Below are positions 1 through 64,000 of a stretch of DNA of 64,000 nucleotides, one piece after another. The position numbers and the translations under genes were made by a program. Positions within the stretch are counted from its first letter, which is position 1, and the number at the start of each line of letters is the position of its first letter. The DNA comes from Christensenella sp. UBA6880. Its GTDB lineage: Bacteria; Bacillota; Clostridia; Christensenellales; CAG-917. Under the pieces are notes generated by a model. That model made no database searches, was not told the DNA's origin, and saw nothing but the letters and a program-made list of their open reading frames with translations. The DNA lies in assembly GCA_002449145.1 (NCBI GenBank), contig DKCG01000026.1, positions 82,608 to 146,607 of the forward strand, in the 5' to 3' direction.

Positions 1-1
1 C

Positions 2-478
2 TACGTCACCACCTCTTGGGAACACGGCAGATTTTCCGACCCGTATCTTCGCGACACCATTCAGGACTACGGCATCATCATCGACACTCTCGAATGTGCG
101 GTCAACTGGGACAATATGCCCAAAGTTCACGACGAGGTGAGAGCGGTTGTCAAAGCGTGGCCGAACGCAATCTGCACTTGCCATATCTCGCACAGTTATC
201 CGCAAGGCGCAAACCTTTACTTCATCTTCATCATCAAGACGACCGACCTCGACGCGTTTAAAAAGTATCATAGTTCCATTTTGGAAGCGATTATGAAGTC
301 GGGCGCGGCGCTTTCGCACCATCACGGCATCGGCAAACTCTTTGCGCCGTACCTCGAAGGCTCGATAGGCAGCGAACAACTCAAATTGTTCAAAGCACTC
401 AAAGCGTACTTCGACCCCAACAACACGCTCAATCCCGGCGGCACGCTTGCTCTCGACGAACACCCGAGCAATTTCTGA
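2..478 (+). CDS. FAD-linked oxidase family protein, C-terminal part (GlcD / alkyl-DHAP-synthase-like); 5' end outside window
   Basis: The frame is open from the window edge to TGA at 476-478. The translation ...YVTTSWEHGRFSDPYLRD...SHHHGIGKLFAPYLE...YFDPNNTLNPGG fits the FAD_oxidase_C domain pattern. Confidence 0.75.
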   Translation, partial: YVTTSWEHGRFSDPYLRDTIQDYGIIIDTLECAVNWDNMPKVHDEVRAVVKAWPNAICTCHISHSYPQGANLYFIFIIKTTDLDAFKKYHSSILEAIMKSGAALSHHHGIGKLFAPYLEGSIGSEQLKLFKALKAYFDPNNTLNPGGTLALDEHPSNF

Positions 479-502
479 TTCGACGCACAAAAAGCGTAAA
501 TG

Positions 503-585
503 CGCGTAACGAGTTAATTTGCATAACGAGCAAATCTGCACGAGTTAATTCGCGCAACGAATTAATCCGCATAACAACTAAGTGT
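503..585. repeat. degenerate ~15-18 bp tandem repeat (NNAACGAgTTAATNNGC units, about 5 copies)
   Basis: Read directly as cgcgtaacgagttaatttg / cataacgagcaaatctg / cacgagttaattcg / cgcaacgaattaatccg / cataacaactaagtg. Confidence 0.35.
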
Positions 586-654
586 CCGATTTGCCGATTG
601 CTTTTCGTCTATGCGACGAATCGGTAGGGCAGTGAATCGCAAAAATCAAAATTC

Positions 655-691
655 AAAACGACGCTTGCACAACTTTGCAAGCGTCGTTTTT
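655..691 (+). terminator. rho-independent terminator-like hairpin
   Basis: Stem ACGACGCTTGCA (658-669) pairs with TGCAAGCGTCGT (676-687) around a 6-nt loop, followed by a T-run. Confidence 0.55.
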
Positions 692-1048
692 ATAATCATT
701 AATTTTTATATGAACACTTATAATTATTTGCTTTTTGACAATTCAACCTATATGAACATATGCGAAACTGCGAATATGCACATGTTCAAATCAAACGTAT
801 GCACGATTGCCGATATGAAAATATGCGTGGGTTTTAACTCTATTTTTTCGGGGCGGTGAACATCTAAAAAATCGCTCTGCACGAGCGATTTTTCTTAAAT
901 ATACGACGCATTTTTCATCTAAAATATATTGATATTTCGCCTAAAACATAGTGTTTTTTCGCTTAAAAAGCAGTGTTTTTTCTAAAAATTATGGATTTTT
1001 TTACTATATTATAAGCGGTGCAAAAAAGACTTTTCGATGCGAAATCGA

Positions 1049-1321
1049 TTATACGGATTGTTCGGCAAGGGCTTTTTCGTATGCTTCGAGAACGGCTTCT
1101 TTGAAAAGTTCGCGAGTTTGAGTGTTGATTGGGTGGACGATGTCCTTGTAGTTGCCGTCCGGCGTTTTTCTCGACGGCATTGCGATAAACGCGCCGCCTT
1201 CGCCATCAACTATCTTTATGTCGTGGACGGCAAAACAATCGTCTATGACGAGTGACGCAACCGCTTTCAATTTGCCTGCTTCTTGGTCTATTAATCTGAT
1301 TCTGACGTCTGAAATTTTCAT
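1049..1321 (-). CDS. spoVG: septation/sporulation regulator SpoVG
   Basis: The product MKISDVRIRLIDQEAGKLKAVASLVIDDCFAVHDIKIVDGEGGAFIAMPSRK... matches the SpoVG pattern. The ATG at 1321 is preceded by GAGGTG. The track start at 1408 is an upstream in-frame extension. Confidence 0.9.
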   Translation of the reverse strand: MKISDVRIRLIDQEAGKLKAVASLVIDDCFAVHDIKIVDGEGGAFIAMPSRKTPDGNYKDIVHPINTQTRELFKEAVLEAYEKALAEQSV

Positions 1322-1511
1322 ATGCACACCTCGGTGATTTTGCTTATTGTAGCACGAAAGTAGAAAAATAACAATACAAAATCTCAAATTAGTATCAAAA
1401 CAGCACAAAAATCACACAAATGTATGAATATGATTGCAATAAATATTCTGTTCAGATGGCTTTTCTTTCAAAGACGTATGCGCAATCGGGTGCGGTTTCA
1501 TATAATGAAAT

Positions 1512-2876
1512 ATGGATTTTTCGGCGGTAAAAAGAGGATATTTCGTGGGTATAGGCGGCGTTGGGGTAAACGCGCTTGCCAAATTCGCGGCGGACTATGG
1601 AATCGACGTTTGCGGAAGCGACGCAAAAATCAACGATTTGTGCAAAGAACTTGTAAAAAACGGTGCGAAAATAAGCAAAAATCCCGACTTTTCGTTGCTT
1701 GAAAAGTCTGATTTTTTGGTGTTTTCGTCGGCGATTCCGAAGGATAATCAAGAACTCGTTTTTGCAAAAAAAGCGGGTATACCTATGTACGAGCGGCACG
1801 AATTTCTTGCGGAAGTTTCGCATTTGTTCGGCAAGGTCGTGGCGATTGCGGGCACGCACGGCAAAACCACGACTACGGCAATGCTCACTCAAATTCTTTT
1901 TGAAAACGGTGTGAAATTTGCCTCGATGATAGGCGGCGAAAGCATAGATTTTTCAAATTACGTCAATAATACGGGTGCAGAAAGAATTGCGGATTTGAAA
2001 GATTGCATATTCGTTTGCGAGGCTTGCGAGTACAAGCGCAATTTGCTTGCGCTTTCGCCCGACGTTGCGGCGGTGCTGAACGCCGAGTGCGATCATCCCG
2101 ATTGCTACGACAGCCTAAAAAGCGTGAAGGAAACTTTTGCGGCGTTTCTTGAAAAATCGAAAATCAAAATCGTAGAGCAAAGCAACCTCGATTTGATAGG
2201 CGCGAGCGTAGGAAAAAAGCGCAACGGATTTTGCGTGTGCGTGCAAAACGGCACTCAAAAAAGGATGCACGCGTTCCCGAGCGGCGCATTGGTTTGCGAC
2301 GGCAAAAAAATGTCAACGCTCAAATTGCAGGACGGCGGACGGTACAACTTCGAGAACGCAACGTTTGCGCTTGCCGTTTCTTCGGCGTGCGGTTTGGATT
2401 TTGAAAAAAGCGTGTGCGCCTTGCAAAAATACAAAGGCGTAAAACGCAGATTCGAGCGTGCACGCGACGTCGGAAAAACGAAAGTGTATTTTGATTTTGC
2501 GCATCATCCGAGCGAAATTCAATCGGTCTTATCTCGCGCCGCAAAACTCGGCAAACTGCTCGTGGTTTTTCAGCCGCATACATACTCGCGCACGAAAGCG
2601 TATCTCGACGATTTCGCAAGAGTGCTCGGCGAAAAAAACAACGGCGTGAAAACGCTTGCGATTATGCCGACGTACGCCGCGCGCGAAGTGCCTTCAAACG
2701 GCGTCGAAAGCGACGTTTTGGCAACGACGATTTTCGACAAATATCGCAAAAAAGGCGTTTATCTTGTCAAAGACAAGCTATCAACGCTCGATTTTGTCAA
2801 ATCGCACGCAAAATATCACGACGTGATTTTGATGATAGGCGCGGGCGACGTCTACGATTTGAAAGACCTTTTCTAA
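1512..2876 (+). CDS. murC: UDP-N-acetylmuramate--L-alanine ligase
   Basis: The N-terminus GIGGVGVNALA and the Mur-ligase P-loop GTHGKTTTTAM are present, and the 454-aa length is typical of MurC. Confidence 0.9.
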   Translation: MDFSAVKRGYFVGIGGVGVNALAKFAADYGIDVCGSDAKINDLCKELVKNGAKISKNPDFSLLEKSDFLVFSSAIPKDNQELVFAKKAGIPMYERHEFLAEVSHLFGKVVAIAGTHGKTTTTAMLTQILFENGVKFASMIGGESIDFSNYVNNTGAERIADLKDCIFVCEACEYKRNLLALSPDVAAVLNAECDHPDCYDSLKSVKETFAAFLEKSKIKIVEQSNLDLIGASVGKKRNGFCVCVQNGTQKRMHAFPSGALVCDGKKMSTLKLQDGGRYNFENATFALAVSSACGLDFEKSVCALQKYKGVKRRFERARDVGKTKVYFDFAHHPSEIQSVLSRAAKLGKLLVVFQPHTYSRTKAYLDDFARVLGEKNNGVKTLAIMPTYAAREVPSNGVESDVLATTIFDKYRKKGVYLVKDKLSTLDFVKSHAKYHDVILMIGAGDVYDLKDLF

Positions 2877-2903
2877 TTTGCATATATGCAAATATGCGCA
2901 TAT
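2876..2903. repeat. two overlapping perfect palindromes, ATTTGCATATATGCAAAT and ATATGCGCATAT
   Basis: Read directly. They start at the murC stop codon (TAA 2874-2876), and a related ATTTGCA half-site pair follows the rnfB stop. Confidence 0.5.
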
Positions 2904-2960
2904 GAGAATATAGAAATACAAGAACACCGATATGCAAAATCGATAAAACGAGAATAGCAA

Positions 2961-2986
2961 AAAAGCGAGTTTGCCTCGCTCTTTTA
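2961..2986. terminator. bidirectional terminator between convergent murC and the DUF4363 gene
   Basis: Stem AGCGAG (2965-2970) pairs with CTCGCT (2975-2980) around loop TTGC, with an A-run upstream and a T-run downstream. Confidence 0.6.
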
Positions 2987-3004
2987 TATTCTCTGCACCT
3001 ATAA

Positions 3005-3382
3005 TCAGATTATGTCTTCCGCATTGAAATCGAGCAGACGTTTGATGTTGTCCGCCATTACGATAAGCGAGCGACACTTTGAAAGCGCGTTCTGATAGTC
3101 CTCACATTCGAGAGACCCTTGCGTTTCGGCAAGCGCAACCGAGAAGGAACGGACGTCGGGCGAGTAGGCAAAAAGTTCCATATACGTACGCTTCTTTTCC
3201 CACCATTCGAAAATATCGTTCGCTTTGTCGAGGCAATCCTCGCTTTGATTTATTATCGAGTTTTCAAGAGACGTGAGTTTTTCGTTCAAAGCGGAAAACG
3301 TCTTGTGAATGTAGAAATCTTCGAGTATGCCGCCCGTCACGATGATTATCAGAATCACGATTGCAAGCACGACTTTTTTCAT
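3005..3382 (-). CDS. DUF4363-like small membrane-anchored protein
   Basis: N-terminal TM MKKVVLAIVILIIIVTGG is followed by a helical domain. Its stop/start overlaps the upstream DUF421 gene by 4 nt, which is the usual DUF421-DUF4363 pairing in Firmicutes. Confidence 0.65.
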   Translation of the reverse strand: MKKVVLAIVILIIIVTGGILEDFYIHKTFSALNEKLTSLENSIINQSEDCLDKANDIFEWWEKKRTYMELFAYSPDVRSFSVALAETQGSLECEDYQNALSKCRSLIVMADNIKRLLDFNAEDII

Positions 3383-4161
3383 TGTTTCTCACCCCCGCGA
3401 TAGGATAAAAACGCATTTTTAACCTCTTGCGAACGGGCTTGTTCGTCGTCTTGCGCGTCGCTTTGTTGCGGCAAAGTCGAGGTGATATAGTCGCCTTTGT
3501 AGGGTTGAATGAACACATCTTGCCCCGCGACGAGAAGCACGAGCACGTCTTGTTGTTTGAGTTTTATGTCGTCGAGATATTTGAGCACGTCCTCTTTCAC
3601 GTCGCCGTCGAGCGTCGCAAGGTTTTCGGCAACGAACTCGCCTTCCATAATAACGGTTACGGGAATTTCGGCTTCGGGCGGTTTTATATCGACGTCGGAC
3701 GGCGCAAGCGGTCTGTTTTGCGACTTTTGAAGCACGCTCATATTGCCGTTGGTTTCCAAAATCGCATACTCGACTTCGGACGGATTGAAGCAACCCGAGC
3801 CGCGCAACGCTTCCATAACGTCGTCGATGTTGAGGTTGAGTTCTTCCATAACGTCGGGCAAAATGTTGCCTTTTTGTATGATAATGATGGGTTTGCCGTT
3901 GAGAAATTTGCGGAATTTTTTGCTTTTGGTTGCGAGTTTTGTGATGATGATATGCACCAAAAACAGCGAAAATACGGGGATAATTCCGTACAAAATCGGG
4001 ATTGACGAATCCGCCATAGGTATGCAAACAAGGTCGCTCGCAACGAGAGTTATCGCAAGTTCAAAGGGTTGCAATTCGCCGAGTTGGCGTTTGCCCATCA
4101 AACGCATTGCCACAAGCAATACGAAGTATAAAATTAAACACCTTATAAACAAATTGAGCAT
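3379..4161 (-). CDS. DUF421 (YetF-like) membrane protein
   Basis: MLNLFIRCLILYFVLLVAMRLMGKRQLGELQPFELAITLVASDL... is the characteristic DUF421 N-terminus. Confidence 0.8.
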   Translation of the reverse strand: MLNLFIRCLILYFVLLVAMRLMGKRQLGELQPFELAITLVASDLVCIPMADSSIPILYGIIPVFSLFLVHIIITKLATKSKKFRKFLNGKPIIIIQKGNILPDVMEELNLNIDDVMEALRGSGCFNPSEVEYAILETNGNMSVLQKSQNRPLAPSDVDIKPPEAEIPVTVIMEGEFVAENLATLDGDVKEDVLKYLDDIKLKQQDVLVLLVAGQDVFIQPYKGDYITSTLPQQSDAQDDEQARSQEVKNAFLSYRGGEKQ

Positions 4162-4238
4162 ATGCGTAGTTTGCTTATAAGGCGTTTTTTTATGCGATTA
4201 TCGGATTTTTTTGCGGAATCTCGCCGCATTAGCCTCGT

Positions 4239-5900
4239 CTATACTCGTACTTTGGCGGTTTCGTTGTCGCAACGTTTTGAACGAAAGGCAATTCGATTTT
4301 TCGTATGCTTTTCGTGCCGATTTTGCACCGTTTTTGTGCCGTTTTCCTTCGTCTTTTTGCGCATTTTTACGTGTTTTTTATGGCGTTTACTCGTCGATTT
4401 AATTGCGGTTTTGCTCGCCTTTTTAGGCGCAAGCATTTTTATGCAAGCGGTCACGTCAACCACGTTGAACGCGGATATGATGAGGAAGAAAAAGAAAAGT
4501 ATGTACACGCCCACGACGACGATTGCCGTGATATAGTCGGCGTATCTGCAAAGTAGTTTTGCGCCGAAAAGACCCGTTACGGCAAGCGGAATCGACAGCA
4601 AAACGAGGGGAAGATTTTTCTTGTGATTCGCGAACGAGCCGACTTCTTTTTTGAGGACTATGAGATTGATGATTGCTATGAGCAAAAAGCACAATCCCGT
4701 CGATAGTGCCATTGCGTAAATGCCGATGTATTTGGGCATAAAGAGAATACAAGGTATCATAGCGATTGCGCCTACGACCGTGCCGAGCAGCGTTACGCGC
4801 TCTTTTCCGAGCGAATTGAGCATAGGCGTGGTGGATTGAGCGGTGGCGATTGGAAATAGCATAAGCGAGCAGTAGGACACGAATTTGCCCGCCTCGCTGT
4901 CTTTGAACAGCAGTTGTCCGAGGCTTTGACCGAGCGGCAGATATATTGCGAAAAACAGACTTGCGATTATGACGGAAAACAGCAGAGAAGTGGACATCTT
5001 CGAGCGCACTGCGTCCATATTGCCCTTTGCGCGCAACTCTGCAACGTCGGGAACGAGCACGACGGACAGTGCGCCTATAAACGTCACGGGCGCCATAATA
5101 AGTGGCAACGCCATACCTGCGACTCTGCCGTATTGCGCCGTGGCTTCCGCAAGCGTAAGCCCTGCTTTTACGAGCATTTTGGGAAGAATGAGGGCGGTGA
5201 GCGACGCGCCGAGGGAAGTGATTATACGCGTTGCCGAAAGGGGAATGGTTTTCAACGTCAATTCCTTAAAACCGCTCGGTTTCGTCAGTCTTCCGCCCGT
5301 TGCGAAGAACAGCACGAGAAGTATAAGCACGCACGCAAGGTCGGAAATCGTCATTGCAAGAGCGATGTTTTGCGCGCCGTTAAGACGAGAAATCAAACCG
5401 CCGGTAAACGCAACGGAAAGCGCGATTTTTACAATCTCGTCGACAAGTTCGGTTGACGAAAACGCCAAAAACTTTTTTCTGCCCCAAAACCAACTGCGCA
5501 GCGACGCATAAAGCGTTGAGGTGAGGATTGTGGGCAACATAATGAAGAATATGGGCAAGCAATCGGGATTTGAAAACAGCGGTGAGATTTTCGTTCCCAA
5601 GCCGTAAAAGAGGGCGCAAATCGCCGCAGATATGCCGAGTCCAATAATCACGGAAGCGGTAAGAAGCGAGTTTTGCTTTTTGAGATTGCCGCTCGATTCC
5701 GCAATTTTTCTCGAAAGAACGGTGGGCGCGCCTGCGGTGATTGTAAAGAGCATAAGCAGAACGCTCAACGCAATTTGGTAGAGTCCGACGACTTCCGCAC
5801 CGAGCGCGCGGGACATCCACATTTTGAAGATAAACGAAACGAGCCTTGTCACGATTGAAAACCCCGTGACTATGCCGAAAGATTTTGCGGTGTTATTCAT
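4239..5900 (-). CDS. MOP-superfamily polysaccharide/lipid-II flippase (SpoVB/MurJ-like) with a long basic C-terminal tail
   Basis: Polytopic 553-aa protein. The N-terminus FGIVTGFSIVTRLVSFIFKMWMSRALGAEVVGLYQIA is typical of SpoVB/MurJ-type flippases. The last ~75 aa are Lys/Arg/His-rich. Confidence 0.75.
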   Translation of the reverse strand: MNNTAKSFGIVTGFSIVTRLVSFIFKMWMSRALGAEVVGLYQIALSVLLMLFTITAGAPTVLSRKIAESSGNLKKQNSLLTASVIIGLGISAAICALFYGLGTKISPLFSNPDCLPIFFIMLPTILTSTLYASLRSWFWGRKKFLAFSSTELVDEIVKIALSVAFTGGLISRLNGAQNIALAMTISDLACVLILLVLFFATGGRLTKPSGFKELTLKTIPLSATRIITSLGASLTALILPKMLVKAGLTLAEATAQYGRVAGMALPLIMAPVTFIGALSVVLVPDVAELRAKGNMDAVRSKMSTSLLFSVIIASLFFAIYLPLGQSLGQLLFKDSEAGKFVSYCSLMLFPIATAQSTTPMLNSLGKERVTLLGTVVGAIAMIPCILFMPKYIGIYAMALSTGLCFLLIAIINLIVLKKEVGSFANHKKNLPLVLLSIPLAVTGLFGAKLLCRYADYITAIVVVGVYILFFFFLIISAFNVVDVTACIKMLAPKKASKTAIKSTSKRHKKHVKMRKKTKENGTKTVQNRHEKHTKNRIAFRSKRCDNETAKVRV

Positions 5901-5924
5901 ATTTAAGAATATGAAAGGGAATAG

Positions 5925-5978
5925 TAATTAATAATTAATAATGAATAATTAATAATTGCGGGCGGGACACCCGCACCC
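5925..5978 (+). repeat. repeat module A, copy 1 (AT-rich all-frame-stop tract plus GC hairpin)
   Basis: The sequence AATTAATAATTAATAATGAATAATTAATAATTGCGGGCGGGACACCCGCACCC recurs at 34943-34997 and in shorter form at 53953-53983. Confidence 0.8.
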
Positions 5979-6002
5979 GAAACGAACACTCATTCGAAGC
6001 CT

Positions 6003-6530
6003 ACTTATACACGGAATGTGCAAATTCGCAGACGGAACACGAGCCGCAAGGCGGCGAGCCTATGAGCGCCGAACTTTCGTCACGCACAAGCCCTTTTGCT
6101 TCAACCGCAACAAGTTGTAGTTGTTCGCCTTTGTGCTTTGCGTTCCTCGTCCCACACGCCAAAAACTACGCTTTCATCATATTACTCAAACATAAGTTCG
6201 CTTGTTTTTGACGTGCGGGAACCCTTGTGCGTGTAGTACAAGCGACTGCGCCGTCTGTTGGCCACTGCCTGGCGCACAAAGCGCAGTGGCATAATGAGTG
6301 AAATGTCCCTATCTATGTGAGTGCCGTAAGGAACACAGTGACGGAATAGCGATTGTTACGAAGTCAATCGCGTCCTGCCCCCTCTTGCGAACGATGTAAA
6401 GTTTTGCAGAGAACTGGCGCAAGTTTGAGCAATAGGGGAAAGCCCGAAGGGAAGGGGTGACGTGTAATTTTAGAGTTCACGCCGTCAAACTTTTGTAGAG
6501 GAAGAACATTCCCCGTGAGGAAGGGGGAAG
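6003..6530 (+). repeat. repeat module T1, expanded copy (two nested insertions plus a tail ending in GTGAGGAAGGGGGAAG)
   Basis: Near-identical to 48915-49165 over the shared blocks, and interrupted at about 6078-6234 and 6326-6377. The tail at 6465-6530 ends with the T2-type purine terminus. Confidence 0.85.
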
Positions 6531-6619
6531 CTTTAATTTTATTTTTTTGCACTCGGCGCAAAGCAACAAAAAAACGCTCGCAAGTTTTGCTTGCGAGCGT
6601 TTCGATTTGTTTAATCAAA

Positions 6620-9600
6620 TCATTCCTTGTTCTCGTCGTATTTGTCGTGTTTTGCGTCGAGAGAAGGCGTTTCGATCGGGGATGCCGCTTTCTTTTCTTT
6701 CTTCTTTGCAATCGGCTTTCTAACTTTGCGTACGACGTAGACGATTACGACCACGATGATGAGCACTGCAAGGACGATTGTCGGAACCATCCACCAAAGC
6801 GCTTCGGTGTTGAAGGTGCTGTCAGGCGTTTCGTTGCCGCCGTTGTCGTCGTCGTCATCGCCCGTTCCTGCCGTTTCGTTGGAAACTTGGCGAGTGAGAA
6901 GGGTGCTGTCCGTTGCGGAATCGGTGACCGCTTTGTCGTATGCCGCTTCGTTGACTTCCTTGATGGTCACGTCGTCGAACATTGCGTAGCCGCTGGTGAT
7001 ACCCGTAACGGTGGTTTCGCCGTCAACGGTTTCGGATTCGAACTTGCCGAGCGAGAGTTTGACGGTGACGCTCGTCACGTCGTCGTCCATAGTCTTGACG
7101 ACAAAGGTGTATTTCGTCCAGTCTTGCGTGTCTGCCGCTTTGATTGCGGTGAAGGCGAAGGGCTTGTCGGATTCGTTTGCAGAGCCGAGATAGAGTTCGA
7201 CGTTTGCGCCGCTGATGTCGTCGTCGTTGGACATACCGTAGGTCTTGACCCAAACGCTGACTTCATAGAAGGAAGCCTCTTTGAGAGTGAACGTGGAACT
7301 CGTGTAAGTGTACGCGCTCTTTTCGGTGTTGTTGATGACGAGCATTTGCTTGCCGCTCTTTGCTTCGAGAACGCTGACGGGAATCCAGTTTGCTTTCTTC
7401 AAAGCAACGACCTTTTCTTCTTTGAGGGTTGCGATGATTTCTTCATCGGTCTTGCCTTCGAATCTTGCTTCTTTCTTTGCGTTTGCGATTTCTTCGTCGG
7501 TGGGTGTTGCTTCGTCGCTGTCGACGGTGTAGTCTGCGCCGAGAATACGTGCATAGTCAACGCCGTCAACGGTTTCTACTTCGTAGAAGTTGGGATCGGC
7601 ATAAACGATACCGCTCTTGGTTGCTTTTGAACTTGTCGTTCCGCTCACGCTGCCTGTCCAACCGTTGGGAGTTGCGAGTTCTTTTCTCGACTCGACTGCC
7701 GAAGAAAGAGAATCGAAACTGTCGGTGAGGAAGGAAAGTTTGTGGATGGTTTCGTTTGCGATTTCGGAAGTTTCCGCTTTGTCGTAGGTGTCTTCGTCGA
7801 TTGTGTTGTAGGTCACGTTGTCGAAGAATACGGTGCCGTTGGATTTTGCGTTTTCCGCTTGAAGTTCGCTCGTTTCGCCCTCAACCGTTCCGTAAGTGGT
7901 GTCTTGACCGAGCCAGAGATTGAGTTTTACGGAAACGCTGGATTGACCGGTGCGGATATAGAAGGTGTATTTTGCCCATTCGGATTCGGAAGCGGTCTTC
8001 GTTTCGACGAATGCGCTTGCGCCCGACTCGTTGGTAGAGTCAACGGAAGACTCGCCCGTGAGGTAGATAGAGAACGTTGTCTTGCCGACCGTTCTTGCAT
8101 AGACGGAAAGTGCATAGTAGCCGTTTGCCGAAAGCGTAACGCTGTTTGAAGAGAAGCCTGCCGCATAACCCGTCGTGCCGTCGTTTGAACCGATTGCGAG
8201 AAGTTGAGCCTTCTTGCCGGGGAAACTTTCAAGGTCGGTGTTTACGTCATAGAAGTTGCCGTAGAAGGAATCGAACACGGACGGCGCGATGTTGGGGAAT
8301 ACTGCCGTCGTTTGATCACTGTGAGAGAAGGACTTGTTGTCCGTCGTGTTCAAAGCGAGGATACCTGCAACGAGGTTGGATTCCGTCGTGTTGGGCTTCA
8401 AGGTCTTGTCGCTGAACGTCCAGTCGGAAGGCGTTGCGGCAACGTTTTGTTCGTTGAGGCTCTTGCCTTCTTCGAGGTTTTCGTCCTTAGTGTCGTAGTC
8501 GTCGAAAGCACCGTTGGTGAAGGTGTAACTCGAAGAAGCGGAAGCAAGGTCGACGTTCTTGACGTATGTGCCCGTGCTCGTGTTGTCGTATACGGTTTGA
8601 GAAATGCTTGCGCCGTTTATGTTTGCAACGAACATAGAGCCGCTCGTAAGAGTGCTCGACGCCCAGCGGTCGCCGCTGCCGAGAGCAAACTTCAAGGATA
8701 CGGTTACGTCTTCTTTCTCGCTGCCTTTGACGAGCATAGTGAGTTCGCACCAGTCGTTGAGGTAGGGATCGAAGCCGTCTTCGTCGGAATTGGTGTTGAT
8801 TTGAGAGAACGTCGTAAGAGCGGAATCGTCCTTTACGGTGTCGCCTTTCTTGACGAGATAGACGTATGCGCCGCTCGTTTCTTTGACGTCAACGGTCTTG
8901 ACCCAAACCGAGATACGATAAAATTTGTTCTTTTCGATCGTGAATGATTGAGTTTCGATTTCGTAACGGCTGTCGCCGGTTATTTTGATTTGGTATGCGT
9001 GTTTGTCAACCGTGTCGTAGGGAAGTTCGTCCTTGGAAAGTTCCACGACGCCTTCGCTCACGAGACCCTTTGCCAAAGGTGCGTCGGAATCGGTGAGGTC
9101 GTAGTTGGAAACCCAACCTTTAGGAATACCGTTGGTGTCCGCAATCACGTCGATGCCATCTTGCGAGGGCTTGCCGGTCGTGTTTGCGAGCATTCCGTCA
9201 AACGGCGCCATATTGGTGGTGGTGAGGTCGACTTTGAGACCTTCGTACGCGCTCATACCCGCTTCCGTCAAGTCGAGAGTTTGCTTGTCGTTCGCATCTT
9301 TGACGAGGGTAGAGGGAATGTCGCTTTCGGCAATCTCTTTGAGGTTGAGTTCGTCCATAAAGAGCCAGCCGTTAGAGAATGTGCCGTTTGCCTTGTACGT
9401 GGTTTGGGTTTTATCGGAGTTCCAGTTGGTGTATTCGACCGCCGTGTTGCTCGAAGTGCCTTCGGTGCCGAGCCATACGGTCATATTGTAACTGTAGTCT
9501 TTGAATTGGTTGCCTTGAATGTAGAAGGTGTAGGTCTTCCAGCCGTCGGTGGTGACGCCTTGGTCCGTGCCTGCCGCATAACTGTTGGAGTCGATCTTGG

Positions 9601-10999
9601 TGCTGCCGATAAACACGTTGTCGGACGGTGCTGCCGAGATGCCTTTGATGACGATGTCTTTTCCGTCGCTGCCCGAAAGGATAATGGACGCGCCCGCGCC
9701 GTGTACGCCGTAGGTGTAGACGTTGAGAGAAAGCGCGTAGAGTTTGTTCTTCTCGATGGTTATGCTGCGAGAGGACTTGACGCCTTGCGCGGTCATAAGT
9801 TGTTGAGAGAGCATAAACACGTTCGTGCCGACTGAACCGTCGATGAGTTTTTGAATACGGTTGTCATTGTCCTTGTTTGCGATTGCTTCGAGGCTACCTG
9901 CGGGAACGTAAGACGATTTCTTGTCGGGGTCTGCTTCGGACTTGGTGTAGTAAGTCGTGGAATACTTGTTGTAGTTGTCCGCAAACTTGCTCACGTCGAT
10001 GATTGCGTTGTAGCCCAAAGAGGACGGTGCGGAGTCGTTGCTGCCGCTGTTGCCCGTCACGAGCGACCAACCGTTGGGGGTTGCCGAAGACGAAAGAGAA
10101 GTCGTGCCGAAATCGAAGCGTCCGTTGGACACTTTGAGAGTTGCGGTCGCGGTGGTCTTTGCGTTTTCGTTGTTCGTCCTCTCGTTAAGGACTGCTTGCG
10201 CGTATTCGTCGCCGCTTTCGAGTTTGGTCAAAGTGAGGTTGTCGAACACTGCGTAACCCGTGGTGAGACCCGTCGTGTAAGAGGCGGAATACTTGCCGAG
10301 AGCGAGCATAACGTTGAGCGTGGACGAGGATGAGGGCGAGCCTTCGATAATCACGGAATAGGTGACCCATTTTCCTTGCGTGTCGATTGCGTCGAATTCC
10401 GCATAAGTGTTGGAACTGACGTAAATGCGTGCGCCGGGCGTGCCGTTTTCAGAGCCTTTGATGTCCTTTGTCAAAACGTCAACGGAAAGTTTATAATAGC
10501 CGCCTTTTGCAATAGTGAAAGAGGAAGACGTATAGCCGTAAGCGGTCGGACCGTTGACTTTTTTGCCGTCCTTTTCGGATTGCTCGGGCATATAAATCAT
10601 AAGCGCGTTTTTGATTTTGTCGTCATCGCCGTATCTGCCGCCCGCAACGAGAGCGTCGTAGAGGGAATTGTCGTCGTCGTTCCACGTGCTCTTGTTGGCG
10701 TCGTAGAGTGCTTTGTCGAGGCTGATTGCGCCTGCCGTGACGTCGTCCTTATAGTTGCCCGACGAATAGGTCTTGCCGCCCGTCCAGTTGGTGATAGTAC
10801 GGGGATAGGTCTTGACCGACGTGTCTACAACTTTGAAGTCGCCGTTGGAAATGAGAAGCCCTTTTGTGGCTTCGATTGTCGTTGTGGTGTCGTCCGTCGT
10901 GTTGTCGTCGTTCTTGTTGCAAGCGACGAACATTGCCGAAGTGAGCACGACGAGTGCGATCATCATTAGTGCTAATACTGCAAATTTCTTCTTGTTCAT
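6620..10999 (-). CDS. giant surface protein with lipoprotein-type signal, five CBM/jelly-roll-like modules and a C-terminal TM anchor
   Basis: Signal ...LTSAMFVAC-NKND. Five modules each end in a G(Y/W)xxFD(N/D/E)(L/V) type motif (TGYAVFDNLTL, NGWLFMDELNL, SGSMFVANING, NGTVFFDNVTY, SGYAMFDDVTI). C-terminal TM WWMVPTIVLAVLIIVVVIVYVV is followed by a Lys-rich tail. Confidence 0.7.
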   Translation of the reverse strand: MNKKKFAVLALMMIALVVLTSAMFVACNKNDDNTTDDTTTTIEATKGLLISNGDFKVVDTSVKTYPRTITNWTGGKTYSSGNYKDDVTAGAISLDKALYDANKSTWNDDDNSLYDALVAGGRYGDDDKIKNALMIYMPEQSEKDGKKVNGPTAYGYTSSSFTIAKGGYYKLSVDVLTKDIKGSENGTPGARIYVSSNTYAEFDAIDTQGKWVTYSVIIEGSPSSSSTLNVMLALGKYSASYTTGLTTGYAVFDNLTLTKLESGDEYAQAVLNERTNNENAKTTATATLKVSNGRFDFGTTSLSSSATPNGWSLVTGNSGSNDSAPSSLGYNAIIDVSKFADNYNKYSTTYYTKSEADPDKKSSYVPAGSLEAIANKDNDNRIQKLIDGSVGTNVFMLSQQLMTAQGVKSSRSITIEKNKLYALSLNVYTYGVHGAGASIILSGSDGKDIVIKGISAAPSDNVFIGSTKIDSNSYAAGTDQGVTTDGWKTYTFYIQGNQFKDYSYNMTVWLGTEGTSSNTAVEYTNWNSDKTQTTYKANGTFSNGWLFMDELNLKEIAESDIPSTLVKDANDKQTLDLTEAGMSAYEGLKVDLTTTNMAPFDGMLANTTGKPSQDGIDVIADTNGIPKGWVSNYDLTDSDAPLAKGLVSEGVVELSKDELPYDTVDKHAYQIKITGDSRYEIETQSFTIEKNKFYRISVWVKTVDVKETSGAYVYLVKKGDTVKDDSALTTFSQINTNSDEDGFDPYLNDWCELTMLVKGSEKEDVTVSLKFALGSGDRWASSTLTSGSMFVANINGASISQTVYDNTSTGTYVKNVDLASASSSYTFTNGAFDDYDTKDENLEEGKSLNEQNVAATPSDWTFSDKTLKPNTTESNLVAGILALNTTDNKSFSHSDQTTAVFPNIAPSVFDSFYGNFYDVNTDLESFPGKKAQLLAIGSNDGTTGYAAGFSSNSVTLSANGYYALSVYARTVGKTTFSIYLTGESSVDSTNESGASAFVETKTASESEWAKYTFYIRTGQSSVSVKLNLWLGQDTTYGTVEGETSELQAENAKSNGTVFFDNVTYNTIDEDTYDKAETSEIANETIHKLSFLTDSFDSLSSAVESRKELATPNGWTGSVSGTTSSKATKSGIVYADPNFYEVETVDGVDYARILGADYTVDSDEATPTDEEIANAKKEARFEGKTDEEIIATLKEEKVVALKKANWIPVSVLEAKSGKQMLVINNTEKSAYTYTSSTFTLKEASFYEVSVWVKTYGMSNDDDISGANVELYLGSANESDKPFAFTAIKAADTQDWTKYTFVVKTMDDDVTSVTVKLSLGKFESETVDGETTVTGITSGYAMFDDVTIKEVNEAAYDKAVTDSATDSTLLTRQVSNETAGTGDDDDDNGGNETPDSTFNTEALWWMVPTIVLAVLIIVVVIVYVVRKVRKPIAKKKEKKAASPIETPSLDAKHDKYDENKE

Positions 11000-11177
11000 A
11001 CCAAACCTATAAAGAGATTTATTTTGCTGGGGCTTGCGCCCTTTTGATGTTTTGAGTTACACATTCACGCATATATGCGCGCATTGTATAAATCAATATG
11101 CTTTATTATCCTAATACAAAAACAATATTTTGGCAATCGAAATTCATACTTTCTCGCAAATTAATAAAACTAAAAGT

Positions 11178-11612
11178 ATGCAAAACGAAACCTATATTAA
11201 TCGAATTGTTGCAAAAAACTTCTTCAAATATAACCCGTCAAAGCAAACCGTGTCGGCAAAGCGCAAAATCGCGATATGTCTTGCCTCGCTGTTTATTGGC
11301 GCGATAAACGGACTATTCGGCGCGGGCGGCGGTATGCTCGCAGTGCCGTGCCTAACTTACGTTTGGGGACTCGACGAAAAGAGCGCGCACGCAACCGCAA
11401 TCGCCGTGATACTGCCGCTGTGCCTCGTAAGTTCAATCGTGTACGCACTCAAAGGAAACTACGAGCCGAGCGTGATTCTGCCCACCGTGATAGGCGTTAC
11501 GATAGGCGGAATCGCAGGCGCGCTTTTGCTCAAAAAGATGTCAGCAAACGCCGTGTCGTTTCTCTTTTACTCGCTTATGACTTTTGCGGGATTCAAAATG
11601 ATTTTTGACTGA
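11178..11612 (+). CDS. TSUP (TauE/SafE) family transporter, N-terminal half-size protein
   Basis: Contains the motif LFIGAINGLFGAGGGMLAVP and about 4 TM segments. The start is uncertain: TTG at 11130 in the track, the first ATG at 11178, and no clear SD for either. Confidence 0.6.
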   Translation: MQNETYINRIVAKNFFKYNPSKQTVSAKRKIAICLASLFIGAINGLFGAGGGMLAVPCLTYVWGLDEKSAHATAIAVILPLCLVSSIVYALKGNYEPSVILPTVIGVTIGGIAGALLLKKMSANAVSFLFYSLMTFAGFKMIFD

Positions 11613-11670
11613 AAAAGCGTTTTATCGATAAAATTCAAGCGATAAAGTGTCGATTTTGTATTGATATGAG

Positions 11671-12054
11671 GTGAATATGCAGTTTATATATTTCATTTTG
11701 GCAGGGGTGTTGGGGGGTATACTCGCAGGTATGGGAATGGGTGGCGGAACGCTCACTTTGCCAATACTCGTGCTCGTTATGAACGTTGCGCAACTCACCG
11801 CGCAATTCGCGAATCTAATCGCCTTTTTGCCGTCGGGAACCGCCGCGCTTTTCGTCCACGTCAAGAACGGTTTGGTGCGCAAAGAGAACTTGATTTATAT
11901 GCTCGTTCCGTCGATAGTTGCCTGCGTAGGTTGCTCGTTTTTCGCAACGGAAGCGAACGGCGATTTGCTCAAAAAACTTTTCGGCGGATTTCTGGTGCTA
12001 GTGGCTGTGGTGTCTTTCGTTTCTAAAATTGCGAAAGAGTTTAAAAAATCATAA
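11671..12054 (+). CDS. TSUP (TauE/SafE) family transporter, C-terminal half-size protein
   Basis: Contains GGILAGMGMGGGTLTLPILV and about 4 TM segments. The start is either GTG at 11671 or ATG at 11677, with GAGGTG just upstream. Confidence 0.6.
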   Translation: MNMQFIYFILAGVLGGILAGMGMGGGTLTLPILVLVMNVAQLTAQFANLIAFLPSGTAALFVHVKNGLVRKENLIYMLVPSIVACVGCSFFATEANGDLLKKLFGGFLVLVAVVSFVSKIAKEFKKS

Positions 12055-12159
12055 CAACCCCGTTTTTGATTTTTTTCGCACATAGGTTTAGTCGCTCAAA
12101 AATCTCTCGCAACACGCAAAATAGTAAGGAATTTCCTGAAAAAAATCAAAAATGGGGTA

Positions 12160-12188
12160 TTTACATTGTATGTTTTCTAATGTATAAT
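12160..12188 (+). promoter_or_regulatory. candidate sigma-A promoter of the rnf operon
   Basis: TTTACA (12160-12165), a 17-nt spacer, then TATAAT (12183-12188), 35 nt upstream of the rnfC ATG. Confidence 0.5.
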
Positions 12189-12222
12189 TATGTCAATCTT
12201 AATTTATTAAGGACTTTTGTTT

Positions 12223-13527
12223 ATGACAATTCCGCTTAGAACTTTTCGCCGAGGCATTCATCCGCCTGCGAATAAGTTTACAAAAGACGCACCTCTCGAG
12301 CAGTTTCCGACGCCCGAGAGGGTCTTCATATCTTTGTCGCAGCATATAGGCGCGCCGGCAAAGCCTGTCGTTGCGGTCGGCGACCACGTCGACGAAGGAC
12401 AGTTGATAGGCGAGGCGAACGGCTTTGTTTCGGCAAACGTTTTTTCCTCCGTTTCGGGCATCGTCAAAAGCATTTGTACGCTTCCTACGGCAAACGGCGG
12501 CGAGGCACAACACGTGGAAATCGAAAACGATTATCTCTACACCAAGCGCACGCTTCCGCCCATTAAAAATCCGACCAAAGACGACATTATCAAGCGCGTA
12601 AAAGACGCGGGTATCGTCGGTATGGGCGGCGCGACGTTCCCAACGCACGTCAAACTTATGCCGAAGGACAAAATCGACACGCTCATCATAAACGGCGCGG
12701 AATGCGAGCCTTACATCACTTGCGACTATCGCTTGTTTATGGAAGAAGCGGACACGATTCTGAAGGGTACCGAACTTTTGCTCACCGCACTCGGAATCGA
12801 TCGCGCGTATATCGGTATCGAGGCAAACAAGCCGCTTGCAATCAAGCACCTTGCCGAAATCGTACCCGAAAACGTGGCGGTTATGAGGCTCAAAGCAAAA
12901 TATCCGCAAGGGGCGGAAAAACAACTCATTTACGCAACTACGCACAGAATCGTGCCTACGGGCGAGTTGCCCGCAAAGGTCGGCTGCGTGGTTTGCAACG
13001 CGCATACGGCGTACTCTATCGCAAAAGCGGTGTACGAGGGCGAGCCTTGCTACAAGCGCGCTATGACCGTTTCGGGCGGCGGCGTGAAAAAGATAGGCAA
13101 CTTCTGGGTGCGCAACGGCGTGCAATATCAATACATCTACGACGTGTGCAGAGGCAACAAGAGCGAGGAAATTACGAGAAAGGTCGTAAGCGGCGGTCCT
13201 ATGATGGGATTTGCTCAAGCGTCTTTGACCCCCGCTTGTACGAAAGGTTCGTCTTGTCTGCTGTTCATGACGGACAAGGAATTTAATATGAATCCGACCA
13301 CGCCTTGCATAAGTTGCGGCAAGTGCATAATCAACTGCCCGATGTCGCTCGTGCCCAGAGAAATCGAAAAAGCAATCGAAAAAGACGATGTCGAAACCAC
13401 TTTCAAAATGGGCGTGCTAAACTGCATAGAGTGCGGCGCATGTTCGTATTCGTGCCCGGCAAAGAGACCGCTCGTTCAAGCGATGCGTCTTGCCAAAAAA
13501 GAAATCAAAACGAGGGGGATAAAGTGA
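12223..13527 (+). CDS. rnfC: Rnf electron-transport complex subunit C
   Basis: Carries two 4Fe-4S motifs (CISCGKCIINCP, CIECGACSYSCP) and the RnfC N-terminus FRRGIHPP. The ATG at 12223 follows AAGGA. Confidence 0.9.
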   Translation: MTIPLRTFRRGIHPPANKFTKDAPLEQFPTPERVFISLSQHIGAPAKPVVAVGDHVDEGQLIGEANGFVSANVFSSVSGIVKSICTLPTANGGEAQHVEIENDYLYTKRTLPPIKNPTKDDIIKRVKDAGIVGMGGATFPTHVKLMPKDKIDTLIINGAECEPYITCDYRLFMEEADTILKGTELLLTALGIDRAYIGIEANKPLAIKHLAEIVPENVAVMRLKAKYPQGAEKQLIYATTHRIVPTGELPAKVGCVVCNAHTAYSIAKAVYEGEPCYKRAMTVSGGGVKKIGNFWVRNGVQYQYIYDVCRGNKSEEITRKVVSGGPMMGFAQASLTPACTKGSSCLLFMTDKEFNMNPTTPCISCGKCIINCPMSLVPREIEKAIEKDDVETTFKMGVLNCIECGACSYSCPAKRPLVQAMRLAKKEIKTRGIK

Positions 13528-13528
13528 T

Positions 13529-14605
13529 ATGCCAAAATACATAGTTTCTTCGTCCCCGCATATATCCACCACGTTCACGACGAGAAAGATGATGCTCGAC
13601 GTCATCGTCGCGCTTATTCCCGCAACGATTGCAAGCGTATTGCTGTACGGGTTCTATCCGCTTTGCATGATGGTGCTTTGCGTCGGTACTTGCGTGTTTT
13701 CGGAATGGCTTTTCAACGTGATAGGCAAACGCTTCCAAAGCGTGGGCGACTTGTCGGCGGTAGTGACGGGTATGATACTCTCGCTCAACCTGCCGCCCGT
13801 CGTTCCGTTTTACGTTCCCATCGTCGGCGGATTCTTTGCGATAGTCATCGTAAAAATGCTTTTCGGCGGAATCGGCAAAAACTTTGCAAACCCCGCAATC
13901 ACGGCGCGTATATTCTTAGTCCTTTGCTGGACGGGCGTTATGACCAGTTTCGTTTCGCCCATTACGCTTGATAACGGCGCAAATCTGTTCTCGTTCTTCG
14001 GCCACGCGGTAGACATCGACATAAGCGCGATAACGAGCGCAACCCCGATGGCAGGCGTAAAAGGTTCTGTTTCGGCAGGCACGAATCCCGCGCAAGGACT
14101 CAACGCACTCGATATGTTCTTGGGAAGAATAGGCGGAAGCGCAGGCGAGGTCAGCACCCTGGCAATCCTCATCGGCGGCGTGTATCTGCTTATCCGCAGA
14201 GTTATAGACTGGCGTATTCCCGCGCTCTATATCGGCTCGGTGGTCGTGTTCACGGCGATTTTCTTCGCAAACACTGGCTACGTCGGCGAATACATCTGGA
14301 CGTACCTTCTCGGCGGCGGTCTTATGTTCGGCGCGTTCTTTATGGCAACCGACTACGCCACGTCCCCGAAATCTTGTCTCGCAGTCGTGATTTACGGCGT
14401 GGGACTGGGATTCTTGACGGTTATATTCAGAAAATACAGCACGATGAACGAGGGCGTGTCCTTTGCGATTCTGCTTATGAACATTCTCACACCGCTTCTT
14501 GACAAGATTATGCCGAGAGTGTTCGGCGCACCGAAGAAACTCAACGTCGCAACTCGCGTCAAGAGCAAAAACAAAGAAGCATTGGAAGGGGGCAAAAATG
14601 ACTGA
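13529..14605 (+). CDS. rnfD: Rnf complex subunit D
   Basis: Polytopic NqrB/RnfD-type protein. The N-terminus SSSPHISTTFTTRKMMLDV is typical, and it sits in operon position after rnfC. Confidence 0.9.
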   Translation: MPKYIVSSSPHISTTFTTRKMMLDVIVALIPATIASVLLYGFYPLCMMVLCVGTCVFSEWLFNVIGKRFQSVGDLSAVVTGMILSLNLPPVVPFYVPIVGGFFAIVIVKMLFGGIGKNFANPAITARIFLVLCWTGVMTSFVSPITLDNGANLFSFFGHAVDIDISAITSATPMAGVKGSVSAGTNPAQGLNALDMFLGRIGGSAGEVSTLAILIGGVYLLIRRVIDWRIPALYIGSVVVFTAIFFANTGYVGEYIWTYLLGGGLMFGAFFMATDYATSPKSCLAVVIYGVGLGFLTVIFRKYSTMNEGVSFAILLMNILTPLLDKIMPRVFGAPKKLNVATRVKSKNKEALEGGKND

Positions 14606-15386
14606 CGAATTGTTGAAAAATGCCTCAATTTCAGACGAGGAAACAAATAAAACCGTAGGCGAGGGTGCGGTCGAAAACGCCGCAACCGAAAATGCGGAGA
14701 ACGAAAATACCGTGACGGAAAACGCCGTAGCCGAAAATAACGCAACCGAAAAGAAAGCGGAAAGCACTCAATCGGTCGAAAATGATAGCTCGAAAGGCAA
14801 AAAGAAGTTCAAACTCGGCGACGTCGCAAAATGCACCATCGTGCTTACCGTAATCGCGCTTGTGGCGGGACTTTTGCTCGGCATAGTCAACTGGGTGACC
14901 TACGTTGACCCCGACGGCGTTATCGCGGAAAAATGCACGACGCAATTCGGCTCGGAAACGTCGGTAAAGGACGAAAAACTCGCCTCGTACGACTACGACA
15001 AAAACAACTATATCGAATCTTGCTTCGTTGCCAAAAACGGCGAGGAAATCGTCGGATATTGCTACTATGCGGTAGGCGGCGGCGCAAAAGACGGCTCAAT
15101 CGAGTTGCTCGTGTTTATTGACAAGGACGGTATAATAAAAGAAATCACCGTCTACGAGCAAGGCGAAACCGCAGGTTACTTCGATAAGGTCGAAAAAGCG
15201 AACAAGTCAAAATACGTCGGCTTGAACGCAAAAACCATAAAGAAACTCGAACTTGTCAAAAACAAATCCGAACTCGAAGAAGGCGAGATTAGCGCAGTGA
15301 GTTCGGCAACGTACACTTCGACGGGCTACCACAATGCGGTGGCGGCGGCAGTGTATGCGTACAGAACGTATATAAGCGAGGCGTGA
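14598..15386 (+). CDS. rnfG: Rnf complex subunit G (FMN-binding) with Asn/Glu-rich N-terminal extension
   Basis: FMN-attachment motif ISAVSSATYTSTGY. The ATG at 14598 overlaps the rnfD stop by 8 nt. The track start at 14499 lies inside rnfD. Confidence 0.85.
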   Translation: MTDELLKNASISDEETNKTVGEGAVENAATENAENENTVTENAVAENNATEKKAESTQSVENDSSKGKKKFKLGDVAKCTIVLTVIALVAGLLLGIVNWVTYVDPDGVIAEKCTTQFGSETSVKDEKLASYDYDKNNYIESCFVAKNGEEIVGYCYYAVGGGAKDGSIELLVFIDKDGIIKEITVYEQGETAGYFDKVEKANKSKYVGLNAKTIKKLELVKNKSELEEGEISAVSSATYTSTGYHNAVAAAVYAYRTYISEA

Positions 15387-15387
15387 T

Positions 15388-16104
15388 ATGAAAGGAAATT
15401 CGAAACTTCAAATCGTATCAAACGGCATATTCGCGCAAAACCCGACGTTCAGACTCGTTTTGGGTATGTGTCCGACGCTCGCAATCACCACAAGCGCGTT
15501 CAACGGCTTGGGTATGGGACTTGCGGCGACGCTCATTCTCATTTGCTCGAACGCTCTCGTATCCCTTTTGAGAAAGGTCATTCCCGACAAGGTGCGTATC
15601 CCCGCGTACGTTCTCATCATCGCAACGTTCGTCACCTTGCTCGAAATGATACTCAAAAAGTTCATTCCCACGCTGTATAGCGCGCTCGGCATTTACTTGC
15701 CGCTGATAGTCGTCAACTGCATCATTCTTGCAAGAGCGGAAGCGTTTGCAAGTTCCAACAAAGTGGGCGACAGCATTCTCGACGGTCTTGGAATGGGACT
15801 CGGCTTCACGCTCGCGCTGACTTGCTTGGGATTCGTGAGAGAACTCATAGGCAGCGGAACGATATTCGCAGGTTCGCTCGGCTCGCTCACGTTCGGCATT
15901 TCGCTCGGTGCGGCGAGAGATTATTCGCTTGCGTTCTTCGTTCTTCCCGCGGGCGGATTTTTGACCCTCGGTCTTGCAATGGCACTCGTCAACTGGGTGA
16001 GCGACCAAAAGAGCAAAAAGAAACAACTCGAAGCGGAAAGAGCCGCACAGAATATCGAAAACGCGAAATCCGCGCTCGAACAAAAAGAGGGGGGCGTTGA
16101 CTGA
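15388..16104 (+). CDS. rnfE: Rnf complex subunit E
   Basis: The translation shows the RnfE/NqrD pattern (NPTFRLVLGMCPTLAITT), and the operon position fits. Confidence 0.9.
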   Translation: MKGNSKLQIVSNGIFAQNPTFRLVLGMCPTLAITTSAFNGLGMGLAATLILICSNALVSLLRKVIPDKVRIPAYVLIIATFVTLLEMILKKFIPTLYSALGIYLPLIVVNCIILARAEAFASSNKVGDSILDGLGMGLGFTLALTCLGFVRELIGSGTIFAGSLGSLTFGISLGAARDYSLAFFVLPAGGFLTLGLAMALVNWVSDQKSKKKQLEAERAAQNIENAKSALEQKEGGVD

Positions 16105-16721
16105 TGGAATACTTCTTGCTTATAATCGGCGCAATGTTCGTCAACAACTTCGTGCTTAGTCAGTTTCTCGGCATATGCCCCTTCCTCGGCGTTTCCAAAA
16201 AGACGGACACGGCTCTCGGAATGGGACTTGCCGTCACGTTCGTTATGGGCGTTGCAAGCGTCATAACGTGGTGCGTGCAAAAAGCGCTCGTTGCGCTCGG
16301 CGTAGAGTATTTGCAAACGATTGCGTTCATTCTCGTCATCGCCGCGCTCGTACAACTCATCGAAATGGTGCTCAAAAAGTATATGCCTGCGCTTTACAGT
16401 GCGCTCGGCGTGTATTTGCCCCTCATAACGACCAACTGCGCCGTTCTCGGCGTTGCGATTCTCAACATAGACACGTACGGCGTTGCAAGCGGCACAAGTC
16501 TGCTTCAATCCTTCCTCAACGGCACGTTCAGCGGCGTGGGCTTCCTCATCGCGATTATGCTTCTTGCAGGCGTGCGCGAAAAAATGGATTTGGACGCCGT
16601 TCCCAAGCCGTTCAGAGGCTTCCCGATAACTCTTATATCGGCAAGCATACTCAGTATGGCGTTCGTCGCGTTCAGCGGACTCATTTCAACGTCCGGCGCG
16701 GTCAGCCTTGTGTTTCCTTGA
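16104..16721 (+). CDS. rnfA: Rnf complex subunit A
   Basis: The translation shows the RnfA/NqrE pattern (NNFVLSQFLGICPFLGVS). Its start overlaps the rnfE stop by 1 nt. Confidence 0.9.
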   Translation: MEYFLLIIGAMFVNNFVLSQFLGICPFLGVSKKTDTALGMGLAVTFVMGVASVITWCVQKALVALGVEYLQTIAFILVIAALVQLIEMVLKKYMPALYSALGVYLPLITTNCAVLGVAILNIDTYGVASGTSLLQSFLNGTFSGVGFLIAIMLLAGVREKMDLDAVPKPFRGFPITLISASILSMAFVAFSGLISTSGAVSLVFP

Positions 16722-16734
16722 GAGGTGATGAGAT

Positions 16735-17562
16735 ATGCTTAATTTGATTTCGGCTGTAAATCCGATGACGATATTATATTCGACGCTCGTATTGCTCGTG
16801 CTTGCGCTCGTATTCGGCGTGACGCTTGCGGTGCTCGGCAAAAAACTCGCCGTCCACGAGGATGAACGCATAAAACAAGTGCGCGAAAAACTTTCGGGCG
16901 CAAACTGCGGCGCTTGCGGTTATGCAGGTTGCGACGCTTTTGCAAAAGCGATTGTCGAAGGTAAGGCGGACATCAACGCTTGCGCCGCCACGTCTGCGGA
17001 AAACAAAAAAGCCATTGCGGACATTATGGGACAAAGCATAAATGCCGAAGAAACCATGATAATCGTCGCTTGCAGAGGCGGAAAATACGCCGCAGACAAG
17101 TACGAATATATGGGCTACGGAAACTGCAGAAGTATGGAACTTCTCGGCGGCGGCAGAAAGCAATGCAAATGGGGTTGCCTGGGTATGGGTTCGTGCGTGG
17201 ACGCTTGCCCGTTCAGCGCAATGAAAGTCGGCGACGACGGCTATGCGGAAGTGAACAGGGAAAAGTGCGTGGCGTGCGGAAGATGCATCAACGCTTGCCC
17301 GAAAAAACTCGTAAAGAGAGTGCCCGCAACCGCAAAATACTACGTTGCTTGCTCAAACTGCTTGCGCGGCGCAAAAGACGTTCGCGCGGTATGCACGGTG
17401 GGTTGCCTCGGTTGCGGTCTTTGCGCAAAGGTGTGTCCGAACGGCGCGATAACTCTCCAAAACAACCTTGCGGTTATCGACTACTCGAAGTGCACGGGTT
17501 GCGGAATCTGCGCTTCGAAATGTCCCTCTAAGTGCATTTTGGAAACAAACAAAGAAAAATAA
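16735..17562 (+). CDS. rnfB: Rnf complex subunit B (polyferredoxin)
   Basis: N-terminal TM, CGACGYAGC motif and several CxxCxxCxxxCP ferredoxin motifs. GAGAGGTGA lies upstream as the SD. Confidence 0.9.
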   Translation: MLNLISAVNPMTILYSTLVLLVLALVFGVTLAVLGKKLAVHEDERIKQVREKLSGANCGACGYAGCDAFAKAIVEGKADINACAATSAENKKAIADIMGQSINAEETMIIVACRGGKYAADKYEYMGYGNCRSMELLGGGRKQCKWGCLGMGSCVDACPFSAMKVGDDGYAEVNREKCVACGRCINACPKKLVKRVPATAKYYVACSNCLRGAKDVRAVCTVGCLGCGLCAKVCPNGAITLQNNLAVIDYSKCTGCGICASKCPSKCILETNKEK

Positions 17563-17707
17563 TCGATTTGCAAAATGCAAATCTCGGCAAATAAAGCGTA
17601 CTTAATTCGATTGAAAATCGAAAGACTGGAATAAGCGGGAAAACTAGAAATAAAGAATCGAACAATCGTCCTCAAAAGGGCACGGCGAAAGCCGTTAGGA
17701 GAATTAT

Positions 17708-19228
17708 ATGGAAAAAATAGCGATTATCGACATTGGCTCAAACTCTGCAAGACTCGTGCTGGTCAACGTTCTGGACGGAGGCTACTTCGTGGTTTTCGAC
17801 GAACTCAAAGAAACCGTGCGACTCGGACAAGATATGGACTGGGACGGCTTCATCAAGCCGCAGCGCATTGCGCAGACGATAAAAACGCTAACTATGTTCC
17901 GTCGTCTCTGCGACGCAAACAAGGTTGACAAAATCTTTGCGTACGCGACGGCGGCTGTCAGACGCGCCAAAAACCAAAAGAGTTTCCTTGACGAAGTCGC
18001 AATGACTTGCGGTATCAAAATCAAGGTGCTTTCCCCCGAAGAGCAGGCTATGCTCGTCTATCAGGGCGTAATCAACTCTATGGACATTCCCAAAGGCTTG
18101 ATTATGGAAATGGGCGGCGGCTCGACCAACCTCATTTATTACAACAGAAGAAATCTCGTCCACTTCGATACGTTGCCTTTCGGCGCGGTCACGCTTACGG
18201 ATCTGTTCAAAAACGACAGTTCCTCGCCGCAGGAAAGAGCGAAAAAAATCGAGGACTTCATCGGCGAACAACTCGAAAAAATCACTTGGCTCGACAGTGT
18301 AGAACCCGATACGGCGTTCGTCGGCGTGGGCGGAAGTTTCAGAAATCTCGGCAGAATCAGCAGACTTATCAAGAAATATCCGTTCAATATGACGCACAAC
18401 TACGAGTTGCCCGTCACCGAGTTCGAGGGTATCTACAACACCATAAAGAAACTCGACCTCAACAGCACTATGAAGATAAAGGGACTTTCGAGCGGTCGCG
18501 CGGATATATTCCCGAGCGCGCTTGCCGTTATGAAAGCGGTGCTTTCTCGCTTCGAGTTTTCAAAAATCACAATCAGCGGTTGCGGCTTGAGAGAAGGCGC
18601 AATGTTCCGTTATGCCGTCCCCGGTATCAACGAAAGACCGCTTTCGGACGTTTTGGGCCATTCCATTTACACGCAAATGAAGTATCACGACCTCAACATT
18701 GCGCACGCCGAACACGTCTACAACCTTTCGATACAACTCTTCAAGCAACTCAAAGTGCTTCACAAAATGCCCAGAGTTTACGTCAGAGTGCTTAAAATCG
18801 CCGCGCTTTTGCACGACAGCGGTATGAGAATCAAGTTCTACAACCATCAACTTCACTCGGCGTACATCATTCTCAACAGCAACCTCTACGGCGTACCGCA
18901 CAAGGACATCGTCGTGGCGGCGTTCGTTGCGGCGGGCCACAGAAAAGCCGAAAACGCGCGCGACGAAATCATCAAATACAAGGATATGCTCACGCAAGAG
19001 GACGTTGACGCAATCAGAAAACTCAGCGTGATATTGCGCATCGCAGAGAGTTTCGACAGAAGCCAAAGCGGCGTAGTCACCGGTATCAACTGCGACGTTC
19101 TCGGCGACAGCGTAATCGTCAAAACCGAGTGCGAAAACGGCGGCGACTGCACGCTCGAAGTCAAGGACGCTATGGGCGCGGCGGCAGAGTTCAAGGCGGC
19201 GTACGGCAAGAACCTCGAAATTCTGTAA
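17708..19228 (+). CDS. ppx: Ppx/GppA family phosphatase with C-terminal HD domain
   Basis: N-terminus IAIIDIGSNSARLVL (actin-fold) and HD region LLHDSGM. Confidence 0.85.
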   Translation: MEKIAIIDIGSNSARLVLVNVLDGGYFVVFDELKETVRLGQDMDWDGFIKPQRIAQTIKTLTMFRRLCDANKVDKIFAYATAAVRRAKNQKSFLDEVAMTCGIKIKVLSPEEQAMLVYQGVINSMDIPKGLIMEMGGGSTNLIYYNRRNLVHFDTLPFGAVTLTDLFKNDSSSPQERAKKIEDFIGEQLEKITWLDSVEPDTAFVGVGGSFRNLGRISRLIKKYPFNMTHNYELPVTEFEGIYNTIKKLDLNSTMKIKGLSSGRADIFPSALAVMKAVLSRFEFSKITISGCGLREGAMFRYAVPGINERPLSDVLGHSIYTQMKYHDLNIAHAEHVYNLSIQLFKQLKVLHKMPRVYVRVLKIAALLHDSGMRIKFYNHQLHSAYIILNSNLYGVPHKDIVVAAFVAAGHRKAENARDEIIKYKDMLTQEDVDAIRKLSVILRIAESFDRSQSGVVTGINCDVLGDSVIVKTECENGGDCTLEVKDAMGAAAEFKAAYGKNLEIL

Positions 19229-19291
19229 TCGGAATATCGATTGCAAATACCAAAGCGAACGATTAGAAAATCTAATCAAAATCGACACGAA

Positions 19292-19885
19292 ATGAACAAG
19301 TTTTCAAATAACGTGATTCTCGCCTCGTCCTCGCCTCGCCGCAAGGAAATTCTTGCGGATATGGGCGTAAAATACGAGGTTATTCCCGCAAATATAGACG
19401 AGAGCGAGATAAAATCCCGTTTTCCGTTCTTGCTCGTCAAGAAACTTGCAAAAGCAAAGGCGGAACATATCGCAAAAGAGCATAGAAGCGACACGGTCAT
19501 CGCGGCGGACACAATCGTCGTGCTTGACGGAAAAGTGTACGGCAAACCGCACGACAGAACGCACGCTTTCGATATGATAAAGCAACTCAACGGACGCACG
19601 CACACCGTGTATACGGGCGTTTGCGTGACGTGCGAGGGCAAAAAGGTCGTGGCTTGCGTCAAATCGCTCGTCACTTTCAAAACCCTCACCGACGATCGGA
19701 TTTATGCGTATATCGACGACTGCAAGCCGTTCGACAAAGCGGGTGCATACGGGATTCAGGACAAAAGAATCGTGGAAAAATACAGCGGCAGTTACTCTAA
19801 CATAATGGGGCTGCCCAAAGAAAAACTCGGCGACATTCTCGTTCGAGTCGGAGTTATCAATGGCAACAATAGAACTATCGATTGA
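19292..19885 (+). CDS. maf: Maf-like nucleoside triphosphate pyrophosphatase
   Basis: Contains VILASSSPRRKEIL and AGAYGIQD motifs. The internal ATG at 19292 is taken as the start. Confidence 0.9.
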   Translation: MNKFSNNVILASSSPRRKEILADMGVKYEVIPANIDESEIKSRFPFLLVKKLAKAKAEHIAKEHRSDTVIAADTIVVLDGKVYGKPHDRTHAFDMIKQLNGRTHTVYTGVCVTCEGKKVVACVKSLVTFKTLTDDRIYAYIDDCKPFDKAGAYGIQDKRIVEKYSGSYSNIMGLPKEKLGDILVRVGVINGNNRTID

Positions 19886-20858
19886 CCTCGGAAGCAAGTT
19901 TATCACCATCTATCAAAAGGGCATAGGTCTCGTTTTGCGCGAGCCTGCAATCGCCATTGCGACCAAATCGCGCAACCGTCTCGAAATCCGCGACGCGGGG
20001 TACAGAGCGGAAAGCGTTATGACGGGTTCGCTCGGCGGCGCAAGAGTCATCGCGCCCATCAAGGAAGGCATAATCGTAGACGAAGAAATGGCGACTATGC
20101 TTCTTCATTACTTCCTCAAAAAGATTATCCCCGAAGGCATTTTTATGCCTAGAATCAAAGCCATCGTGTCCATTTGCGAATCCTCGTCGGGTTCGGACAG
20201 ACGTGCGGTGGAAAAGTGCTGCATAAAGGCGGGCATAAAGGAAGTCACGCTCGTGGAATCGGGTTTGAGCCTTCTTGCCTACACCAACAGCATAGGCGGT
20301 CTTTTCGTTGACATCGGCGGCGGCAAAACCGAAATATCCGCAGTCACCAATCACGGCATTGCGACGGGTTGCTCGGTCAATATCGCAGGCGACGCGTTCA
20401 ACAACGCAATCATAGATAGCCTTTATATGAATTACGGCGTAAAGGTGGGCGAATTTACAATCGAGAATCTCAAAAAATCCGCGCTTTCTTTCTACGTCAA
20501 CGACGAGGGCAGTTACGCCGTCAGCGGCGGCAGTGCGGACGGTTCGCCTCGTTCGCTCTACGTCACCGCAGAGCAAATGCGCGACGCCGTGATTCCGCTT
20601 GTGGACGACATCATCGAAGTCATAATGTCCGTCCTCAACCAAACGCCGCCCGAACTTTCCGCAGAGATACTTCGAAAAGGCATTTTCGTATCCGGCGGCT
20701 CGCTTCACATTCCGGGACTTATCGACTATCTCGAACAAGCGCTTGAACTTCCCGTCACGCCGCTCAAAGACATCGAGAACGCGATTGCAATCGGCGGCGC
20801 GAGATTCTTCGACGAAAAGAATCTGCTGTCTGATATGTTGGGGGTCAAATTGTATTAA
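19860..20858 (+). CDS. mreB: MreB/Mbl-like actin-fold rod-shape protein (divergent)
   Basis: The pattern IDLGSKFITIYQKGIGLVLREP...IAPIKEGIIVDEEMATMLLHYF parallels MreB, and it follows maf as in many Firmicutes. Confidence 0.7.
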   Translation: MATIELSIDLGSKFITIYQKGIGLVLREPAIAIATKSRNRLEIRDAGYRAESVMTGSLGGARVIAPIKEGIIVDEEMATMLLHYFLKKIIPEGIFMPRIKAIVSICESSSGSDRRAVEKCCIKAGIKEVTLVESGLSLLAYTNSIGGLFVDIGGGKTEISAVTNHGIATGCSVNIAGDAFNNAIIDSLYMNYGVKVGEFTIENLKKSALSFYVNDEGSYAVSGGSADGSPRSLYVTAEQMRDAVIPLVDDIIEVIMSVLNQTPPELSAEILRKGIFVSGGSLHIPGLIDYLEQALELPVTPLKDIENAIAIGGARFFDEKNLLSDMLGVKLY

Positions 20859-20863
20859 AGCGC

Positions 20864-21068
20864 GCTATTTGGCGAATAACTTTGGACGCGATTGACGCAA
20901 GCGTAACAATCGCTATTCCGTCACTTCGTTCCTTACAACGCCCTTTTGTTCACCCGTCACGTACGATTTAGTACGTTGGGCGGGTTCGCAAAAGGGCGTT
21001 TCCTTGTTCTTCATCTCAATAGTGCGCTTTAATGCAATTTGATGTCACTCATTCAAGGCGTACTTATC
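20864..21068 (+). repeat. composite repeat locus: 17-mer, rc52 block, H-type long hairpin, TTCTTCATCTCAATA box and x-block
   Basis: 20864-20880 equals 48888-48904. 20884-20936 is the reverse complement of 6326-6375. Arms 20937-20948 and 20989-21000 form a 12-bp stem. 21044-21068 resembles 5988-6010. Confidence 0.8.
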
Positions 21069-21104
21069 AAAATCTTTTGACAAAGAAAATCCAAAATCGG
21101 CAGA

Positions 21105-21135
21105 AACAGACATCTACATACGGCGTCTGTTTTTT
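21105..21135 (+). terminator. weak terminator-like hairpin upstream of minD
   Basis: AACAGAC (21105-21111) pairs with GTCTGTT (21125-21131) around a 13-nt loop, followed by a T-run. Confidence 0.4.
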
Positions 21136-21146
21136 ATTATGGGAAT

Positions 21147-21896
21147 ATGAGAAAAATCGTTGTTACTTCGGGTAAGGGCGGCGTCGGGAAAACCACCGTA
21201 ACCGCAACTCTCGGCAGAAAACTGGCATTGTCGGGATTCAACGTCGTGCTTGTGGACGGCGACGTCGGACTCAACAATCTCGACGTCGTGACGGGTATCG
21301 AAAGGCGAGTCGTGTACGACATAAGCGACGTGTTGCAAGGGCGGTGCAGAACGTTTCAGGCTCTTGTAAGCGATGCGGAAAGTCCGATGAAAATTCTTCC
21401 GTCGTCAAGAGATTGCAACGCAATCACGGCGCAAGCGTTTCGAGGGGTTGTGGACAGTTTGAGCGAGTTCGATTTCGTGTTTGTCGATTGTCCCGCCGGC
21501 ATAGAACACGGCTTTCACAGGGCGGTTTCGGCGTGCGAGGAAGCACTCGTGGTTACAACGCCGTCCGCTTCGGCAATCAGAGACGCGGACAAAGTGATAA
21601 GTTTGCTTGCGAGTTATCGATTGAAAGATATTTCGCTCGTTGTGAACAGAGTGCGCGCGGATATGATTGCAAGAGGCGAAATGCTCGGCGCAAGCGAGAT
21701 TAGTTCCCTTCTTCACGTTGCGGCGATAGGCGTGATTCCCGACGACGATATGATAACTTTGTATCAGCAACTCGGCACGATTCCGCAACACGCAATATCC
21801 AACCGCGCATACGACGTGCTTGCCAAAAACGTGGCGCAAAACAGCAAAGTTTTCGTTGATATTGCGCCCAAAAGGCGATTGAGGTGGCTGAGATGA
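21147..21896 (+). CDS. minD: septum site-determining ATPase MinD
   Basis: Deviant Walker A SGKGGVGKTT, and a basic amphipathic C-terminus KRRLRWLR. Confidence 0.9.
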   Translation: MRKIVVTSGKGGVGKTTVTATLGRKLALSGFNVVLVDGDVGLNNLDVVTGIERRVVYDISDVLQGRCRTFQALVSDAESPMKILPSSRDCNAITAQAFRGVVDSLSEFDFVFVDCPAGIEHGFHRAVSACEEALVVTTPSASAIRDADKVISLLASYRLKDISLVVNRVRADMIARGEMLGASEISSLLHVAAIGVIPDDDMITLYQQLGTIPQHAISNRAYDVLAKNVAQNSKVFVDIAPKRRLRWLR

Positions 21897-22144
21897 AAGC
21901 GTCCAAACAGATTGCAAGCAGAATGAGGGATATGCTCACGCGCGACAAAGTGGGCATAAAAGAAGGTTTTTCAACCGCGCTCGAAAACGACTTAAACAAC
22001 GTGCTGGGCGATTATTTTTCGCTTGACGGCCGCGCCAAAATCGACGTCGCGCAAAACGAAAGAGGGGTGTACAAAATCACGATAGAGGCAAACGCAACGA
22101 GGGTGAAGCAATTTCAAACCACGCTCGATATGCCGAGATACTGA
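21893..22144 (+). CDS. minE: cell-division topological specificity factor MinE (divergent)
   Basis: ATGA overlap with the minD stop. Small protein with N-terminus KQIASRMRDMLTRDK and the C-terminal beta-pattern of MinE. Confidence 0.65.
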   Translation: MKASKQIASRMRDMLTRDKVGIKEGFSTALENDLNNVLGDYFSLDGRAKIDVAQNERGVYKITIEANATRVKQFQTTLDMPRY

Positions 22145-22220
22145 AAAATGCGGCGCAAGTTTTTTGATAAAAGTTATATTTTGCACCTTTCGAGAATAAG
22201 GTAAATGCGAGGTGGCAAAT

Positions 22221-22457
22221 ATGGAATTTGATGAAAGCAAAAAACTCGACGTAGAAATCTCTCAAAACAATTTCGTTGAAAATCGCGTCAACAAAAAGCG
22301 CAAAAAGAAAGGCGTTTTGGACGCTCTCGACGTTGCAATCATACCCGTGGCAATCGGCGTTTTCGTGTCGCTCGGCTTCTTGTTTGCAAACATTTTCAGA
22401 GCAACTTCTATCGTGGAAACGTTGTCCAACATTTCAAGCATAATTTCTTCCATTTGA
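22221..22457 (+). CDS. small membrane protein, unknown function
   Basis: GAGGTG lies 6 nt upstream of the ATG at 22221. Basic N-terminus and a single TM (AIIPVAIGVFVSLGFLFANIF). Confidence 0.5.
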   Translation: MEFDESKKLDVEISQNNFVENRVNKKRKKKGVLDALDVAIIPVAIGVFVSLGFLFANIFRATSIVETLSNISSIISSI

Positions 22458-22478
22458 CAAAACAAGAGGTTTATCCTT

Positions 22479-23318
22479 ATGAAATTCAAGGTTAATCCTC
22501 TTTTTTTCGCGCTTGCCCTTGCGCTTATCGCGTTCGGACACGCGCTTGATTTCGTATGGACTATGCTTGCTTTGCTCTTTCACGAAAGCGCACACGCGCT
22601 TATGGCGAGGGCAAGGGGATACGTCGTAAAAAAAATGGTGCTTTTGCCGTACGGGGCAATGATGAGCGCGGGCGAAAACTTCGACAAAACGTCGAGCGTG
22701 CTTATAGGTCTTGCAGGGCCTTTGTGCAATCTTTTGCTTGCGCTCGTCACGCTCGGTCTTTGGTGGTTGTTTCCGTCGGTGTACCCTTATACGATTTTTT
22801 TTCTTTACGCAAATCTGTCGCTCGGCTTGTTCAATCTCTTGCCCGTGTATCCGCTCGACGGTTCGAGGGTGGTTCTCGGTTTTTGCAAAAACAAGATTAA
22901 GGCGGTCAAGGGTTTGCAAATCGCGGGCATAGTTTGCTCTTTTTTGTTTTTGGGACTTTTCGTCGGCTCGTTCTTTTTCGGGCTCAATTTCACGTTCGGC
23001 ATAATGGCGGTGTTTCTCTTTTACGGCGCGACGTTCTTGGGCAAGGACGAAACCTATTCGAGCGTGCTTGACGTGACGTGCAAAAACTATTCTTTGGGCG
23101 TTGAACTCAAACGCGTGGAAATATCTTGCGATACGCCCATACTCAGATTGTTCCATTACGTCGGCAGACAAAGCAAAACGACGTTCGACGTCGTAGGCGA
23201 GGACGGAAAGATAATTCGCACCTTATCCGAGCAGGATTTGAAAGCGATTGCTGTGAAAAATAAACTTACTACGATGTTAGGCGAAACGTTGAAAACTAAA
23301 ACTGGCAATAATGTTTAA
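22479..23318 (+). CDS. site-2 (M50) metalloprotease, SpoIVFB-like
   Basis: HESAHAL (HExxH) and NLLPVYPLDGSRV motifs. It lies downstream of min genes, as spoIVFB does in Bacillus. Confidence 0.8.
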   Translation: MKFKVNPLFFALALALIAFGHALDFVWTMLALLFHESAHALMARARGYVVKKMVLLPYGAMMSAGENFDKTSSVLIGLAGPLCNLLLALVTLGLWWLFPSVYPYTIFFLYANLSLGLFNLLPVYPLDGSRVVLGFCKNKIKAVKGLQIAGIVCSFLFLGLFVGSFFFGLNFTFGIMAVFLFYGATFLGKDETYSSVLDVTCKNYSLGVELKRVEISCDTPILRLFHYVGRQSKTTFDVVGEDGKIIRTLSEQDLKAIAVKNKLTTMLGETLKTKTGNNV

Positions 23319-23392
23319 ATAATTTCAATTTGATCTATGTTTGTGTACACAACAAATCAATATAGGACAATTTCAAACCATTTTTAATTGAA

Positions 23393-23599
23393 TTAGTCTT
23401 TTAATCCAAGAAAATAGTCTGCTGAGATAGAAAAAGCAAGACACATTTGCCTTAATATATCATATCCGGGCTTTGCTTTTCCTTTTAACCATTCGCTAAC
23501 TTGACTTTGCTTTACGCCTACTTCTCGTGCAAAGGCGGACTGTGTCAGATTATTGCGAATGAGAAAATCTCTTAATATGTCTGAAAAGTCATTATCCAT
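23393..23599 (-). CDS. XRE-family helix-turn-helix transcriptional regulator
   Basis: The 68-aa product contains LTQSAFAREVGVKQSQVSEWLKGKAKP, a classic Cro/C1 HTH. Confidence 0.85.
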   Translation of the reverse strand: MDNDFSDILRDFLIRNNLTQSAFAREVGVKQSQVSEWLKGKAKPGYDILRQMCLAFSISADYFLGLKD

Positions 23600-23608
23600 A
23601 TTTTTAGT

Positions 23609-23667
23609 ATATAGAATTTTCTATTACTATTCTTGACATATAGAATTTTCTATACTAACATTATAAT
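23609..23667. promoter_or_regulatory. divergent promoter region with two identical 16-nt operator-like sites
   Basis: ATATAGAATTTTCTAT occurs at 23609-23624 and 23638-23653, each containing the inverted repeat ATAGAA-TT-TTCTAT. TTGACA at 23633-23638 abuts the second site. Confidence 0.5.
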
Positions 23668-23700
23668 GTATTGTTCATAAGTCATTCGGAGTGTTGAAAA

Positions 23701-24096
23701 ATGTGTTGGTATGAGTATTTAATTAATGCTTTGGTAGGACTGGTTGTTGGTGTTTTATCAACTATAATTACGAGTTTTTTGATTGGTAGACGAATAAAAA
23801 ATCACGATGAGAAAAAATCAAAATTGATGCAAATATATTTGCAATTTCAAAAATATGAGCATTTGAAAATGTCGGATGTTACATTAACAGAACTTCAAGA
23901 TTTTATTTTAGAGGCAAAATCAGTTTTGTTTAGATATAAGAATATTAGAGATTCTTTTATCAAATATGAAATCGTCTTTAATGAGAATTTGCGACTTAAT
24001 AATGGTAATAATGTGCTTATCATTAATAGCGATGATAGCAATTATGTAAAGTTAAAAGCAGAAATGGAAAAATATTTTGGGATATATGAATATTAA
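23701..24096 (+). CDS. small single-pass membrane protein, unknown function
   Basis: N-terminal TM LINALVGLVVGVLSTIITSFLIG. AT-rich codon usage as in the neighbouring genes. Confidence 0.55.
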   Translation: MCWYEYLINALVGLVVGVLSTIITSFLIGRRIKNHDEKKSKLMQIYLQFQKYEHLKMSDVTLTELQDFILEAKSVLFRYKNIRDSFIKYEIVFNENLRLNNGNNVLIINSDDSNYVKLKAEMEKYFGIYEY

Positions 24097-24108
24097 CGGG
24101 AGAAACAT

Positions 24109-26817
24109 ATGAAAAGATTTAGATTGTTGGTAGTGTTATCACTATGCATATTGATTTGTTGCATATTGTGTGCTTGCAGTCCTAGCGATTCCGATTATGA
24201 TGACAGTAGTGTACAAAAATATAGTGTAACTTGGAAAAACTACGACGGCACGGTTCTGGAAAAAGATAGTGAAGTGGTATATGGAACAGTACCCGAATAT
24301 AACGGCATAACACCGACCAAACCGTCGACGGAACGCTATTCATATGCCTTCAACGGTTGGACACCGACAATCGTTCCTGTTACGGAAGATGTTGTTTATA
24401 CAGCGCAATTTGCCGAAACTACGAACACATATAGCGTAATCTGGGAAAATTATGACGGCACAATTTTAGAAAAAGATAATGAAGTGGCGTACGGAGAAGT
24501 GCCCGAATATAACGGCATAACACCGACCAAGCCATCAACAGGGCGGTATTCATACTCGTTCAACGGTTGGACACCGACAATTGTTCCCGTTACAAAAAAT
24601 GTTGTTTATACGGCACAATTCAACGAATCGACAAATACATATAGTGTAATCTGGAAGAATTATGACGGTACAATTTTAGAAAAAGATAACGAAGTGGCGT
24701 ACGGGGAAGTGCCCGAATATAACGGCATAACACCGACCAAACCGTCGACGGAACGTTATTCTTATGCGTTCAACGGTTGGACTCCGACAATTGTTCCTGT
24801 TACGGAAGATGTCGTTTATACGGCGCAGTTCGCAGAAACGATAAATACATATAGCGTAATTTGGAAGAATTATGACGGCACGATATTAGAAACTGATAAT
24901 GAAGTAGAATATGGGCTAATGCCCGAATATAACGGTGCGATGCCGATTAAGGGCGATGACGATATTTTCCGATATTCATTTATTGGCTGGGATAAAGAGA
25001 TTGCTCCTGTTGTGTCTGATATAATATATATTGCTCAGTTTTCCAGTGCATATAAAGAAGATTTTATATTTGAAACGGTTGGCAACAAATGTTTTTTAAA
25101 GAAATATGTTGGGGTAAACGAAAGCGTCGTTATTCCAAGTACATATCAAAACCATCCGGTTGTTTCGATTTTGTCAAATGCATTTGACAAAAAAGCGTGT
25201 GTAAAATCATTATACGTTCCTACCAGCGTTATTGAAATTCAGAAAAATGCTTTGAGCGGTTGTACAAATATAGAGCGGTTGATTCTTCCTTTTGTAGGCG
25301 ACGGCGCAGATATAGGATTTATCGGATATGTATTTGGCGCTGCAAATTATGAAGAAAACGCACAATGCGTTCCTTATTCGCTGTCATCAATAAGAATATA
25401 CAATGCGAATATTATTGCAAGTAACGCATTTTACGGTTGCAAATATTTAGAATATGTGGAAATTTCGGACGATATTACAAGTATCGGTGATGGTTGTTTG
25501 GCAGGTTGCGCGTCTCTTTCTAAAATGCGCTTGCCATTTGTCGGCGAATCATATAATAGCAAGAATTCATTTGGATATATATTTGGAACAAATAATTATT
25601 CTAATTCTCAAATCGTTTCACAAAACGGACAAATATTTTATATTCCGAATAGCCTTTCAGAAGTTGAAATTACAGGTGGATGTATATTGACAGGAGCGTT
25701 TGAAAATTGTGCTATGATTCAAAAAATAAGCATTGAACAAGGTGTTTCTATAATCGAGGAAGAATCCTTTGCAAATTGCAATTCGCTAAGAGAGATTTAT
25801 GTCGATTCGGCTGTGGAAATAAAAGCGTATGCATTTGCCAAATTGTGCAACCTTGAAAAAATAAAAGTGCCTATTCAGGATTATTCGTATAGCGATTCAG
25901 AATATTTGTGGACGTTATATCACATAGGTAGAATGTTTAATAAGGAAGAATATGGCGGATGCGATGCTATTACACAATCAAGTAAAGGAAAAGGAATAGG
26001 CAGTAATGCAGGCGTAGGTTCCGGCGGCGGAGGAACTTATTATATACCGACATCGTTAAAAGAAATTGTTGTAGATTGTAAAAACGATATTTTGGGTTAT
26101 GGGGCGTTAAGCGGTATTGCAAACGTTGAATTTGTTATTAACAATTGCACGGGCATCGCAGAGTATTCGTTGTCTCGAACGAGCATCAAAACATTTATCA
26201 TTCCGAAAGGATTGACAGAAATTCCAGAAGGCGCATTCAGTGAATGCGAGTTGTTGGAAAGTATAGTCATTCCTTATGGAGTGACTACAATACAAAATAA
26301 CGCTTTTAGGGGATGTATTTCATTGAAAACAATTGTTGTCCCTAAAACGTTATCAGGAATAGGTGAGCTAAGTTTTAGTGGTTGTAAATCGTTAGAAAAT
26401 ATAGATTTTATCAGAAACTGCGCAGAAGAATTTGTTATCGGAAGAAATGCATTTATTGAATGTACTGGGTTAAAAAAGTTGATTATTCCGAGCAATGTTT
26501 GTTCGATATATTATGGTGCTTTTGGCAACTGTTCGGAAATAAGCTCTGTTACTTTTGAGGACGGTTCAACTTGCGCATATATCGGCGGAGCTGCTTTTCA
26601 CGATTGTACAAAACTTGAATATGTAGTTATTCCTTCAAGTGCATTGACATTGGGAGAAAGTGTGTTTTCTGGTGACACATCATTAATTATATATGCAGAA
26701 TTTAATGAAAAACCATCAAGATGGGGTAATTATTGGAATAAGGATAACAATGCGGTTTATTGGTTATCAGAATGGAAATACGACGAATCGGGTTTTCCTT
26801 GTCCCAATAATGATTAG
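24109..26817 (+). CDS. surface lipoprotein with four 70-aa Listeria-Bacteroides-type B repeats and BspA-type leucine-rich repeats
   Basis: Lipobox LCAC-S. Repeats have the form YSVxWxNYDGTxLE...NGWTP...VYTAQF. LRR_5-like units such as IPxGVTTIQNNAFRGCISLKTIVVP follow. Confidence 0.8.
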   Translation: MKRFRLLVVLSLCILICCILCACSPSDSDYDDSSVQKYSVTWKNYDGTVLEKDSEVVYGTVPEYNGITPTKPSTERYSYAFNGWTPTIVPVTEDVVYTAQFAETTNTYSVIWENYDGTILEKDNEVAYGEVPEYNGITPTKPSTGRYSYSFNGWTPTIVPVTKNVVYTAQFNESTNTYSVIWKNYDGTILEKDNEVAYGEVPEYNGITPTKPSTERYSYAFNGWTPTIVPVTEDVVYTAQFAETINTYSVIWKNYDGTILETDNEVEYGLMPEYNGAMPIKGDDDIFRYSFIGWDKEIAPVVSDIIYIAQFSSAYKEDFIFETVGNKCFLKKYVGVNESVVIPSTYQNHPVVSILSNAFDKKACVKSLYVPTSVIEIQKNALSGCTNIERLILPFVGDGADIGFIGYVFGAANYEENAQCVPYSLSSIRIYNANIIASNAFYGCKYLEYVEISDDITSIGDGCLAGCASLSKMRLPFVGESYNSKNSFGYIFGTNNYSNSQIVSQNGQIFYIPNSLSEVEITGGCILTGAFENCAMIQKISIEQGVSIIEEESFANCNSLREIYVDSAVEIKAYAFAKLCNLEKIKVPIQDYSYSDSEYLWTLYHIGRMFNKEEYGGCDAITQSSKGKGIGSNAGVGSGGGGTYYIPTSLKEIVVDCKNDILGYGALSGIANVEFVINNCTGIAEYSLSRTSIKTFIIPKGLTEIPEGAFSECELLESIVIPYGVTTIQNNAFRGCISLKTIVVPKTLSGIGELSFSGCKSLENIDFIRNCAEEFVIGRNAFIECTGLKKLIIPSNVCSIYYGAFGNCSEISSVTFEDGSTCAYIGGAAFHDCTKLEYVVIPSSALTLGESVFSGDTSLIIYAEFNEKPSRWGNYWNKDNNAVYWLSEWKYDESGFPCPNND
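24220..25059 (+). repeat. in-frame 210-bp tandem repeat x4 inside the lipoprotein gene
   Basis: Units lie at 24220, 24430, 24640 and 24850. Units 1 and 3 are nearly identical at the protein level, and unit 4 has diverged. Confidence 0.85.
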
Positions 26818-26883
26818 ATTTAGCAGAGTGGTTGTGTGGTTAAGCGGTCGTTGCAGATAATGGCTTGACCGTTGGAGATAAGC

Positions 26884-26939
26884 AAATCAAAGAATCCGCG
26901 CAGAAATAAACAATATTTTATGCGTGGATTCTTTGATTT
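26884..26939 (+). terminator. long hairpin, putative terminator of the island operon
   Basis: A 17-bp stem AAATCAAAGAATCCGCG / CGTGGATTCTTTGATTT contains one G-U pair and encloses a 22-nt loop. Confidence 0.45.
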
Positions 26940-26970
26940 ATGATGCACATTAGTATGGAAGTTATAAAAG

Positions 26971-26999
26971 TTGACATTTCATTTTATATATCTTAAAAT
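26971..26999 (+). promoter_or_regulatory. candidate promoter of the glucokinase gene
   Basis: TTGACA (26971-26976), a 17-nt spacer, then TAAAAT (26994-26999). Confidence 0.5.
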
Positions 27000-27030
27000 A
27001 TTTTTAATAATCTAAATTAGAGGCGTTTTT

Positions 27031-27975
27031 ATGAAATACGTTGGCATTGACATCGGCGGTATGACCATAAAGGGCGGTATCGTTGACGAAAAGGGCAATA
27101 TCCTTGCAAGAAAAGTCGTCGTTACGTCCCCCGGTAAAGAGGATTATCTCATCGTGCAAGACATCGCAAACCTCATCGAGGATTTGACGAAAGACTGCAA
27201 AGACGAAATCGAGGGCATCGGCATAGGTTGCCCCGGTTCTATTTACGACGAAAAAGGCATCGTGCGCTATGCGTGCAACATCAATTTCCGCAACACCCCT
27301 ATGGCGAAAATGATTGCCGAAAAAACGCAGATTAAAAACGTAAAACTTTCAAACGACGCAAACTGCGCCGCACTCGGCGAAACGCTTTTCGGCGCGGGCG
27401 AGGGCGCGAAAAATTCCGTTATGGTTACGCTCGGCACGGGCGTAGGCACGGGCATAATCGCCGACGGCAGACTTATCACGGGCAATCGCTCGGCAGGTGC
27501 GGAAGGCGGACATATAACGATAAATCTCGGCGGCGCGACTTGCGGTTGCGGAAAGAAAGGTTGTTTCGAGGCGTACGCTTCGGCAACCGCGCTTATGAAT
27601 CAAATTCAATCCGCTTGCGAAAAGCACCCCGACAGTTTGCTTGCAAAAGAAGTCGAGGAAAACGGCAACAGCGGCAAAATCGTGTTTGATTGTGCAAAAG
27701 AAGGGGATAAAGTGGCGATTGCGGTTGTCAAACGCTACATCAAGTACGTCGGCATAGGTCTTGTCAACTACGCCAACATCTTTGCGCCCGAAGTCATAAT
27801 CATCGGCGGCGGAATCTCGAATCAAGGCGACAACATCATCAAGCCTTTGCAAAGATACGTTTCGAGAAACAAGTACGGCGCGGAATATACGCCCAAAGTC
27901 AAGGTCGTTGCGGCAACTCTCAAAAACGACGCAGGTATAATCGGGGCGGCCGCGCTGTGCATAAACCGTTGCTAA
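27031..27975 (+). CDS. glcK: ROK-family glucokinase
   Basis: IGIDIGGMTIKGG N-terminus, and the ROK zinc motif GGHITINLGGATCGCGKKGCFE. Confidence 0.85.
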   Translation: MKYVGIDIGGMTIKGGIVDEKGNILARKVVVTSPGKEDYLIVQDIANLIEDLTKDCKDEIEGIGIGCPGSIYDEKGIVRYACNINFRNTPMAKMIAEKTQIKNVKLSNDANCAALGETLFGAGEGAKNSVMVTLGTGVGTGIIADGRLITGNRSAGAEGGHITINLGGATCGCGKKGCFEAYASATALMNQIQSACEKHPDSLLAKEVEENGNSGKIVFDCAKEGDKVAIAVVKRYIKYVGIGLVNYANIFAPEVIIIGGGISNQGDNIIKPLQRYVSRNKYGAEYTPKVKVVAATLKNDAGIIGAAALCINRC

Positions 27976-28028
27976 GGCAACGGCAACACGCAAGCGTGCG
28001 TATTGCCGAGAGCCTTGCTAGGTTTCTG

Positions 28029-28264
28029 CACTACTAACCGCGCAAGCCCTCTTTACTCTCAAAATAAGACGGACAAAAACTCAAACCGCAATTCCGTGCG
28101 AGTGCTTGCTTGGTGGGTGCGCACTTCGTGCGCAAGCGGTAAATTTGAACGGCGGTTGGGCGCGACGCGTCAAACAATACATTCGGTGAATGTGTTGTAG
28201 CCAAAGCGAACGAGGCGGATTGCCTCGCAAACGCCGAAGTCCAAACACGTGAGGAAAGGGGAAG
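28029..28264 (+). repeat. repeat module T2, copy 1
   Basis: Aligns with 37726-37958 and 54056-54292. The 3' ~125 nt are nearly identical, and it ends GTGAGGAAAGGGGAAG. Confidence 0.85.
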
Positions 28265-28302
28265 CTTTTCTTAAAAAATATACAAACTACAACGATACGA
28301 AA

Positions 28303-30066
28303 ATGCAAGATTACAAACAAAAATATTTCGCTTTGCTCGGTGAAGTGGAAAAGCCCGCAAGATATGCGGGCGGCGAGTGGAATATCCCCGATATGAACAA
28401 GGAACGCAAGGGGGATATGGTCTTTTGTTTTCCCGAACTTTACGAAATCGGTATGAGCAATCTCGGCGTGGCGATTCTGTACGACATCGTCAACAAAACC
28501 GACGGTTACGTCGCAGAACGTTGCTATGCGCCTGCGCCCGATTTTGCGCAAAAACTCAAAGAAAACGATATTCCGCTTTTATCGCTCGAAACCAAAAAAC
28601 CGCTCAAAGATTTTACCGTCGTAGGTTTTTCGGTGGGATTCGAACTTTTGTACACCAACGTTTTGTATATGCTGGACTTGGCTAAGATTCCGTTCAGAGC
28701 CAAAGACCGTGACGATTCCTATCCCATTTTGCTCGCAGGTGGACCTTGCTCGGTCAATCCCGAACCGTTTGCGGACTTTTTCGACATAATTCTCGTAGGC
28801 GAGGGCGAAAACGCCGATATTGCGATACTCAAAGTCGTTGCGGAAGGCAGAGAGCAAGGCCTTTCCAAAGCGGAAATTCTAAAAAAAGTCAAGGGTATGG
28901 AAGGTGCGTACGTTCCGTCGTTGCATAAAGACGGCGAAAAGGTCGTAAAAGCCGTCGTGCAAGACTTTGAAAACGCCGAATATCCCACTCGTCCGCTCGT
29001 TGCGAATATAGAGGCCGTTCACGACAGAGCCACGCTCGAACTTTATCGCGGTTGCGCAAGCGGTTGCAGATTCTGTCAAGCGGGATTTTGGTATCGTCCC
29101 ATGAGAGAGCGCAGCGCAAAACGTTGCGCGCAAATCGCTAAAGAGATGGTGGACAGCACCGGCTTTAACGAAATATCCCTTTGCTCGCTGTCTACGAGCG
29201 ACTATACGGGACTCGAAGAACTCGAAAACGAACTTGGCGAATACTGCAAGCAAAAGCGCATAAATCTCGCGCTTCCGAGTTTGAGAATAAGCAGTTTCAA
29301 GCCCGATATGGCAAACAATTCGAGAAGAAGTTCGCTCACGTTTGCGCCTGAAGCGGGTACGCAAAGGTTGCGTAACGTCATAAACAAGAATGTCACCGAA
29401 GAAGAAATTGACAAAATTTCCGTTGCGTTCGAGGCGGGATACGACAGCGTAAAACTCTATTTTATGATGGGTCTTCCCACCGAAACCGACGAGGACATTC
29501 AAGGCATTGCGGAAATTTGCAAGCGTCTTAAACAACTGTACTGGCAAAAACGCTCGAAAAGAGGTTTGAACATATCCGTAAGTTGCGCGGTGTTTATTCC
29601 CAAGCCCTGCACGCCTTTCCAATGGGAAGCGCAAATCTCTATGGACGAGATGAAGCGCAAGCAAAACTATCTCAGAGGACTTTTGCGCGAAATAAAAGGC
29701 GTTACGTTCTCGTGGCACGGAGCGGAAACGTCCGTACTCGAAGCGGCGTTGGCAAGAGGCGACAAAAAGCAATCCTACGTCATCGAACGCGCCTATGAAC
29801 TCGGAGCGAAATTCGACGGGTGGAGCGAGCATTTCAAGTGGGACGTCTGGCAAAAGGCGTTTGCCGATTGCGGACTCAAAATGGAAGACTACTACGGCGC
29901 GATTCCGCTCGATAGAACTTTGCCGTGGGAATTTATAGATTCGGGCGTAAGCAAAAAATATTTGCTCAAACAGCGCGAACTCGCATACGAAGCGGTGACA
30001 ACCAAAAACTGCCGCGAAGGCTGCAACGGTTGCGGCGCGAACAGACTGGGAAGGTGCACGATATGA
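28303..30066 (+). CDS. TIGR03960-type B12-binding-domain radical SAM protein
   Basis: Radical-SAM motif CASGCRFCQAG. It is followed by a DUF2344 partner and RNase G, as usual for this family. ATG at 28303 is preferred over the GTG at 28249, which lies inside repeat T2. Confidence 0.8.
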   Translation: MQDYKQKYFALLGEVEKPARYAGGEWNIPDMNKERKGDMVFCFPELYEIGMSNLGVAILYDIVNKTDGYVAERCYAPAPDFAQKLKENDIPLLSLETKKPLKDFTVVGFSVGFELLYTNVLYMLDLAKIPFRAKDRDDSYPILLAGGPCSVNPEPFADFFDIILVGEGENADIAILKVVAEGREQGLSKAEILKKVKGMEGAYVPSLHKDGEKVVKAVVQDFENAEYPTRPLVANIEAVHDRATLELYRGCASGCRFCQAGFWYRPMRERSAKRCAQIAKEMVDSTGFNEISLCSLSTSDYTGLEELENELGEYCKQKRINLALPSLRISSFKPDMANNSRRSSLTFAPEAGTQRLRNVINKNVTEEEIDKISVAFEAGYDSVKLYFMMGLPTETDEDIQGIAEICKRLKQLYWQKRSKRGLNISVSCAVFIPKPCTPFQWEAQISMDEMKRKQNYLRGLLREIKGVTFSWHGAETSVLEAALARGDKKQSYVIERAYELGAKFDGWSEHFKWDVWQKAFADCGLKMEDYYGAIPLDRTLPWEFIDSGVSKKYLLKQRELAYEAVTTKNCREGCNGCGANRLGRCTI

Positions 30067-30692
30067 TAGTGCTTAAATACCAAAAAACGGGCAGCGTATG
30101 CTTCATATCCCACATCGACCTTTTGAGGCATATGGACAGAATTATCCGTAGGGGTAAAATCGTGGTGAACTACTCGCAAGGGTTCAATCCGCACCCATTG
30201 ATGTACTTTTCGCCGCCGCTTTCTCTTGGCGTTTCGTCGAGAGCGGAATATCTTACGCTCGATTGCGATATGCAAAAGGAAGAAGTGTTTGAAAAGTTCA
30301 ACGGCGCAGTGCCCGACGACCTTAAAGCAAGCAAGGTTTTCACGGCCGAAAAAAATCCGAACTTGCAAGCGAAAGTCGTGTGTGCGGACTTTGCTTTTAA
30401 TACGCCGTACAAGCCTATCGACGTTGACGGAAAATTCGAGATAAGTTATCAAAAGAAAGGCGAAACCGTCACCGAAAACGTCGCGGACAAGATATATTCG
30501 TTTTTTGAAAAGGACGGAAAGTTGGTCGCTCGTCTTGCGTCGGGAAGCGTCAATCTTCGCCCCGACAGAATCCTCGACAAACTCAATTCCGCACTCGGCG
30601 CGGATTTGAAACTTTGCGATATAGAAAAAATCGCGCAATACGTCGACGTTGACGGCAAACTCGTCGACGTGGACGAATATTTGCAAAAATAA
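30063..30692 (+). CDS. TIGR03936/DUF2344 radical-SAM-associated protein
   Basis: ATGA overlap with the upstream stop. The translation MIVLKYQKTGSVCFISHIDLLRHMDRIIRR...GFNPHP fits DUF2344. Confidence 0.8.
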   Translation: MIVLKYQKTGSVCFISHIDLLRHMDRIIRRGKIVVNYSQGFNPHPLMYFSPPLSLGVSSRAEYLTLDCDMQKEEVFEKFNGAVPDDLKASKVFTAEKNPNLQAKVVCADFAFNTPYKPIDVDGKFEISYQKKGETVTENVADKIYSFFEKDGKLVARLASGSVNLRPDRILDKLNSALGADLKLCDIEKIAQYVDVDGKLVDVDEYLQK

Positions 30693-30779
30693 GAAAAACG
30701 GACTTGCCCGAAGCGGTTATAGTTCGTTTTTGTGTTTTTGCGCTCTAAAAAGATCACATTTTTTTAGGAATATATAGCA

Positions 30780-32249
30780 ATGAAACAACTCATTCTCGAC
30801 TACACGCCGTATTGTACGCGCGCGGCGATAGTCGAAAACGGAAAATTAGAGGACTTTTCCGTCGAGCGCGCACATTTCAGAGGTGTCGTAGGCAATATCT
30901 ACAAGGGTAAGGTCGAAAACGTCATATGCGGTATGCAGGCGGCTTTCGTCAATATCGGCGAGGAACGCAACGGATTTTTGTATACCGGCGACTCGCTCGC
31001 GGACAGCAGAGGACTCGAAAACGATATGCCGAGCGGCAAGTCGTTCAATGTATCCCCCGGCGACGTGATTATGTGCCAAGCGGTCAAAGAACCCTATGGA
31101 CAAAAGGGCGCAAGGCTCACGACGGACGTCACCATTCCCGGATATTTCCTCGTTTTGCTTCCGCTTTCGACGTTCGTGGGCGTGTCAAGAAAAATCGAGG
31201 ACGGCAAAAGACGCGATTATCTCGAACAATTCGTTTCGTCGATATGCCCCGAGGGTATGGGTTTTATCATTCGCACCGCCGCAAATAAAGCGAGCGACGA
31301 GGATTTGGTAAACGAAATGGAAACCCTCAAAGAGCGTTGGGAACAAATCCGCAAAGACTACGCAAACGCAAAAGAATCTACGTTGGTGTTTGAAGAAGCG
31401 AGTTTGTTTGAACGCGCTATGCGCGAAACTATGCACGAGGACGTCGACGAAGTCGTGGTGAACGACAGAGAAATTCAACAAAAACTCGACGGGCGCATAG
31501 GCAAACCCGTGCTGTTTTACGAGGGCGAGCGCAACATAATGAAACACTACGGCGTTACTTCGCAGATAAATCACCTTTGCGACAGAAAAGTCATTATGCA
31601 AAACGGGGCGTATCTGGTCATAGACAAGACGGAAGCGTTGACCGTCATCGACGTAAACACTGGCAGATTCGTGGGCACGAGCCACCTCGAAGACACGGTT
31701 TTCAAAACAAATCTTGCGGCGGCGGAATGTATAGCATTGCAACTGAGATTGCGCAATATAAGCGGAATCGTCATAATCGACTTTATCGATATGACGTCGG
31801 ACGAGCATCGTCAACGCGTTCTCGAAACACTCAAAGAGGCGTTGAAACGCGACAGGATGAAAACGTCGACGGTCGGTTTTACTTCGCTCGGCCTCGTCGA
31901 ACTCACGAGGAAAAAGACGCGTTTGCCGCTTGACGAATTTATGCTTCAACCGTGCAAGGATTGCGCGGGCGGTTTCGTCATCAGCGACGCGCAACTTGCG
32001 TTTATGCTTCGCGACGACCTTGAGGATTTCATCATCGAGCATAAGTGCGACACGGTCTACGTCGGTGCGCATAAAGACGTTTTCGATATGATTTTTGAAA
32101 GCGGAATTATGAATCGTCAACTCGAAAACGCGTGGAAGAATAAGCAAATATACTTTTTTGTCGATAATAGTCTTGCGCGTGAAAAGTGGTCGATTTCGCA
32201 AGAAAAACCCGACGGACTCAAAAGTTACGTAAGGGTGTTGGCAAAATAA
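30780..32249 (+). CDS. rng: Rne/Rng-family ribonuclease (RNase G-like)
   Basis: S1 domain (GNIYKGKVENVICGMQAAFVNIG) and catalytic-core pattern LTVIDVNTGRFVG. Confidence 0.85.
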   Translation: MKQLILDYTPYCTRAAIVENGKLEDFSVERAHFRGVVGNIYKGKVENVICGMQAAFVNIGEERNGFLYTGDSLADSRGLENDMPSGKSFNVSPGDVIMCQAVKEPYGQKGARLTTDVTIPGYFLVLLPLSTFVGVSRKIEDGKRRDYLEQFVSSICPEGMGFIIRTAANKASDEDLVNEMETLKERWEQIRKDYANAKESTLVFEEASLFERAMRETMHEDVDEVVVNDREIQQKLDGRIGKPVLFYEGERNIMKHYGVTSQINHLCDRKVIMQNGAYLVIDKTEALTVIDVNTGRFVGTSHLEDTVFKTNLAAAECIALQLRLRNISGIVIIDFIDMTSDEHRQRVLETLKEALKRDRMKTSTVGFTSLGLVELTRKKTRLPLDEFMLQPCKDCAGGFVISDAQLAFMLRDDLEDFIIEHKCDTVYVGAHKDVFDMIFESGIMNRQLENAWKNKQIYFFVDNSLAREKWSISQEKPDGLKSYVRVLAK

Positions 32250-32276
32250 ACCCAATATGTTATAATAATATAAGTT

Positions 32277-33254
32277 ATGAAACAATGGCATATAAACAAA
32301 GATGAAGGCGTCGCTCTCGTCGAGAACGTAAACGCCAGAGAAGAAGGACAAGTCAAACTCAAATTGTCCAAAGTTGCCGTATCCTCGCAGGATATGTCAA
32401 ATTTCGCGTCCCTTCCAAAAAACGTCGCGGTTACCCCCGGTCACTCGGCGGTCGCTTACGTGTCGGAATCCGACGAGGACAGCGGACTTAAACTCGGCGC
32501 GCGCGTGGTTATCAGTCCCTACGTCAAAGTGCAAGAGCACGGCGTTGAAGTGGTCAAAACTATGGGCGTTGACGTTGACGGCTTGCTTCGCGATTTCGTT
32601 TGCGTTCCTTACGAAAACGTTTTCGCGCTTCCCGACGGCGTAAGCGACGAAGAAGCGCTCTTTGCCGAGTACATCGCAATGGGCGACAACGTTTTTGAGG
32701 CTCTCGACCTTGAAAAAGGCGACTATATCGTGGTTTTGGGTGCAAGTACGCTCGGACTTATAATTTCGCAAATCGCAAGTTATTATCAGTTCGTGCCCAT
32801 TCTCATCGACCTCGATTCCGAAAAACTCGCCTTGGCTCAAAAATGGGGCGTATGCTACACGCTCAATCCCACCTATGACAACCTCGAACGCAGAGTTGAA
32901 GAAATCACGGGCGGCAGAATGAGCGAAGCGGCGATTTTTGCCGGCGAAAGCGTTGACATCAATTCGGCGATTCGTCTAGTCAAAAACGAAGGCGACGTCG
33001 TTATCGCCGGTTACGCAACGCGCGCAAAACACACAATCGACGCATATCCCATTCTCAAAAAGCAACTCAAAATCAAGGGTATATGCAACGGCGAGGGCTG
33101 TATGTCGTCGGCAATCAACCTGCTTGCAAACAAGGTTGTAAAAACGGACGGAATTATCAGCGCGGCGGCAAACTTCGAGGAAGTGCCGCAAGTCGTCGAA
33201 AACTGCGTCAAATACCCCTATCAATACAGCAAAATCGTCATAAATCTCGACTAA
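32277..33254 (+). CDS. MDR-superfamily (zinc-type alcohol dehydrogenase-like) oxidoreductase
   Basis: 325 aa with a GroES-like N-domain and a Rossmann segment YIVVLGASTLGLIISQIA. Confidence 0.65.
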   Translation: MKQWHINKDEGVALVENVNAREEGQVKLKLSKVAVSSQDMSNFASLPKNVAVTPGHSAVAYVSESDEDSGLKLGARVVISPYVKVQEHGVEVVKTMGVDVDGLLRDFVCVPYENVFALPDGVSDEEALFAEYIAMGDNVFEALDLEKGDYIVVLGASTLGLIISQIASYYQFVPILIDLDSEKLALAQKWGVCYTLNPTYDNLERRVEEITGGRMSEAAIFAGESVDINSAIRLVKNEGDVVIAGYATRAKHTIDAYPILKKQLKIKGICNGEGCMSSAINLLANKVVKTDGIISAAANFEEVPQVVENCVKYPYQYSKIVINLD

Positions 33255-33261
33255 CCGGAGG

Positions 33262-33300
33262 CAGCGAACGGCAAATGCCGTTCGCTGTCGTTGCATTTTT
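33262..33300 (+). terminator. rho-independent terminator
   Basis: Stem CAGCGAACGGC / GCCGTTCGCTG with loop AAAT, and a T-rich tract shortly after. Confidence 0.6.
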
Positions 33301-33426
33301 GCAATTATATTTGCCAAATAAGCAAAATCCGCAAAAAAAAAGCGGCGTTTTGCAAAAAAAAGAAGGAAAAGCCTTTTGGCGGTGCGGCTTAGAGTTTGAA
33401 ATTCGCTCTTTGCGCACAAATATTTG

Positions 33427-34965
33427 ATGAGAGAAGATTCAACAAAACTTAAACGCGCATTTTCCTTTGCGCAAGAGGGTATACGCAAATTTGCGTACAC
33501 CGATTTGTATATTTTGCTCGTTCTTGCAATAGTCGTGGCGGCGTGGATTTGGCAAAACGCAACGTTCGGTTTTGTCACGCTCATTCTCGTATCGTGTGCC
33601 GTTTTGGTGTTCTCGGACGATATTTTGCCGCTTTCGGTCAACGCTTTCGGCGCAATGCTTATGATTTTCAAAGCCGATGGCGAAGGTGCTATTGACATAA
33701 GCAGATTCTTTTATCTTTGGCCGACATTCATTCCGCTTGCCGTCGCAATTTTGATTTTCGTGGTCAGAAACACCGTCGCAAAAGTCAAAAACAAGCAGCG
33801 TTTCGTGCTCGGAAAGATGTTCTTTCCGCAAGTCGCGGTCAGCGCCGCGCTCTTGCTCGGCGGCGTGGGAACTATCGCGGCAAAGAATTATCTCACCGCG
33901 CTTCCCAACGTCATTGCGCTCGGCGTAGGCGTGCTTGCCGTGTATCTGCTCTTTGCAAACTTCATAAAAATCGACGAAAAAAGAGACTATGCAAAGTACT
34001 TTGCAAAGGTCGTTATGTGGATAGGCTTTGCCGTGTGCGTCGAAATGATTGTGCATATATCCCGCCTCGACATCAGTTCGCAAGACTGGTCTAAATGGTA
34101 CTGGGATTTAGGGTGGGGCAACCGCAACAATATCGCAACGTTCCTGCTCTTTTCCGCGCCTATGGCGATGTATTTGTCGACGAGGACGAGAAAAGGCTGG
34201 GCATACATCGTTATGGCGTTGTTCCAATACGCTTGCCTCGTTATGACCTTGTCGAGAGGCGGCATACTGTTCGGCGCGATTGCGGCGGTATTCGGCGTAG
34301 TTTTCTCGATTTTGAAAGCACCCAACCGCAAAACGCAAGCAACGATATGGGGCGTTGCAATCCTTGCCGCGCTTGTGATTTGCCTCGTAAAACTCGACCT
34401 CGTCAAAGGCATTATTTCGAGCCTTGCTGACAGAATAGACGCAGGCGGAAACGGCGACGTAACGTCGGGCAGATTCGCTCTTTACAAAGAGGCGTGGGAA
34501 CAGTTCGTAAAGCACCCGATTTTCGGCGCGGGTATGGGCTTTATCGGCACTCGCGACGGTCAGTTCCATTCGGAAAATATGAGCCAGTACTGGTTCCACT
34601 CGACGCTTTTCCAAGTGCTCGGCTGTATGGGTATCGTCGGTATAGCCGCTTACGTTTACTACTACGTCGTCCGCTTCGGAATCGTGTTCAAGGGTATGAA
34701 AAAGAATTGCAAATTCGCCTTTTTCGTGTTCGTTGCGTGGCTTGGATTCGAGGGCTATTCTATGATAGACACCGGTACTATGATTCCGTTCCCGAATATG
34801 ATGTTGGTTGCGGTTATGTCCTATATAGCGCAACTTGCCAACTTGCAAAGAAGCGAGAGCGAAATCGACGGCGTTCCGAACTCTCTACTCAACGAGGTAT
34901 ACGTGCGAGATACCGGAATCGACGTAGTGAGAGTTGATGCTAAATTAATAATTAATAATGAATAA
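33427..34965 (+). CDS. O-antigen ligase/polymerase (Wzy_C) family membrane protein
   Basis: Polytopic protein. The LSRGGILFGAIAA loop region and the periplasmic-type loop with FHSENMSQYWFHS are typical of this family. The last codons lie inside repeat module A. Confidence 0.75.
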   Translation: MREDSTKLKRAFSFAQEGIRKFAYTDLYILLVLAIVVAAWIWQNATFGFVTLILVSCAVLVFSDDILPLSVNAFGAMLMIFKADGEGAIDISRFFYLWPTFIPLAVAILIFVVRNTVAKVKNKQRFVLGKMFFPQVAVSAALLLGGVGTIAAKNYLTALPNVIALGVGVLAVYLLFANFIKIDEKRDYAKYFAKVVMWIGFAVCVEMIVHISRLDISSQDWSKWYWDLGWGNRNNIATFLLFSAPMAMYLSTRTRKGWAYIVMALFQYACLVMTLSRGGILFGAIAAVFGVVFSILKAPNRKTQATIWGVAILAALVICLVKLDLVKGIISSLADRIDAGGNGDVTSGRFALYKEAWEQFVKHPIFGAGMGFIGTRDGQFHSENMSQYWFHSTLFQVLGCMGIVGIAAYVYYYVVRFGIVFKGMKKNCKFAFFVFVAWLGFEGYSMIDTGTMIPFPNMMLVAVMSYIAQLANLQRSESEIDGVPNSLLNEVYVRDTGIDVVRVDAKLIINNE

Positions 34966-34997
34966 TTAATAATTGCGGGTGGGGTAAACCCCACACC
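34943..34997 (+). repeat. repeat module A, copy 2
   Basis: The sequence is AATTAATAATTAATAATGAATAATTAATAATTGCGGGTGGGGTAAACCCCACACC. It supplies the C-terminal ...LIINNE and the stop of the upstream CDS. Confidence 0.8.
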
Positions 34998-35023
34998 TCA
35001 ATCTAATTACAACACAAGATATG

Positions 35024-35056
35024 CAAAAAAAAGACGCAAAATCGCGTCTTTTTTTA
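35024..35056. terminator. bidirectional terminator
   Basis: A-run, stem GACGC (35033-35037) paired with GCGTC (35044-35048), then a T-run. It lies between convergent genes. Confidence 0.6.
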
Positions 35057-35083
35057 ATGCTTTTTATATGTTTTTTCAACGTT

Positions 35084-35947
35084 TTATTTTGACAAACCTT
35101 TCACGAAATCGAGGATATATTCAATCGTTTGAGTGCGTTGAGATTGCTTTTGTTCTTCGGTTATGCCGTCGCCGTCGTTGTTGAATGATTTGAGAATTTC
35201 GTCGCTGTCCATAGTGCTGAAACTCATATGCGCGGCAGGGGATATGACTTTGTGGACGTAACCTTCTTTGAGTCTCGTTTTTGCGTCGGCTTTCATCTCG
35301 TCTGACAAAACGCGGTCTTGTTCCGCTTCGACGAGCAAAGTCGCAACGTCAACGTTTTTGAGATTGTCGATTATATATTTGTCAACGCCGCTTTCCTCAT
35401 CCTTGACGGGATTGCCGTCGGCATCGAGAAGTTTGTGTCTGTAACAAAGTGGCGAAAGCAATATCGCGCCTGCGACGGTATCTGCGTTCTCGCTTGCTCT
35501 GCGCAATGCCGCGCCACCGCCTTGCGAGTGTCCCGCAACGTAGAATTTTACGTTCGGATACGCCGAAAACGCTTCTTCTTGCTCCTTGTAGTAGGCATAC
35601 GTCATATTGAGCGTAACTTTTGGCATAACTACGAGATAACCTTGTTTTGCGAGCGCATTGCCGAGATATTCGTAATATTTAGGCTCGATTGCCGTGCCGA
35701 CGTAAAAGATTACGCCGAAGCGATAATCGACGGGCTTGTAGGTCAATCCGCTTTCGCTGTACACGGGGTCGAGAATAGGCTCGAAAGTGAGGGCGGTTTC
35801 CGATTCGGCGGTTTTGACAAAATATGAATTGTCCGATTGATAATCGACTTTTGCAGGCGAATCGTCGACATCGTTGCACGCAAAAAGACAGCACGCCGTC
35901 AGAGCGACGATTAATATTGCGGATAAGATTGTAAATTTGCGTTTCAT
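35084..35947 (-). CDS. alpha/beta hydrolase lipoprotein (dienelactone-hydrolase/chlorophyllase-like)
   Basis: Signal MKRKFTILSAILIVALTACCLFAC and nucleophile elbow GHSQGG. The ATG at 35947 follows GAGGT. Confidence 0.75.
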   Translation of the reverse strand: MKRKFTILSAILIVALTACCLFACNDVDDSPAKVDYQSDNSYFVKTAESETALTFEPILDPVYSESGLTYKPVDYRFGVIFYVGTAIEPKYYEYLGNALAKQGYLVVMPKVTLNMTYAYYKEQEEAFSAYPNVKFYVAGHSQGGGAALRRASENADTVAGAILLSPLCYRHKLLDADGNPVKDEESGVDKYIIDNLKNVDVATLLVEAEQDRVLSDEMKADAKTRLKEGYVHKVISPAAHMSFSTMDSDEILKSFNNDGDGITEEQKQSQRTQTIEYILDFVKGLSK

Positions 35948-36069
35948 ACCGACCTCGTTGCGCCGTTTTTTTTGCAAAGCGTTCGCATTTTTTTCAAACG
36001 CACACATTATAACATATATATAAAATAATTTCCATAGCAATTTTTTTTCTATGATGATATAATCGAATT

Positions 36070-37677
36070 ATGAAAGACAAAAAGACGGAAAAAAGAGGCA
36101 TATTTTCGGGTTTACGCAAAGAGTTTTGCGCTTCCGATACGAAAAAGCACGACGAGGCGAGCCTCGCCGAGTTGCTTTGCGAGCACGACAAAAACAAAAT
36201 CGTGCCTTTTCATATGCCGGGGCATAAACGCGAGGATTTCGATTTTCTAAACGGCGCGCAAAAAATCGACATAACCGAGATAGAGGGCTTCGACAATCTC
36301 AACGACGCAAACGGAATCATATTGCAATCCGAAAAACTTGCGGCAGAGGTGTTCGGCGCAAAGCACGCAAGATTTTTGGTGAACGGAAGCACGGGCGGCG
36401 TTCTGGCGGCGATTCGTACGGTTTGCAATGCGGGCGACAAGGTTTTGATTGCTCGCAACTGTCATAAGTCCGTGTACAATGCGGTGGAAGTGTTCGGCTT
36501 GGTTCCCGTCTACGTTATGCCGTCCTATTTCGAGGAATACGGCTTTTACGGCTCGGTTTTCCCTTGTGACGTAAAAAGAGCGTTCGAGCAAAATCCCGAC
36601 ATAAAACTCGTGGTGATAACTTCGCCCACGTACGAGGGAATCGTCAGCGACGTAAAATCAATCGCGGATATATGCCGCAAAAACGGCGCGATTTTGTTCG
36701 TCGACGAGGCGCACGGCGCACATACCGGACTTTACAAAAAGTTCGGCGAAAGCGCGAGAAGTCTCGGCGCGGACATGGTTGTGAACAGTTTGCACAAGAC
36801 GTTGCCGTCGCTTACGCAAACCGCGCTTTTGTGCGTTTGCTCGGATAGAGTGGACACAACCGAACTCGACCGCAATCTTGCGATATTCCAAACCAGTTCG
36901 CCCTCGTACGTCCTTATGGCTTCCATCGACGGTTGCGTGAGAATGCTCAAAAACGACGGCGCGAAATTGCTGTCCGAGTGGAACAAGAATATCGACGATT
37001 GCAAAAAGTCGCTTGAAAGACTAAACAAACTTTCGATTTTCCAACCGAAAAAAGATTCGCGAGTTTTTGCCTACGACAAGTCGAAATTCGTCGTGCTATG
37101 CACGGGCGGCGCAATAAGCGGCATTGAACTCAAAAAGGTTTTGCGAAACGCATACGACATAGAACTCGAAATGGCAAGCGTAAACTACGCAATCGCAATG
37201 AGCGGCGCAGGGGATACCAAAGAGAATTTTTCCGCCCTCGAAAGCGCGTTGTTTGCAATCGACGACACGCTTGCTTCACGCAACGGTTTGACTACGACGG
37301 TTTTGCCGTCATTGCCGAAAAAGGCGTTTGAACCCTATCAAACACGCACTTTAAGTGGCGAATACGTCGATTTCGACAAATCGTCGGGCAGAGTAAGTCT
37401 TGAAAACGTATGGGTATATCCGCCCGGCTCGCCCGTCATCGTCAAAGGCGAAGAAGTGTGTCAGGAAGATATAAAAAATCTTACTTTGATGTACGAAAGC
37501 GGCGTAAGCGTATCGAGCGAAAAGCGAGAATTTCCGACATACCTTTATGTCGCAAAAGCCTGTAACGAAGACGGAACACGAGCCGCAACGGCGGCGAGCC
37601 ATTGCTCAAACAGCGTTGCGGCAAAGTCAATCGCCCAAGTCGTCATTCCGAGCGAAGCGTGGGAATCCCCTAAATAG
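36070..37677 (+). CDS. PLP-dependent Orn/Lys/Arg decarboxylase family protein, with the last ~36 aa encoded by repeat DNA
   Basis: FHMPGHK and SLHKTLPS (PLP-Lys) motifs. From about nt 37569 onward the frame runs through the T1-type repeat sequence. Confidence 0.8.
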   Translation: MKDKKTEKRGIFSGLRKEFCASDTKKHDEASLAELLCEHDKNKIVPFHMPGHKREDFDFLNGAQKIDITEIEGFDNLNDANGIILQSEKLAAEVFGAKHARFLVNGSTGGVLAAIRTVCNAGDKVLIARNCHKSVYNAVEVFGLVPVYVMPSYFEEYGFYGSVFPCDVKRAFEQNPDIKLVVITSPTYEGIVSDVKSIADICRKNGAILFVDEAHGAHTGLYKKFGESARSLGADMVVNSLHKTLPSLTQTALLCVCSDRVDTTELDRNLAIFQTSSPSYVLMASIDGCVRMLKNDGAKLLSEWNKNIDDCKKSLERLNKLSIFQPKKDSRVFAYDKSKFVVLCTGGAISGIELKKVLRNAYDIELEMASVNYAIAMSGAGDTKENFSALESALFAIDDTLASRNGLTTTVLPSLPKKAFEPYQTRTLSGEYVDFDKSSGRVSLENVWVYPPGSPVIVKGEEVCQEDIKNLTLMYESGVSVSSEKREFPTYLYVAKACNEDGTRAATAASHCSNSVAAKSIAQVVIPSEAWESPK

Positions 37678-37958
37678 AAACGAAAACTTTTTGGCGATTG
37701 ATAACAACCGCACTTGTTTTCGCAAGCACTAACCGCGCAGAGAATTTGAGCTATCAGTTCAAGCACGGATAAGAACTCAAACCGCAATTTCGCCAAATTA
37801 TCTGCTTGGTGCAGCGCACTTCGTGCGAAAGCGGTAAATTTGAACGGCGGTAGGGCGCGACGCGTTAAACAACACATCCAGTGAATGTGTTGTAGCCAAA
37901 GCGAACGAGGCGGATTGCCTTGCAAACGCCGAAGTCCAAACACGTGAGGAAGGGGGAA
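37569..37958 (+). repeat. composite repeat: T1 5' fragment, hairpin block (GTCATTCCGAGCGAAGCGTGGGAATC) and T2 copy 2 (37726-37958)
   Basis: 37570-37600 matches the T1 5' block, and 37726-37958 aligns with the other T2 copies. Confidence 0.85.
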
Positions 37959-37971
37959 ATGTGTTAAGTTC

Positions 37972-38000
37972 TTGACAAAGCCGATACAAAACAATATAAT
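37972..38000 (+). promoter_or_regulatory. candidate promoter of the SCIFF operon
   Basis: TTGACA (37972-37977), a 17-nt spacer, then TATAAT (37995-38000). GAAGGAG is the SD before the ATG at 38031. Confidence 0.6.
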
Positions 38001-38030
38001 AGTATATATTAACAGAAGGAGTCGTAAACA

Positions 38031-38177
38031 ATGAAAAGAATCACAACTTTGAAAACACGCGATCTCAACGAGAGCAAAAAGAACGGCGGCTGTGGCGAAT
38101 GCCAAACCTCTTGCCAATCTGCTTGCAAAACTTCCTGCGGCGTTGCAAACCAAAAGTGCGAAAAGGCTGCAAAGTAA
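38031..38177 (+). CDS. SCIFF (six-cysteine) ranthipeptide precursor, 48 aa
   Basis: MKRITTLKTRDLNESKKNGGCGECQTSCQSACKTSCGVANQKCEKAAK. It is not in the ORF track because it is shorter than 60 aa. It has a strong SD and lies directly upstream of the maturase. Confidence 0.9.
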   Translation: MKRITTLKTRDLNESKKNGGCGECQTSCQSACKTSCGVANQKCEKAAK

Positions 38178-38210
38178 TTTTTGGCAAAATCACAACTTAT
38201 TCGCAAAGAT

Positions 38211-38236
38211 CGCATAGGCTGTCCTATGCGTTTTTT
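38211..38236 (+). terminator. intra-operon attenuator/terminator hairpin after the precursor gene
   Basis: Stem CGCATAGG / CCTATGCG with loop CTGT, followed by TTTTTT. Confidence 0.65.
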
Positions 38237-38302
38237 GTGTAAAAACGCAAGCGTTGCGACGTTTCGATTTTATAGCGAGCGGCAACGCGAGAGATAAGAC
38301 AA

Positions 38303-39682
38303 ATGATTCATTCTTTCAAACTTAACGGATACAATATCGTGCTCGATACGGCAAGCGGAAGCGTGCATAGCGTGGACGACGTAGCGTACGACGTCATAAA
38401 CTCGTACGAGGACAAAAGCAAAGAGCAAATCGTCAAAGACGTGGTTGCAAAGTACGAAAACCAAGGCGTTTGCGAGCAGGACGTAATCGAGTGCATAGAC
38501 GATGTAGAGGAATTGAAGGCGCAAGGCAAACTCTTTTCCGAAGACACGTTCAAGCCCGACGTCGACGTTCTTGCAAAACGCAATACCGTGCTTAAAGCGA
38601 TGTGCTTGCACGTTGCGCACACTTGCAACCTCAACTGCGAATATTGTTTCGCATCGCAAGGCAAATATCACGGCGAGCGCGCGCTTATGTCGTACGAAGT
38701 GGGCAAACGCGCTCTCGATTTCCTCGTCGAAAACAGCGGAACGCGCCGCAATCTCGAAGTGGACTTCTTCGGCGGCGAACCGCTTATGAACTGGCAGGTT
38801 GTCAAAGACCTCGTGGCATACGCTCGTTCGATAGAGAAAGAGCACGGCAAAAACTTCCGCTTTACGCTCACGACCAACGGTATGCTCGTTGACGACGACG
38901 TAATCGAATTTGCCAACAAGGAAATGGACAACGTCGTTTTGTCTCTCGACGGCAGAAAAGAGATAAACGACCATTTCAGACACACCATAGGCGGCGTGGG
39001 AAGTTACGATATAATCGTGCCGAAATTCCAAAAATTCGTCAAAGCGAGAGGCGGAAAAAACTACTATATGCGCGGCACGTTTACGCACAGAAATCCCGAC
39101 TTCACGAAGGATATTCAAACTATGCTCGACCTCGGCTTCGACGAGTTGAGTATGGAACCCGTCGTATGTCCGCCCACCGACAAGTACGCGCTCGACGAGG
39201 ACGACAAAAAGGTCATCTTCAAAGAGTACGAAAAACTTGCCGATATGATGATTGAAAGAAGAAAGCAGGGCAAACCCTTCACGTTCTATCACTATATGCT
39301 CAACCTCGAAGGCGGTCCGTGCATATACAAGCGTATATCTGGCTGCGGAAGCGGCACGGAATATCTCGCCGTAACGCCCACCGGCGAACTCTATCCTTGC
39401 CATCAGTTCGTCGGCAACAAAGAGTATCTTATGGGCGATATATGGAAGGGCGTCACGAACACGGAAATTCAATCCAAGTTCAAAAAGTGCAACGCATATT
39501 CGAGAAAAGAGTGCGACGAGTGCTGGGCAAGGCTGTATTGCTCGGGCGGTTGCGCGGCGAACGCATACAACGCCACGGGCGACGTGAACGGCGTTTACAA
39601 GTACGGTTGCGACCTTTTCAAAAAGCGTATCGAATGTGCGATAATGCTCAAAGTGGACGAGCAACTCGGTGAGGAAGAATAA
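38303..39682 (+). CDS. SCIFF radical SAM/SPASM thioether-forming maturase
   Basis: CNLNCEYCF radical-SAM motif and C-terminal SPASM cysteines (CDECWARLYCSGGCAANA). It is adjacent to the SCIFF precursor. Confidence 0.9.
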   Translation: MIHSFKLNGYNIVLDTASGSVHSVDDVAYDVINSYEDKSKEQIVKDVVAKYENQGVCEQDVIECIDDVEELKAQGKLFSEDTFKPDVDVLAKRNTVLKAMCLHVAHTCNLNCEYCFASQGKYHGERALMSYEVGKRALDFLVENSGTRRNLEVDFFGGEPLMNWQVVKDLVAYARSIEKEHGKNFRFTLTTNGMLVDDDVIEFANKEMDNVVLSLDGRKEINDHFRHTIGGVGSYDIIVPKFQKFVKARGGKNYYMRGTFTHRNPDFTKDIQTMLDLGFDELSMEPVVCPPTDKYALDEDDKKVIFKEYEKLADMMIERRKQGKPFTFYHYMLNLEGGPCIYKRISGCGSGTEYLAVTPTGELYPCHQFVGNKEYLMGDIWKGVTNTEIQSKFKKCNAYSRKECDECWARLYCSGGCAANAYNATGDVNGVYKYGCDLFKKRIECAIMLKVDEQLGEEE

Positions 39683-39688
39683 GAAAAT

Positions 39689-40177
39689 ATGGCAAAAGAA
39701 AAACTTGAAAAAACCAACGCTATGCGCATACTTGACCAAAAGAAAGTCGCCTACAAAGAGCATATACTCGGCATAACCGAAGCGGTGAGCGGCGTTGAAG
39801 CGGCAACCCTTTTGGGCGTGGATGAAAACCTCGTTTTCAAGACTCTCGTGACCGTCGGCAAAAGCCTCGAACATTACGTTTTCGTAGTGCCGGTCGCAAG
39901 CGAACTCGACTTGAAAAAGGCGGCGGCGTGCGTAAACGAAAAGAGCGTGGAAATGGTCAAATCGAAAGACTTGCTTCCGCTTACGGGTTACGTTCACGGC
40001 GGCTGTTCGCCCCTGGGTATGAAAAAGTTTTTCAAGACCACGTTTGACGAAAGTGCGCAGAATGTCGACAGGATTTTCTTTTCGGGCGGACGTATAGGCT
40101 TTCAAATAGAAACCACTCTTTCCGAACTTAAAAAGGCGATAACCTTTCAAGTGAAAGATATAACGGTTAAGCAATAA
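39689..40177 (+). CDS. ybaK: Cys-tRNA(Pro)/Cys-tRNA(Cys) deacylase YbaK/EbsC
   Basis: 162 aa. The N-terminus TNAMRILDQKKVAYKEH and the motif GYVHGGCSPLG are typical of YbaK. Confidence 0.8.
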   Translation: MAKEKLEKTNAMRILDQKKVAYKEHILGITEAVSGVEAATLLGVDENLVFKTLVTVGKSLEHYVFVVPVASELDLKKAAACVNEKSVEMVKSKDLLPLTGYVHGGCSPLGMKKFFKTTFDESAQNVDRIFFSGGRIGFQIETTLSELKKAITFQVKDITVKQ

Positions 40178-40227
40178 TCGTAGACAATAACGGTAAACGA
40201 AATAATTGCGCAAAATCGCAAAACGCG

Positions 40228-41865
40228 ATGTTTACGAAACTAAAAACGAGGGTTAAAAGTGCGAATATGAAAAAACGAGTTGATTCTGTTTTCAAAAACG
40301 CAACGATTGCAACGCTTGTTTCGGCGGTGATTTTTGTCGCCGTGTTTTGTTTCTTTGCTCTTTTGCCGACTTCCGTTTGCGAGGCAAATTCCGCATTGCG
40401 CTACTATAAAGGGCGCAACTCGTTCGGCGTTATCCTCACCACGAAAGACAGCCCCGTCATCGTCGAAAAAGAGGACTTGACGTTCGATATTCAATTTGAC
40501 GAACATTATCTCAACGGACTTCAAATAGGGTCGGTCAGCGCAAAGTATACTTTCAAAAATACGAGCGATGCCGAGGCAAAAACGAACGTCGTTTTTCCTA
40601 TCGATTTTTTAAGCGTTATTAATTATCAAAACAACGACGATTTTTCAAAATACGGCGTCAAAGTGAACGAAGAAACCGTAACGAGCAATCTTCGCTATTC
40701 CTACAAAATTCAAGGCAGCACGTTTTCGGTCGAGGATGATTTGGAATACCTCAAAGACGAGATTATCACCGACGAGTTTTACACGCCCGAAACGGTGGTG
40801 TACAAGTACGTTTACGCTTGCACGGCGGGCGATTCCTTTTGCAAAATGTATTTCGGCGGAATCGACGCTCGCAAAGTCGTTTGCGACAACGTGTACACCT
40901 CGTACTGGCAAAACCTCGACGGCGCGGAAAGCATAGGTTTTTGGGTGGACAAAAACGAGTATATTTTCTATTCGATAGGCGAGGAAATCGATTTTGCCGA
41001 AAGAGCGGAATTTTTCTCGGACTCCGAGAGAACGAGCAGAGTCAACGGCTCGTTCAAACTTTTGAGCAAGCAAGATATTACGTTCGGCGACCTTGCGTAT
41101 CAATACTATGACGAAAATTACGGCGTGAGCAAAACAGACTGGTACAACGCAGTCTATGCAAGCCTTAAAGAAGTCTATCCCAAAATCGCGCAAGGATATT
41201 GTTTCAACGTTTACAGAAACTTGTATTGTTGGTTTGAATACGATATGACGTTCGCGCCGCAAGAAACGCTTGTAAACGAGGTCGTCGCACCCCTTTATCC
41301 CGACATAAACGAGATGTATTCGCCTTCTGTTTACGTCTTCAATTATCTCGTGTCGCCCGCTTCCACTTGGAAAAGTTTTGCGAATCTCAACGTCACGATA
41401 AACACGAATTACTATCTCATCGACGATTCCGTGGGCTTCGAGCAAATCGAGGGCGGCTACGCTTGGCACAGCGATACGCTTCCGAGCAGCGAACTTCAAT
41501 TCTCGCTCTGCAAGAGCCAGTATCCGAGCAGAACTTCGAGCGGTATAAGTGTGAACACGATAATAAATATAATTCTGCTTACCGTGCTCGAACCGCTTTT
41601 CATAGTCATCGTCGGACTGGTCATTGTGATTGTCGTCATAAAGAAAAAGGAAAAGAACGCGAGGTACGGCGAGTCGAGAAACAAGTCGAAACGCGCCCGC
41701 AAAAGCAAGAATAAAAACGTGAATAAGGCGGATTCCGACTCAAACAACGGCGAGCAATGCGGCAATATTTTCGGCGAAGAAAACAAAAACGAAAACGAGC
41801 CGAAAAATATCGATTTATCAAACGATAAAGAAGAAAACGGCGCAAACGACGATACGTCGAAATAA
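40228..41865 (+). CDS. hypothetical bitopic protein with N-terminal signal-anchor, large ectodomain, C-terminal TM and a Lys/Asn/Glu-rich tail
   Basis: N-terminal TM ATLVSAVIFVAVFCFFALL and C-terminal TM IINIILLTVLEPLFIVIVGLVIVIVVI. I recognise no motif. The start is either 40228 or 40267. Confidence 0.55.
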   Translation: MFTKLKTRVKSANMKKRVDSVFKNATIATLVSAVIFVAVFCFFALLPTSVCEANSALRYYKGRNSFGVILTTKDSPVIVEKEDLTFDIQFDEHYLNGLQIGSVSAKYTFKNTSDAEAKTNVVFPIDFLSVINYQNNDDFSKYGVKVNEETVTSNLRYSYKIQGSTFSVEDDLEYLKDEIITDEFYTPETVVYKYVYACTAGDSFCKMYFGGIDARKVVCDNVYTSYWQNLDGAESIGFWVDKNEYIFYSIGEEIDFAERAEFFSDSERTSRVNGSFKLLSKQDITFGDLAYQYYDENYGVSKTDWYNAVYASLKEVYPKIAQGYCFNVYRNLYCWFEYDMTFAPQETLVNEVVAPLYPDINEMYSPSVYVFNYLVSPASTWKSFANLNVTINTNYYLIDDSVGFEQIEGGYAWHSDTLPSSELQFSLCKSQYPSRTSSGISVNTIINIILLTVLEPLFIVIVGLVIVIVVIKKKEKNARYGESRNKSKRARKSKNKNVNKADSDSNNGEQCGNIFGEENKNENEPKNIDLSNDKEENGANDDTSK

Positions 41866-41888
41866 CGCGAGTAACAACGTTGCAAGTG

Positions 41889-41921
41889 TGCAATCGAGAA
41901 TTATCGATTGCATATTTTTTT
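41889..41921 (+). terminator. rho-independent terminator
   Basis: Stem TGCAATCGA / TCGATTGCA with a 6-nt loop, followed by TATTTTTTT. Confidence 0.65.
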
Positions 41922-42033
41922 GCCCGTTTTCCATTAAAAATTATCGATAGACGGCGAAATATCGATATATTCTTGACAATTCGATATAATAAGAAGTATA
42001 TTTTTATCGATAAAAACCGAAGAGGTGCGCTGT

Positions 42034-42678
42034 ATGACCAAAGATAATAAAGAAATCTCGAAGGCGACTCTCAACAGATTGCCGTCTTACCTCAAATATT
42101 TGTATCAACTCGACAAACTCAACGTCGCAACGGTTTCGAGCACCACGATTGCAAACGGACTCAATCTCAATCCCGTGCAGGTGCGAAAGGACATCGCACT
42201 CGTATCGTCGGTGGCGGGCAAACCCAAAATGGGTTACGTCACGAAGGAAATCATCGCCGACCTTGAAAGTTTCCTCGGCTACAACAACACTCACGACGCG
42301 GTTTTGGTGGGCGTGGGCGGACTCGGCAAAGCGTTTTTGGGTTACGGTGGTTTTGAAAACTACGGCTTGAACATAGTGGCGGCGTTCGACAACAACGACA
42401 GAATAATAAACACCAAAATCAACGGCAAACCCGTGTACGACGTTGCAAAACTCAAAGAAATCGTCGAAAGATTCAACATCCAAATCGGTATCATAACCGT
42501 GCCGTCTTATGCGGCGCAAGAAGTTGCCGACAGAATGGTGAGCGCGGGCATAAAGGCGATATGGAACTTTGCTTCGGTGCACCTAAACATTCCCTCGAAC
42601 ATCGCGCTTAAAAACGAAGACCTTGCGTCCTCGCTCGCGCTGTTGTCCTTGCAAATCCAACAAAACCGCAACGACTAA
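42034..42678 (+). CDS. rex: redox-sensing transcriptional repressor Rex
   Basis: ISKATLNRLPSYLKYL winged helix and the Rossmann motif LVGVGGLGKAF. GAGGTG lies 6 nt before the ATG at 42034. Confidence 0.9.
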   Translation: MTKDNKEISKATLNRLPSYLKYLYQLDKLNVATVSSTTIANGLNLNPVQVRKDIALVSSVAGKPKMGYVTKEIIADLESFLGYNNTHDAVLVGVGGLGKAFLGYGGFENYGLNIVAAFDNNDRIINTKINGKPVYDVAKLKEIVERFNIQIGIITVPSYAAQEVADRMVSAGIKAIWNFASVHLNIPSNIALKNEDLASSLALLSLQIQQNRND

Positions 42679-42701
42679 ATAAAGGGAAACGAATCGATTG
42701 T

Positions 42702-42738
42702 AAAACCAGAGGTAAGCAAAACGCTTGCCTCTGTTTTT
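42702..42738 (+). terminator. rho-independent terminator of rex
   Basis: Stem CAGAGGTAAGC / GCTTGCCTCTG with one G-U pair, followed by TTTTT. Confidence 0.65.
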
Positions 42739-42859
42739 ACAATGTTTTTTCGCGTTTTTATGAGCCGTTCGCGCAGGGTTAATGTTCGACGATTTGAAAA
42801 AAACATTGCTATATTTATTATATTATGTTAATATTTTAGGAAGAATAAGGAGATTGATT

Positions 42860-43297
42860 ATGCTCTCACTCGAATGTCAAACAGTGTACGACATCATTCG
42901 CCAAATCGCCGGCGAGGAAGAAGTGTACAAAATCATAGAAGCGGACGAAATTTTGGAAAGAATACCAAAAGCAATACCCCTTTCCAAAATACAGTTGTCG
43001 GCAATCATAAGAGAACTCAAAGACAGAGAGTACATACTCGTGAAATACTTTACGCCCGACGAGTACTGTCTCAGCGTGGCTAAGAGGCTCGAAGAAGTCC
43101 CCAAAGCCGCCGCGCAAGCACCTGCCGTTGAGGAGGAAAAGCAGCAAGAGCGCACTCTTTATCAAAACAAACAAGTCAAGGCAAAACCCGAAAAGACGGT
43201 CGGCAAAGGCGTATTGTTTTTGATGTCCCTTCTCGGAAGCCTTGTTGGCAGTGCTATAGTGGCAGTCATAACAGTTTTGCTTATAAAATTTTTATGA
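42860..43297 (+). CDS. membrane-anchored winged-helix-like protein, paralog 1
   Basis: AGGAG SD. The N-terminal ~75 aa form a helical domain (..ILERIP..LSKIQLSAIIRELKDREYILVKY..), followed by a linker and the C-terminal TM GVLFLMSLLGSLVGSAIVAVITVLLI. Confidence 0.6.
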   Translation: MLSLECQTVYDIIRQIAGEEEVYKIIEADEILERIPKAIPLSKIQLSAIIRELKDREYILVKYFTPDEYCLSVAKRLEEVPKAAAQAPAVEEEKQQERTLYQNKQVKAKPEKTVGKGVLFLMSLLGSLVGSAIVAVITVLLIKFL

Positions 43298-43310
43298 GCA
43301 AAACTGTGAA

Positions 43311-43570
43311 ACTTATAAACGGAATGTGCTAATTCGCAGACGGAACGCGAGCCGCAAGGCGGCGAGGAAGCGAGCGTCGAGCTTGACGGATAGTACAAGT
43401 GAACGGGCGAGTGTGGATTTTTTCGCCCGTGAACGAGTGGCATAACAAGAGAACGATACTTTTCTATGCGAGCACCGAGTGTTGCCCCACGCAGAGCGGA
43501 CGCCGTGGGTTCCCTCAAAGTATGCAGAGGGGGAACGGCGGTAGGGGAAACACGTGAGGAAGGGGGAAAG
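43311..43570 (+). repeat. repeat module T1, diverged copy ending in the T2-type terminus
   Basis: It shares ACTTATAAACGGAATGTGC..GCAGACGGAAC.CGAGCCGCAAGGCGGCGAG and GAGAACGATACTTTTCTATG with the other T1 copies, and ends CACGTGAGGAAGGGGGAAAG. Confidence 0.8.
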
Positions 43571-43614
43571 TTCAAATTCAAGTATCTTATTAAAGTAAAG
43601 GAATAGCGTATAAA

Positions 43615-44019
43615 ATGCAAGTGCAAGTTGACAGACAGCACGTCTTGACAAAAAAAGAAAAAGCGGTGATGAGAGTTATCTATCAAGAGGCGGAAAAACA
43701 AAACGGCTCTTGTTTGCTCACGCCTATCGAGATTTTCGAGAAACTTCCGCTTGACTTGCCTTTTGAAGAAGACGAACTCGACACCACTTTGCGCAATCTC
43801 GAAATCGACGATTATTTCGACATAACACGCTCTGACAAGAAAGGCGAGTTGGTGTATTGCATCAATATGCAAAAGAAAGGACTTCAATTCGCAAGGGTCG
43901 AGCGCGCTTTTAAGAGCAATCTCGTGTTCAAGATACTTTTGACGCTCGGACTCAGCGTCGTGACTGCGCTCATAGGCGTCGGCATAAGGCAGTTGGTTGC
44001 GCTTTTACTCGGACAATGA
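43615..44019 (+). CDS. membrane-anchored winged-helix-like protein, paralog 2 (translationally coupled to uvrB)
   Basis: Same architecture as 42860-43297 (..[27 protein letters not shown].., with C-terminal TM segments). ATGA overlap with the uvrB start. Confidence 0.6.
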
Positions 44020-45971
44020 AATTTGAACTGGTCAGTAAATACAAGCCTACGGGCGACCAACCCGAGGCTATAAACAAAATCGTTGAGGGTCTGAAAGACG
44101 GATTCAACACCGAAGTTTTGCTGGGCGTTACGGGCTCGGGCAAAACTTTTACTATGGCGAACATTATCGAGCGTATGCAAAAACCGACGCTCGTCATCGC
44201 GCACAACAAGACTCTTGCGGCGCAACTTTGCAACGAACTTCGCGAGTTCTTCCCGAAAAACAGAGTTGAGTTTTTCGTTTCCTATTACGACTATTATCAG
44301 CCCGAAGCGTACATTCCTCGCACGGACACGTACATCGAAAAAGACTTGCAAGTCAACGAGGAAATCGACAAACTGCGCAACTCCGCCACCGCCTCGCTTT
44401 GCGAGAGAGAGGACACTATCGTCGTTGCGAGCGTATCCTGCATTTACGGCTTGGGTGCGCCGACCGACTATTTTGAAAATTCAATATCCTTGCGTGAAGG
44501 CGATGAAATCGACCGCGACGAACTTGCTCGCCGCCTCGTAGACATTCAGTACAAGAGGGCGGATTTGGATTTCGTACGTTCAACGTTCCGTATGCGCGGC
44601 GATACGGTGGACATTTTCCCGTCCACGAGTTCGGAAGTGGCGGTCAGAATCGAGATGTTCGGCGACACCGTCGAGCGCATTTGCGAGATTGACGGCACGA
44701 CGTCCAAAGTGCTTAACGAACTCAAGCACACCTTGATTTTCCCTGCGACGCAGTACGTCATAAGCGGCGATAAAGAGGCGATTTTGCGCCGCATTATGCT
44801 CGACAAAGCCGAGCGTGTAAAATATTTCGAGGAAAGGGGAAAACTCATAGAGGCGCAACGCATAGACGAGAGAGTCAACTACGACGTCGAGATGATTCGA
44901 GAAGTCGGATATTGCAGCGGAATCGAAAACTATTCGCGCTACTTCGACGGCAGACAACCCGGGCAAGCACCGTACACGCTTCTCGACTTTTTCGGCAAGG
45001 ACTTCATCACGTTTATAGACGAAAGTCATATGACCATTCCGCAAATCCGCGCTATGTACAACGGCGACAGAGCGAGAAAGGATAACCTTGTCGAGTACGG
45101 CTTCCGACTTCCGTCGGCGTACGACAACAGACCTTTGCGATTTGAGGAATTTGACGCACGCATACGCCAACTCGTGTGTATGTCCGCAACGCCCGCGCAG
45201 TACGAACTCGACAGAGCCGACCTCGTTGCCGAGCAGATTATAAGGCCGACGGGACTTTTGGATCCCGAAATTGAAATAAAGCCCATCGACGGACAAATCG
45301 ACGACCTCATAGGCGAGATAAACGCCGTCGTGAAGAACAAGGGCAGAGTGCTCGTTACGACCCTCACCAAAAAGATGGCGGAAAACCTTACGGACTATCT
45401 CAAAGAATCCGGAATCAAAGTGCGCTATATGCACTCGGACATCGACACGCTCGAACGTATCGACATAGTGAAAGGACTGCGCGAGGGCGAGTTCGACGTG
45501 CTTGTGGGCATCAATCTTTTGCGTGAAGGTCTCGACCTTCCCGAAGTGCAACTCGTCGCCATACTCGACGCGGACAAGGAAGGCTTTTTGAGAAGCGAGA
45601 GCGCGCTCATTCAAACCATAGGCAGAGCGGCGAGAAACGACAAGGGCAAAGTGATTATGTACGCCGACACTATCACGCAAAGCATGCAAAAGGCGTATGA
45701 CGAAACTATGCGCCGAAGAAAGATTCAAGACGAGTACAACAAGGCGCACGGCATAGTGCCAAAGACGGTCGTAAGCGCAATCAAAAATTCGCTTGAAATC
45801 ACCAAAAAGGCAGTTAATAGCGAGAAATTGAGCGTTAAAGATATGATTAAGGAAGTTGAACGACTTAAAGGTCTTATGCAAGTCGCCGCCGAAAGACTGG
45901 ATTTTGAAAAGGCGATTCTCATTCGCGACGAACTGAACGACCTTAAAAAGCAAATCAAAAAACTGAGTTGA
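44016..45971 (+). CDS. uvrB: excinuclease ABC subunit B
   Basis: Walker [10 protein letters not shown], helicase motifs, and the C-terminal UVR domain [16 protein letters not shown]. Confidence 0.95.
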
Positions 45972-46086
45972 CAAAGGAAAATCGAAAGAAAAAACAAGGC
46001 AAAATAGGACAAAATAACAACGATAAAAAGGAGCGTAAAAAGTGTAAAAACGGACTTTTTGCGCAAGGCATATTTAGAAAAAAACT

Positions 46087-48903
46087 ATGAGTATCGACAA
46101 AATTTACATCAAAGGCGCGAGGGAAAACAACCTCAAAAACATCGACCTAGAAATACCGCGCGACAAACTCGTCGTGTTCACGGGATTGAGCGGAAGCGGC
46201 AAATCGTCGCTTGCGTTCGACACCATTTTTGCGGAAGGACAAAGACGTTACGTCGAAAGCCTTTCCAGTTACGCGCGTATGTTCCTCGGTCAAATGCAAA
46301 AACCCGACGTGGACTACATCGAAGGTCTTTCCCCCGCCGTTTCAATCGACCAAAAAACGACCTCGCACAACCCTCGCTCGACCGTGGGTACGGTGACGGA
46401 AATTTACGACTATTTTCGCTTGCTGTTTGCAAGAATCGGCACGCCGCATTGCCCCAAGTGCGGACGTGAAATCGAACGTCAAACGGTTGACCAAATCTGC
46501 GACAAGATTATGGAAAGAGAGGGCTCAAAACTTCAACTTCTCGCACCCGTCGTGAGAGGTAGAAAGGGCGAGTACCGCAAGGAACTCGAACAATTCAAGC
46601 GCGCGGGCTACGTCCGCGTAAGGGTGGACGGGGTGAACTACACCCTCGACGAGGAAATAAAACTCGACAAAAACGTCAAGCACAACATAAGCGTGGTTAT
46701 CGACAGAATCGTGGTTAAGGACGGTTCGCAACGCCGCATATCCGATGCAATCGAAAACGCGATAAAACTGTCCGAAGGGCTTGTGATTGCCGACTTCGAC
46801 GGCGAAGAAGTGCTTTATTCCACGAAGTACGCTTGCCCCGATTGCGATTTGAGTTTCGAGGAACTCACGCCGAGGTTGTTCTCGTTCAACAATCCGTACG
46901 GCGCGTGTCCCGAATGCGGCGGACTCGGATTCCGCAACGAAATCGACGTAAATCTGCTCGTCACCGACTGGAACAAATCCCTCAGAGAGGGCGCGATAAA
47001 GGTAAGCGGCTGGGACGCGGGACATATGTCGCAAATGCAGTTCAGGGCGCTTTCGCAAGCGTACGGATTTTCTCTCGATACGCCGATTAAAGACTTGCCG
47101 CAAAATATCCTCGACATCATCTTTTACGGCAACGACGGCGACCGTATTCCTATGGAATACAACTCGCGCACGTTCAGTGGTTTCTACAAGGCGAGTTACG
47201 AGGGCGTTGCGAGAAACCTTATGCGCCGATTCAACGAAACGGACAGCGAACTCATAAAGAACGAGATTTCCAAGTATATGAAAGAAGTGCCTTGCTCCAA
47301 GTGCGGCGGAAAGAGGCTCAAACCCGAAGCCCTCGCAGTCACGATTGCGGGCAAGAATATATACGAACTCACCGAGATGTCCATATCGAAACTCAAAGAC
47401 TTTATGCAGTCTCTTACGCTCACCGACACGCAACATCTTATTGCGGACAGAATTATCAAAGAGATTTGCGCAAGGCTCGACTTTTTGATTAACGTAGGAC
47501 TGGATTATCTAACTCTTTCGCGTTCGGCAACCACTTTGAGCGGCGGCGAGTCGCAACGAATCCGCCTTGCAACCCAAATCGGAAGCGGACTTACGGGCGT
47601 TTTGTACATTCTCGACGAGCCGAGCATAGGCTTGCACCAAAAGGATAATCAACGCCTTTTGCAATCCCTCAAAAATTTGCGCGATATAGGCAACACTCTC
47701 ATCGTCGTCGAACACGACGAGGAAACCATACGCAGTGCGGATTATATCGTCGATATAGGCCCGGGCGCGGGCGTACACGGCGGCAACGTCGTTGCGCGCG
47801 GTAGCGTCGAGGACGTCATAAAGAGCAAGGACAGCATAACGGGCAAGTATCTGAGCGGCGAACTCTCGATACCCGTTCCCATTGCAAGACGCTCGTCAAA
47901 CGGCAAGTCAATCGTCATAAAGGGCGCAAGACAAAACAACCTCAAAAACGTTGACGTCGAGATTCCGCTCGGCGTATTCAACTGCGTAACGGGCGTGTCG
48001 GGCAGCGGCAAATCCTCGCTCGTCAACGAAGTGCTTTATCCCGCGCTTTCAAACGCGCTTATGCGCTCGAACGTCAAACAAGGCAACTACGACAGTATCG
48101 AGGGCATCGAAAACGTGGACAAGGTCATTTGCATAGACCAAAGCCCGATAGGCAAAACGCCTCGCTCGAACCCCGCAACGTATACGGGCGTTTTCGGCGA
48201 TATTAGGGAACTGTTCGCAACCCTTCCCGATTCCAAAGCGAGAGGCTACACCGCGGGCAGATTTTCCTTCAACGTCAACGGCGGCAGATGCGAGCATTGC
48301 GGCGGCGACGGCATAATCAAAATCGAAATGCACTTCCTTCCCGACGTGTACGTTCCTTGCGAAGTCTGCAAGGGTGCAAGATACAACCGCGAAACCCTCG
48401 AAGTGCGCTACAAAGGCAAAAATATCAGCGACGTGCTCGATATGACAATCGAGGAAGCCACCGAGTTCTTTGCCAACATACCCAAAATCAAAAACAAAAT
48501 CAAAACCCTCAACGACGTCGGTCTCGGCTACGTCAAACTCGGTCAGTCCTCAACCACTTTGAGCGGCGGCGAAGCGCAACGCGTCAAACTCGCAACCGAA
48601 CTTTCTCGCCGTTCCACCGGCAAAACCGTCTATATCCTCGACGAACCGACGACCGGACTTCACACCCACGACGTTGCCAAACTCATCACCATTCTCGACC
48701 GTCTCGTCGAGCAAGGCAACACCGTCGTCGTTATCGAGCATAATCTCGACGTCGTCAAAGTTGCCGACAACATCATCGACCTCGGACCCGACGGCGGCGA
48801 CCGCGGCGGAACGATAGTCGCGCAAGGAACACCGGAAGAGGTTGCACTTGTGGCTCGTTCATACACCGGTCAATTCCTTAAAACCGTGCTATTTGGCGAA
48901 TAA
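46087..48903 (+). CDS. uvrA: excinuclease ABC subunit A
   Basis: [23 protein letters not shown], two ABC modules ([16 protein letters not shown]) and zinc-finger cysteines. Confidence 0.95.
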
Positions 48904-49165
48904 CTGCGTCAATAAATGTGCGTATTAGCAGACGGAACACGAGCCGCAAGGCGGCGAGCCTATGAGCGCCGAACTTGACGGACAGTACAAGCGACTGCGC
49001 CGTCTGTTGGCCACTGCCTGGCGCACAAAGCGCAGTGGCATAATGAGAGAACGATACTTTTCTATGTGAGTGCCGACTTCCCCTCTTGCGAACGATGTGC
49101 AATATTGTAGAAAATTGGCGTAGGTTTGAGCAATAGGGGAAAGCCCGAAGGGAAGGGGTGATGTG
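48888..49165 (+). repeat. 17-mer left block (48888-48904, containing the uvrA stop) plus compact repeat module T1 (48915-49165)
   Basis: GCTATTTGGCGAATAAC is identical to 20864-20880. The T1 body is near-identical to the shared blocks of 6003-6464. Confidence 0.85.
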
Positions 49166-49229
49166 TTTTTTTTGGGTACACGATGAACACTCGTGTATAA
49201 AAAGAAACGAATATGAAGAGGGTAACTCT

Positions 49230-50069
49230 ATGATAAAACTTGTAGACTTCTTGAATATCGAAGATTGCGACTTGGCAAAGTATAAAATCCATTTCGCTAT
49301 CGGAACAAAAGATAAAAACGAACCCTATCAAATCTTCTTGACGGGCGGTTTCGACGAGTGGCAAAGCATACAAACCAACAAGAATTTCAATTTGGATTAT
49401 GTCGTTTCTCTCGTCTATTACAAGAAAAATATTTGGATGTTTGCGGGCGTATTCAAAGTAAACGGCGAACCGTGCGAAATAGAGTATAAAGGCAAGCGAC
49501 ATTGGAAGTATGCTTTGGAAAAAACCGACGTTCAAAGCGATATGATAGGCAAGTGCTTTTTCGAGTACAAGAAAGAATTTCGCGCGTCCTATCCGACAAT
49601 GACGTTAAAGCCGAAAAACGGCGCAGCGTTGAGCGATATTCAAATTGCTTTTATAAACGAAAAGCGCGCGACGATAAACGATTTCGACGGTTTCGACAAA
49701 ATCAATATTCCGTATTCGACATTAAAATATATCGTTGACAACAACTTGCCGTCTTGGAAAACCGCTCTTTCAAACGTGAAAGGCGTGTACATAATCGTCG
49801 ATACCAAAAACGGAAAACAATATGTCGGAAGCGCATACGGCAACGAGTGCATTTGGCAACGCTGGCAAGCGTATGCAAAAACGGGACACGGCGGAAACGC
49901 CGAACTGAAAAAGATTCTCGAACAGCACGGCGAGGATTACAAAAACAATTTCAAATATTCGATTTTGGAAGTGTGCAACTTAAATCTCGGCAACGATTAC
50001 GTCATAGCGCGAGAGTCGTACTGGAAAGAAGTTTTGATGACAAGAGAGTACGGATTAAACAAAAACTAA
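49230..50069 (+). CDS. GIY-YIG nuclease-domain protein with an uncharacterised ~190-aa N-terminal domain
   Basis: The C-terminal KGVYIIVDTKNGKQYVGSAYG...RWQAY...NFKYSILEV...RESYWKEVL fits GIY-YIG (GIY, YIG, Arg, Glu positions). GAAGAGGG is the SD before the ATG at 49230. The gene is visibly AT-rich. Confidence 0.75.
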   Translation: MIKLVDFLNIEDCDLAKYKIHFAIGTKDKNEPYQIFLTGGFDEWQSIQTNKNFNLDYVVSLVYYKKNIWMFAGVFKVNGEPCEIEYKGKRHWKYALEKTDVQSDMIGKCFFEYKKEFRASYPTMTLKPKNGAALSDIQIAFINEKRATINDFDGFDKINIPYSTLKYIVDNNLPSWKTALSNVKGVYIIVDTKNGKQYVGSAYGNECIWQRWQAYAKTGHGGNAELKKILEQHGEDYKNNFKYSILEVCNLNLGNDYVIARESYWKEVLMTREYGLNKN

Positions 50070-50074
50070 TAAAT

Positions 50075-50108
50075 AAAAAATCGAGCAATGCGCTCGATTT
50101 TTTTGTTC
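50075..50108. terminator. bidirectional terminator
   Basis: A-run, stem TCGAGC (50081-50086) paired with GCTCGA (50092-50097), then a T-run. Confidence 0.65.
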
Positions 50109-50120
50109 GTTTTTTATTGG

Positions 50121-50933
50121 TTATTTCTCGATTCCGAATGAGTTTTTGAGCATAAAGCGGATTAATGATTCGACGGAAGGGATTTCGCGAGCGGACGTTT
50201 GCACGAATCCGTACATCGCAAGAGTGGTGTCGCACACGTACGAGATTGAGGGCGTTTCGTCCAAGCAACTCTTTGCGGTTTGTGTGAGTATATCGCCGAA
50301 AAGGGCGGTTGTGACGACAACGTCGAGCGAGGTCGGATTCGAGATTATCGCGTCTACGGTTGCCGAAACGTCTTGCATATCCACCGACACGAAAGGATAA
50401 TCTTCGTTGACGTCGGCAACGATTTTGCGCCACAGTTTGGAAGTGGTGAGTTTGTCCGCTTTGTCGGCAAGCGTAAGCGTGCGGCGAGAGTCGTTTGCAA
50501 GTTCGTACGCAACGCGTGCGGTGCGCTCGATTTCAAGTTCGCTGTACCTTTCGACGTCGTATGCTTCGCGACCGAAAGCGGCGTTGTTGGCAAAGCCTTT
50601 TTCGCCCTCGTATATTCCGCCGTTTTTGTCTTGAACGATACAAAAACCGTGGTTTACGTCGTCGTTTCGACGTGAAAAAGCCGTGATTTGCGCATATAAG
50701 CCGAGTTGTTTGCGTACGGAATCGACGGCGAGTTCTTCTTGCTTATTGCTTGCAAAAAACAAGATTGCGTTTGCCGATTTCGCCTTTTCGATTACGTTTT
50801 CGTCGGACAAATTCATCGTTTGAAAATCAAACTTGACGTACTCGTTTTCGTATGCGGAAACGGTCTTTTTCGCTTTCTCGAAAAAGTCGGTTGCAAAGTC
50901 GTTGTTCGTGTTTATCAAAAGTATGTCGTTCAT
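50121..50933 (-). CDS. isocitrate/isopropylmalate dehydrogenase-family protein, short divergent form
   Basis: The central and C-terminal regions parallel LeuB/Icd (..IVQDKNGGIYEGE.., ..ADKADKLTTSKLWRK.., ..TTALFGDILTQ..). The N-terminal GDGIGPE-type loop is absent, and the protein is only 270 aa. Confidence 0.6.
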   Translation of the reverse strand: MNDILLINTNNDFATDFFEKAKKTVSAYENEYVKFDFQTMNLSDENVIEKAKSANAILFFASNKQEELAVDSVRKQLGLYAQITAFSRRNDDVNHGFCIVQDKNGGIYEGEKGFANNAAFGREAYDVERYSELEIERTARVAYELANDSRRTLTLADKADKLTTSKLWRKIVADVNEDYPFVSVDMQDVSATVDAIISNPTSLDVVVTTALFGDILTQTAKSCLDETPSISYVCDTTLAMYGFVQTSAREIPSVESLIRFMLKNSFGIEK

Positions 50934-51195
50934 ATGCGCGCGTTTATTATATTTGTTAGAATAAGGATATATTAAACCAAATAAAAAAGCGGGTCAAACG
51001 GTATTTTGTGCGCGATTATGCGTATAATCTGTCAAAAATGTATAAATATACCGAATAATTATAAATTTATTCATAAAATTCAAAAAAATATAAAAATTTT
51101 GATAAATTTTATGCAAAAACGGTTGCAAAAATAAATGTTGCTTGCTATTATATGTCGGTACGTTAAAAATATAAGTTTTTCGGAGATATAAAACT

Positions 51196-52074
51196 ATGAA
51201 AAAAATGGCAAAAATCGTTGTTTCGTTTATGCTCGTCGCAGTGGTTATCGGCGCGAGTTTCGCGCTCGTTGCGTGCAATGGCGACGATAAAAATTACGTT
51301 GCCGTCGCGGCAATCGACCTTCTTCAAGAGGACTTCGGCATTGCCGTCAAAAAGGGCAACACGGCTCTTTTGAACGCTGTCAACGTCGTTGTCGACGAGT
51401 GGCTCGCAAACGGCAAAATGAATCAATATATGGATTACTATTCCGCGCTTGCAAACGAGGAAAAGGGCGGCGAGAGCGCAGTTGCGCCAGACGGATTGCA
51501 AACGAGTTGGGATTTCGGTTCGGCAACCGAAGTCGTGACTATGTACACCGAATCGGGTTTTGCGCCGTACGAGTTCTACAAGGGCGAAAACATCGTCGGA
51601 CTCGACGTTGCGATTATGTCGCAAGTTGCCGTCAGTCTCGGCAAAAAACTCGAAGTGAAAGACGTGGTGTTTGACGTCGTTGCGACGAACGTTGCAAATT
51701 CGACGGGCGACGCTGTCGGCGCGGCGGGAATCACAATCAACGACGAGCGTAAGCAAATCGTTGATTTCAGCAACGTGTATTCGAGTTCCACTCTCGTCAT
51801 CGTGTCAGAAAACGGTCAGTATTCGAGCGTCAAGGACCTTGCGGGCAAAACCGTAGGTGTGCAAGAAGGCACGAGCGGCGACCTCATAATCAGCGCGGCA
51901 AAGGGTGCGGGATATACCTATGAAAACGAGGACGGACAAGACGTCACCGTCACGGCGGCGGGCGCGACCGTCAAGCAATACAAGCAATACGCGCTCGCTT
52001 TGCAAGACCTCAAAAACGGACGCATCGACGCAATTCTTATGGACAAAATCCCTGCCGAATTGATGCTCAAATAA
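51196..52074 (+). CDS. amino-acid ABC transporter substrate-binding lipoprotein
   Basis: Lipobox LVAC-N, and PBP type-2 patterns (GLDVAIM.., ..VDFSNVY.., GRIDAILMD). Confidence 0.8.
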   Translation: MKKMAKIVVSFMLVAVVIGASFALVACNGDDKNYVAVAAIDLLQEDFGIAVKKGNTALLNAVNVVVDEWLANGKMNQYMDYYSALANEEKGGESAVAPDGLQTSWDFGSATEVVTMYTESGFAPYEFYKGENIVGLDVAIMSQVAVSLGKKLEVKDVVFDVVATNVANSTGDAVGAAGITINDERKQIVDFSNVYSSSTLVIVSENGQYSSVKDLAGKTVGVQEGTSGDLIISAAKGAGYTYENEDGQDVTVTAAGATVKQYKQYALALQDLKNGRIDAILMDKIPAELMLK

Positions 52075-52093
52075 TGCCGAAACGGGTGATATA

Positions 52094-52843
52094 ATGATTC
52101 TTTCAGCAACGATTTCCGAGCGGCTTTACCGCGCGTTCATATACGACGACAGATACAAACTGTATTTTCAAGGACTTGGAAACACACTGCTCATCGCTTT
52201 GCTTGCCACGCTCATAGGCGTGGCTATCGGCGTAGTTTTGGCAATGATAAACTACGTCAGCAAAAAAACGGGCAAACTCAAAGTGCTTTCGACGATATCC
52301 AAAACGTACATAATGATTATTCGCGGCACGCCCGTAGTGCTTCAACTGTTCATAATGTACTTCGTGGTGCTTGCCTCGTCCGACAACGGCATTTTCATAG
52401 GCGCGTTGACGTTCGGACTCAATTCGGGCGCATACGTTGCCGAGATAGTAAGGGCGGGCTTTGAAAGCGTTGATTACGGACAAATGGAAGCGGGCAGGTC
52501 GCTCGGTATGTCCACGTCGCAAACTATGATAAAGGTCGTCACGCCGCAAGCGGTGCGCAACGTGTTGCCCCCACTTTTCAACGAGTTTATAACACTCGTC
52601 AAGGAAACGGCAATCGTCGGCTACGTCGGCATACTCGACCTCGGCAAAGTCCCCGGGATTATCCAATCGAGGACGTTCGATTATCTTTTCCCGCTCTTGA
52701 TTGCGGCGTGTATGTATCTGATAATCGTTATGGGGCTTACGGGCATACTCAAACTCGTGGAAAAGCAGATGGCAAAGACCGACCGCAACTATACGCGCAT
52801 TAAAGTGCGCGGCAAGAAAAAAGAATTTATCGAGGAGGCGTAA
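52094..52843 (+). CDS. amino-acid ABC transporter permease (HisMQ family)
   Basis: TM protein with the EAA-loop region EAGRSLGMSTSQTMIKVVTPQAVRNVLPPL. Confidence 0.85.
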   Translation: MILSATISERLYRAFIYDDRYKLYFQGLGNTLLIALLATLIGVAIGVVLAMINYVSKKTGKLKVLSTISKTYIMIIRGTPVVLQLFIMYFVVLASSDNGIFIGALTFGLNSGAYVAEIVRAGFESVDYGQMEAGRSLGMSTSQTMIKVVTPQAVRNVLPPLFNEFITLVKETAIVGYVGILDLGKVPGIIQSRTFDYLFPLLIAACMYLIIVMGLTGILKLVEKQMAKTDRNYTRIKVRGKKKEFIEEA

Positions 52844-52846
52844 GGT

Positions 52847-53914
52847 ATGTTGAGCGCAATAAATCTGACAAAAAAATTCGGCGATTTGCTCGTGCTCGAC
52901 GACATCACCGAAACGATAAACGAGGGTGAAAGGGTCGTAATCGTAGGTCCGAGCGGCGGAGGCAAATCAACGTTTTTGCGTTGCCTAAACTGCCTCGAAG
53001 ACCCGACCGCGGGCAAGATTATGTTCGACGGCGTGGACCTTGCCGACCTAAAAGTTGACATCAACGAACAGCGTGAAAAAATGGGTATGGTTTTTCAACA
53101 ATTCAACCTGTTTAACAATATGACTGTCAAGAAAAACATCACGCTCGCACCCGTTCAAATCGGCGTAAAAAATATGCGCAAAGCAAAGCGCAAAAACGCC
53201 TTCGTACCCGTGTACAACAAGTGGTATTCGCTTTTCGGCGCGGCGTACAACAAGAAAGTGGACAAAAAGGTCGAAACGCTCAAATCCAAACTTGAAACAT
53301 TAAATTCGCAACTTAAACCTATCGTTTCTGCGTGGGAAAGCACTAAATCGACGAAGGAAATAAGCGGCAAAACGTACGCCGTTTACGACCCTAAACTTAC
53401 CAAACAAAAACTCGGCTTGACTGAAAAAATCGAGCAGACCGAGCGCAAAATAACTCACGCTACTCACGCCGAGCCAAAGAGCGTTCAGCCTCTCGTTTAC
53501 ACTTCGAAAAAGCAAATCAAAGAGGATGCCGAAAAGCGTGCGGACGAACTTTTGAAACGCATAGGACTCGAAAGCAAAGCGGACGTTTATCCCTCGACTT
53601 TGAGCGGCGGACAGAAACAGCGCGTTGCAATCGCGCGTGCGCTTGCAATGAATCCCAAAGTTATGCTTTTCGACGAGCCTACGTCGGCGCTTGACCCCGA
53701 AATGGTGGGCGAGGTTCTCGACCTCATAAAGCAAGTTGCAAACGAGGGTATGACGATGGTTATCGTCACGCACGAAATGGCGTTTGCAAGAGAGGTCGGC
53801 ACGAGAATTTTGTTTATGGCGCAAGGCAAGATTTTGGAACAAGCCTCGCCCGAAGAATTCTTCACGAATCCGAAATGCGACAGACTTAAAGAGTTTTTGA
53901 GAAAGGTCTTATAA
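52847..53914 (+). CDS. amino-acid ABC transporter ATP-binding protein with a ~105-aa insertion
   Basis: Walker [10 protein letters not shown], signature LSGGQKQR and Walker [12 protein letters not shown]. There is extra sequence between ..ITLAPVQI.. and ..[16 protein letters not shown].. Confidence 0.85.
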
Positions 53915-53947
53915 AAAAATCCTCGCAAACTTGCGAGGATTTTTTTT
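53913..53947 (+). terminator. rho-independent terminator of the ABC operon
   Basis: Stem TCCTCGCAA / TTGCGAGGA followed by TTTTTTTT. Confidence 0.75.
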
Positions 53948-53952
53948 CAGTG

Positions 53953-54292
53953 AATTAATAATTAATAATTTAGGGCGGGGCACAAGCAAAAATCATCGCA
54001 GAGGTGATGACAATGCACATAAATGTGAATTGTCAAAACCTCGCTTGATTTATTGCTCTACTAACCGCGCAGAGAATTTGTGCTATCAATTCAAGTACGG
54101 ATAAAAACTCACGCCACAATTTCGCCAAATTATCTGCTTGGTAAAAGCGTGCTATGCACGCAAGCGGTAAATTTGAACGGCGGTTGGGCGCGACGCGTTA
54201 AACAACACATTCGGTGAATGTGTTGTAGCCAAAGCGAACGAGGCGGATTGCCTCGCAAACGCCGAAGTCCAAACACGTGAGGAAGGGGGAAG
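53953..54292 (+). repeat. repeat module A (short copy, 53953-53983), spacer, and repeat module T2 copy 3 (54056-54292)
   Basis: AATTAATAATTAATAATTTAGGGCGGGGCAC, then a T2 body aligning with 28029-28264 and 37726-37958. Confidence 0.85.
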
Positions 54293-54411
54293 TTTTATTT
54301 AAGATTTTAGTTAGAATGCAAACTTTAAGGCAAAGATATAAGACTTTACAAATATTTATAAAAATGTTAATATATAATATCATAAAATAATTGTGGGCGC
54401 GCGTTGCGCAT

Positions 54412-55398
54412 ATGAGTATGAAATTCGGCGAATTCAAACAACATTTTCAAGCGGTAAAAGACGGTCAGGCAAAATTTGCACCCGTCTATATCGTATGCGG
54501 CGACGACGAGTATCTCAAAGACGAGGTGCTGTCCTCTTTCAAGAGCGTCGTCGACCCCGAATACGCCGACTTCAACTATTCGCGCTTGTCTGGCGACAAC
54601 GGTATGAGCGAGGCGGTGGACTCGGCGTACACGTTCCCGATGTTCGACGAGCGCAAAGTGGTCGTTTTGAGTTTGGAAAACGCACCGACCGAAAGCGACA
54701 AGGCGACTTTTGAAAAGTACGTTTCCGACCCTTGCGAAACGAGCGTACTCGTGATAGATTGCGACGACGACGCTCAAAAGGCGTTCAAGAGCAAAAAAGC
54801 GCAAGTCGTAAACTGTTCCCGCCTCGACGATAACGAACTTATCGAAGAAATAAACGCTATCGCTGCAAGGCCGCCGCAAAAGAGAATAGAGCGCGACGCC
54901 GCTTTGGAACTCATATCGAGAACGCAAGGCAGTATGGCTCGCATAGCAATCGAAATCGAGAAACTCAAATCGTACAGCGAGGGCGCAATCACCAAAGTGG
55001 ACGTGTGCGAAATGGTGAGCGCAGACATCGATTTTCAAATCTACGAACTCGCAAACGCCGTCAGCGAAAAGAATGCCGCAAAAGCACTTGAAGTGCTTGA
55101 CGTATTCTTCAAAAACGGCATACGCGGCGTCACGATAATCAACAGACTTTACGACAAGTATCGCAATATGTTGCACGCCGAACTCAACAAGGGTATGTCC
55201 AACGACGACCTTGCCAAACTGCTCGGAATGAAAAGCGGCGCGGTTTACTTTTTGAGAAAGACGTCGGCAAACTATTCGCAAATGCGCTTAAAGCGTTGCG
55301 TGGACTATCTACACTCTCTGCAATTCGACGTACTCACGGGCAAGAGAGGGGATTTGAGCGCGATACACGAAGCGATATTGCAACTGCTTGTGATTTAA
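54412..55398 (+). CDS. holA: DNA polymerase III delta subunit
   Basis: About 330 aa, with N-terminus ..FAPVYIVCGDDEYLKDEV.. and the helical C-domain pattern of HolA. The start is either 54412 or 54418. Confidence 0.7.
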   Translation: MSMKFGEFKQHFQAVKDGQAKFAPVYIVCGDDEYLKDEVLSSFKSVVDPEYADFNYSRLSGDNGMSEAVDSAYTFPMFDERKVVVLSLENAPTESDKATFEKYVSDPCETSVLVIDCDDDAQKAFKSKKAQVVNCSRLDDNELIEEINAIAARPPQKRIERDAALELISRTQGSMARIAIEIEKLKSYSEGAITKVDVCEMVSADIDFQIYELANAVSEKNAAKALEVLDVFFKNGIRGVTIINRLYDKYRNMLHAELNKGMSNDDLAKLLGMKSGAVYFLRKTSANYSQMRLKRCVDYLHSLQFDVLTGKRGDLSAIHEAILQLLVI

Positions 55399-55408
55399 GG
55401 AGAAGAAA

Positions 55409-56320
55409 ATGCAAAACAAAATCGAAAAAAAATATTACGTTTGGATATGGCTCGGGCTTATATTTGCGACGTTCGTGCGCAATATTTATCCCATTTATCT
55501 CGACATCGAATCTATGCTTGCGGAAGCGTCGAGGCTCAGCACTTTGAGCGGCGTATTCTCGATTATTTTCAGTTACGGACTCGTGCCTGCGGTCGTGACG
55601 TTCCTTCTTGCGCTCATACTTTACTACATCGTGGCGCGCCGTCACGCAAACTACGTTTCCCGCAACGATTTTTGCTACTGGACGATGATTTTCACCGCCG
55701 CGCCGAGATTGATTGTGGGCGTAATCGAGAGTTTCGCGATTTTGAACGCAAACGTGTATATCGTCACGTCAACCGTGCTCGACACGCTGCTTTTGCCCGC
55801 GTCCTATCTCGTGATGTTCCTTTGGATTTTCGCAAAGAAATACAAACTCAACCCCGTTGAAAAGCGCAACTTATTTGCGATTTTGGCAACGATTTATATG
55901 GTGCTTTTCGGCATAGGCGTGCTGGGCGAGAATCTTGCGATTGTATCCATCGGCGCGGACAAGGAACTTGCAAGCGAAATTGCGGACACTTTGGCGCAAC
56001 TCGGTTATATCGTGGGCGAAATTACGACCCCGATTCAAACGGTTTCGAGCGCGATTGCGATATGCGTGTTCCTTGCGTATCTCGTTGCGGTTATCGTGCT
56101 TTCCGTTCTGTTCAGAAAGCAAGCGGACGAGTTCAGAGATACTGACACGAGAGAACAGTATTTCGAGAAACACCCGAGCGGTAACGGCTACGACCGTCGC
56201 GACGACGTTTCCGACACTTTCGACGAGTTTGAAAGACGTCACGTCCACAAAAAGGACGATTCCGACGACGATTCGCACACTTCGGGCGGCGGAAACGTAT
56301 TCGACGAGTTCGACATCTGA
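55409..56320 (+). CDS. polytopic membrane protein, unknown function, acidic C-terminal tail
   Basis: About 6 predicted hydrophobic segments. The C-terminus is DDSDDDSHTSGGGNVFDEFDI. Confidence 0.5.
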   Translation: MQNKIEKKYYVWIWLGLIFATFVRNIYPIYLDIESMLAEASRLSTLSGVFSIIFSYGLVPAVVTFLLALILYYIVARRHANYVSRNDFCYWTMIFTAAPRLIVGVIESFAILNANVYIVTSTVLDTLLLPASYLVMFLWIFAKKYKLNPVEKRNLFAILATIYMVLFGIGVLGENLAIVSIGADKELASEIADTLAQLGYIVGEITTPIQTVSSAIAICVFLAYLVAVIVLSVLFRKQADEFRDTDTREQYFEKHPSGNGYDRRDDVSDTFDEFERRHVHKKDDSDDDSHTSGGGNVFDEFDI

Positions 56321-56391
56321 TAATACGATATAAATTCACCAAAGAAAAACAGACTTAAACTTCCGCAAAAACTGCGGATTGCGAGGGATAT

Positions 56392-57261
56392 ATGTCATAC
56401 AATTTTGCTCAATACGCAAAAGGGGTCAACTTGTACTTCATAATCGATATGGTCATTTTGGTGACCGTGTTTGCGATTATGCTGAGTTTCTTCATTTACA
56501 AGCGCAATATGAAAGTGTTTTTCCTCTTGCTGCTCGGCGCGGTGCTTGACGTGCTCGTCAACGTACTGTCCGAACTGCTCGGCGGAAACATTTTGGCAAT
56601 CGCCAAATACGTTATGCACTTCGTGGTGGTGTTCGACATAGTCGCCGCTTGCGTGGTGTATCAGAACGACTTGAAAAACCTATTCCAAAAGGTTTCGACG
56701 TCCAAAGGTTTTGAAACGCACAACAGCGACGACGAACTTCGCGACGCAACCGCAGAAATACTGACCGCTTGCCAAGATATGGCAAAGCAAGACGTCGGCG
56801 CGATTATCATCATCGACAGCGCGGGGGATATTCACGACAACATACTCGACACGGGTACGCGCCTCAACGCAACGCTCAGCGCGCCGCTTTTCGAGAGTAT
56901 TTTCAACACCAAAGCACCCCTTCACGACGGCGCGGTCATCGTCAGAGGCAACAAGATTATAGCGGCAGGCTGTTTCTTGACCCTCACTCAACGCAACGTC
57001 AACAAAGAGATGGGTACAAGACACCGCGCGGCTATCGGCATAACCGAGGACACCGACGTGCTTTCAATCGTCGTCAGCGAGGAAACGGGCATTATATCCG
57101 TCGTCAAACACGGCGAGATTAAGCGTTATATGACTATGGACAAACTCAAAGACGAAATCGAAGACGCATACGGCATTTCGCCGACGGCAATCGCTTTGAG
57201 AGAGGCCCACGCATCGAGAAAACTCGGCGGTAAAATCCGCAGAAACGGAAGGTTCAAATGA
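56392..57261 (+). CDS. cdaA: diadenylate cyclase CdaA
   Basis: N-terminal TMs and a DAC domain (..APLHDGAVIVRGNKIIAAGCFL.., GTRHRAAIGITEDTDVLSIVVSEETG). Confidence 0.9.
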   Translation: MSYNFAQYAKGVNLYFIIDMVILVTVFAIMLSFFIYKRNMKVFFLLLLGAVLDVLVNVLSELLGGNILAIAKYVMHFVVVFDIVAACVVYQNDLKNLFQKVSTSKGFETHNSDDELRDATAEILTACQDMAKQDVGAIIIIDSAGDIHDNILDTGTRLNATLSAPLFESIFNTKAPLHDGAVIVRGNKIIAAGCFLTLTQRNVNKEMGTRHRAAIGITEDTDVLSIVVSEETGIISVVKHGEIKRYMTMDKLKDEIEDAYGISPTAIALREAHASRKLGGKIRRNGRFK

Positions 57262-58475
57262 AAACTATAAGAAGTTGCGACATACTCGTACCCGATAATT
57301 GCGACCATCAAAAATGGTCGGTCGTCGCTTGTGATCAGTTCACGTCCGAGCGCGGCTACTGGAAAAAACTCGAAGACTTCGTCGGCGACGCGAACAGTAC
57401 GCTCAAACTCATTTTCCCCGAAGCGTACCTCGAAGACAGCGACAAGGACGAGAGAATAGACAACATAAACCGTACGATGAAAGAGTATCTCGACGGCGGC
57501 GTTTTCAAAACTTTGAAAGACAGTTTCATCGTATGCAAACGCACGACGGCAAGCGGAATTTCGAGGCTCGGAATCGTGCTTGCGGTGGATTTGGAAGACT
57601 ATTGCTTCACTCATCCGTCAAACGCATACATACGCTCAACGGAAGGCGTGGTTCTCGACAGAATACCGCCTCGCCTCAAAATCAGACAAGACGCGCCCGT
57701 CGAACTTCCGCACATTATGCTTCTCATCGACGACAGAAAACACTCGGTTATCGAGCCTATCTGGGCGGCAAGGGAAGGACTTGAAAAGGTGTACGATTTC
57801 GATTTGAATATGGACGGCGGACATCTCGAGGGTTACAGAATAGACTCGCAAATCGTTATCGACGCGTTTGAAAAATACGTCGATTCCGTGCAAAATCTTT
57901 ACGGCACGGGCAAGAACGATTTTATATTTGCAGTCGGCGACGGCAACCACTCTCTTGCAACGGCGCAAGCGCACTGGAATCGCATAAAAGAGGGGTTAAC
58001 CGATGCACAAAAGGCAGCTCATCCCGCAAGATTCGCACTTTGCGAGGTTGAGAACCTTCACGACGACGGCATAGTTTTCGAGCCGATTCACCGTTTCGTT
58101 TTCGGCGTAGGCGAGGACTTTATCCGCTATATGCAAGCAAATCTTTCGGGCGAGAAAGAGGTCAAGGCGTTCGACAAAAATGGCGAGTACGTCTTGAGGG
58201 TAGACCGCATAGGCGCAAAGGCAATAAAGGATATTCAAAGCGCAATCGACGAGTATCTGAAAGCGCACGGCGGCACGGTTGACTACATTCACGGCATCGA
58301 ACATCTCAAAGACGTCGCTTCCCGCAACGACGGCGTTGCAATCGCTATGCCCAAAATCGAAAAGGAAGAATTGTTCGATTACGTTCTCAAAAACGGCACT
58401 CTCTGCCGCAAGGCGTTCTCTATGGGCGAAGCGGAAGAAAAAAGATATTATTTCGAAGCCAAAAAGATAAAATAA
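57258..58475 (+). CDS. DUF1015 family protein
   Basis: ATGA overlap with the cdaA stop. The ..FIFAVGDGNHSLATAQAHW.. region is typical of DUF1015. Confidence 0.7.
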   Translation: MKTIRSCDILVPDNCDHQKWSVVACDQFTSERGYWKKLEDFVGDANSTLKLIFPEAYLEDSDKDERIDNINRTMKEYLDGGVFKTLKDSFIVCKRTTASGISRLGIVLAVDLEDYCFTHPSNAYIRSTEGVVLDRIPPRLKIRQDAPVELPHIMLLIDDRKHSVIEPIWAAREGLEKVYDFDLNMDGGHLEGYRIDSQIVIDAFEKYVDSVQNLYGTGKNDFIFAVGDGNHSLATAQAHWNRIKEGLTDAQKAAHPARFALCEVENLHDDGIVFEPIHRFVFGVGEDFIRYMQANLSGEKEVKAFDKNGEYVLRVDRIGAKAIKDIQSAIDEYLKAHGGTVDYIHGIEHLKDVASRNDGVAIAMPKIEKEELFDYVLKNGTLCRKAFSMGEAEEKRYYFEAKKIK

Positions 58476-58534
58476 TTGCCCTTTGCCGATGTCTAACGAA
58501 AGATTCGGCGCATAACATAATATAGGGACTCGAT

Positions 58535-59848
58535 ATGAAAGTTTGCAAATTCGGCGGCACTTCTATGGCGAACGGCGAAACAATTTCCCGCGTGATAGAC
58601 GTCATAAAAAGCGACCCGCAAAGAAAATATATCGTCGTTTCCGCACCGGGGAAACGCAACAAAGCAGACGTCAAAGTGACGGACGCGCTTTATGCGTGCT
58701 TCAACGAAAAAAAAGAAAAAGGCAACTGCACGCAATCTTTCGAGGTTATAAGAAAACGCTTCAAGGACATCGTGTCCGCTCTCGATCTCGACTTCGACAT
58801 AGACCCCGTTCTCGACGAGGTAAAGGCAGGCATAGACAACAGCGTATCAAGCGACTACGCCGCTTCGAGAGGGGAATACCTCAACGCGCTGATTTTGGCA
58901 AAAAAGTTGGGATTCGAGTTTATCGACACCCAAAATATCGTGAAATTCAACGGCGAAAAACTGCAAATGCACTATTCGCTCGACCTCATAAAACAGAAAC
59001 TCGACGGGGTGGAATACGCCGTTATCCCCGGCTTTTACGGCTCGAATCAAGACGGCAGAATCACCACTTTTTCGCGCGGCGGCTCGGATATTACGGGCGC
59101 GCTCGTCGCACGCGCCGTCGGGGCGGACGTCTACGAAAACTGGACGGACGTCGACGGCTTTTTGACCGCCGATCCGCGTATCGTGGACGATCCCGAAATC
59201 ATCGATTATTTGAGTTATCGCGAACTTCGCGAACTTGCGTATATGGGCGCGGAAGTCTTGCACCCCGAATCCATTTTCCCCGTCAGAAGCGTGGGAATCC
59301 CCATCAATATCAAAAACACGTTCAATCCGTCCCACAAAGGCACTATGATAGTGGCGGAAAAGAATCTGCCCAAAGAAAAGAAGGTCATAACGGGTATCGC
59401 CGGCAAAAAGGGATTTACGATTATCAATATCGAAAAAGATATGATGAATTCCGAAATCGGCTTCGGCAGAAAGGTTTTGTCCGTTCTCGAATTTGAGGGT
59501 ATCTCGTTTGAACACGTTCCGTCGGGCATAGACACGCTTTCCGTCGTAATCCGTGACGAGTACATCGCGGGCAAAATGCAAAAAGTGCTTGCCGCGCTTC
59601 AAGAATCCATCAACGCCGACAATATCGAGATACACAGCGGACTTTCGCTCATCGCCACCGTCGGACACAATATGACCTCGCGACAAGGCACTGCCGCAAT
59701 GCTTTTCACCGCGCTTGCCGACGCCAACGTTAACATTCGTATGATTGACCAAGGATCTTCGGAACTTAACATTATCGTGGGGGTGGATACTTTTGATTAT
59801 GAGCGTGCCGTCAACGCCATTTACCAAACCTCACTAAATCGCGCCTAA
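58535..59848 (+). CDS. lysC: aspartate kinase
   Basis: N-terminus KVCKFGGTSMANGE, kinase core, and C-terminal ACT domains. Confidence 0.9.
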   Translation: MKVCKFGGTSMANGETISRVIDVIKSDPQRKYIVVSAPGKRNKADVKVTDALYACFNEKKEKGNCTQSFEVIRKRFKDIVSALDLDFDIDPVLDEVKAGIDNSVSSDYAASRGEYLNALILAKKLGFEFIDTQNIVKFNGEKLQMHYSLDLIKQKLDGVEYAVIPGFYGSNQDGRITTFSRGGSDITGALVARAVGADVYENWTDVDGFLTADPRIVDDPEIIDYLSYRELRELAYMGAEVLHPESIFPVRSVGIPINIKNTFNPSHKGTMIVAEKNLPKEKKVITGIAGKKGFTIINIEKDMMNSEIGFGRKVLSVLEFEGISFEHVPSGIDTLSVVIRDEYIAGKMQKVLAALQESINADNIEIHSGLSLIATVGHNMTSRQGTAAMLFTALADANVNIRMIDQGSSELNIIVGVDTFDYERAVNAIYQTSLNRA

Positions 59849-59990
59849 CTTTGTCAGAGACACCCGCCTGTCAACTCATTTACGATTAGTAAATTAGGGT
59901 TGCCATTCGGGTGTCTCTTTCGCGTTATGCATCGATTTAGAGAGGTTTGGGACGTTAAAAAATTTCGCGTTCTTCATCTCAATATCGAGG
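59824..59990 (+). repeat. H-type repeat: ~127-nt nested hairpin plus a GCGTTCTTCATCTCAATA box, overlapping the lysC 3' end
   Basis: Outer arms CCAAACCTCACTAAATCG (59824-59841) and CGATTTAGAGAGGTTTGG (59933-59950). Inner arms AGAGACACCCG / CGGGTGTCTCT. The box at 59967-59984 matches 21004-21021. Confidence 0.75.
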
Positions 59991-60044
59991 TTTTGTTAAA
60001 CATATATTTTATAAATAAAACACATATAAAACGGAATAAAACAA

Positions 60045-60075
60045 CAAAAAAAAGCACTCGACGAGTGCTTTTTTC
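60045..60075. terminator. bidirectional terminator
   Basis: A-run, AAGCACTCG-A-CGAGTGCTT, then a T-run. Confidence 0.7.
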
Positions 60076-60280
60076 AATACGAATCTGCTATGCCGAGCAA
60101 ATAATCGGTCGTTACGCCGAAATACTTTGCAAGCGCAATTATCTCGCTTATAGACGGTTCGCTTCTGCCGTTTTCCCAAAATCCTATGCAGTCCGAAGTC
60201 GTGCCTATCGCCGCCGCAAGAGTCTTTTGAGTTACGCCGTCCTCTTTTCTTAATTCTTTTAGTCTGGTTTGAAAATTCAT
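60074..60280 (-). CDS. XRE-family HTH regulator
   Basis: The 68-aa product contains VTQKTLAAAIGTTSDCIGFWENGRSEP. Confidence 0.85.
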   Translation of the reverse strand: MNFQTRLKELRKEDGVTQKTLAAAIGTTSDCIGFWENGRSEPSISEIIALAKYFGVTTDYLLGIADSY

Positions 60281-60294
60281 ATCTTATCTCTATT

Positions 60295-60318
60295 AAAAAA
60301 GCACTCGTCGAGTGCTTA
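60295..60318 (-). terminator. terminator between the two XRE genes, near-duplicate of the hairpin at 60052-60070
   Basis: GCACTCGTCGAGTGC with a T-run on the minus strand. Confidence 0.6.
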
Positions 60319-60325
60319 ATTCTTT

Positions 60326-60538
60326 TTAGTAGTTTCTTCTGCCTATCAGATAGTCTACGGATACGCCGAAGAATATGCTCAGTTCAATCAACGTGTCGTA
60401 ACTCGGCTGATTGCGACCGACTTCCCATCCCGATATTGTGGATTTCGACACTTTGAGATGTTCGGCAAGGTCTTGTTGTAGCATATTTTTCTCTTGTCTG
60501 AGGGATTTTAACCTTTCGGGAAAACAACTGTGCAGCAT
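60326..60538 (-). CDS. XRE-family HTH regulator
   Basis: The 70-aa product contains MLQQDLAEHLKVSKSTISGWEVGRNQP. Confidence 0.85.
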   Translation of the reverse strand: MLHSCFPERLKSLRQEKNMLQQDLAEHLKVSKSTISGWEVGRNQPSYDTLIELSIFFGVSVDYLIGRRNY

Positions 60539-60751
60539 ATCTTCGTCCTTGATTTGTTGTAGTTATATAATAATACACAATAAGTGTTGCTGTCAATTAT
60601 TGTTTGCGTTTTTGCGATTATTTATGTAGGACGAATCAGTTGTCGTAATTTTGAAAATTTGCGGCGATTTTAGCGTTAAACGCAAAGGCGAAAGGCATTG
60701 CGCGGTTGATTTATCCGTTCTTTTGATGTACAATAAATGAGAGGTGAGTTT

Positions 60752-61240
60752 ATGAAAGCAGCGAATGTTTTGAAAAGCGTTTTGTACTGGTGCGTTCAAT
60801 GCACTTGGGGACTTTTGCAAACGGTTATGGGGCTCGTTTTGTTCGTCCGCTACGCACACTGCAAGCACGAGTTTTATCACGGCGCGATTCTCACCTATCA
60901 CGACGGAAACTGGGGCGGCGTGTCGCTCGGCTCGTTCATATTCGTCAATGGCAATCGCCCCGAGGTATGGACGAAAGACGCTCGCGTTCACGAGTACGGA
61001 CACACGATACAGTCGCTGATTTTCGGACCGCTGTATCTCGTTGTAATTGCGCTTCCGTCTATCGTGTGGTGCGGTTCAAAATCCTTGCACGAAAAGCGTA
61101 TGAGAGGCGAACTCAACTACTACGACCTCTATTGCGAGAGCAGTGCAAACACCCTCGGCGCACTCGTAACCAAAGAAGAAAAACCCAAGCGCGAGAATAC
61201 CGGCGAGGAGTTGAGAAGACGAGGCGTAATAAAGGACTGA
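60752..61240 (+). CDS. small membrane protein with an HExxH (HEYGH) motif, putative zincin-like
   Basis: GAGAGGTGAG SD before the ATG at 60752. Hydrophobic segments flank ..ARVHEYGHTIQSLIFGPLY.. Confidence 0.5.
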   Translation: MKAANVLKSVLYWCVQCTWGLLQTVMGLVLFVRYAHCKHEFYHGAILTYHDGNWGGVSLGSFIFVNGNRPEVWTKDARVHEYGHTIQSLIFGPLYLVVIALPSIVWCGSKSLHEKRMRGELNYYDLYCESSANTLGALVTKEEKPKRENTGEELRRRGVIKD

Positions 61241-61244
61241 AATT

Positions 61245-61943
61245 ATGGAAGATATGTATTCACGCACTAAAATGCTTATAGGCGACAAAATCGAATCGCT
61301 CAAATCCGCGCGCGTTCTTGTATGCGGCGTGGGCGGCGTGGGCGGCTATGTCGTCGAAGCGTTGGCAAGAGTCGGGGTGGGAAATATTGCCGTTTTGGAC
61401 AATGACGTGTTTTCCGAAAGCAACCTCAATCGTCAGATTCTGGCAACCACGAACACGGTGGGCAGACGAAAAACGGAAGTCGCGGCGGAAAGGATAAAAT
61501 CCATAAATCCCGACTGTAAAGTCACGACGTACGACCTTTTTTATATGCCCGACACGGCGGACGAAGTGCCGCTTGAAAACTACGATTATATCGTTGACGC
61601 AATCGACACCGTGAGTGCGAAACTCGCGCTCATTCAGCGCGCGAAAGAAGCGAATGTAAAGATAATTTCGTGTATGGGCACCGGCAACAAACTCGGCACG
61701 AATTTTGAAGTCGCCGACGTCTACAAGACGAGCGTTTGTCCGCTTGCAAAGGTTATGCGCAAGGAACTTAAAGCAAGGGGGGTAAAATCCCTCAAAGTCG
61801 TTTACTCGAAGGAAACGCCGCTCATCCCCAAGGATACGCCCGAAGAAAAAGGACGGCATATCCCCGGCAGTATTTGCTTTGCCCCTGCCATTGCCGCAAT
61901 GACTATGGCAAGCGAAGTCATCAAAGACATAGCAAGCCTATAA
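61245..61943 (+). CDS. tcdA: tRNA threonylcarbamoyladenosine dehydratase (ThiF/E1-like)
   Basis: VLVCGVGGVGGYVVEALARVGVGNIAVLDNDVFSESNLNRQ is the E1-like nucleotide-binding pattern, and the length fits TcdA. Confidence 0.8.
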   Translation: MEDMYSRTKMLIGDKIESLKSARVLVCGVGGVGGYVVEALARVGVGNIAVLDNDVFSESNLNRQILATTNTVGRRKTEVAAERIKSINPDCKVTTYDLFYMPDTADEVPLENYDYIVDAIDTVSAKLALIQRAKEANVKIISCMGTGNKLGTNFEVADVYKTSVCPLAKVMRKELKARGVKSLKVVYSKETPLIPKDTPEEKGRHIPGSICFAPAIAAMTMASEVIKDIASL

Positions 61944-62050
61944 ATCACACGATACGATGTTTATATCGTTAAAACGGCAATATAAAACGCCGAATCGTGC
62001 AACAAATCGATAAATTTGCAATCGCAATTTGACGCTGCAAAACCCTAAGA

Positions 62051-63226
62051 ATGGACAGTATTTTTGACGGAAAACTTAATATAGAAGTGGCGGTCGCAAG
62101 CGGAATCGAAGCCGTATGCAAGCGCGAGTTGTTGCGGCTCGGTTACAATCCGAGCGGCGCAAATTTCGGGCGCATAGAGTTCGAGGGCGACTACAAGGAC
62201 GTGCTTCGGGCAAACGTGTTTTTGCGCACGGCAAACCGAGTGCGAATCGTCCTTGCCAAGTTCAAAGCGGAAACTTTTGATGAACTTTTCGACGGCATAT
62301 TCGCTATGCGTTGGCAAGATGTCGTGACGCGCGACGGGCGCATAATCGTCAACGCAAAATCGCAAAGCAGCAAATTGTTTGCGTTGCGCTCGATTCAAAG
62401 CATAACCAAGAAAGCGATTATATCCAAACTTGCAAGCACGCTCGGCGGCTCGTTTGACGAGAGCGGCGCGGTTTACGACGTAGAAGTGTCCTTGTGCGGC
62501 GACGTTGCAACCGTAACTCTCGACACTTCCGGCGAGGGATTGCACAAAAGAGGATACAGAACCTATCTCGGCGACGCGCCCATACGCGAAACGCTCGCCG
62601 CCGCTATGATTGAATTGTCCGTATGGAATCCCGACAGAGCGTTTATCGACCCGTTTTGCGGCTCGGGAACGATACCTATAGAGGCGGCGTTGATAGGACT
62701 CAACATTGCGCCGTGTATGAACCGTAATTTTGCGTGCGAAAGTTTCAAAAACGCGCCGAACGTCAGAGAACTCGTACAGCAAGAGGCGCAAGACTCGATA
62801 CGCGACAGAGTTTTGTATATAAGCGGATTCGACATCAACAAAGACGCTATAAAACTTGCGCAAAAACACGCCGAAAGAGCGGGCGTTAAAGACAAAATTC
62901 ATTTGCAAGTCGGGGATATGAGAGACATTTCGTCGCGCTTTTCGCACGGCGTTATCGTCACCAATCCGCCGTACGGCGAACGTCTTATGGACGAGGCGGA
63001 ATTGAAAGTTTTGTACAGGGATTTCGGCGCAATGACGAGAAAACTCGACGAGTGGTGCGTGTATGCAATCACTTCATACAGAGCCTTTGAAAAGTATTTC
63101 GGCGCGCGCGCCGACAAGGTGAGAAAACTGTATAACAGCGAACTCGAATGTAATTTCTATCAATATCTTGCCGCGCCGCCGAAGAAGAACGACAAGCCGA
63201 AAGAGCCTTGCGACAAACGGATTTGA
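62051..63226 (+). CDS. THUMP-domain class I SAM-dependent RNA methyltransferase (RlmL/YpsC-like)
   Basis: DPFCGSGTIPIEAA and NPPYGERL motifs, plus an N-terminal THUMP-like region. Confidence 0.85.
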   Translation: MDSIFDGKLNIEVAVASGIEAVCKRELLRLGYNPSGANFGRIEFEGDYKDVLRANVFLRTANRVRIVLAKFKAETFDELFDGIFAMRWQDVVTRDGRIIVNAKSQSSKLFALRSIQSITKKAIISKLASTLGGSFDESGAVYDVEVSLCGDVATVTLDTSGEGLHKRGYRTYLGDAPIRETLAAAMIELSVWNPDRAFIDPFCGSGTIPIEAALIGLNIAPCMNRNFACESFKNAPNVRELVQQEAQDSIRDRVLYISGFDINKDAIKLAQKHAERAGVKDKIHLQVGDMRDISSRFSHGVIVTNPPYGERLMDEAELKVLYRDFGAMTRKLDEWCVYAITSYRAFEKYFGARADKVRKLYNSELECNFYQYLAAPPKKNDKPKEPCDKRI

Positions 63227-63434
63227 AAGCGCGAAAACGTTGTGCAATCGAGTCTAAACTCACGATAAGGTCTTGCTATAAACAAGATAAAAAAGGATTA
63301 AACTATCTTTGACAAACATAACTCAATAGTCTTAAACGGTCTTGCGATAAAAGAACTTAATTTTTATTAAAATAGCGGTATCGGCAGTTTATACCTGCAT
63401 AAACGCACGATAAAATGCGGATTAGAGGAATTAT

Positions 63435-63878
63435 ATGAGAGCACTCATTCAACGAACGTTCAAATCGAGATTGTCGGTTGACGGACAACTCATAAGCGAA
63501 ATCCCGTCGGGTCTTACCATATTTTTGGGCATTGAGAAAGGCGACACCGACGAGCAAGCGGACTACTTCGCTCGCAAGGTTTCAAAACTTCGAGTCTTTC
63601 GCGACGAGAACGACAAAATGAATCTCGACATAAAACAAGCGGGCGGCGAGATATTGCTCGTATCGCAATTTTCGCTTGCAGGAACCCTTGGCAAAGGCAC
63701 GGGCAATCGCCCCGATTTCGGTCACGCCGAACTTCCGGACCGAGCGAGATATTTGTACGAAAGAGTAACGGAGAAAATCCGCGAAGAAGGAATCGTTGTA
63801 AAGAACGGCGTCTTCGGCGCGCATATGTTTATCGAGCAAGAACAAGACGGCCCGCTGTCGTTTGTGTTCGAGTGCTGA
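63435..63878 (+). CDS. dtd: D-aminoacyl-tRNA deacylase
   Basis: MRALIQR..., SQFSL and GNRPDF motifs in a 147-aa product. Confidence 0.9.
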   Translation: MRALIQRTFKSRLSVDGQLISEIPSGLTIFLGIEKGDTDEQADYFARKVSKLRVFRDENDKMNLDIKQAGGEILLVSQFSLAGTLGKGTGNRPDFGHAELPDRARYLYERVTEKIREEGIVVKNGVFGAHMFIEQEQDGPLSFVFEC

Positions 63879-63888
63879 AAGATTGCTT

Positions 63889-64000
63889 ATGATAAAAGTT
63901 ATGTTCGTATGTTTGGGCAACATTTGCCGCTCGCCTATGGCAGAATGCGTTGCAAGCCAAATGATAAAAGAAAGAGGACTTCAAGACAAAATCGAGGTCG
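63889..64000 (+). CDS. low-molecular-weight protein-tyrosine phosphatase, 3' end outside window
   Basis: MIKVMFVCLGNICRSPMAE contains the CX5R(S) active-site loop. Confidence 0.8.
   Translation, partial: MIKVMFVCLGNICRSPMAECVASQMIKERGLQDKIEV

Follow-up and report, generated by a model that had tools for sequence, protein, structure and literature searches.

The T1 repeat copy at position 6003 of the window (the whole 64,000-nt stretch analyzed) carries two blocks that are missing from the compact T1 copy at 48915. The question was whether these blocks are small mobile elements nested in a repeat, RNA stems that grew in place, or cassettes exchanged among related copies.

The window was a chromosomal segment of a Clostridia-class bacterium. 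Its genes included those for the SCIFF six-cysteine peptide and its radical-SAM maturase, UvrB, UvrA, DNA polymerase III delta, and a MurJ-like flippase; the ORF at 21147 was presumed, from a reading of the sequence alone, to be MinD. The GC skew climbed across the whole window, so the plus strand was the leading strand. The intergenic spacers were unusually long (250–720 nt) and were filled by repeats. The elements described below, about nine in the 64 kb, took up much of the intergenic space.

Anatomy of the T1 copy at 6003

The region 5941-6620 was compared with the window by blastn. The segment 6015-6076 matched 48915-48976 with 95% identity, and 6235-6481 matched 48984-49182 with 72% identity and one internal gap. 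A first-pass annotation had described the copy as interrupted twice. Two blocks were indeed present relative to the compact copy, but they were replacements of a few nucleotides and not clean insertions. Block 1, earlier put at about 157 nt, was real and spanned 158 nt (6077-6234); it stood in place of the 7-nt P4 loop segment gacggac. Block 2 (52 nt, ~6327-6378) stood in place of the 4-nt actt. The element did not end at 6464, as had been annotated, but ran on to a second 3′ end at 6541, and a direct repeat (D1) related 6443-6472 to 6512-6541. The coordinates are collected in Table 1.

Table 1. Coordinates of T1/T2 elements, the H module with block 2, and adjoining features in the window.
Feature	Position	Strand	Remark
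T1 forms in the window	6003, 37566 (head only), 43311, 48915	+	
T2 forms in the window	28013, 37700, 54039	+	
Neighboring module: AT-rich AATTAATAAT repeats, then GC hairpin (gcgggcgggacacccgc)	5926..5976	+	Recurs at 34943-34990 and 53953-53985
Optional 5′ accessory modules of T1, cgaaacgaacactcattcgaagcctacttat + acacggaatgtgcaaattc	5977..6025	+	In most, not all, T1 copies
T1 head	6026..6076	+	28-nt core repeats; pair counts
Head helix P1, 5′ strand	6033-6041		
Head helix P2, GNRA hairpin GCC-GCAA-GGC	6043-6052		
Head helix P3	6053-6056 with 6067-6070		
Head helix P4, 5′ side	6074-6077		
Block 1, 158-nt cassette	6077..6234	+	blastn, multiple alignment, inverted-repeat search
T1 middle segment	6235..6326	+	97% identical to orthologous compact copy L007
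Middle segment, P4 3′ side CAAG	6239-6242		
Middle segment, variable hairpin	6261-6290		
Middle segment, P6			
Middle segment, P1 3′ strand	~6314-6326		
Block 2, 52-nt cassette	~6327..6378	+	blastn, multiple alignment
T1 tail, variant type (ccccctcttgcg ... aataggggaaagcccgaagggaaggggtgacgtg)	6379..6465	+	First 3′-end motif at its end
Post module (tTAGAGTtcacgccgtcaaACTtTtgtagaggaagaaca) and second family 3′ end CCCCGTGAGGAAGGGGGAAgctttaatttt	6466..6541	+	3′-end motif count in window
Bidirectional intrinsic terminator of minus-strand gene 6620-10999	6572..6602	.	Outside the repeat
H module with reversed block 2 (20884-20936)	20860..21030	+	Starts at stop codon of gene 19860-20858
T2-type copy	28013..28265	+	Missing at same locus of 95%-identical relative L033
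Mosaic: T1 head, T2 body, shared 3′ end	37566..37960	+	Head within last ~37 codons of ORF 36070-37677
Standard ~240-nt T1 copy, commonest tail type of the family	43311..43570	+	
Compact T1 copy, reference for comparison	48915..49182	+	Directly 3′ of uvrA stop codon
T2-type copy	54039..54295	+	

The neighboring module at 5926-5976 was terminator-like when read on the minus strand. The accessory module cgaaacgaacactcattcgaagcctacttat also closed the H-module region (21046-21067), and the 18 nt around the uvrA stop codon (48888-48905) matched the start of the H module. The post module was found again behind many T copies. The terminator at 6572-6602 marked the unique flank and was conserved at orthologous loci.

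The T1/T2 superfamily

T1 and T2 formed a large unannotated superfamily. A typical copy was about 240 nt long, and the genomes of a clade of uncultured gut Clostridia (Christensenella-like MAGs) each had dozens of them. A total of 185,579 species-representative genomes were scanned with the 28-nt core of the T1 head. The 28-mer was found at no fewer than 107 loci in about 15 related MAGs among the matches listed; it occurred 3 times in the window against 0 expected. Many of the matches lay at contig ends, as would be expected if the repeat breaks assemblies. Among the loci listed, 19 of the 35 copies with both the head and the 3′ end measured 230–246 nt. All window T1/T2 copies had the 3′ end ACACGTGAGGAAGGGGGAA in common (5 occurrences, 0.06 expected). 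The back half of T2 was a block of about 85 nt that also lay, in some T1 copies, between CGGCGGTWGGG and AAACACGTGAGG of the T1 tail. T1 and T2 therefore belonged to one superfamily, in which heads, four types of middle hairpin, at least three types of tail, blocks 1 and 2, the T2 back half, and the post module were freely combined.

Several searches were made for a known counterpart. Rfam 15 gave no match at the gathering score over the whole window, and its E-value mode returned only terminator look-alikes and noise for three T copies. Group I and II introns, T-box, HEARO/omega RNAs, and large ncRNAs were rejected as candidates, with no Rfam 15 match to them even at E<10. T1 had no blastn match in plasmid and phage collections, and descent from a plasmid or phage was rejected. 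No protein family recurred beside T elements (107 loci, up to 8 kb each); the clusters obtained were ABC/UvrA paralogues and spurious ORFs within the repeats. Without a recurrent neighboring protein family, a TnpB/IscB-type guide-RNA scaffold or other protein-linked element was also rejected. A literature search for an earlier description of these repeats returned general reviews only.

Fold of the T1 core

The structure was read from subfamily alignments and then tested by pair counts. The front domain was closed by the long-range helix P1, CGGAACACG with CUAUGYGAG..CYG, inside which lay the GNRA hairpin P2, then P3, P4, and P6. Its predicted pairs were paired in 92.7% of cases over 60 copies, compared with 28–49% when the partners were slid. 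The tail domain consisted of four nested helices with 19 pairs in a hand-derived structure (34 distinct copies); 95.7% were paired, compared with 38–62% when slid. Compensatory changes were found at four tail pairs (CG/UA; GC/AU via GU; CG/UA/GC via UG; and CG/UA), together with one conserved U·G pair, and P4 occurred as UA, UG, and CG variants. Many of the compensatory changes were common to subfamilies, and the independent events were few. The middle hairpin had at least four unrelated sequence versions, each a perfect stem of 6–8 bp at the same position. The core of about 240 nt thus contained at least nine helices, long-range ones included. Folded singly, complete T1 copies had unimpressive MFE z-scores (−0.9 to −2.6), and RNAalifold recovered only part of the fold from an alignment of mixed subtypes.

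The strand of the fold was evident from its wobble pairs. With one doubtful pair excluded, the non-Watson-Crick cells of the core on the plus strand were about 125 G·U and about 6 A·C. In 19 standard copies, folding of the plus strand was also better than that of the minus strand, by 10.8 kcal/mol. The results indicated that the fold belongs to the strand with the same sense as the upstream gene. The core had the general features of a structured RNA, namely conserved structure, compensatory changes, and strand-specific G·U pairs. The elements may act at the RNA level, as suggested by their covariation, their placement, and the asymmetry of their wobble pairs.

Structure and distribution of block 1

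The 10-bp inverted repeat reported in the first-pass annotation, CACGCACAAG (6081-6090) and CTTGTGCGTG (6224-6233), was perfect and was recovered by an inverted-repeat search. It formed the outer stem of block 1, which also held an inner 17-nt inverted repeat (6150-6166 and 6204-6220, 88%) and an AAG-UUCG-CUU hairpin near 6193-6202. Block 1 lengthened hairpin P4 and broke no core helix: the P4 base CTT(G)/CAAG was retained, and the outer stem was stacked on it. Three compensatory variants of the outer stem were found (CACGCACAAG/CTTGTGCGTG, CGCACACAAG/CTTGTGTGCG, and CACACACAAG/CTTGTGTGTG), and all 37 distinct copies were fully paired. With this covariation, the end repeat behaved as a helix and not as a conserved transposase site. 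In L003, a shorter block 1 of about 95 nt had an unchanged outer stem.

Both the pyrimidine boxes of block 1 and the initial 21 nt of the block's hairpin resembled the H unit. The box GCGTTCCTCGTCCC agreed with the H-box form GCGTTCTTCATCTC (window ~59990) at 11 of 14 positions, as the resemblance noted earlier had implied.

The metagenome scan for block 1 gave 48 matches, 4 of which (L122, L135, L138, and L148) were an unrelated repeat with a shared 24-mer. Among the matches listed, all 53 copies of block 1 (9 from genomes and 44 from metagenomes) lay in a T1-family element, with site and orientation unchanged from copy to copy. None of these 53 genome and metagenome copies was free-standing. 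The first-pass annotation had itself stated that its insertion reading would fail if the blocks never occurred independently, and this was the outcome for block 1; block 2 was likewise confined to T1 and H modules.

The polarity of block 1 was opposite to that of its host. Its helices contained 86 A·C and 6 G·U on the plus strand; one A·C was fixed in all 37 distinct copies, and another pair occurred as GC, AC, or AT. The minus strand of the block folded better in all 37 copies (−60.6 versus −45.1 kcal/mol). Block 1 was C/T-rich and the T1 core G/A-rich. Since host and block share the same loci, mutational bias cannot explain the opposite polarities. The inverted wobble polarity indicated that the structure of block 1 evolved on the other strand. 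Block 1 was either a foreign cassette in inverted orientation or a part that is read from the minus strand. Such A·C polarity was unexpected for a plain stem of a T1 RNA, and the minus strand, as RNA or single-stranded DNA, could be relevant.

A block 1 variant was 95–96% identical across hosts whose neighboring middle segments were 81–84% identical or of another type, and the block was combined with different heads, middle hairpins, and tails. Its junction nucleotides were block-specific, were identical at every locus, and traveled with the block. The compact form could in principle have arisen by a simple deletion between two ACAAGC direct repeats (near 6086 and near 6239); this was rejected, as the predicted junction differed from the actual compact junction.

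Structure and distribution of block 2

Block 2 had been described as the reverse complement of 20884-20936 with its own GCGATTG/CAATCGC hairpin, and blastn bore this out: 6326-6375 matched that segment in reverse complement with 86.8% identity over 53 nt (E=6e-12). The hairpin (6350-6356 and 6365-6371) was closed by AGGA/TCCT. Block 2 started one nucleotide past the last P1 pair (G6326), in the linker from the front domain to the tail, and it also broke no core helix. All 10 copies among the loci listed were inside T1 or H modules, and none was found outside them. Six copies in T1 context had the loop ttacgaagt, and four copies in H context had the opposite orientation and the loop ttacgcwtgcgt. 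The T1-context and H-context copies thus formed two separate groups by loop sequence. This grouping points to rare crossing of block 2 between the families, followed by spread within each.

Presence and absence at orthologous loci

The first-pass annotation had proposed a comparison of T1 copies for presence of the blocks, and all four combinations were found. Neither block was present in W48915, L002, L007, L086, and L091; block 1 alone was present in L098 and L023; block 2 alone was present in L008, L095, L090, and L061; and both were present in the window copy 6003 and in L024. The blocks were thus discrete, separable modules, block 2 was reused in inverted orientation in H, and a mosaic of hairpin modules was an apt description of the whole system.

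Polymorphism between relatives, the other comparison proposed, was found at the 6003 locus itself. The closest relative among the matches listed was CAKQLT, a Hadza gut MAG with 95–96% identity to the window; further relatives among these matches (CAG:238, UMGS1042/1043, and 'Christensenella sp.') had 82–92% identity, and the UMGS1043 contigs were about 82% identical to the window. None of the loci listed was identical to the window. The CAKQLT locus orthologous to 6003 was split over two contigs with an overlap of about 93 nt in the head. L066 matched window 1048-6076 (94.7%), and L007 matched 6379-10460 (96%). The compact P4 junction was present in both, and the compact linker was present in L007. 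L007 was 97% identical to the window copy in the middle segment, 99% in the tail, and 96% in the post module. From these identities and the flanks, L007 was a true ortholog without either block.

Other loci differed in the same way. In relatives of about 90% identity, the 6003 locus held a T1 head with a T2 body (L016) or a third architecture (L076). L033 (95% identical) lacked the T2 copy of window 28013-28265 and had a block-1-bearing T1 where the window had none. These differences among close relatives indicated fast turnover of the spacers. With unrelated bodies in the outgroups, the difference at 6003 may be either a gain in the window or a loss in CAKQLT.

The comparison sequences were metagenome bins and contigs, and some mosaics could be assembly chimeras. 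Block-bearing T1 copies were found again in independent assemblies, which included the complete long-read chromosome of a relative, CP091723.1 (1.65 Mb; L090, with block 2), and CAKQGN010000003.1 (L024, with both blocks). The block architecture was therefore not an assembly artefact.

Placement relative to genes and the H family

Placement was counted for 109 head-anchored copies among the loci listed. The nearest upstream gene was co-oriented with the T element in 69 of 87 cases, and the downstream gene was on the opposite strand in 40 of 63. The flank combinations of T elements were +− (20), ++ (16), −− (5), and −+ (1). By these counts, T elements lie behind genes and avoid spacers that hold promoters only. 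All T and H copies of the window were on the leading strand by GC skew. The copy at 6003 was antisense to both adjoining genes. Block-1-bearing copies were antisense to both neighbors in 7 of 18 cases, compared with 5 of 42 for the others, which is only a lead because orthologous loci were included in the counts.

A riboswitch or cis-regulatory leader was also considered. The genes downstream were unrelated (SCIFF peptide, radical SAM enzyme, holA, GIY-YIG protein, and uvrB). This, together with the position of T elements behind co-oriented genes in the 109-copy count, ruled out a leader.

H was a long irregular hairpin of about 125 nt. Its inner strands were conserved (CGAATAACTGCGTCA ... TTCCTTGTTCTTCAT), while its apical hairpin and closing stem varied with compensation. 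There were 64 complete copies among the loci listed. The upstream gene was co-oriented in 50 of 55 cases, and about 30 of 38 first units started 0–2 nt from the stop codon of the upstream gene. The stop codon was paired in the closing stem of H, and a T-run came next. Block 2 was an optional insert in H too. The strand test by single-sequence MFE was near-symmetric for H.

Origin of the blocks

Shuffling of the blocks as cassettes by recombination among paralogous structured repeats, rather than their being MITEs or stems grown in place, is the explanation preferred here, with confidence slightly above even. T1 is a member of the high-copy T1/T2 superfamily of modular, folded extragenic repeats, and T elements are probably part of the transcript of the upstream gene, as 3′ UTR or inter-cistronic RNA in the manner of REP, BIME, and ERIC. 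The fold of the core is that of the plus strand, with P1 enclosing P2-P6 and the four-helix tail domain following. The blocks would be optional stem-loop cassettes at two permissive sites, the tip of P4 for block 1 and the linker after P1 for block 2, and would be neither autonomous nor miniature transposons. Homologous recombination or gene conversion may carry them, along with their own junction nucleotides, from one paralogous copy to another, and the conserved head, middle, and tail segments would provide the homology. Such exchange would yield both the combinatorial mosaics and the single-locus differences among close relatives. Site-specific insertion of a block that brings its own junction bases is a possible alternative mechanism.

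The first-pass annotation had likened the blocks to MITE-like mobile modules, that is, small non-autonomous elements that inserted into T1 with their own inverted repeats. Several features favor this reading: close relatives differ in whether they carry the discrete blocks, block 2 is found in either orientation and in two hosts unrelated to each other, and block 1 has a perfect 10-bp inverted repeat at its ends and, as expected of foreign DNA, a strand polarity opposite to its host. Nested transposition is nevertheless quite unlikely. No direct repeats flanked block 1 or block 2 as target-site duplications, and the blocks replaced 4–7 host nucleotides. Block 1 kept to a single site and orientation inside T1, block 2 kept to T1 and H modules, and free-standing copies were absent from the loci examined. 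The end repeat of block 1 covaried in the manner of a helix, where conservation would be expected of a site bound by a transposase, and no transposase-like ORF recurred near the elements (107 loci, up to 8 kb). The absence of target duplications, block-specific junctions, fixed sites, similar blocks in diverged hosts, and varied combinations all argue against transposition. Gradual growth and shrinkage of peripheral stems in each lineage, in a functional T1 RNA and with no exchange of DNA, is unlikely too. Variable peripheral stems had been offered earlier as an alternative, and the positions of the blocks agree with this, since one lies at the tip of a hairpin and the other in the linker between two domains of a covarying fold; stems at other sites of the family also vary in length and sequence, and L003 has a shorter block 1 on the same outer stem. 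Pure growth in place is contradicted by the wobble polarity of block 1, opposite to that of the core, and by the abrupt switch between presence and absence at an orthologous locus of about 95% identity. The same block variant occurred in hosts far more divergent than the block, and block 2 was common to H modules in inverted form. The set of observations that argues against transposition also argues against in-place growth, and it fits recombination or gene conversion among the many paralogous copies.

A DNA-level element was weighed as well, in which the hairpins act in single-stranded DNA (RAYT or IS200/IS605-like recognition, or replication and recombination signals) and the orientation bias reflects the direction of replication instead of transcription. 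The leading-strand position of all T and H copies in the window, the better folding of the minus strand of block 1, the antisense position of the 6003 copy relative to both neighbors, and the more frequent such position of block-1-bearing copies are in its favor. It is very unlikely, as no Y1-transposase-like gene was found in 155 loci (fragments of up to about 15 kb), the end hairpins of REP or IS200 are far smaller and simpler than these elements, and the H modules, 0–2 nt from co-oriented stop codons, have a position linked to the transcript or to translation.

Comparison with known repeats

The REP and BIME elements of enterobacteria and pseudomonads lie at gene 3′ ends and in convergent spacers, are mosaics of motifs with stem-loops, have links to recombination, and influence the fate of mRNA (PMC3184786). 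T1 is similar in being a high-copy extragenic element at gene 3′ ends, and T1/T2 copies are likewise mosaics of a small set of motifs with stem-loops. The placement of T elements is that of REP/BIME: extragenic, at gene 3′ ends or in convergent spacers, and not in promoter-only spacers. A REP unit is a short (20–40 nt), GC-rich, imperfect palindrome, whereas T1 is a multi-helix fold of 240–550 nt with long-range closing helices. There was no sequence relationship between T1 and REP/BIME, the host of T1 is a member of the Clostridia, and no RAYT was found in the T1 loci examined.

ERIC (IRU) elements are repeats of transcribed regions; like T elements they occupy the 3′ ends of genes, and they are able to change the decay of mRNA (PMC3184786). 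ERIC is a single 127-bp imperfect palindrome with terminal inverted repeats and TA flanks, an architecture that T1 does not have; T1 lacks terminal inverted repeats and target duplication. Wilson & Sharp 2006 reportedly described longer ERIC variants in which additional ~70-bp blocks occupy fixed positions inside the element. These internal blocks are the closest precedent for the repeat inside a repeat in T1.

Pneumococcal BOX elements have a modular boxA-boxB(n)-boxC construction. BOX and the neisserial intergenic mosaic elements (NIME) resemble T1 in their modular build but differ from it in sequence and size, and to our knowledge no covarying long-range fold has been described for either. 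The mosaic arrays of NIME have been implicated in recombination (PMC3184786). MITEs (Correia, RUP, Nezha, and others) resemble T1 and its blocks in size range, intergenic site, and capacity for co-transcription. The terminal inverted repeats, target-site duplications, and dispersed solo copies of MITEs are absent from T1 and from both blocks; the ends of T1 (…AGACGGAAC and …GAGGAAGGGGGAA) were not inverted repeats. RNase P RNA and OLE/ROOL/GOLLD-type RNAs share with T1 a conserved core, GNRA and UUCG loops, covarying helices, and optional peripheral hairpins. Those large RNAs are single- or low-copy genes, whereas T1 has dozens of diverged paralogues per genome of about 1.65 Mb. T1/T2 resembles the BIME/REP, ERIC, BOX, and NIME mosaics and lacks the defining features of MITE, REP, and ERIC.

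Significance

Mosaic extragenic repeats are already known in proteobacteria, neisseriae, and pneumococci. T1/T2 looks like an undescribed and far more elaborate counterpart in uncultured, small-genome Clostridia of the human gut. The elements break short-read assemblies and vary by strain at a given locus, and they matter for binning, strain typing, and MAG annotation. Wobble polarity that is opposed in host and cassette offers a simple sign, readable from sequence alone, of a module brought from elsewhere. A covarying fold of about 240 nt with swappable cassettes, together with H modules at stop codons, provides a testable case for repeat function at the RNA level.

A wider reading, bold and rather doubtful, is that T1/T2 and H are an undescribed class of functional 3′-UTR RNA modules, a layer of post-transcriptional or translation-termination control and not selfish DNA. 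If this were true, a genome of about 1.65 Mb would maintain large covarying folds in dozens to hundreds of paralogues, with H locked onto stop codons. Cassettes would be swapped between families in sense and antisense, block-bearing T1 RNAs could pair with H-module RNAs, and block-bearing T1 copies could alternatively be read from the other strand.

H Modules and Other Repeat Units

The H modules, a second family of hairpin repeats beside the T1/T2 elements, were represented by 64 complete copies among the collected loci (L001–L155) from related MAGs and metagenome contigs. The H module is a hairpin of ~125 nt in which the inner strands CGAATAACTGCGTCA ... TTCCTTGTTCTTCAT are conserved and the closing stem covaries. 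In most cases, a co-oriented gene ended 0–2 nt before the start of the module; the stop codon of this gene was paired within the stem, which was followed by a T-run. H units were frequently arranged in tandem, and a T1 element was frequently found downstream of them. No match to the H module was found in Rfam. The H module looks like an elaborate terminator or 3'-UTR element anchored at the stop codon.

Repeat modules in the window
Module	Position	Note
H module	20860-21030
H module	about 59900-60000
H module	48888-48905
Third module	5926-5976
Third module	34943-34990
Third module	53953-53985
'Post' module	6466-6510	~45 nt; also in many loci

A third module was composed of AATTAATAAT(T/G)AATAAT repeats followed by a short GC hairpin. 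These repeats contained stops in several frames, and the stop of ORF 33424-34965 lay inside the copy at 34943. In the relative L033, the third module filled the spacer that holds a T2 element in the window. The 'post' module (tTAGAGTtcacgccg..ACTCTTGTAGAGGAAGAACA) was common after the GGGGGAA 3' end; a second 3'-end motif sometimes followed it, giving tandem 3' ends such as 6443-6472 and 6512-6541.

T1 Head Variant and Family Size

In L108, L154, and most other metagenome copies with block 1, the 158-nt cassette in hairpin P4 of T1, the head sequence GACGGAACACGAGCCGCAAGGCGGCGAG was replaced by a second variant, GTGAGCGTTCGCAAGGCGAACGCC, which kept the GCAA loop and had a longer stem. Because of this replacement, variant-head copies escaped the genome scan, so that the T1 family extends beyond the loci (at least 107) which the scan detected. 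An exact 24-mer of block 1, CAAGTTCGCTTGTTTTTGTCGTGC, was also present in four metagenome contigs from unrelated samples (L122, L135, L138, and L148), within a different repeat, gctagcaggtccgaga...tagctagatgg. The match may reflect either convergence on a UUCG-type hairpin or distant relatedness.

Genes of the Window

The 902-aa ORF 24109-26817 contained tandem repeats at 24219-24935 (210-nt period, about 3.4 copies, 78–84% identity), which lay within a low-GC stretch (37–43% GC, about 22 to 28 kb). Its product may be a surface protein with internal repeats, and the ORF may be part of a foreign island. The 1459-aa ORF 6620-10999 (minus strand) had no Pfam match at E ≤ 0.001 and showed 90–96% conservation in the relatives L007, L016, and L076. 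The gene of a SCIFF six-cysteine peptide (48 aa) and that of its radical-SAM/SPASM maturase were located at 38031-39682, directly downstream of a mosaic T element (37566-37960).

Repeat Modules at Gene 3' Ends

The 18-mer GCTATTTGGCGAATAACT occurred twice, identically, at 48888-48905 and 20864-20881. The copy at 48888 supplied the final codons and TAA stop of uvrA, so that this housekeeping ORF and a repeat module overlap at the end of the ORF. In the Orn/Lys/Arg decarboxylase-like ORF 36070-37677, a T1 head (37566-37677) lay within the final ~37 codons. The original 3' end and stop of this ORF appear to have been replaced by the T1 repeat.

Follow-up and report, generated by a model that had tools for sequence, protein, structure and literature searches.

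Long hairpin repeats at gene ends in uncultured gut Clostridia, and a probable mosaic of three repeats between mreB and minD

The intergenic region between mreB and minD in the window (the whole stretch of 64,000 nt that was analysed) carries some 210 nt, from 20859 to ~21067, that appear on comparison with relatives to be an insertion of three separate repeats. The main component is a palindrome of ~130 nt, here named LH, of which a 17-mer forms the 5′ arm, a hairpin (H) the core and a short box the 3′ arm. A separate 52-nt module, rc52, is nested at a fixed site within LH, and the insertion ends with an x-block that is the stub of a different, RNA-type repeat (T1/T2). The initial annotation had listed these five pieces (17-mer, rc52, H, box and x-block) and traced them to one parental element. 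All five are present, far beyond chance, and every module also occurs in related genomes; a single parent did not hold up as well, with 17-mer, H and box together making a self-contained palindrome to which rc52 and the x-block do not belong. Two points had been missed: 17-mer and box pair with each other within a single hairpin, and at its second occurrence the 17-mer encodes the end of uvrA. The features of the locus are as follows.

20846-20863, + strand: outermost LH 5′ arm, paired with 21022-21041 in the predicted fold; consists of the last four mreB codons GTC AAA TTG TAT (from the second base), the stop codon TAA (20856-20858) and AGCGC
20864-20883, + strand: conserved LH 5′ arm, the 17-mer GCTATTTGGCGAATAAC followed by TTT; columns 14-32 of the LH model, covarying with the 3′ arm
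20884-20936, + strand: rc52, nested module of ~52 nt with a small hairpin of its own, placed after AACTTTG and replacing the canonical TC
20937-21000, + strand: LH core hairpin (H); in the predicted fold an internal loop separates a lower stem of 12 bp from the conserved apex CACGTACG-loop-GTACG
21001-21021, + strand: conserved T-rich LH 3′ arm TCCTTGTTCTTCATCTCAATA, including the box; U-rich on the sense strand only
21022-21041, + strand: outermost LH 3′ arm GTGCGCTTTAATGCAATTTG, which mirrors the 3′ end of mreB with its stop codon as an inverse complement and pairs with it in the predicted fold
21046-21067, + strand: x-block CACTCATTCAAGGCGTACTTAT, 22-nt stub of an optional 5′ module of T1/T2 (~45 nt), ending here after CTTAT
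21068-21146, + strand: native mreB-minD spacer, alignable with the 78-84-nt spacers of relatives lacking LH

Relatives whose MreB is 88-90% identical lack LH between mreB and minD, where their spacers measure 84, 78 and 196 nt. Since these spacers are short and free of LH, the additional ~210 nt are best read as an insertion; a 94%-identical relative carries LH with rc52 at the same place. The native spacer that follows contains TTGACA (21077-21082) and a hairpin with a T-run (21107-21135) just 5′ of the minD ATG (21147). The predicted fold of 20838-21050, comprising LH and rc52, has an energy of -100.8 kcal/mol, compared to -52.0 ± 4.1 kcal/mol for shuffled sequences (z = -11.8), with rc52 as a side branch and with the mreB stop codon and last four codons paired within the hairpin. 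Because the C-terminus of MreB (...LGVKLx) and its length of 332 aa are kept in ~100 homologues, the outermost 5′ arm must be regarded as native coding sequence. Its partner at 21022-21041 is not present at the empty sites of L109-L111, and scores 8.0 for complementarity to the flank, above the 99th percentile (7.5) of mismatched-pair controls. Within the core, the lower stem is formed by AACGCCCTTTTG (20937-20948) and CAAAAGGGCGTT (20989-21000). The core is 96% identical to those of L012, L076 and L107, and core stems covary across the family. The box, TTCTTCATCTCAATA, occupies 21007-21021, in a 3′ arm whose family consensus is TTtCtt-GTTcTTCATC.

Elsewhere in the window, LH is represented by a remnant at the end of uvrA and by a second, canonical copy followed by a solo half, and rc52 recurs in inverted form.

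6326-6377, − strand: inverted copy of the 52-nt module, an insertion within the T1/T2 element of 5987-6540
48880-48911, + strand: remnant of an LH 5′ arm (AAAACCGT, the 17-mer and TGCGTCA) at the end of uvrA, joined directly to T1
59821-59951, + strand: second, canonical LH with variant arms CTAAATCGCGCCTAAC / GTTATGCATCGATTTAG, scoring 133.8 bits with the covariance model
59962-59995, + strand: solo LH 3′ arm, left over from a decayed copy that lay 3′ of the full LH

The 17-mer is identical at 20864-20880 and 48888-48904, against a chance expectation of 0.04 (at up to 2 mismatches) and with none of 100 shuffles reaching 2. At the latter position it makes up the last codons and the stop of uvrA, and a complete LH occupies the same place in the uvrA orthologues of L124, L127 and L165. 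The canonical copy folds at -62.4 kcal/mol (z = -11.4), and its 5′ arm takes in the stop codon of the gene at 58535-59848; the same layout, a full LH and then 3′ halves, is seen in L016, L076, L094, L022, L047 and L024. As the covariance model detects only 2 copies among the ~50 genes of the window, LH is not a general gene-end signal. The ordinary terminators of the window give weak matches to the model, restricted to the outer skeleton.

More than 150 LH copies were found in related genomes and gut metagenomes, and their hosts are a clade of uncultured human-gut Clostridia. A covariance model detected 44 genome copies above 100 bits and 111 metagenome copies, with scores of ~130 bits on the sense strand and ~50 bits on the antisense strand. 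In the seed alignment of 30 copies, 35 of the 42 predicted pairs show compensated double changes. Among 108 distinct independent copies, both sides have changed at 36 of 42 pairs, and 96.6% of cells are paired; shuffling lowers this figure to 69.8%, and sliding the partners to 46% or less. The arms vary in concert rather than being conserved (TATTGAG/CTCAATA, TATTTGG/CCAAATA, TAAATCG/CGATTTA and others), within a common layout: an outer stem with the stop codon, a conserved asymmetric 5′ arm, a variable core with conserved apex, a T-rich 3′ arm and the closing strand of the outer stem. Arm-to-box spacing is 90-93 nt in canonical copies and 143 nt in the mreB copy. Copies of LH are found singly, in tandem arrays or reduced to decayed halves. 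The stems of LH display no preference for G-U over A-C: the ratio of G-U and U-G pairs to A-C and C-A mismatches is 19:19 for the seed copies and 52:78 for the independent ones, whereas T1/T2 stems, aligned as an internal control, give a ratio of 144:1. LH thereby carries a DNA-type signature and T1/T2 an RNA-type one, and the generic mark of a structured RNA, G-U tolerated far more than A-C, is found in T1/T2 but not in LH.

The orientation of LH relative to the gene is fixed, with the upstream ORF ending in the 5′ arm. An ORF of at least 100 codons has its stop there in 39 of 46 strong copies (~85%), compared to 3 of 46 on the other strand; in a sample collected independently of T1 the upstream ORF stops in the 5′ arm of 88 of 129 copies. 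In 59 of 69 copies every base of the stop codon is paired, and this holds for all 17 TGA stops, each of them paired with TCA. Extension of the palindrome into the coding sequence, as at mreB, was significant in a first sample (9/34 copies, p = 0.002) and did not replicate in a larger independent one (9/107, p = 0.49). The proposal that every LH copies the upstream coding end thus failed in the independent sample, and the extension is a property of individual copies rather than of the family.

Comparison of close strains reveals that LH is gained, lost and exchanged. The cleanest case is L228, which differs from L182 by 129 additional nt directly after TAAAA, with flanks 99% identical and no direct target duplication; no donor for this copy was found at more than 83% identity. 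LH content also differs between L107 and L025 and between L193 and L173. The L107/L025 pair can be read as a duplication of AAA, so that the two pairs examined for duplications display no consistent pattern; an automated search of the flanks was swamped by repeats in the downstream flanks. Strain differences such as that of L193 and L173 look like allelic recombination rather than transposition. No transposase or recombinase was linked to LH in 1.7 Mb of LH- and T1-enriched DNA, sampled as 8-15-kb tiles of draft genomes; tblastn of this DNA with an IS200 TnpA query, a weak test, gave no match. A phage origin was also considered and set aside, the LH pattern and the T1 core both lacking a match in IMG/VR. 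A palindrome already present at the mreB 3′ end is less likely, there being no such palindrome at the empty sites of relatives (10-12% diverged in protein).

The two other components each have a distribution of their own. The segment 20884-20936 is the reverse complement of 6326-6377, with 94% identity over 35 nt and a match of ~52 nt when a 3-nt indel is allowed. The module occupies the same LH position in L040, L077 and L108, is truncated in L121, and is inverted at a fixed site of T1/T2 in 6 copies, that of the window included; ~95% of LH copies, among them all canonical ones, lack it. The x-block differs from 5987-6008 by 3 mismatches where none such is expected by chance. The match to the sequence 5′ of T1 in the initial annotation is therefore real, with its coordinates (5990-6009) slightly off. 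The T1 core follows within 70 nt in 67 of 83 x-blocks, and T1 variants follow most of the others.

The explanation that best accommodates these observations, and which we consider probable, is a mosaic of three separate repeats, of which LH is mobile as DNA, that became nested and juxtaposed and were then subject to deletions. LH would spread as DNA, its single-stranded hairpin being recognised by shape and by conserved unpaired motifs, in a manner that would resemble REPIN/RAYT or IS200/IS605-type elements. It would land directly 3′ of a stop codon, TAA(A) or sometimes TGA, without target duplication, and copies would later be reshuffled by recombination among themselves. In some copies, that of mreB included, the palindrome may have grown into the adjoining coding sequence through template switching during replication, an established route to the creation and repair of inverted repeats (PMC8794818, PMC13100816, PMC7202029). 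The TTAATGCAATTTG found 3′ of mreB may accordingly be a template-switch extension, or it may have been there before LH, which would then have inserted into a palindrome. Transcribed together with mreB, the core hairpin and UCCUUGUUCUUCAU could serve as a terminator or 3′-end stabiliser that also sequesters the stop codon.

It is tempting to speculate further that LH is a new class of DNA hairpin element that targets stop codons, placed by a putative dedicated enzyme or by replication-coupled fold-back, with an outer stem derived from the stop and last codons of the host gene. The mreB copy, the outer stems pairing TGA with TCA and TAA with TTA, and the arrays of L200, whose cores differ while every 3′ arm can pair with one and the same gene end, would then be footprints of such targeting. 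We regard this as rather unlikely.

The initial annotation envisaged a single longer mobile parent, possibly bearing an ORF, from which each locus derives by a different internal deletion, and proposed to look for a longer contiguous version and for a consistent order of modules. Such contiguous versions were indeed found in L002, L022, L047, L006, L130 and L121, and with L013 these are the loci in which LH, x-block, T1 and the common 3′ end form one run; L065, L025 and L107 hold LH contiguous with T1 and most of the x-block missing. The order of 5′ arm, core, box, x-block, T1 and common 3′ end is kept wherever modules co-occur. At uvrA a deletion has fused an LH 5′ arm to T1, in agreement with the internal deletions that had been postulated, and in both the window and L077 LH with rc52 is followed by a truncated x-block, as if one unit had travelled. 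Because contiguous copies exist and the order is kept, the single-parent model survives its own test. Adjacency of LH and T1 is nevertheless expected in any case, since the one lies at the 3′ ends of genes and the other, as part of T1/T2, mostly upstream of them, which brings both into the same spacer. Moreover, T1 follows within 400 nt in only 13 of 99 LH copies of the T1-independent sample, most T1 copies lack LH, and LH exists alone, in tandem and as halves. The junctions between LH and T1 differ in length and sequence, and this variability, together with the rarity of rc52 in LH and the opposite G-U/A-C signatures of the two repeats, speaks against common descent from one element. The distances from T1 to the 3′ end fall into discrete classes of 208-648 nt and never exceed 650 nt in 58 of the 59 cases listed, the 59th (5346 nt, for the T1 at the uvrA end in the window) being a pairing with an unrelated downstream motif. 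No full-length version with an ORF was found, and no matched LH arms enclose 400-4000 nt in the 1.7 Mb searched; the sole matched arms more than 400 nt apart belong to tandem arrays in L200 and L203, which have no ORF between units. Descent from a single parent thus appears improbable. T1/T2 is in its own right a candidate new structured RNA present in many copies.

Equally, we see little likelihood that LH is a non-mobile cis-acting RNA, i.e. a long 3′-UTR hairpin, terminator or regulator of translation termination that arose at many genes and was kept by selection on the mRNA. Strict co-directionality with the upstream gene, the paired stop codon and the very strong covariation would all suit such a role, as would the U-rich tract present 3′ of the core on the sense strand alone: after the core stem comes TCCTTGTTCTTCAT, with 5 T in the first 8 bases, UCCUUGUUCUU being the tract concerned. 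Variants in L012, L057 and L009 even join the LH 5′ arm to plain intrinsic terminators made of a GC hairpin and a T-run. The H core was not picked up by a simple terminator scan that requires loops of 3-8 nt. Rfam gave no match at gathering score in the whole window; in permissive Rfam scans of 20800-21160, 5900-6620 and 37540-38040 all matches were at chance level or to generic terminators, and no tRNA or tmRNA genes occur in the window. What counts against selection on the RNA is the balance of G-U and A-C given above, unlike that of T1/T2, along with differences in presence between genomes whose flanks are 95-99% identical, cores 96% identical at unrelated genes of different genomes, and the existence of tandem arrays and decayed halves. 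The strict gene orientation would most simply reflect a function in mRNA, which is an uneasy fit with the absent G-U preference.

That LH copies are attC-like sites of an integron-like system, folded as single strands and recombined by a tyrosine recombinase, is highly improbable: like attC they are shape-defined hairpins with variable stems and conserved asymmetric unpaired bases, of a length (~130 nt) within the attC range, immediately behind an ORF, whose stop codon is part of the outer stem, and with inner boxes ending in AAC and beginning with GTT (GAATAAC / GTTCTTC), but these boxes do not match RYYYAAC / GTTRRRY, the genes that precede LH are housekeeping ones of conserved synteny (mreB-minD, uvrA) rather than promoterless cassettes of an array, tandem units have no ORF between them, and no integrase was seen near any copy.

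With mobility as DNA as the preferred reading, LH would represent a new family of a known kind, similar to REP, REPIN and ERIC, its movement and function both being deduced indirectly. The REP, REPIN and BIME sequences of Enterobacteria and Pseudomonas, mobilised by RAYT transposases of the HUH type, are generally known as abundant extragenic palindromes at gene 3′ ends, often a few bases from the stop, which combine with other motifs in mosaic arrays, undergo compensatory changes and have neither target duplication nor ORF (PMC2817692, PMC3337134), all as in LH. REP units, however, are 20-40 nt long or inverted doublets, whereas LH forms one continuous hairpin of ~130 nt, in which the internal loops are asymmetric and conserved; unlike REP, it has no GTAG-type head, encloses the stop codon in its stem and is fixed in orientation, and no RAYT was linked to it in the draft-genome tiles. 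ERIC/IRU, Correia (NEMIS), RUP and other long palindromic MITEs of bacteria likewise have imperfect dyad symmetry over 100-160 bp, lie in intergenic regions that are transcribed along with the genes next to them, can receive insertions at fixed internal sites and can add or replace gene ends (PMC3184786, PMC10969869, PMC3049150). They possess conserved terminal repeats, duplicate TA or another target and lie in either orientation; in LH the arms covary, no direct duplication accompanies the insertion (L228/L182) and the orientation is fixed. LH has the terminal inverted repeats of a MITE, though its arms covary between copies, and no autonomous relative that shares its ends and encodes a transposase was found in the 1.7 Mb of enriched DNA. 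Derivatives of IS200/IS605 (PATEs) are generally known to insert directly 3′ of a short, specific target without duplicating it, with fixed orientation and by way of single-stranded hairpins, much as proposed for LH. The orientation of PATEs is biased with respect to replication. They have two different small subterminal hairpins, whereas LH is one end-to-end palindrome. Intrinsic terminators with an A-tract and a U-tract resemble LH in its outer TAAAA...TTTTA skeleton, GC-rich stem and sense-strand U-rich tract, but LH is 3-4 times longer, forms a repeated family with conserved arms and apex, and starts at or before the stop codon. Literature searches turned up no description of the LH, T1 or T2 repeats, nor of repeats in this clade.

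If this description holds, a genome of this clade would contain an estimated several dozen LH copies, as extrapolated from 2 copies in 64 kb, and across a clade of common, uncultured gut Clostridia the stop codon of the upstream gene would be buried in a hairpin of ~50 bp. For annotation this matters in two ways: LH repeats break MAG assemblies, many contigs ending inside them, and LH supplies or masks gene ends such as that of uvrA. For the study of repeats, LH offers a palindrome family with fixed orientation and stop-codon specificity, no enzyme being linked to it here, and the contrast of G-U with A-C separates hairpin repeats acting at the DNA level from those acting at the RNA level within the same genome. 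LH copies are candidate terminators, RNase III substrates or obstacles to ribosomes at termination. Should the reading of LH as a stop-codon-targeting element prove true, the ends of translation and transcription of dozens of genes would be hostage to a mobile hairpin.

The pieces that the initial annotation listed between the genes for MreB and MinD are all present. The 17-mer GCTATTTGGCGAATAAC occurs exactly at both 20864-20880 and 48888-48904 (chance expectation 0.04 matches at up to 2 mismatches), the 52-nt module rc52 (20884-20936) recurs as its reverse complement at 6326-6377, the stem of the H hairpin pairs AACGCCCTTTTG (20937-20948) with CAAAAGGGCGTT (20989-21000), the box TTCTTCATCTCAATA is found at 21007-21021, and the x-block CACTCATTCAAGGCGTACTTAT (21046-21067) matches 5987-6008 with 3 mismatches (0 expected). 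Two of these pieces, the 17-mer and the box, do not stand alone. The region 20838-21050 folds into a single structure (-100.8 kcal/mol vs -52.0 +/- 4.1 for shuffles, z = -11.8) in which both are conserved arms of one long hairpin, here called LH, with the H hairpin as its core and rc52 as a side branch off the 5' arm. In its outermost stem, 20846-20863 (the final four codons of mreB with their TAA stop, then AGCGC) pairs with 21022-21041.

Features of the window; T1/T2 is a separate repeat element.
19860-20858: mreB (Pfam MreB_Mbl)
start at 21147: minD (CbiA/ParA-type matches on the orthologue)
59821-59951: canonical LH copy, 133.8 bits in the covariance model
5987-6540, 43311-43577 and 48905-49182: T1/T2 copies
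37566-37600: partial T1/T2 copy
6077-6234: optional inserted domain of T1/T2, 158 nt
6326-6377: optional inserted domain of T1/T2, 52 nt

The host is an uncultured Clostridium-class gut bacterium whose nearest public genomes are MAGs of ~90-96% nucleotide identity. The anatomy of LH was derived from copies in related genomes (L-numbers denote loci from such genomes and from gut metagenomes). The outer stem, typically TAAAAnnGCG...CGCnnTTTTA, holds the stop codon of the upstream gene and encloses a 5' arm, GCTAT(T/A)nnGCGAATAAC-TnnGTCA, a core with a variable long stem and the conserved apex CA(C/T)GTACG-loop-GTAC, and a 3' arm, TTTCnnGTTCTTCATCnnAATA, after which it closes. A U-rich tract follows the core on the sense strand only. 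Arm and box start 90-93 nt apart in canonical LH and 143 nt apart in the mreB copy of the window, i.e. the canonical distance plus the 52-nt module. In a seed alignment of 30 copies the consensus hairpin has 42 pairs, 35 of them with compensated double changes. The covariance model built from this seed detects exactly two copies in the window, the canonical one and that at mreB (54 bits, a score reduced by the insert). In genome tiles totalling 673 kb it gives 44 copies a score above 100 bits; scores of ~130 bits in sense and ~50 in antisense indicate that the asymmetry of LH is conserved. Metagenomes were scanned with an LH-only pattern, so that LH was sampled independently of T1; this yielded at least 120 contigs, the named ones being human-gut assemblies, and the model recovered 111 copies from 100 of these loci. 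Among the 108 distinct sequences of this independent set, standard pairs occupy 96.6% of cells, compared to 69.8% in column shuffles and at most 46% with slid partners, the fairer control since the alignment was fitted to the model; both-side changes affect 36 of the 42 pairs. A pattern search of IMG/VR found neither LH nor T1/T2 elements.

The T1/T2 repeat is modular, spans ~270 nt and combines covarying stems with single-stranded motifs that do not vary; T1 is its core and the end3 motif its common 3' end. LH stems contain G-U plus U-G and A-C plus C-A pairs at 19:19 (seed) and 52:78 (independent set), against 144 G-U and 1 A-C in T1/T2 stems (31 elements, same genomes, same analysis); RNAalifold is biased to G-U in both analyses, so the information lies in the contrast. 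As G-U pairs are not favoured in LH, we conclude that its complementarity is kept up or generated at the DNA level, and that T1/T2 behaves as a transcribed structured RNA. T1/T2 has no Rfam match, its T1 core alone matches more than 107 DNA stretches in related MAGs, and its features suggest a structured RNA, present in multiple copies and so far undescribed, into which optional domains are inserted.

Comparison with relatives indicates that the mreB-minD copy of LH is an insertion. With few exceptions MreB homologues have 332 aa and the C-terminus ...LGVKLx, which makes the 5' outer arm native coding sequence. Relatives with MreB 90, 88 and 89% identical have LH-free mreB-minD spacers of 84, 78 and 196 nt, sharing ...TTTTGACAAAnAAATC...AACAGAC-loop-GTCTGTTTTTTATTAT...ATG, which the window retains from ~21068 on; a relative with MreB 94% identical carries LH with rc52 at the same site, its contig breaking within LH. 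Given the native mreB 3' end and the LH-free spacers, the 3' outer arm GTGCGCTTTAATGCAATTTG appears to be new DNA complementary to mreB codons, and the flank-complementarity score of this copy is 8.0, above the 7.5 that marks the 99th percentile of controls with mismatched pairs. An established mechanism that would fit this arm is template switching during replication, by which sequence is copied as its reverse complement and inverted repeats are repaired or extended (PMC8794818, PMC13100816, PMC7202029). Comparable extensions into coding sequence are seen in individual copies (L071, L013, L056/L144, L065/L131, L223/L146). Such extension was rejected as a rule for LH as a whole: 9/34 copies in a first sample had it (p = 0.002), and 9/107 in a larger independent sample, which is not significant (p = 0.49). 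Immediately 5' of the minD start (21107-21135, and in L109-L111) lies a hairpin (CAGAC...GTCTG) followed by TTTTTT; the hairpin is kept in all relatives examined, LH present or absent, and the two together may be an mreB/minD attenuator or terminator.

The surprising part is that a DNA-type palindrome has stop-codon specificity and a fixed orientation. The stop of a sense ORF of at least 100 codons lies inside the 5' arm in 39 of 46 strong copies (model positions 2-6 in 32 of these 39), and an opposite-strand counterpart occurs in only 3 of the 46, at odd offsets. The T1-independent sample has the upstream stop inside the 5' arm in 88 of 129 copies. A minority of copies let the frame continue to the TAA within GAATAAC, e.g. 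at uvrA (48901-48903) and in the gene ending at 59848. The stop codon is wholly within the helix in 69 of 91 copies, with all three bases paired in 59 of the 69; these 59 include every TGA stop (17/17), facing TCA.

Turnover of LH is fast, and most of it can be put down to recombination among dispersed copies, to tandem duplication and to deletion; true transposition probably occurs in addition. Insertion polymorphism is evident in L228, which relative to L182 has a clean extra LH of 129 nt directly after TAT TAAAA, 5' of the resident LH, within flanks 99% identical and with no direct duplication. Four LH units in L107 correspond to one in the orthologous L025. L193 and L173, also with 99% identical flanks, differ in the order of the two LH types they share; allelic recombination is suggested by two synonymous changes in the final two codons. 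At orthologous gene ends across species (L022/L051/L066; L076/L094) arms and cores differ and outer stems are related, and decayed 3' halves often lie 3' of a full LH (L016, L076, L094, L022, L047, L024, window 59962-59995). The three LH units arrayed in L200 (14376-14840) have unrelated cores, each 3' arm being complementary to the same gene end. Further tandem arrays occur in L203 (850-1750) and L107 (5900-6480, minus strand, period 151 nt).

The initial annotation had proposed that all modules are internal-deletion derivatives of one parental element. The proposed order holds: the search of relatives revealed longer contiguous arrangements of LH, x-block, T1 and the common 3' end, with the order never violated, and at the uvrA locus (48880-48911) T1 is joined directly to an LH 5' arm, with complete LH at uvrA orthologues elsewhere. 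On the initial annotation's own terms the model is thus not refuted. Descent from a single parent nevertheless seems unlikely: T1 follows LH in only 13 of the 99 T1-independent copies whose downstream sequence extends 400 nt or more, LH-T1 junctions are variable, and the G-U/A-C contrast makes the two elements different in kind. Moreover, T1-to-3'-end distances form discrete classes of 208-648 nt (the lone larger value, 5346 nt, comes from the T1 at the uvrA end in the window, which is without the standard end3 motif and was paired with an unrelated downstream motif), and no matched LH arms enclosing 400-4000 nt were found in the 1.7 Mb searched. The place given to rc52 in the ancestral element was also abandoned. 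Its ten copies fall into two contexts: four are nested in LH at the same site after AACTTTG (window, L108, L040, L077), arms and cores differing, and six, including window 6326-6377, lie in the opposite orientation in T1/T2 at a fixed site (...GAGTGCC / CCCC...), so that rc52 is an independent small module. A truncated rc52 lies in the LH of L121. T1/T2 has an optional 5' module of ~45 nt (ACGAACACTCATTCAAGGCGTACTTATAAACGGAATGTGC...), whose first 22 nt are represented by the x-block; in 67 of 83 cases a T1 core lies no more than 70 nt 3' of the x-block, and T1 variants follow most of the others. In the window the x-block ends after CTTAT, followed by native spacer; the LH with rc52 of L077 is likewise followed by a truncated x-module, so LH, rc52 and stub may have been copied as one block. 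A co-directional ORF starts within 250 nt downstream of 65 of 95 T1/T2-type elements (about two thirds, a count without control); with LH at gene 3' ends and T1/T2 mostly 5' of ORFs, the two would often share a spacer, and our reading of the loci is that separate elements came to lie side by side and then underwent deletions.

What has been shown for LH is its anatomy, the size and covariation of the family, DNA-type pairing, the embedding of stop codons, a fixed orientation, polymorphic insertion and nesting; how it works is inferred. LH probably spreads as DNA, and we propose that it is recognised as a folded single strand by its shape and conserved unpaired motifs (candidates are GCGAATAAC-TnnGTCA on one side, TTTCnnGTTCTTCATC on the other and the TACG...GTA apex), and that it inserts downstream of stop codons, leaving no target duplication. 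Folded-single-strand recognition and landing without target duplication are features of REPIN/RAYT and IS200/IS605 elements. Afterwards, recombination and template switching would reshuffle and repair the palindrome and occasionally extend it. In mRNA, the outer stem would sequester the stop codon, and the core hairpin with the sense-only U-rich tract would serve as terminator or 3'-end protector, a role supported by L012, L057 and L009, which join the 5' arm to a plain GC hairpin and T-run. No enzyme for LH was identified, and tblastn with an IS200 TnpA sequence gave 0 matches in the sampled DNA, a weak test. Of the systems already known, REP/REPIN/BIME and long palindromic MITEs (ERIC, Correia) come closest to LH. 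By analogy LH seems to work like these, yet it is a member of neither group: it is without the GTAG-type short REP of the former and the conserved terminal repeats of the latter, and, unlike MITEs, has no consistent target duplication and no autonomous relative was found. The boxes and cassette context of integron attC sites do not fit it. There is no Rfam family for LH, and literature searches did not find a description of it.

A second repeat of ~235 nt (window 28039-28274, 37728-37969, 54060-54302) has a terminal CACGTGAGGAAGGGGGAA motif in common with T1/T2 and shows a compensatory stem change (GCGCAC/GTGCGC vs GCGTGC/GCACGC). Its 5' half is fused to x-block and T1 in L013 and L041 from other genomes, and T1 core plus linker lies 5' of it at window 37566-37969 and in L017. 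A 535-codon ORF (36070-37677) has its last ~110 nt before the stop within a T1 core and linker module, so that either its ~37 C-terminal residues are repeat-encoded or the true stop is mis-set. Directly 3' of the 235-nt repeat, a small Cys-rich ORF (38032-38178, MKRITTLKTRDLNESKKNGGCGECQTSCQSACKTSCGVANQKCEKAAK) presumably resembles a precursor of SCIFF-type radical-SAM-modified peptides. An AT-rich block, AATTAATAATTAATAATGAATAATTAATAATT, followed by a GC-rich hairpin occurs at 5926-5980, 34943-34990 and 53939-53990, with two copies 98% identical, and the block also adjoins LH and T1 elements in related genomes. Orthologous intergenic sites in genomes ~90-95% identical carry wholly different repeat modules (window 27976-28303 vs L032 3615-3746; window 5901-6619 vs L017 and L074), for example the 235-nt element vs the AT-rich block with GC hairpin, so intergenic content turns over much faster than genes. 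Within a 902-codon ORF (24109-26817), three tandem 210-nt repeats (24219-24935, ~84% identical) are a repeated 70-residue protein domain.

Matches to T1 very often lie within ~100 nt of tile or contig ends (e.g. L008, L011, L018, L038, L043, L064), and L108 ends within LH. In MAGs from this clade, the LH and T1 repeats are a major reason why assemblies break.

Follow-up and report, generated by a model that had tools for sequence, protein, structure and literature searches.

Structured repeats supply the 3' ends of a decarboxylase-like gene and of other genes in Christensenella sp. UBA6880

Introduction

A decarboxylase-like gene within a 64,000-nt stretch of DNA from Christensenella sp. UBA6880 (contig DKCG01000026.1; hereafter the window, with positions counted from its first letter) runs past the point at which its orthologs end, and the question is where its last codons come from. 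A first-pass annotation of the window had proposed that the end of this gene, and those of the O-antigen ligase gene (Wzy_C), uvrA and lysC, are supplied by repeats inserted at or into gene 3' ends. All four overlaps between a repeat and a gene end were recovered at the positions first given, and each involves a genuine repeat, as judged by exact matches and self-BLAST.

Other bacteria are already known to end genes inside repeats. In Coxiella burnetii, the small non-coding repeats QMITE1 and QMITE2 share 1–50 bp with housekeeping genes (ubiB, mutT, recN, ruvB and others) at the gene 3' end, and EnhC of the Dugway strain carries a 33-aa C-terminal extension in which an indel joins the gene to a QMITE2 that in another strain follows a stop codon (PMC5896051).

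Results

The decarboxylase-like gene ends in repeat DNA

The open reading frame (36070–37677, + strand) encodes 535 aa and matches its orthologs only through codon 497. The protein is recognized by Pfam OKR_DC_1 (E = 2.8e-57) and OKR_DC_1_C (E = 2.1e-6), both above the gathering scores, which identifies the captured gene as a predicted member of the Orn/Lys/Arg decarboxylase family; every NCBIfam equivalog score is far below its cut-off. In all 120 matches listed the homologs cover 84–93% of the query, 93% being the maximum. Among these matches, the ten most similar are 492–498 aa long, and the best is 95% identical over a protein of 498 aa. Ortholog ends read LYVAK[V/SE/..]* at 497–498 aa, as compared to 535 aa in the window. 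The features of the locus are as follows.

36070–37560, + strand: native part (codons 1–497) of a predicted PLP-dependent Orn/Lys/Arg-decarboxylase-family gene; Pfam matches, colinear with 494–498-aa orthologs to ..LYVAK+1
37561–37677, + strand: element-coded tail, codons 498–535 (CNEDGTRAATAASHCSNSVAAKSIAQVVIPSEAWESPK) and TAG stop, inside repeat DNA and in no 494–498-aa ortholog
37561–37962, + strand: 5'-truncated copy of a T-family mosaic repeat, replacing 19 nt of the empty alleles L001 and L002
37566–37600, + strand: fragment of the common T 5' module (CGAAGACGGAACACGAGCCGCAACGGCGGCGAGCC) with a 1-nt insertion; self-BLAST
37601–37727, + strand: middle module including the hairpin GTCATTCCGAGCGAAGCGTGGGAATC (37642–37667), found in L050, L051, L036, L122 and L123
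37728–37958, + strand: T2-type 3' domain with terminal ACACGTGAGGAAGGGGGAA; self-BLAST against the T2 copies of the window
37972–38177, + strand: downstream neighbour, a consensus promoter TTGACA-17-TATAAT (37972–38000) and a SCIFF peptide gene (38031–38177)

The tail derives from the repeat. It comprises 38 residues (C498–K535, counted against the 497-aa orthologs) and begins at 37561; the earlier reading had the origin right and placed the start near 37569, with about 36 residues. Homology to the empty-site allele ends at 37557–37560 (at 37557 against L001 DNA) and resumes at 37963. An AlphaFold model of the 535-aa protein, built on a 10-sequence alignment, has a mean pLDDT of 47 and is too poor for judging the tail.

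The repeat itself had been described as a composite of a T1 fragment, a hairpin and a T2 element. It is a 5'-truncated copy of a recurrent subfamily, because L050 and L051 carry the same unit with a complete 5' leader. The window copy is 93% identical to these full-length copies over 395 nt and lacks ~110 nt (a by-eye alignment estimate) that correspond to module A, its hairpin and the leader; it is a single family member and not a local chimera of T1 and T2. By self-BLAST, its 5' module fragment matches the corresponding part of the T1 copies at 6027, 43335 and 48927, with CAACGG replacing CAAGG, and its 3' domain is 89–91% identical to 28069–28263 and 54060–54291, within the T2 copies at 28013–28274 and 54039–54302. 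The T1 5' block (37570–37600) and the hairpin block (37642–37667) gave one exact match each, with 0 expected by chance. The latter had been taken for a repeat, which holds across genomes (L050, L051, L036); the middle module and its hairpin block are single-copy within the window. The T 3' motif occurs in at least 117 stretches across about 14 genomes.

Alleles at the decarboxylase locus

Comparison of strains, proposed with the original claim, revealed at least four alleles inside one 90%-identity protein cluster. Empty alleles are present in L001, L002 and L124–126; in the syntenic sites L001 and L002, 19 nt stand in place of about 402 nt in the window, and the syntenic ortholog is 95% identical. 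A T1 element in reverse orientation occupies the site in L083, L127 and L128. The fused composite allele is found in the window, L122 and L123, and a fused T1/T2 allele in L120 and L121. The two fused alleles share one common junction, including the rare 1-nt insertion, and L120–L123 are identical to the 5' module fragment of the window in both respects. Fused alleles occur in six independent assemblies and are, because of this, considered tolerated in natural populations.

T elements

T elements are non-coding, multi-copy mosaics of about 270–620 nt. A full copy opens with module A (NAATAAT heptamers and a hairpin), followed by a leader and the common 5' module; middle hairpins that vary come next, and a conserved 3' domain terminating in GGAAGGGGGAA closes it. 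Module A presents TAA in all three frames, and long ORFs terminate 0–19 nt into it in at least seven gene contexts. The window contains these further T features.

5926–6540, + strand: full-length T1-type element, module A forming its 5' end
28013–28274, + strand: T2 copy 3' of a ROK-family gene (27031–27975)
34943–34995, + strand: module A, (NAATAAT)n, TG and a GC hairpin; the Wzy_C ORF (33424–34965) stops inside it
43311–43577, + strand: T1 copy; L001 has module A and T2 3' fragments at the same site
48915–49182, + strand: T1 copy 3' of the H arm of uvrA
53939–54302, + strand: module A-like tract and T2 copy

A T1 block of L001 begins at the TAA of a gene whose allele in the window is empty. 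No terminal inverted repeats were found among the T1 and other T copies compared, and no clean target-site duplication is visible in the one filled/empty pair. Single-sequence folds gave weak z-scores (−2.4 for T1, −1.3 for the composite), and only comparative analysis is informative. The small ORFs inside T1 (MC*, 20-aa and 34-aa ORFs in three copies) are not conserved and were rejected as coding. The T sequence ACACGGAAUGU is one that we take to resemble the SELEX consensus for CsrA-type GGA sites, a putative likeness on which we do not rely.

H elements

H elements are structured, multi-copy hairpins of 126–132 nt, with three or four stems and invariant unpaired internal motifs. Compensatory double changes are seen at 33 of the 45 pairs (18 copies). 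In 18 of 24 copies (75%), an ORF of 88–982 codons ends in frame at the first TAA of the element, against a background of 7% (P about 1e-16), and the left arm has TAA in two frames. The ends are complementary within each copy, yet they vary and covary between copies. Most copies are bordered by TA, itself self-complementary and often within CTAG- or NTAN-like palindromes, and pairing often continues 1–11 nt further; in one case 11 nt of native coding sequence find their complement in the outer stem. Read directly, the ends of H show an A-tract and a U-tract, as in a bidirectional terminator. The H features of the window are the following.

20853–21033, + strand: H element beginning at the stop codon (TAA) of an MreB-like gene (19860–20858), with a nested reverse T1 fragment (20884–20936)
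48879–48911, + strand: solo left arm (TAAAACCGTGCTATTTGGCGAATAACTGCGTCA), giving the last residues and stop of uvrA (46087–48903)
59824–59950, + strand: complete H hairpin element, covariance model score 125.6 bits
59965–59994, + strand: right arm left over from a second H copy (TTTCGCGTTCTTCATCTCAATATCGAGGTTTT)

A shared 17-mer at the end of uvrA and a hairpin arm at the end of lysC had been listed as separate features. Both are the left arm of a single H family: the 17-mer (48888–48904), which does supply the uvrA stop, has an exact second copy at 20864–20880 and about 22 more in related genomes, and 59824–59848, which overlaps the end of lysC as described, is the left arm of the hairpin at 59824–59950.

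Other gene ends in the window

Ortholog alignment, the check suggested at the outset, shows that homology stops at the start of the repeat in all four genes. The Wzy_C ORF runs six codons into module A (KLIINNE*) and stops at 34965, in agreement with the first-pass annotation, which had assigned LIINNE and the stop to this module; positions 34943–34983 are 97.6% identical to 5926–5966 by self-BLAST. Wzy ends ..VRVDAKLIINNE in the window and ..VRVNGLH in L001, which also has module A at this junction, where the window is 10 nt shorter.

UvrA ends in LFGE* in the window, as compared to ..FLK[DKG][IV]L[K] in orthologs. A 97%-identical ortholog ends in ..LNRA, which is the tail of LysC in the window, and uvrA has three alleles, with ends ..DILK*, ..LFGE* and ..LNRA*. 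A megablast search of uvrA against plasmids gave no match.

In lysC (58535–59848), the H left arm at 59824–59848 encodes QTSLNRA*. The LysC ends of 119 of 120 listed homologs differ from that of the window, most being ..AIY[HFN][AS]F..; the ending ..AIYQTSLNRA*, in which native ..HAFK* is lost, is shared with one 97% homolog only among the 120 matches listed. In L129 and L130 the native end of the orthologs (..AFK*/..FTN*) is retained, with H beginning at their TAA, and the window has this arrangement minus 13 nt. NCBIfam alignments of UvrA and LysC extend to within 3 residues of either C-terminus. The ROK-family gene ends in ..LCINRC* in the window, versus ..LCM* in a repeat-free relative.

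The C-terminal replacement originally proposed as tolerated is thus a 38-aa extension in the decarboxylase and a 3–7-aa swap in Wzy, UvrA and LysC; tolerance itself agrees with the six assemblies.

Searches for RNA families, terminators and partner genes

The Rfam 15 gathering scan of the window gave no match, and relaxed scans of T and H against Rfam gave chance-level matches only, with no family fitting either. In L035, L093 and L019 the Rfam scan found the L21 leader only; the tRNA/tmRNA scan found none. As candidate intrinsic terminators (a short GC-rich stem-loop followed by a T-run), neither H nor T elements were called by the terminator scan. A separate canonical terminator of lysC was called at 60047–60075.

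In about 0.9 Mb of related loci, a limited sampling, H arms were not found as widely spaced pairs and no ORF family was found in multiple copies; among the ORFs of 130 aa or more in these loci, none that is RAYT-like came up. Because no transposase partner was found in this ~0.9 Mb, the case for T and H mobility is made by presence/absence polymorphism.

Discussion

The tails are repeat-derived, and we consider it probable that junction deletions brought the genes into the repeats. The host belongs to a clade of uncultured gut Clostridia, and its genome is densely seeded with at least two kinds of structured non-coding repeats. T and H lie by preference where the gene upstream of them has its stop codon, and have stop codons of their own near their 5' ends. 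At the decarboxylase, a forward T element may have shed its first ~110 nt (the by-eye estimate) together with the stop of the gene, most likely through a junction deletion, after which the reading frame would continue through 38 codons of the element until TAG. Smaller junction deletions would have had the same effect in Wzy (10 nt), lysC (13 nt) and probably uvrA. The deletion step at the decarboxylase is proposed by analogy with Wzy and lysC, because none of the alleles compared combines an intact stop with a full-length T element in forward orientation behind it. The tails would be neutral passengers.

The evidence favours an element at the stop followed by a small junction deletion over direct insertion into coding sequence. 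Of the earlier proposal of insertion at or into 3' ends, it is the presence of elements at stop codons that holds. Direct insertion would mean that T was 5'-truncated when it entered the last or stop codon of the decarboxylase, through copying begun at the 3' end and frequently left incomplete, with no later deletion; it is a minority possibility. T copies do have a constant 3' end and varied 5' starts (L007, L084, L098, uvrA at 48915 and the decarboxylase at 37561), 3' fragments occur singly and in tandem (L001, 12976–13147), and 137 3' motifs were counted against 34 5' motifs, a count biased by the choice of loci by their 3' motif. However, the ends of Wzy and lysC fit deletions relative to element-bearing alleles, mosaicism and recombination between copies (L120 versus the window) also yield variable 5' ends, and the related loci (about 0.9 Mb) showed neither a reverse transcriptase nor another partner enzyme.

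About equally unlikely is that T and H, instead of being selfish repeats, serve the host as functional RNAs (3'-UTR stabilisers, terminators or protein-sequestering sRNAs, for example), with a functional position at the stop codon and the fusions as side effects. The strong compensatory covariation and invariant unpaired motifs of H, some covariation in the T 3' domain, the orientation of all seven T copies of the window with the genes, and the terminator-like tracts at the H ends would suit such a role. Near-identical strains, however, vary in presence or absence and in subfamily at one and the same site, both orientations are found there, truncated and nested copies occur, the gene partner is not constant, and the many copies at contig ends are a signature of high copy number. 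Moreover, H is not called as a terminator and lysC owns a separate one, and REPINs are replicators that nevertheless show compensatory changes (PMC3116915).

A more speculative reading, to which we give somewhat lower probability still, is that H, and perhaps module A/T, is a structured replicator that homes to stop codons. The hairpin may target the TA of the stop and restore TAA via its own first base; related strains may gain different subfamilies independently at one stop codon; and the copy-specific outer stem may reflect an insertion chemistry, undescribed so far, in which an inverted copy of the flank is made.

It is very improbable that the enzyme has gained, in the tail, a new C-terminal module of adaptive value. 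Fused alleles persist and are spread across gene backgrounds (P0131 and P0121 differ at 16 of 496 positions and have the identical junction), but the tails of the two fused alleles diverge past ..AATAAS and hence have no conserved sequence, the only Pfam match near the C-terminus stops at residue 469, and the majority of alleles in the protein cluster have no tail. Although assemblies break at repeats, many matches lie at contig ends and L120 runs on into a different downstream gene, a chimeric assembler join can be dismissed, as the junction is unique on the gene side and identical in the six assemblies, which come from different samples, and the exact 535-aa protein is on two contigs, the longest of 194 kb.

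Returning to repeat-derived tails formed by junction deletion, this kind of event is already known from the Coxiella QMITEs and REPINs; the repeat families are new. The EnhC–QMITE2 fusion is the same event as that proposed for the window genes. The likeness is one of description, Coxiella belonging to a different phylum; QMITEs, as described, have inverted as well as direct repeats at their ends, whereas T elements show no terminal inverted repeats. RAYT-mobilised REPIN/REP sequences resemble H as long extragenic hairpins of about 100–130 nt with symmetric arms, many copies and frequent compensatory changes, but their reported distribution across extragenic space is random (PMC3116915). H agrees with REPINs as an inverted doublet or long hairpin with compensatory changes, and differs in its three or four stems, invariant internal loops and embedded stop codon, and in that no RAYT gene was found in the DNA sampled.

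IS630-type MITEs, such as the Correia elements of Neisseria and pneumococcal RUP, are about 100–155 nt long and can alter gene ends. They are similar to H in size and in having complementary ends flanked by TA, often in CTAG- or NTAN-like palindromes; with a self-complementary TA, a target duplication is indistinguishable from stem extension. In these MITEs the transposase-recognised terminal repeat is constant, whereas H arms differ widely and covary. No IS630-like gene was seen in the sampled related loci, and a limited sampling of about 0.9 Mb of loci revealed no autonomous IS whose ends match those of the elements.

Pneumococcal BOX elements and enterobacterial BIMEs are mosaic repeats, and T is likewise modular: its 5' and 3' modules are fixed, the modules between them vary in number and kind, and additional 3' units of about 65 nt occur in tandem. 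T is larger and has module A, which is rich in AT and in stop codons. Integron attC sites have an inverse core RYYYAAC and GTTRRRY as outermost paired boxes, and form cassette arrays. H is likewise a structured, sequence-variable hairpin directly after an ORF, and some copies have GCCTAAC, which fits RYYYAAC. Most, however, have GAATAAC, the right-hand GTTCTTC misfits GTTRRRY, the AAC/GTT pair is internal with a stem of about 18 bp outside, and the copies are single and dispersed behind housekeeping genes. On motifs, internal placement and dispersal, H was rejected as an integron attC site.

In this gut lineage, common but uncultured, dense small repeats reshape the C-termini of proteins: at least five genes in the 64-kb window end in repeat-derived codons, with alleles that differ by strain. 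Spurious "variant" proteins are to be expected from gene callers and pangenome tools; assemblies break at T and H repeats, and the MAG labels of the clade are inconsistent. Anchored at stops in 75% of copies and heavily covarying, H offers a clean natural system in which to distinguish stop-codon choice from filtering by selection, and one suited to asking about effects on translation termination or mRNA fate.

The decarboxylase gene ends in repeat DNA

The ORF at 36070–37677 (+ strand, 535 aa) encodes a PLP-dependent decarboxylase of the Orn/Lys/Arg family (Pfam OKR_DC_1). All 120 listed homologs cover 84–93% of the query (maximum 93%); the best, of 498 aa, is 95% identical, and the ten most similar measure 492–498 aa. 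In the alignment, the orthologs all terminate 1–2 residues past ..LYVAK, and the window protein has 38 further residues. The contig encoding the best homolog (L001) and a second related locus (L002) are syntenic with the window over 13 kb. Here L001 has 19 nt, GAATAAAACACGCTTCTAC, versus about 402 nt in the window (37561–37962), and homology picks up again at GTTAAGT, immediately 5' of the perfect TTGACA-17-TATAAT promoter of the SCIFF peptide gene. L001 and the window are an empty-site/filled-site pair at this locus. The SCIFF-type peptide (48 aa, six cysteines, perfect consensus promoter), identical in L001 and the window, is followed by a radical SAM maturase (38031–39682).

The two blocks assigned to repeat DNA at this 3' end in the first-pass annotation are indeed repeats, with one exact match each (37570–37600 and 37642–37667; chance expectation 0). 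Self-comparison of the window placed all T1 and T2 copies on the + strand.

Repeat copies in the window
6003–6540, +, T1 copy
43311–43577, +, T1 copy
48915–49182, +, T1 copy
37566–37600, +, 35-nt copy of the T1 5' module with a 1-nt insertion
28013–28274, +, T2 copy
37728–37958, +, T2 copy
54039–54302, +, T2 copy
5926–5966, +, module A
34943–34983, +, module A
53939, +, weaker copy of module A

Every T1 or T2 copy in the window except 48915–49182 terminates in ACACGTGAGGAAGGGGGAA. Rfam and ARAGORN scans found nothing. Tandem units of other kinds lie at 24219–24935 (a 210-nt unit three times, 84% identical, within a 902-aa ORF at 24109–26817 for a repeat-containing protein) and at 14672–14752 (five 15-nt units, CGAAAAYRCNGNNRC-like, around a short minus-strand ORF, 14631–14945).

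Alleles at the decarboxylase locus

The exact 535-aa protein is found on two contigs in NCBI and ENA, the longest of 194 kb. Its 90%-identity cluster has 291 members; among 15 listed, most have 497 aa, two have 498, two 535 and one 518. Comparison of the DNA of the alleles revealed four states, and near-identical strains differ in the elements they carry.

Allelic states at the decarboxylase locus
Empty: L001, L002, L124–L126; protein end at 497–498 aa
Reverse T1, beginning a few nt past the stop: L083, L127, L128; protein end ..AKV*
Forward fused composite: window, L122, L123; 535 aa
Forward fused T1/T2 hybrid: L120, L121; 518 aa, ..AKARNEDGTRAATAASKSNAELDG*

In L009, a more distant relative, the site holds a reverse T2. 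The junction GCAAAAGCC[T/C]GTAACGAAGACGG and a rare CAACGG insertion are common to both fused types, which points to a single fusion event, after which the element interior would have been exchanged. The fused alleles P0121 and P0131 have 16 differences over 496 positions, and P0121 has only 3 relative to an unfused allele. Fused alleles are found on differing gene backgrounds, so the junction persisted and recombined; with the fusion present in six assemblies, the proposal that a fused end is tolerated holds. An assembly artefact is ruled out, since these six come from separate samples. In L120 (2616–3251), the T element of the 518-aa allele leads to a different downstream gene, not SCIFF, either because copies of the element recombined and rearranged the locus or because the assembly was joined across the repeat.

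Other genes with repeat-derived ends

Module A lies at the same place beside the Wzy gene in L001, where the ORF ends ..GLH-TAA at the module's left edge. The window and L083 have 10 nt fewer at that edge, and the ORF therefore ends inside module A, reading KLIINNE*. For lysC, 119 of 120 listed homologs end otherwise, mostly ..AIY[HFN][AS]F..; the window protein shares the end ..AIYQTSLNRA* with a single homolog, which is 97% identical. In the orthologs L129 and L130, the first triplet of the hairpin element is the native stop TAA; the window has the same arrangement less 13 nt (TACCA/CGCCTTCAAGTAA/AACCTC..). UvrA homologs end ..SYTGQFLK[DKG][IV]L plus 0–4 residues. The ending is ..KTVLFGE* in the window protein, ..KGVLNRA* in an ortholog of 97% identity and ..KDILK* in one of 91% identity that has no repeat. 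Because LNRA* closes two unrelated proteins, the tail derives from the repeat.

The tails are repeat-derived. At all four genes singled out previously (decarboxylase, Wzy, lysC, uvrA), ortholog ends differ and homology stops at the repeat. What had been called C-terminal replacement stands as regards the origin of these ends but not its size, as 38 residues are added at the decarboxylase. In a fifth gene, of the ROK family (27031–27975), the protein ends ..LCINRC* with its stop within a repeat hairpin; relatives have ..LCM* (L021, without the repeat) and ..LCMN* (L095, with module A). The ROK-family stop lies in the loop of CCGTTGC-TAAG-GCAACGG (27962–27996).

The T family

A 3'-motif scan of species-representative genomes returned at least 117 stretches. 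About 14 MAGs of uncultured gut Clostridia account for the matches listed (CAG:475, CAG:238, UMGS1042/1170/1331, HGM11462, Hadza MAGs and others). Many of these matches are at the ends of contigs, where multi-copy repeats are expected to fall. The T1-fragment/hairpin/T2 order, formerly read as a local composite, recurs at two other loci in CAG:238 (L050, L051; 395 nt at 93% identity) and represents one member of a family. These copies keep the full 5' leader, consisting of module A (NAATAAT heptamers), a GC hairpin and GAAACG..TTCGAAG, then ACTTATAAACGGAATGTGC..TTCGAAGACGG; about 110 nt are therefore missing from the 5' end of the window decarboxylase copy, as estimated by eye from the alignment. 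Full T elements usually begin with module A (5926–6540 in the window). T elements have a mosaic build: copies exchange the middle hairpin, T1-5'/T2-3' hybrids occur, and further 3' units, each about 65 nt long, may be appended in tandem. Some covariation is found in the T1 3' domain.

In many copies, the T 3' end GGAAGGGGGAA is followed by at least one such tandem unit, ..TTTAGAGTACACGCCG..ACTCTTGTAGAGGAAGAAC AAAACACGTGAGGAAGGGGGAA (L113, L061, L082, L030, L016 and window 6440–6540). The hairpin block GTCATTCCGAGCGAAGCGTGGGAATC (37642–37667) is also found reversed, GATTCCCACGCT.CGCTCGGAATGAC, about 90 nt past the 3' ends of T elements in other MAGs (L041, L062, L092, L103, L105), and is therefore a separate, more widely distributed module. 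Repeat-carrying MAGs labelled Bacteroidaceae, Phascolarctobacterium succinatutens, Anaeroplasmataceae or Actinomycetota (L020, L024, L034, L041, L062, L095, L102, L012, others) look wrongly labelled or binned, because L095 and L102 are 90–95% identical to the Clostridia window across kilobases.

The H element

Two features treated as separate in the first-pass annotation, the 17-mer GCTATTTGGCGAATAAC and the arm at lysC, CTAAATCGCGCCTAAC, are left-arm variants of one element, H, of 126–132 nt; the loci retrieved contain it at about 27 sites. A nested hairpin emerges from 18 aligned copies: 33 of its 45 pairs carry compensatory double changes, and it has the invariant unpaired motifs GCG..TAAC, GTCA and GTT.T.CATC. 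With a covariance model made from this alignment, two complete copies were detected in the window (59824–59950 and 20903–21032), the score being far higher on the + than on the − strand. H matches no Rfam family and was not called in a terminator scan; lysC has its own terminator further downstream.

The elements cluster at stop codons. The H left arm starts TAAAAC...; in 18 of 24 copies this TAA closes, in frame, an ORF of 88–982 codons, against 7% of TAA triplets in general (P ~1e-16). Long ORFs likewise terminate 0–19 nt within module A in at least seven gene contexts; the module has TAA in three of three frames, as read directly from its sequence.

The outer stem of H is copy-specific. At 20853–21033 (also L073 2806–2953, −), the outermost stem, TCAAATTGCAT-TA-ATGCAATTTGA, reaches 11 nt into native MreB-like coding sequence, the right flank being complementary to the gene end; in L021 and L081, this gene has the same ..VKLY* with different codons and different H variants. 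The reverse strand of H holds a short frame that begins at an ATG with M-x-N-x-E/K-(E)-T/A-P (e.g. 59935–59897, 21011–20980; MKNKETP.., MHNAKETPEWQP*, MDNEEDAPEWQP*), whose conserved start probably just mirrors the invariant GTT.T.CATC motif. A partial left arm is sometimes joined directly to T1, as TAAAATGC..GAGCGAAT.. in L001 (1782–1816) and TAAAACCGTGCTATTTGGCGAATAACTGCGTCA in the window (48879–48914); the T and H families nest in or recombine with one another.

Proposed route to repeat-supplied gene ends

A single clean filled/empty pair was seen for a T block (L001 1782–2150 versus window 32250–32254), and its insert begins immediately past the TAA of the upstream gene. We propose that elements arrive at or beside a stop codon. 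Small deletions where gene meets element would then remove that codon, and the ORF would close within a few codons in the element's stop-rich 5' part. The decarboxylase deletion would have run into the element interior, where the frame is open for 38 codons. The main rival, insertion of an already 5'-truncated element, agrees with the variable 5' ends among T copies but is unnecessary for Wzy or lysC. The earlier proposal of insertion at or into gene 3' ends holds for location, at stops, with junction deletions the likelier route. A search of about 0.9 Mb of related loci found neither a multi-copy ORF resembling a transposase nor H arms paired at wide spacing.

The closest precedent for repeat-supplied gene ends is in Coxiella, where QMITE1 and QMITE2 overlap the 3' ends of ubiB, mutT, recN, ruvB and other genes, and an indel joining EnhC to QMITE2 added 33 residues (PMC5896051). 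H resembles REPINs, doublets that form hairpins and often show compensatory changes (PMC3116915). Stop-codon anchoring, as seen in H, is not reported for REPINs, and no RAYT gene was found among ORFs surveyed in the sampled DNA of related loci. H failed the core-site test for integron attC, and T elements resemble BOX solely in modularity. The supply of gene ends by repeats is a known kind of event; the repeat families that supply them here are previously uncatalogued.
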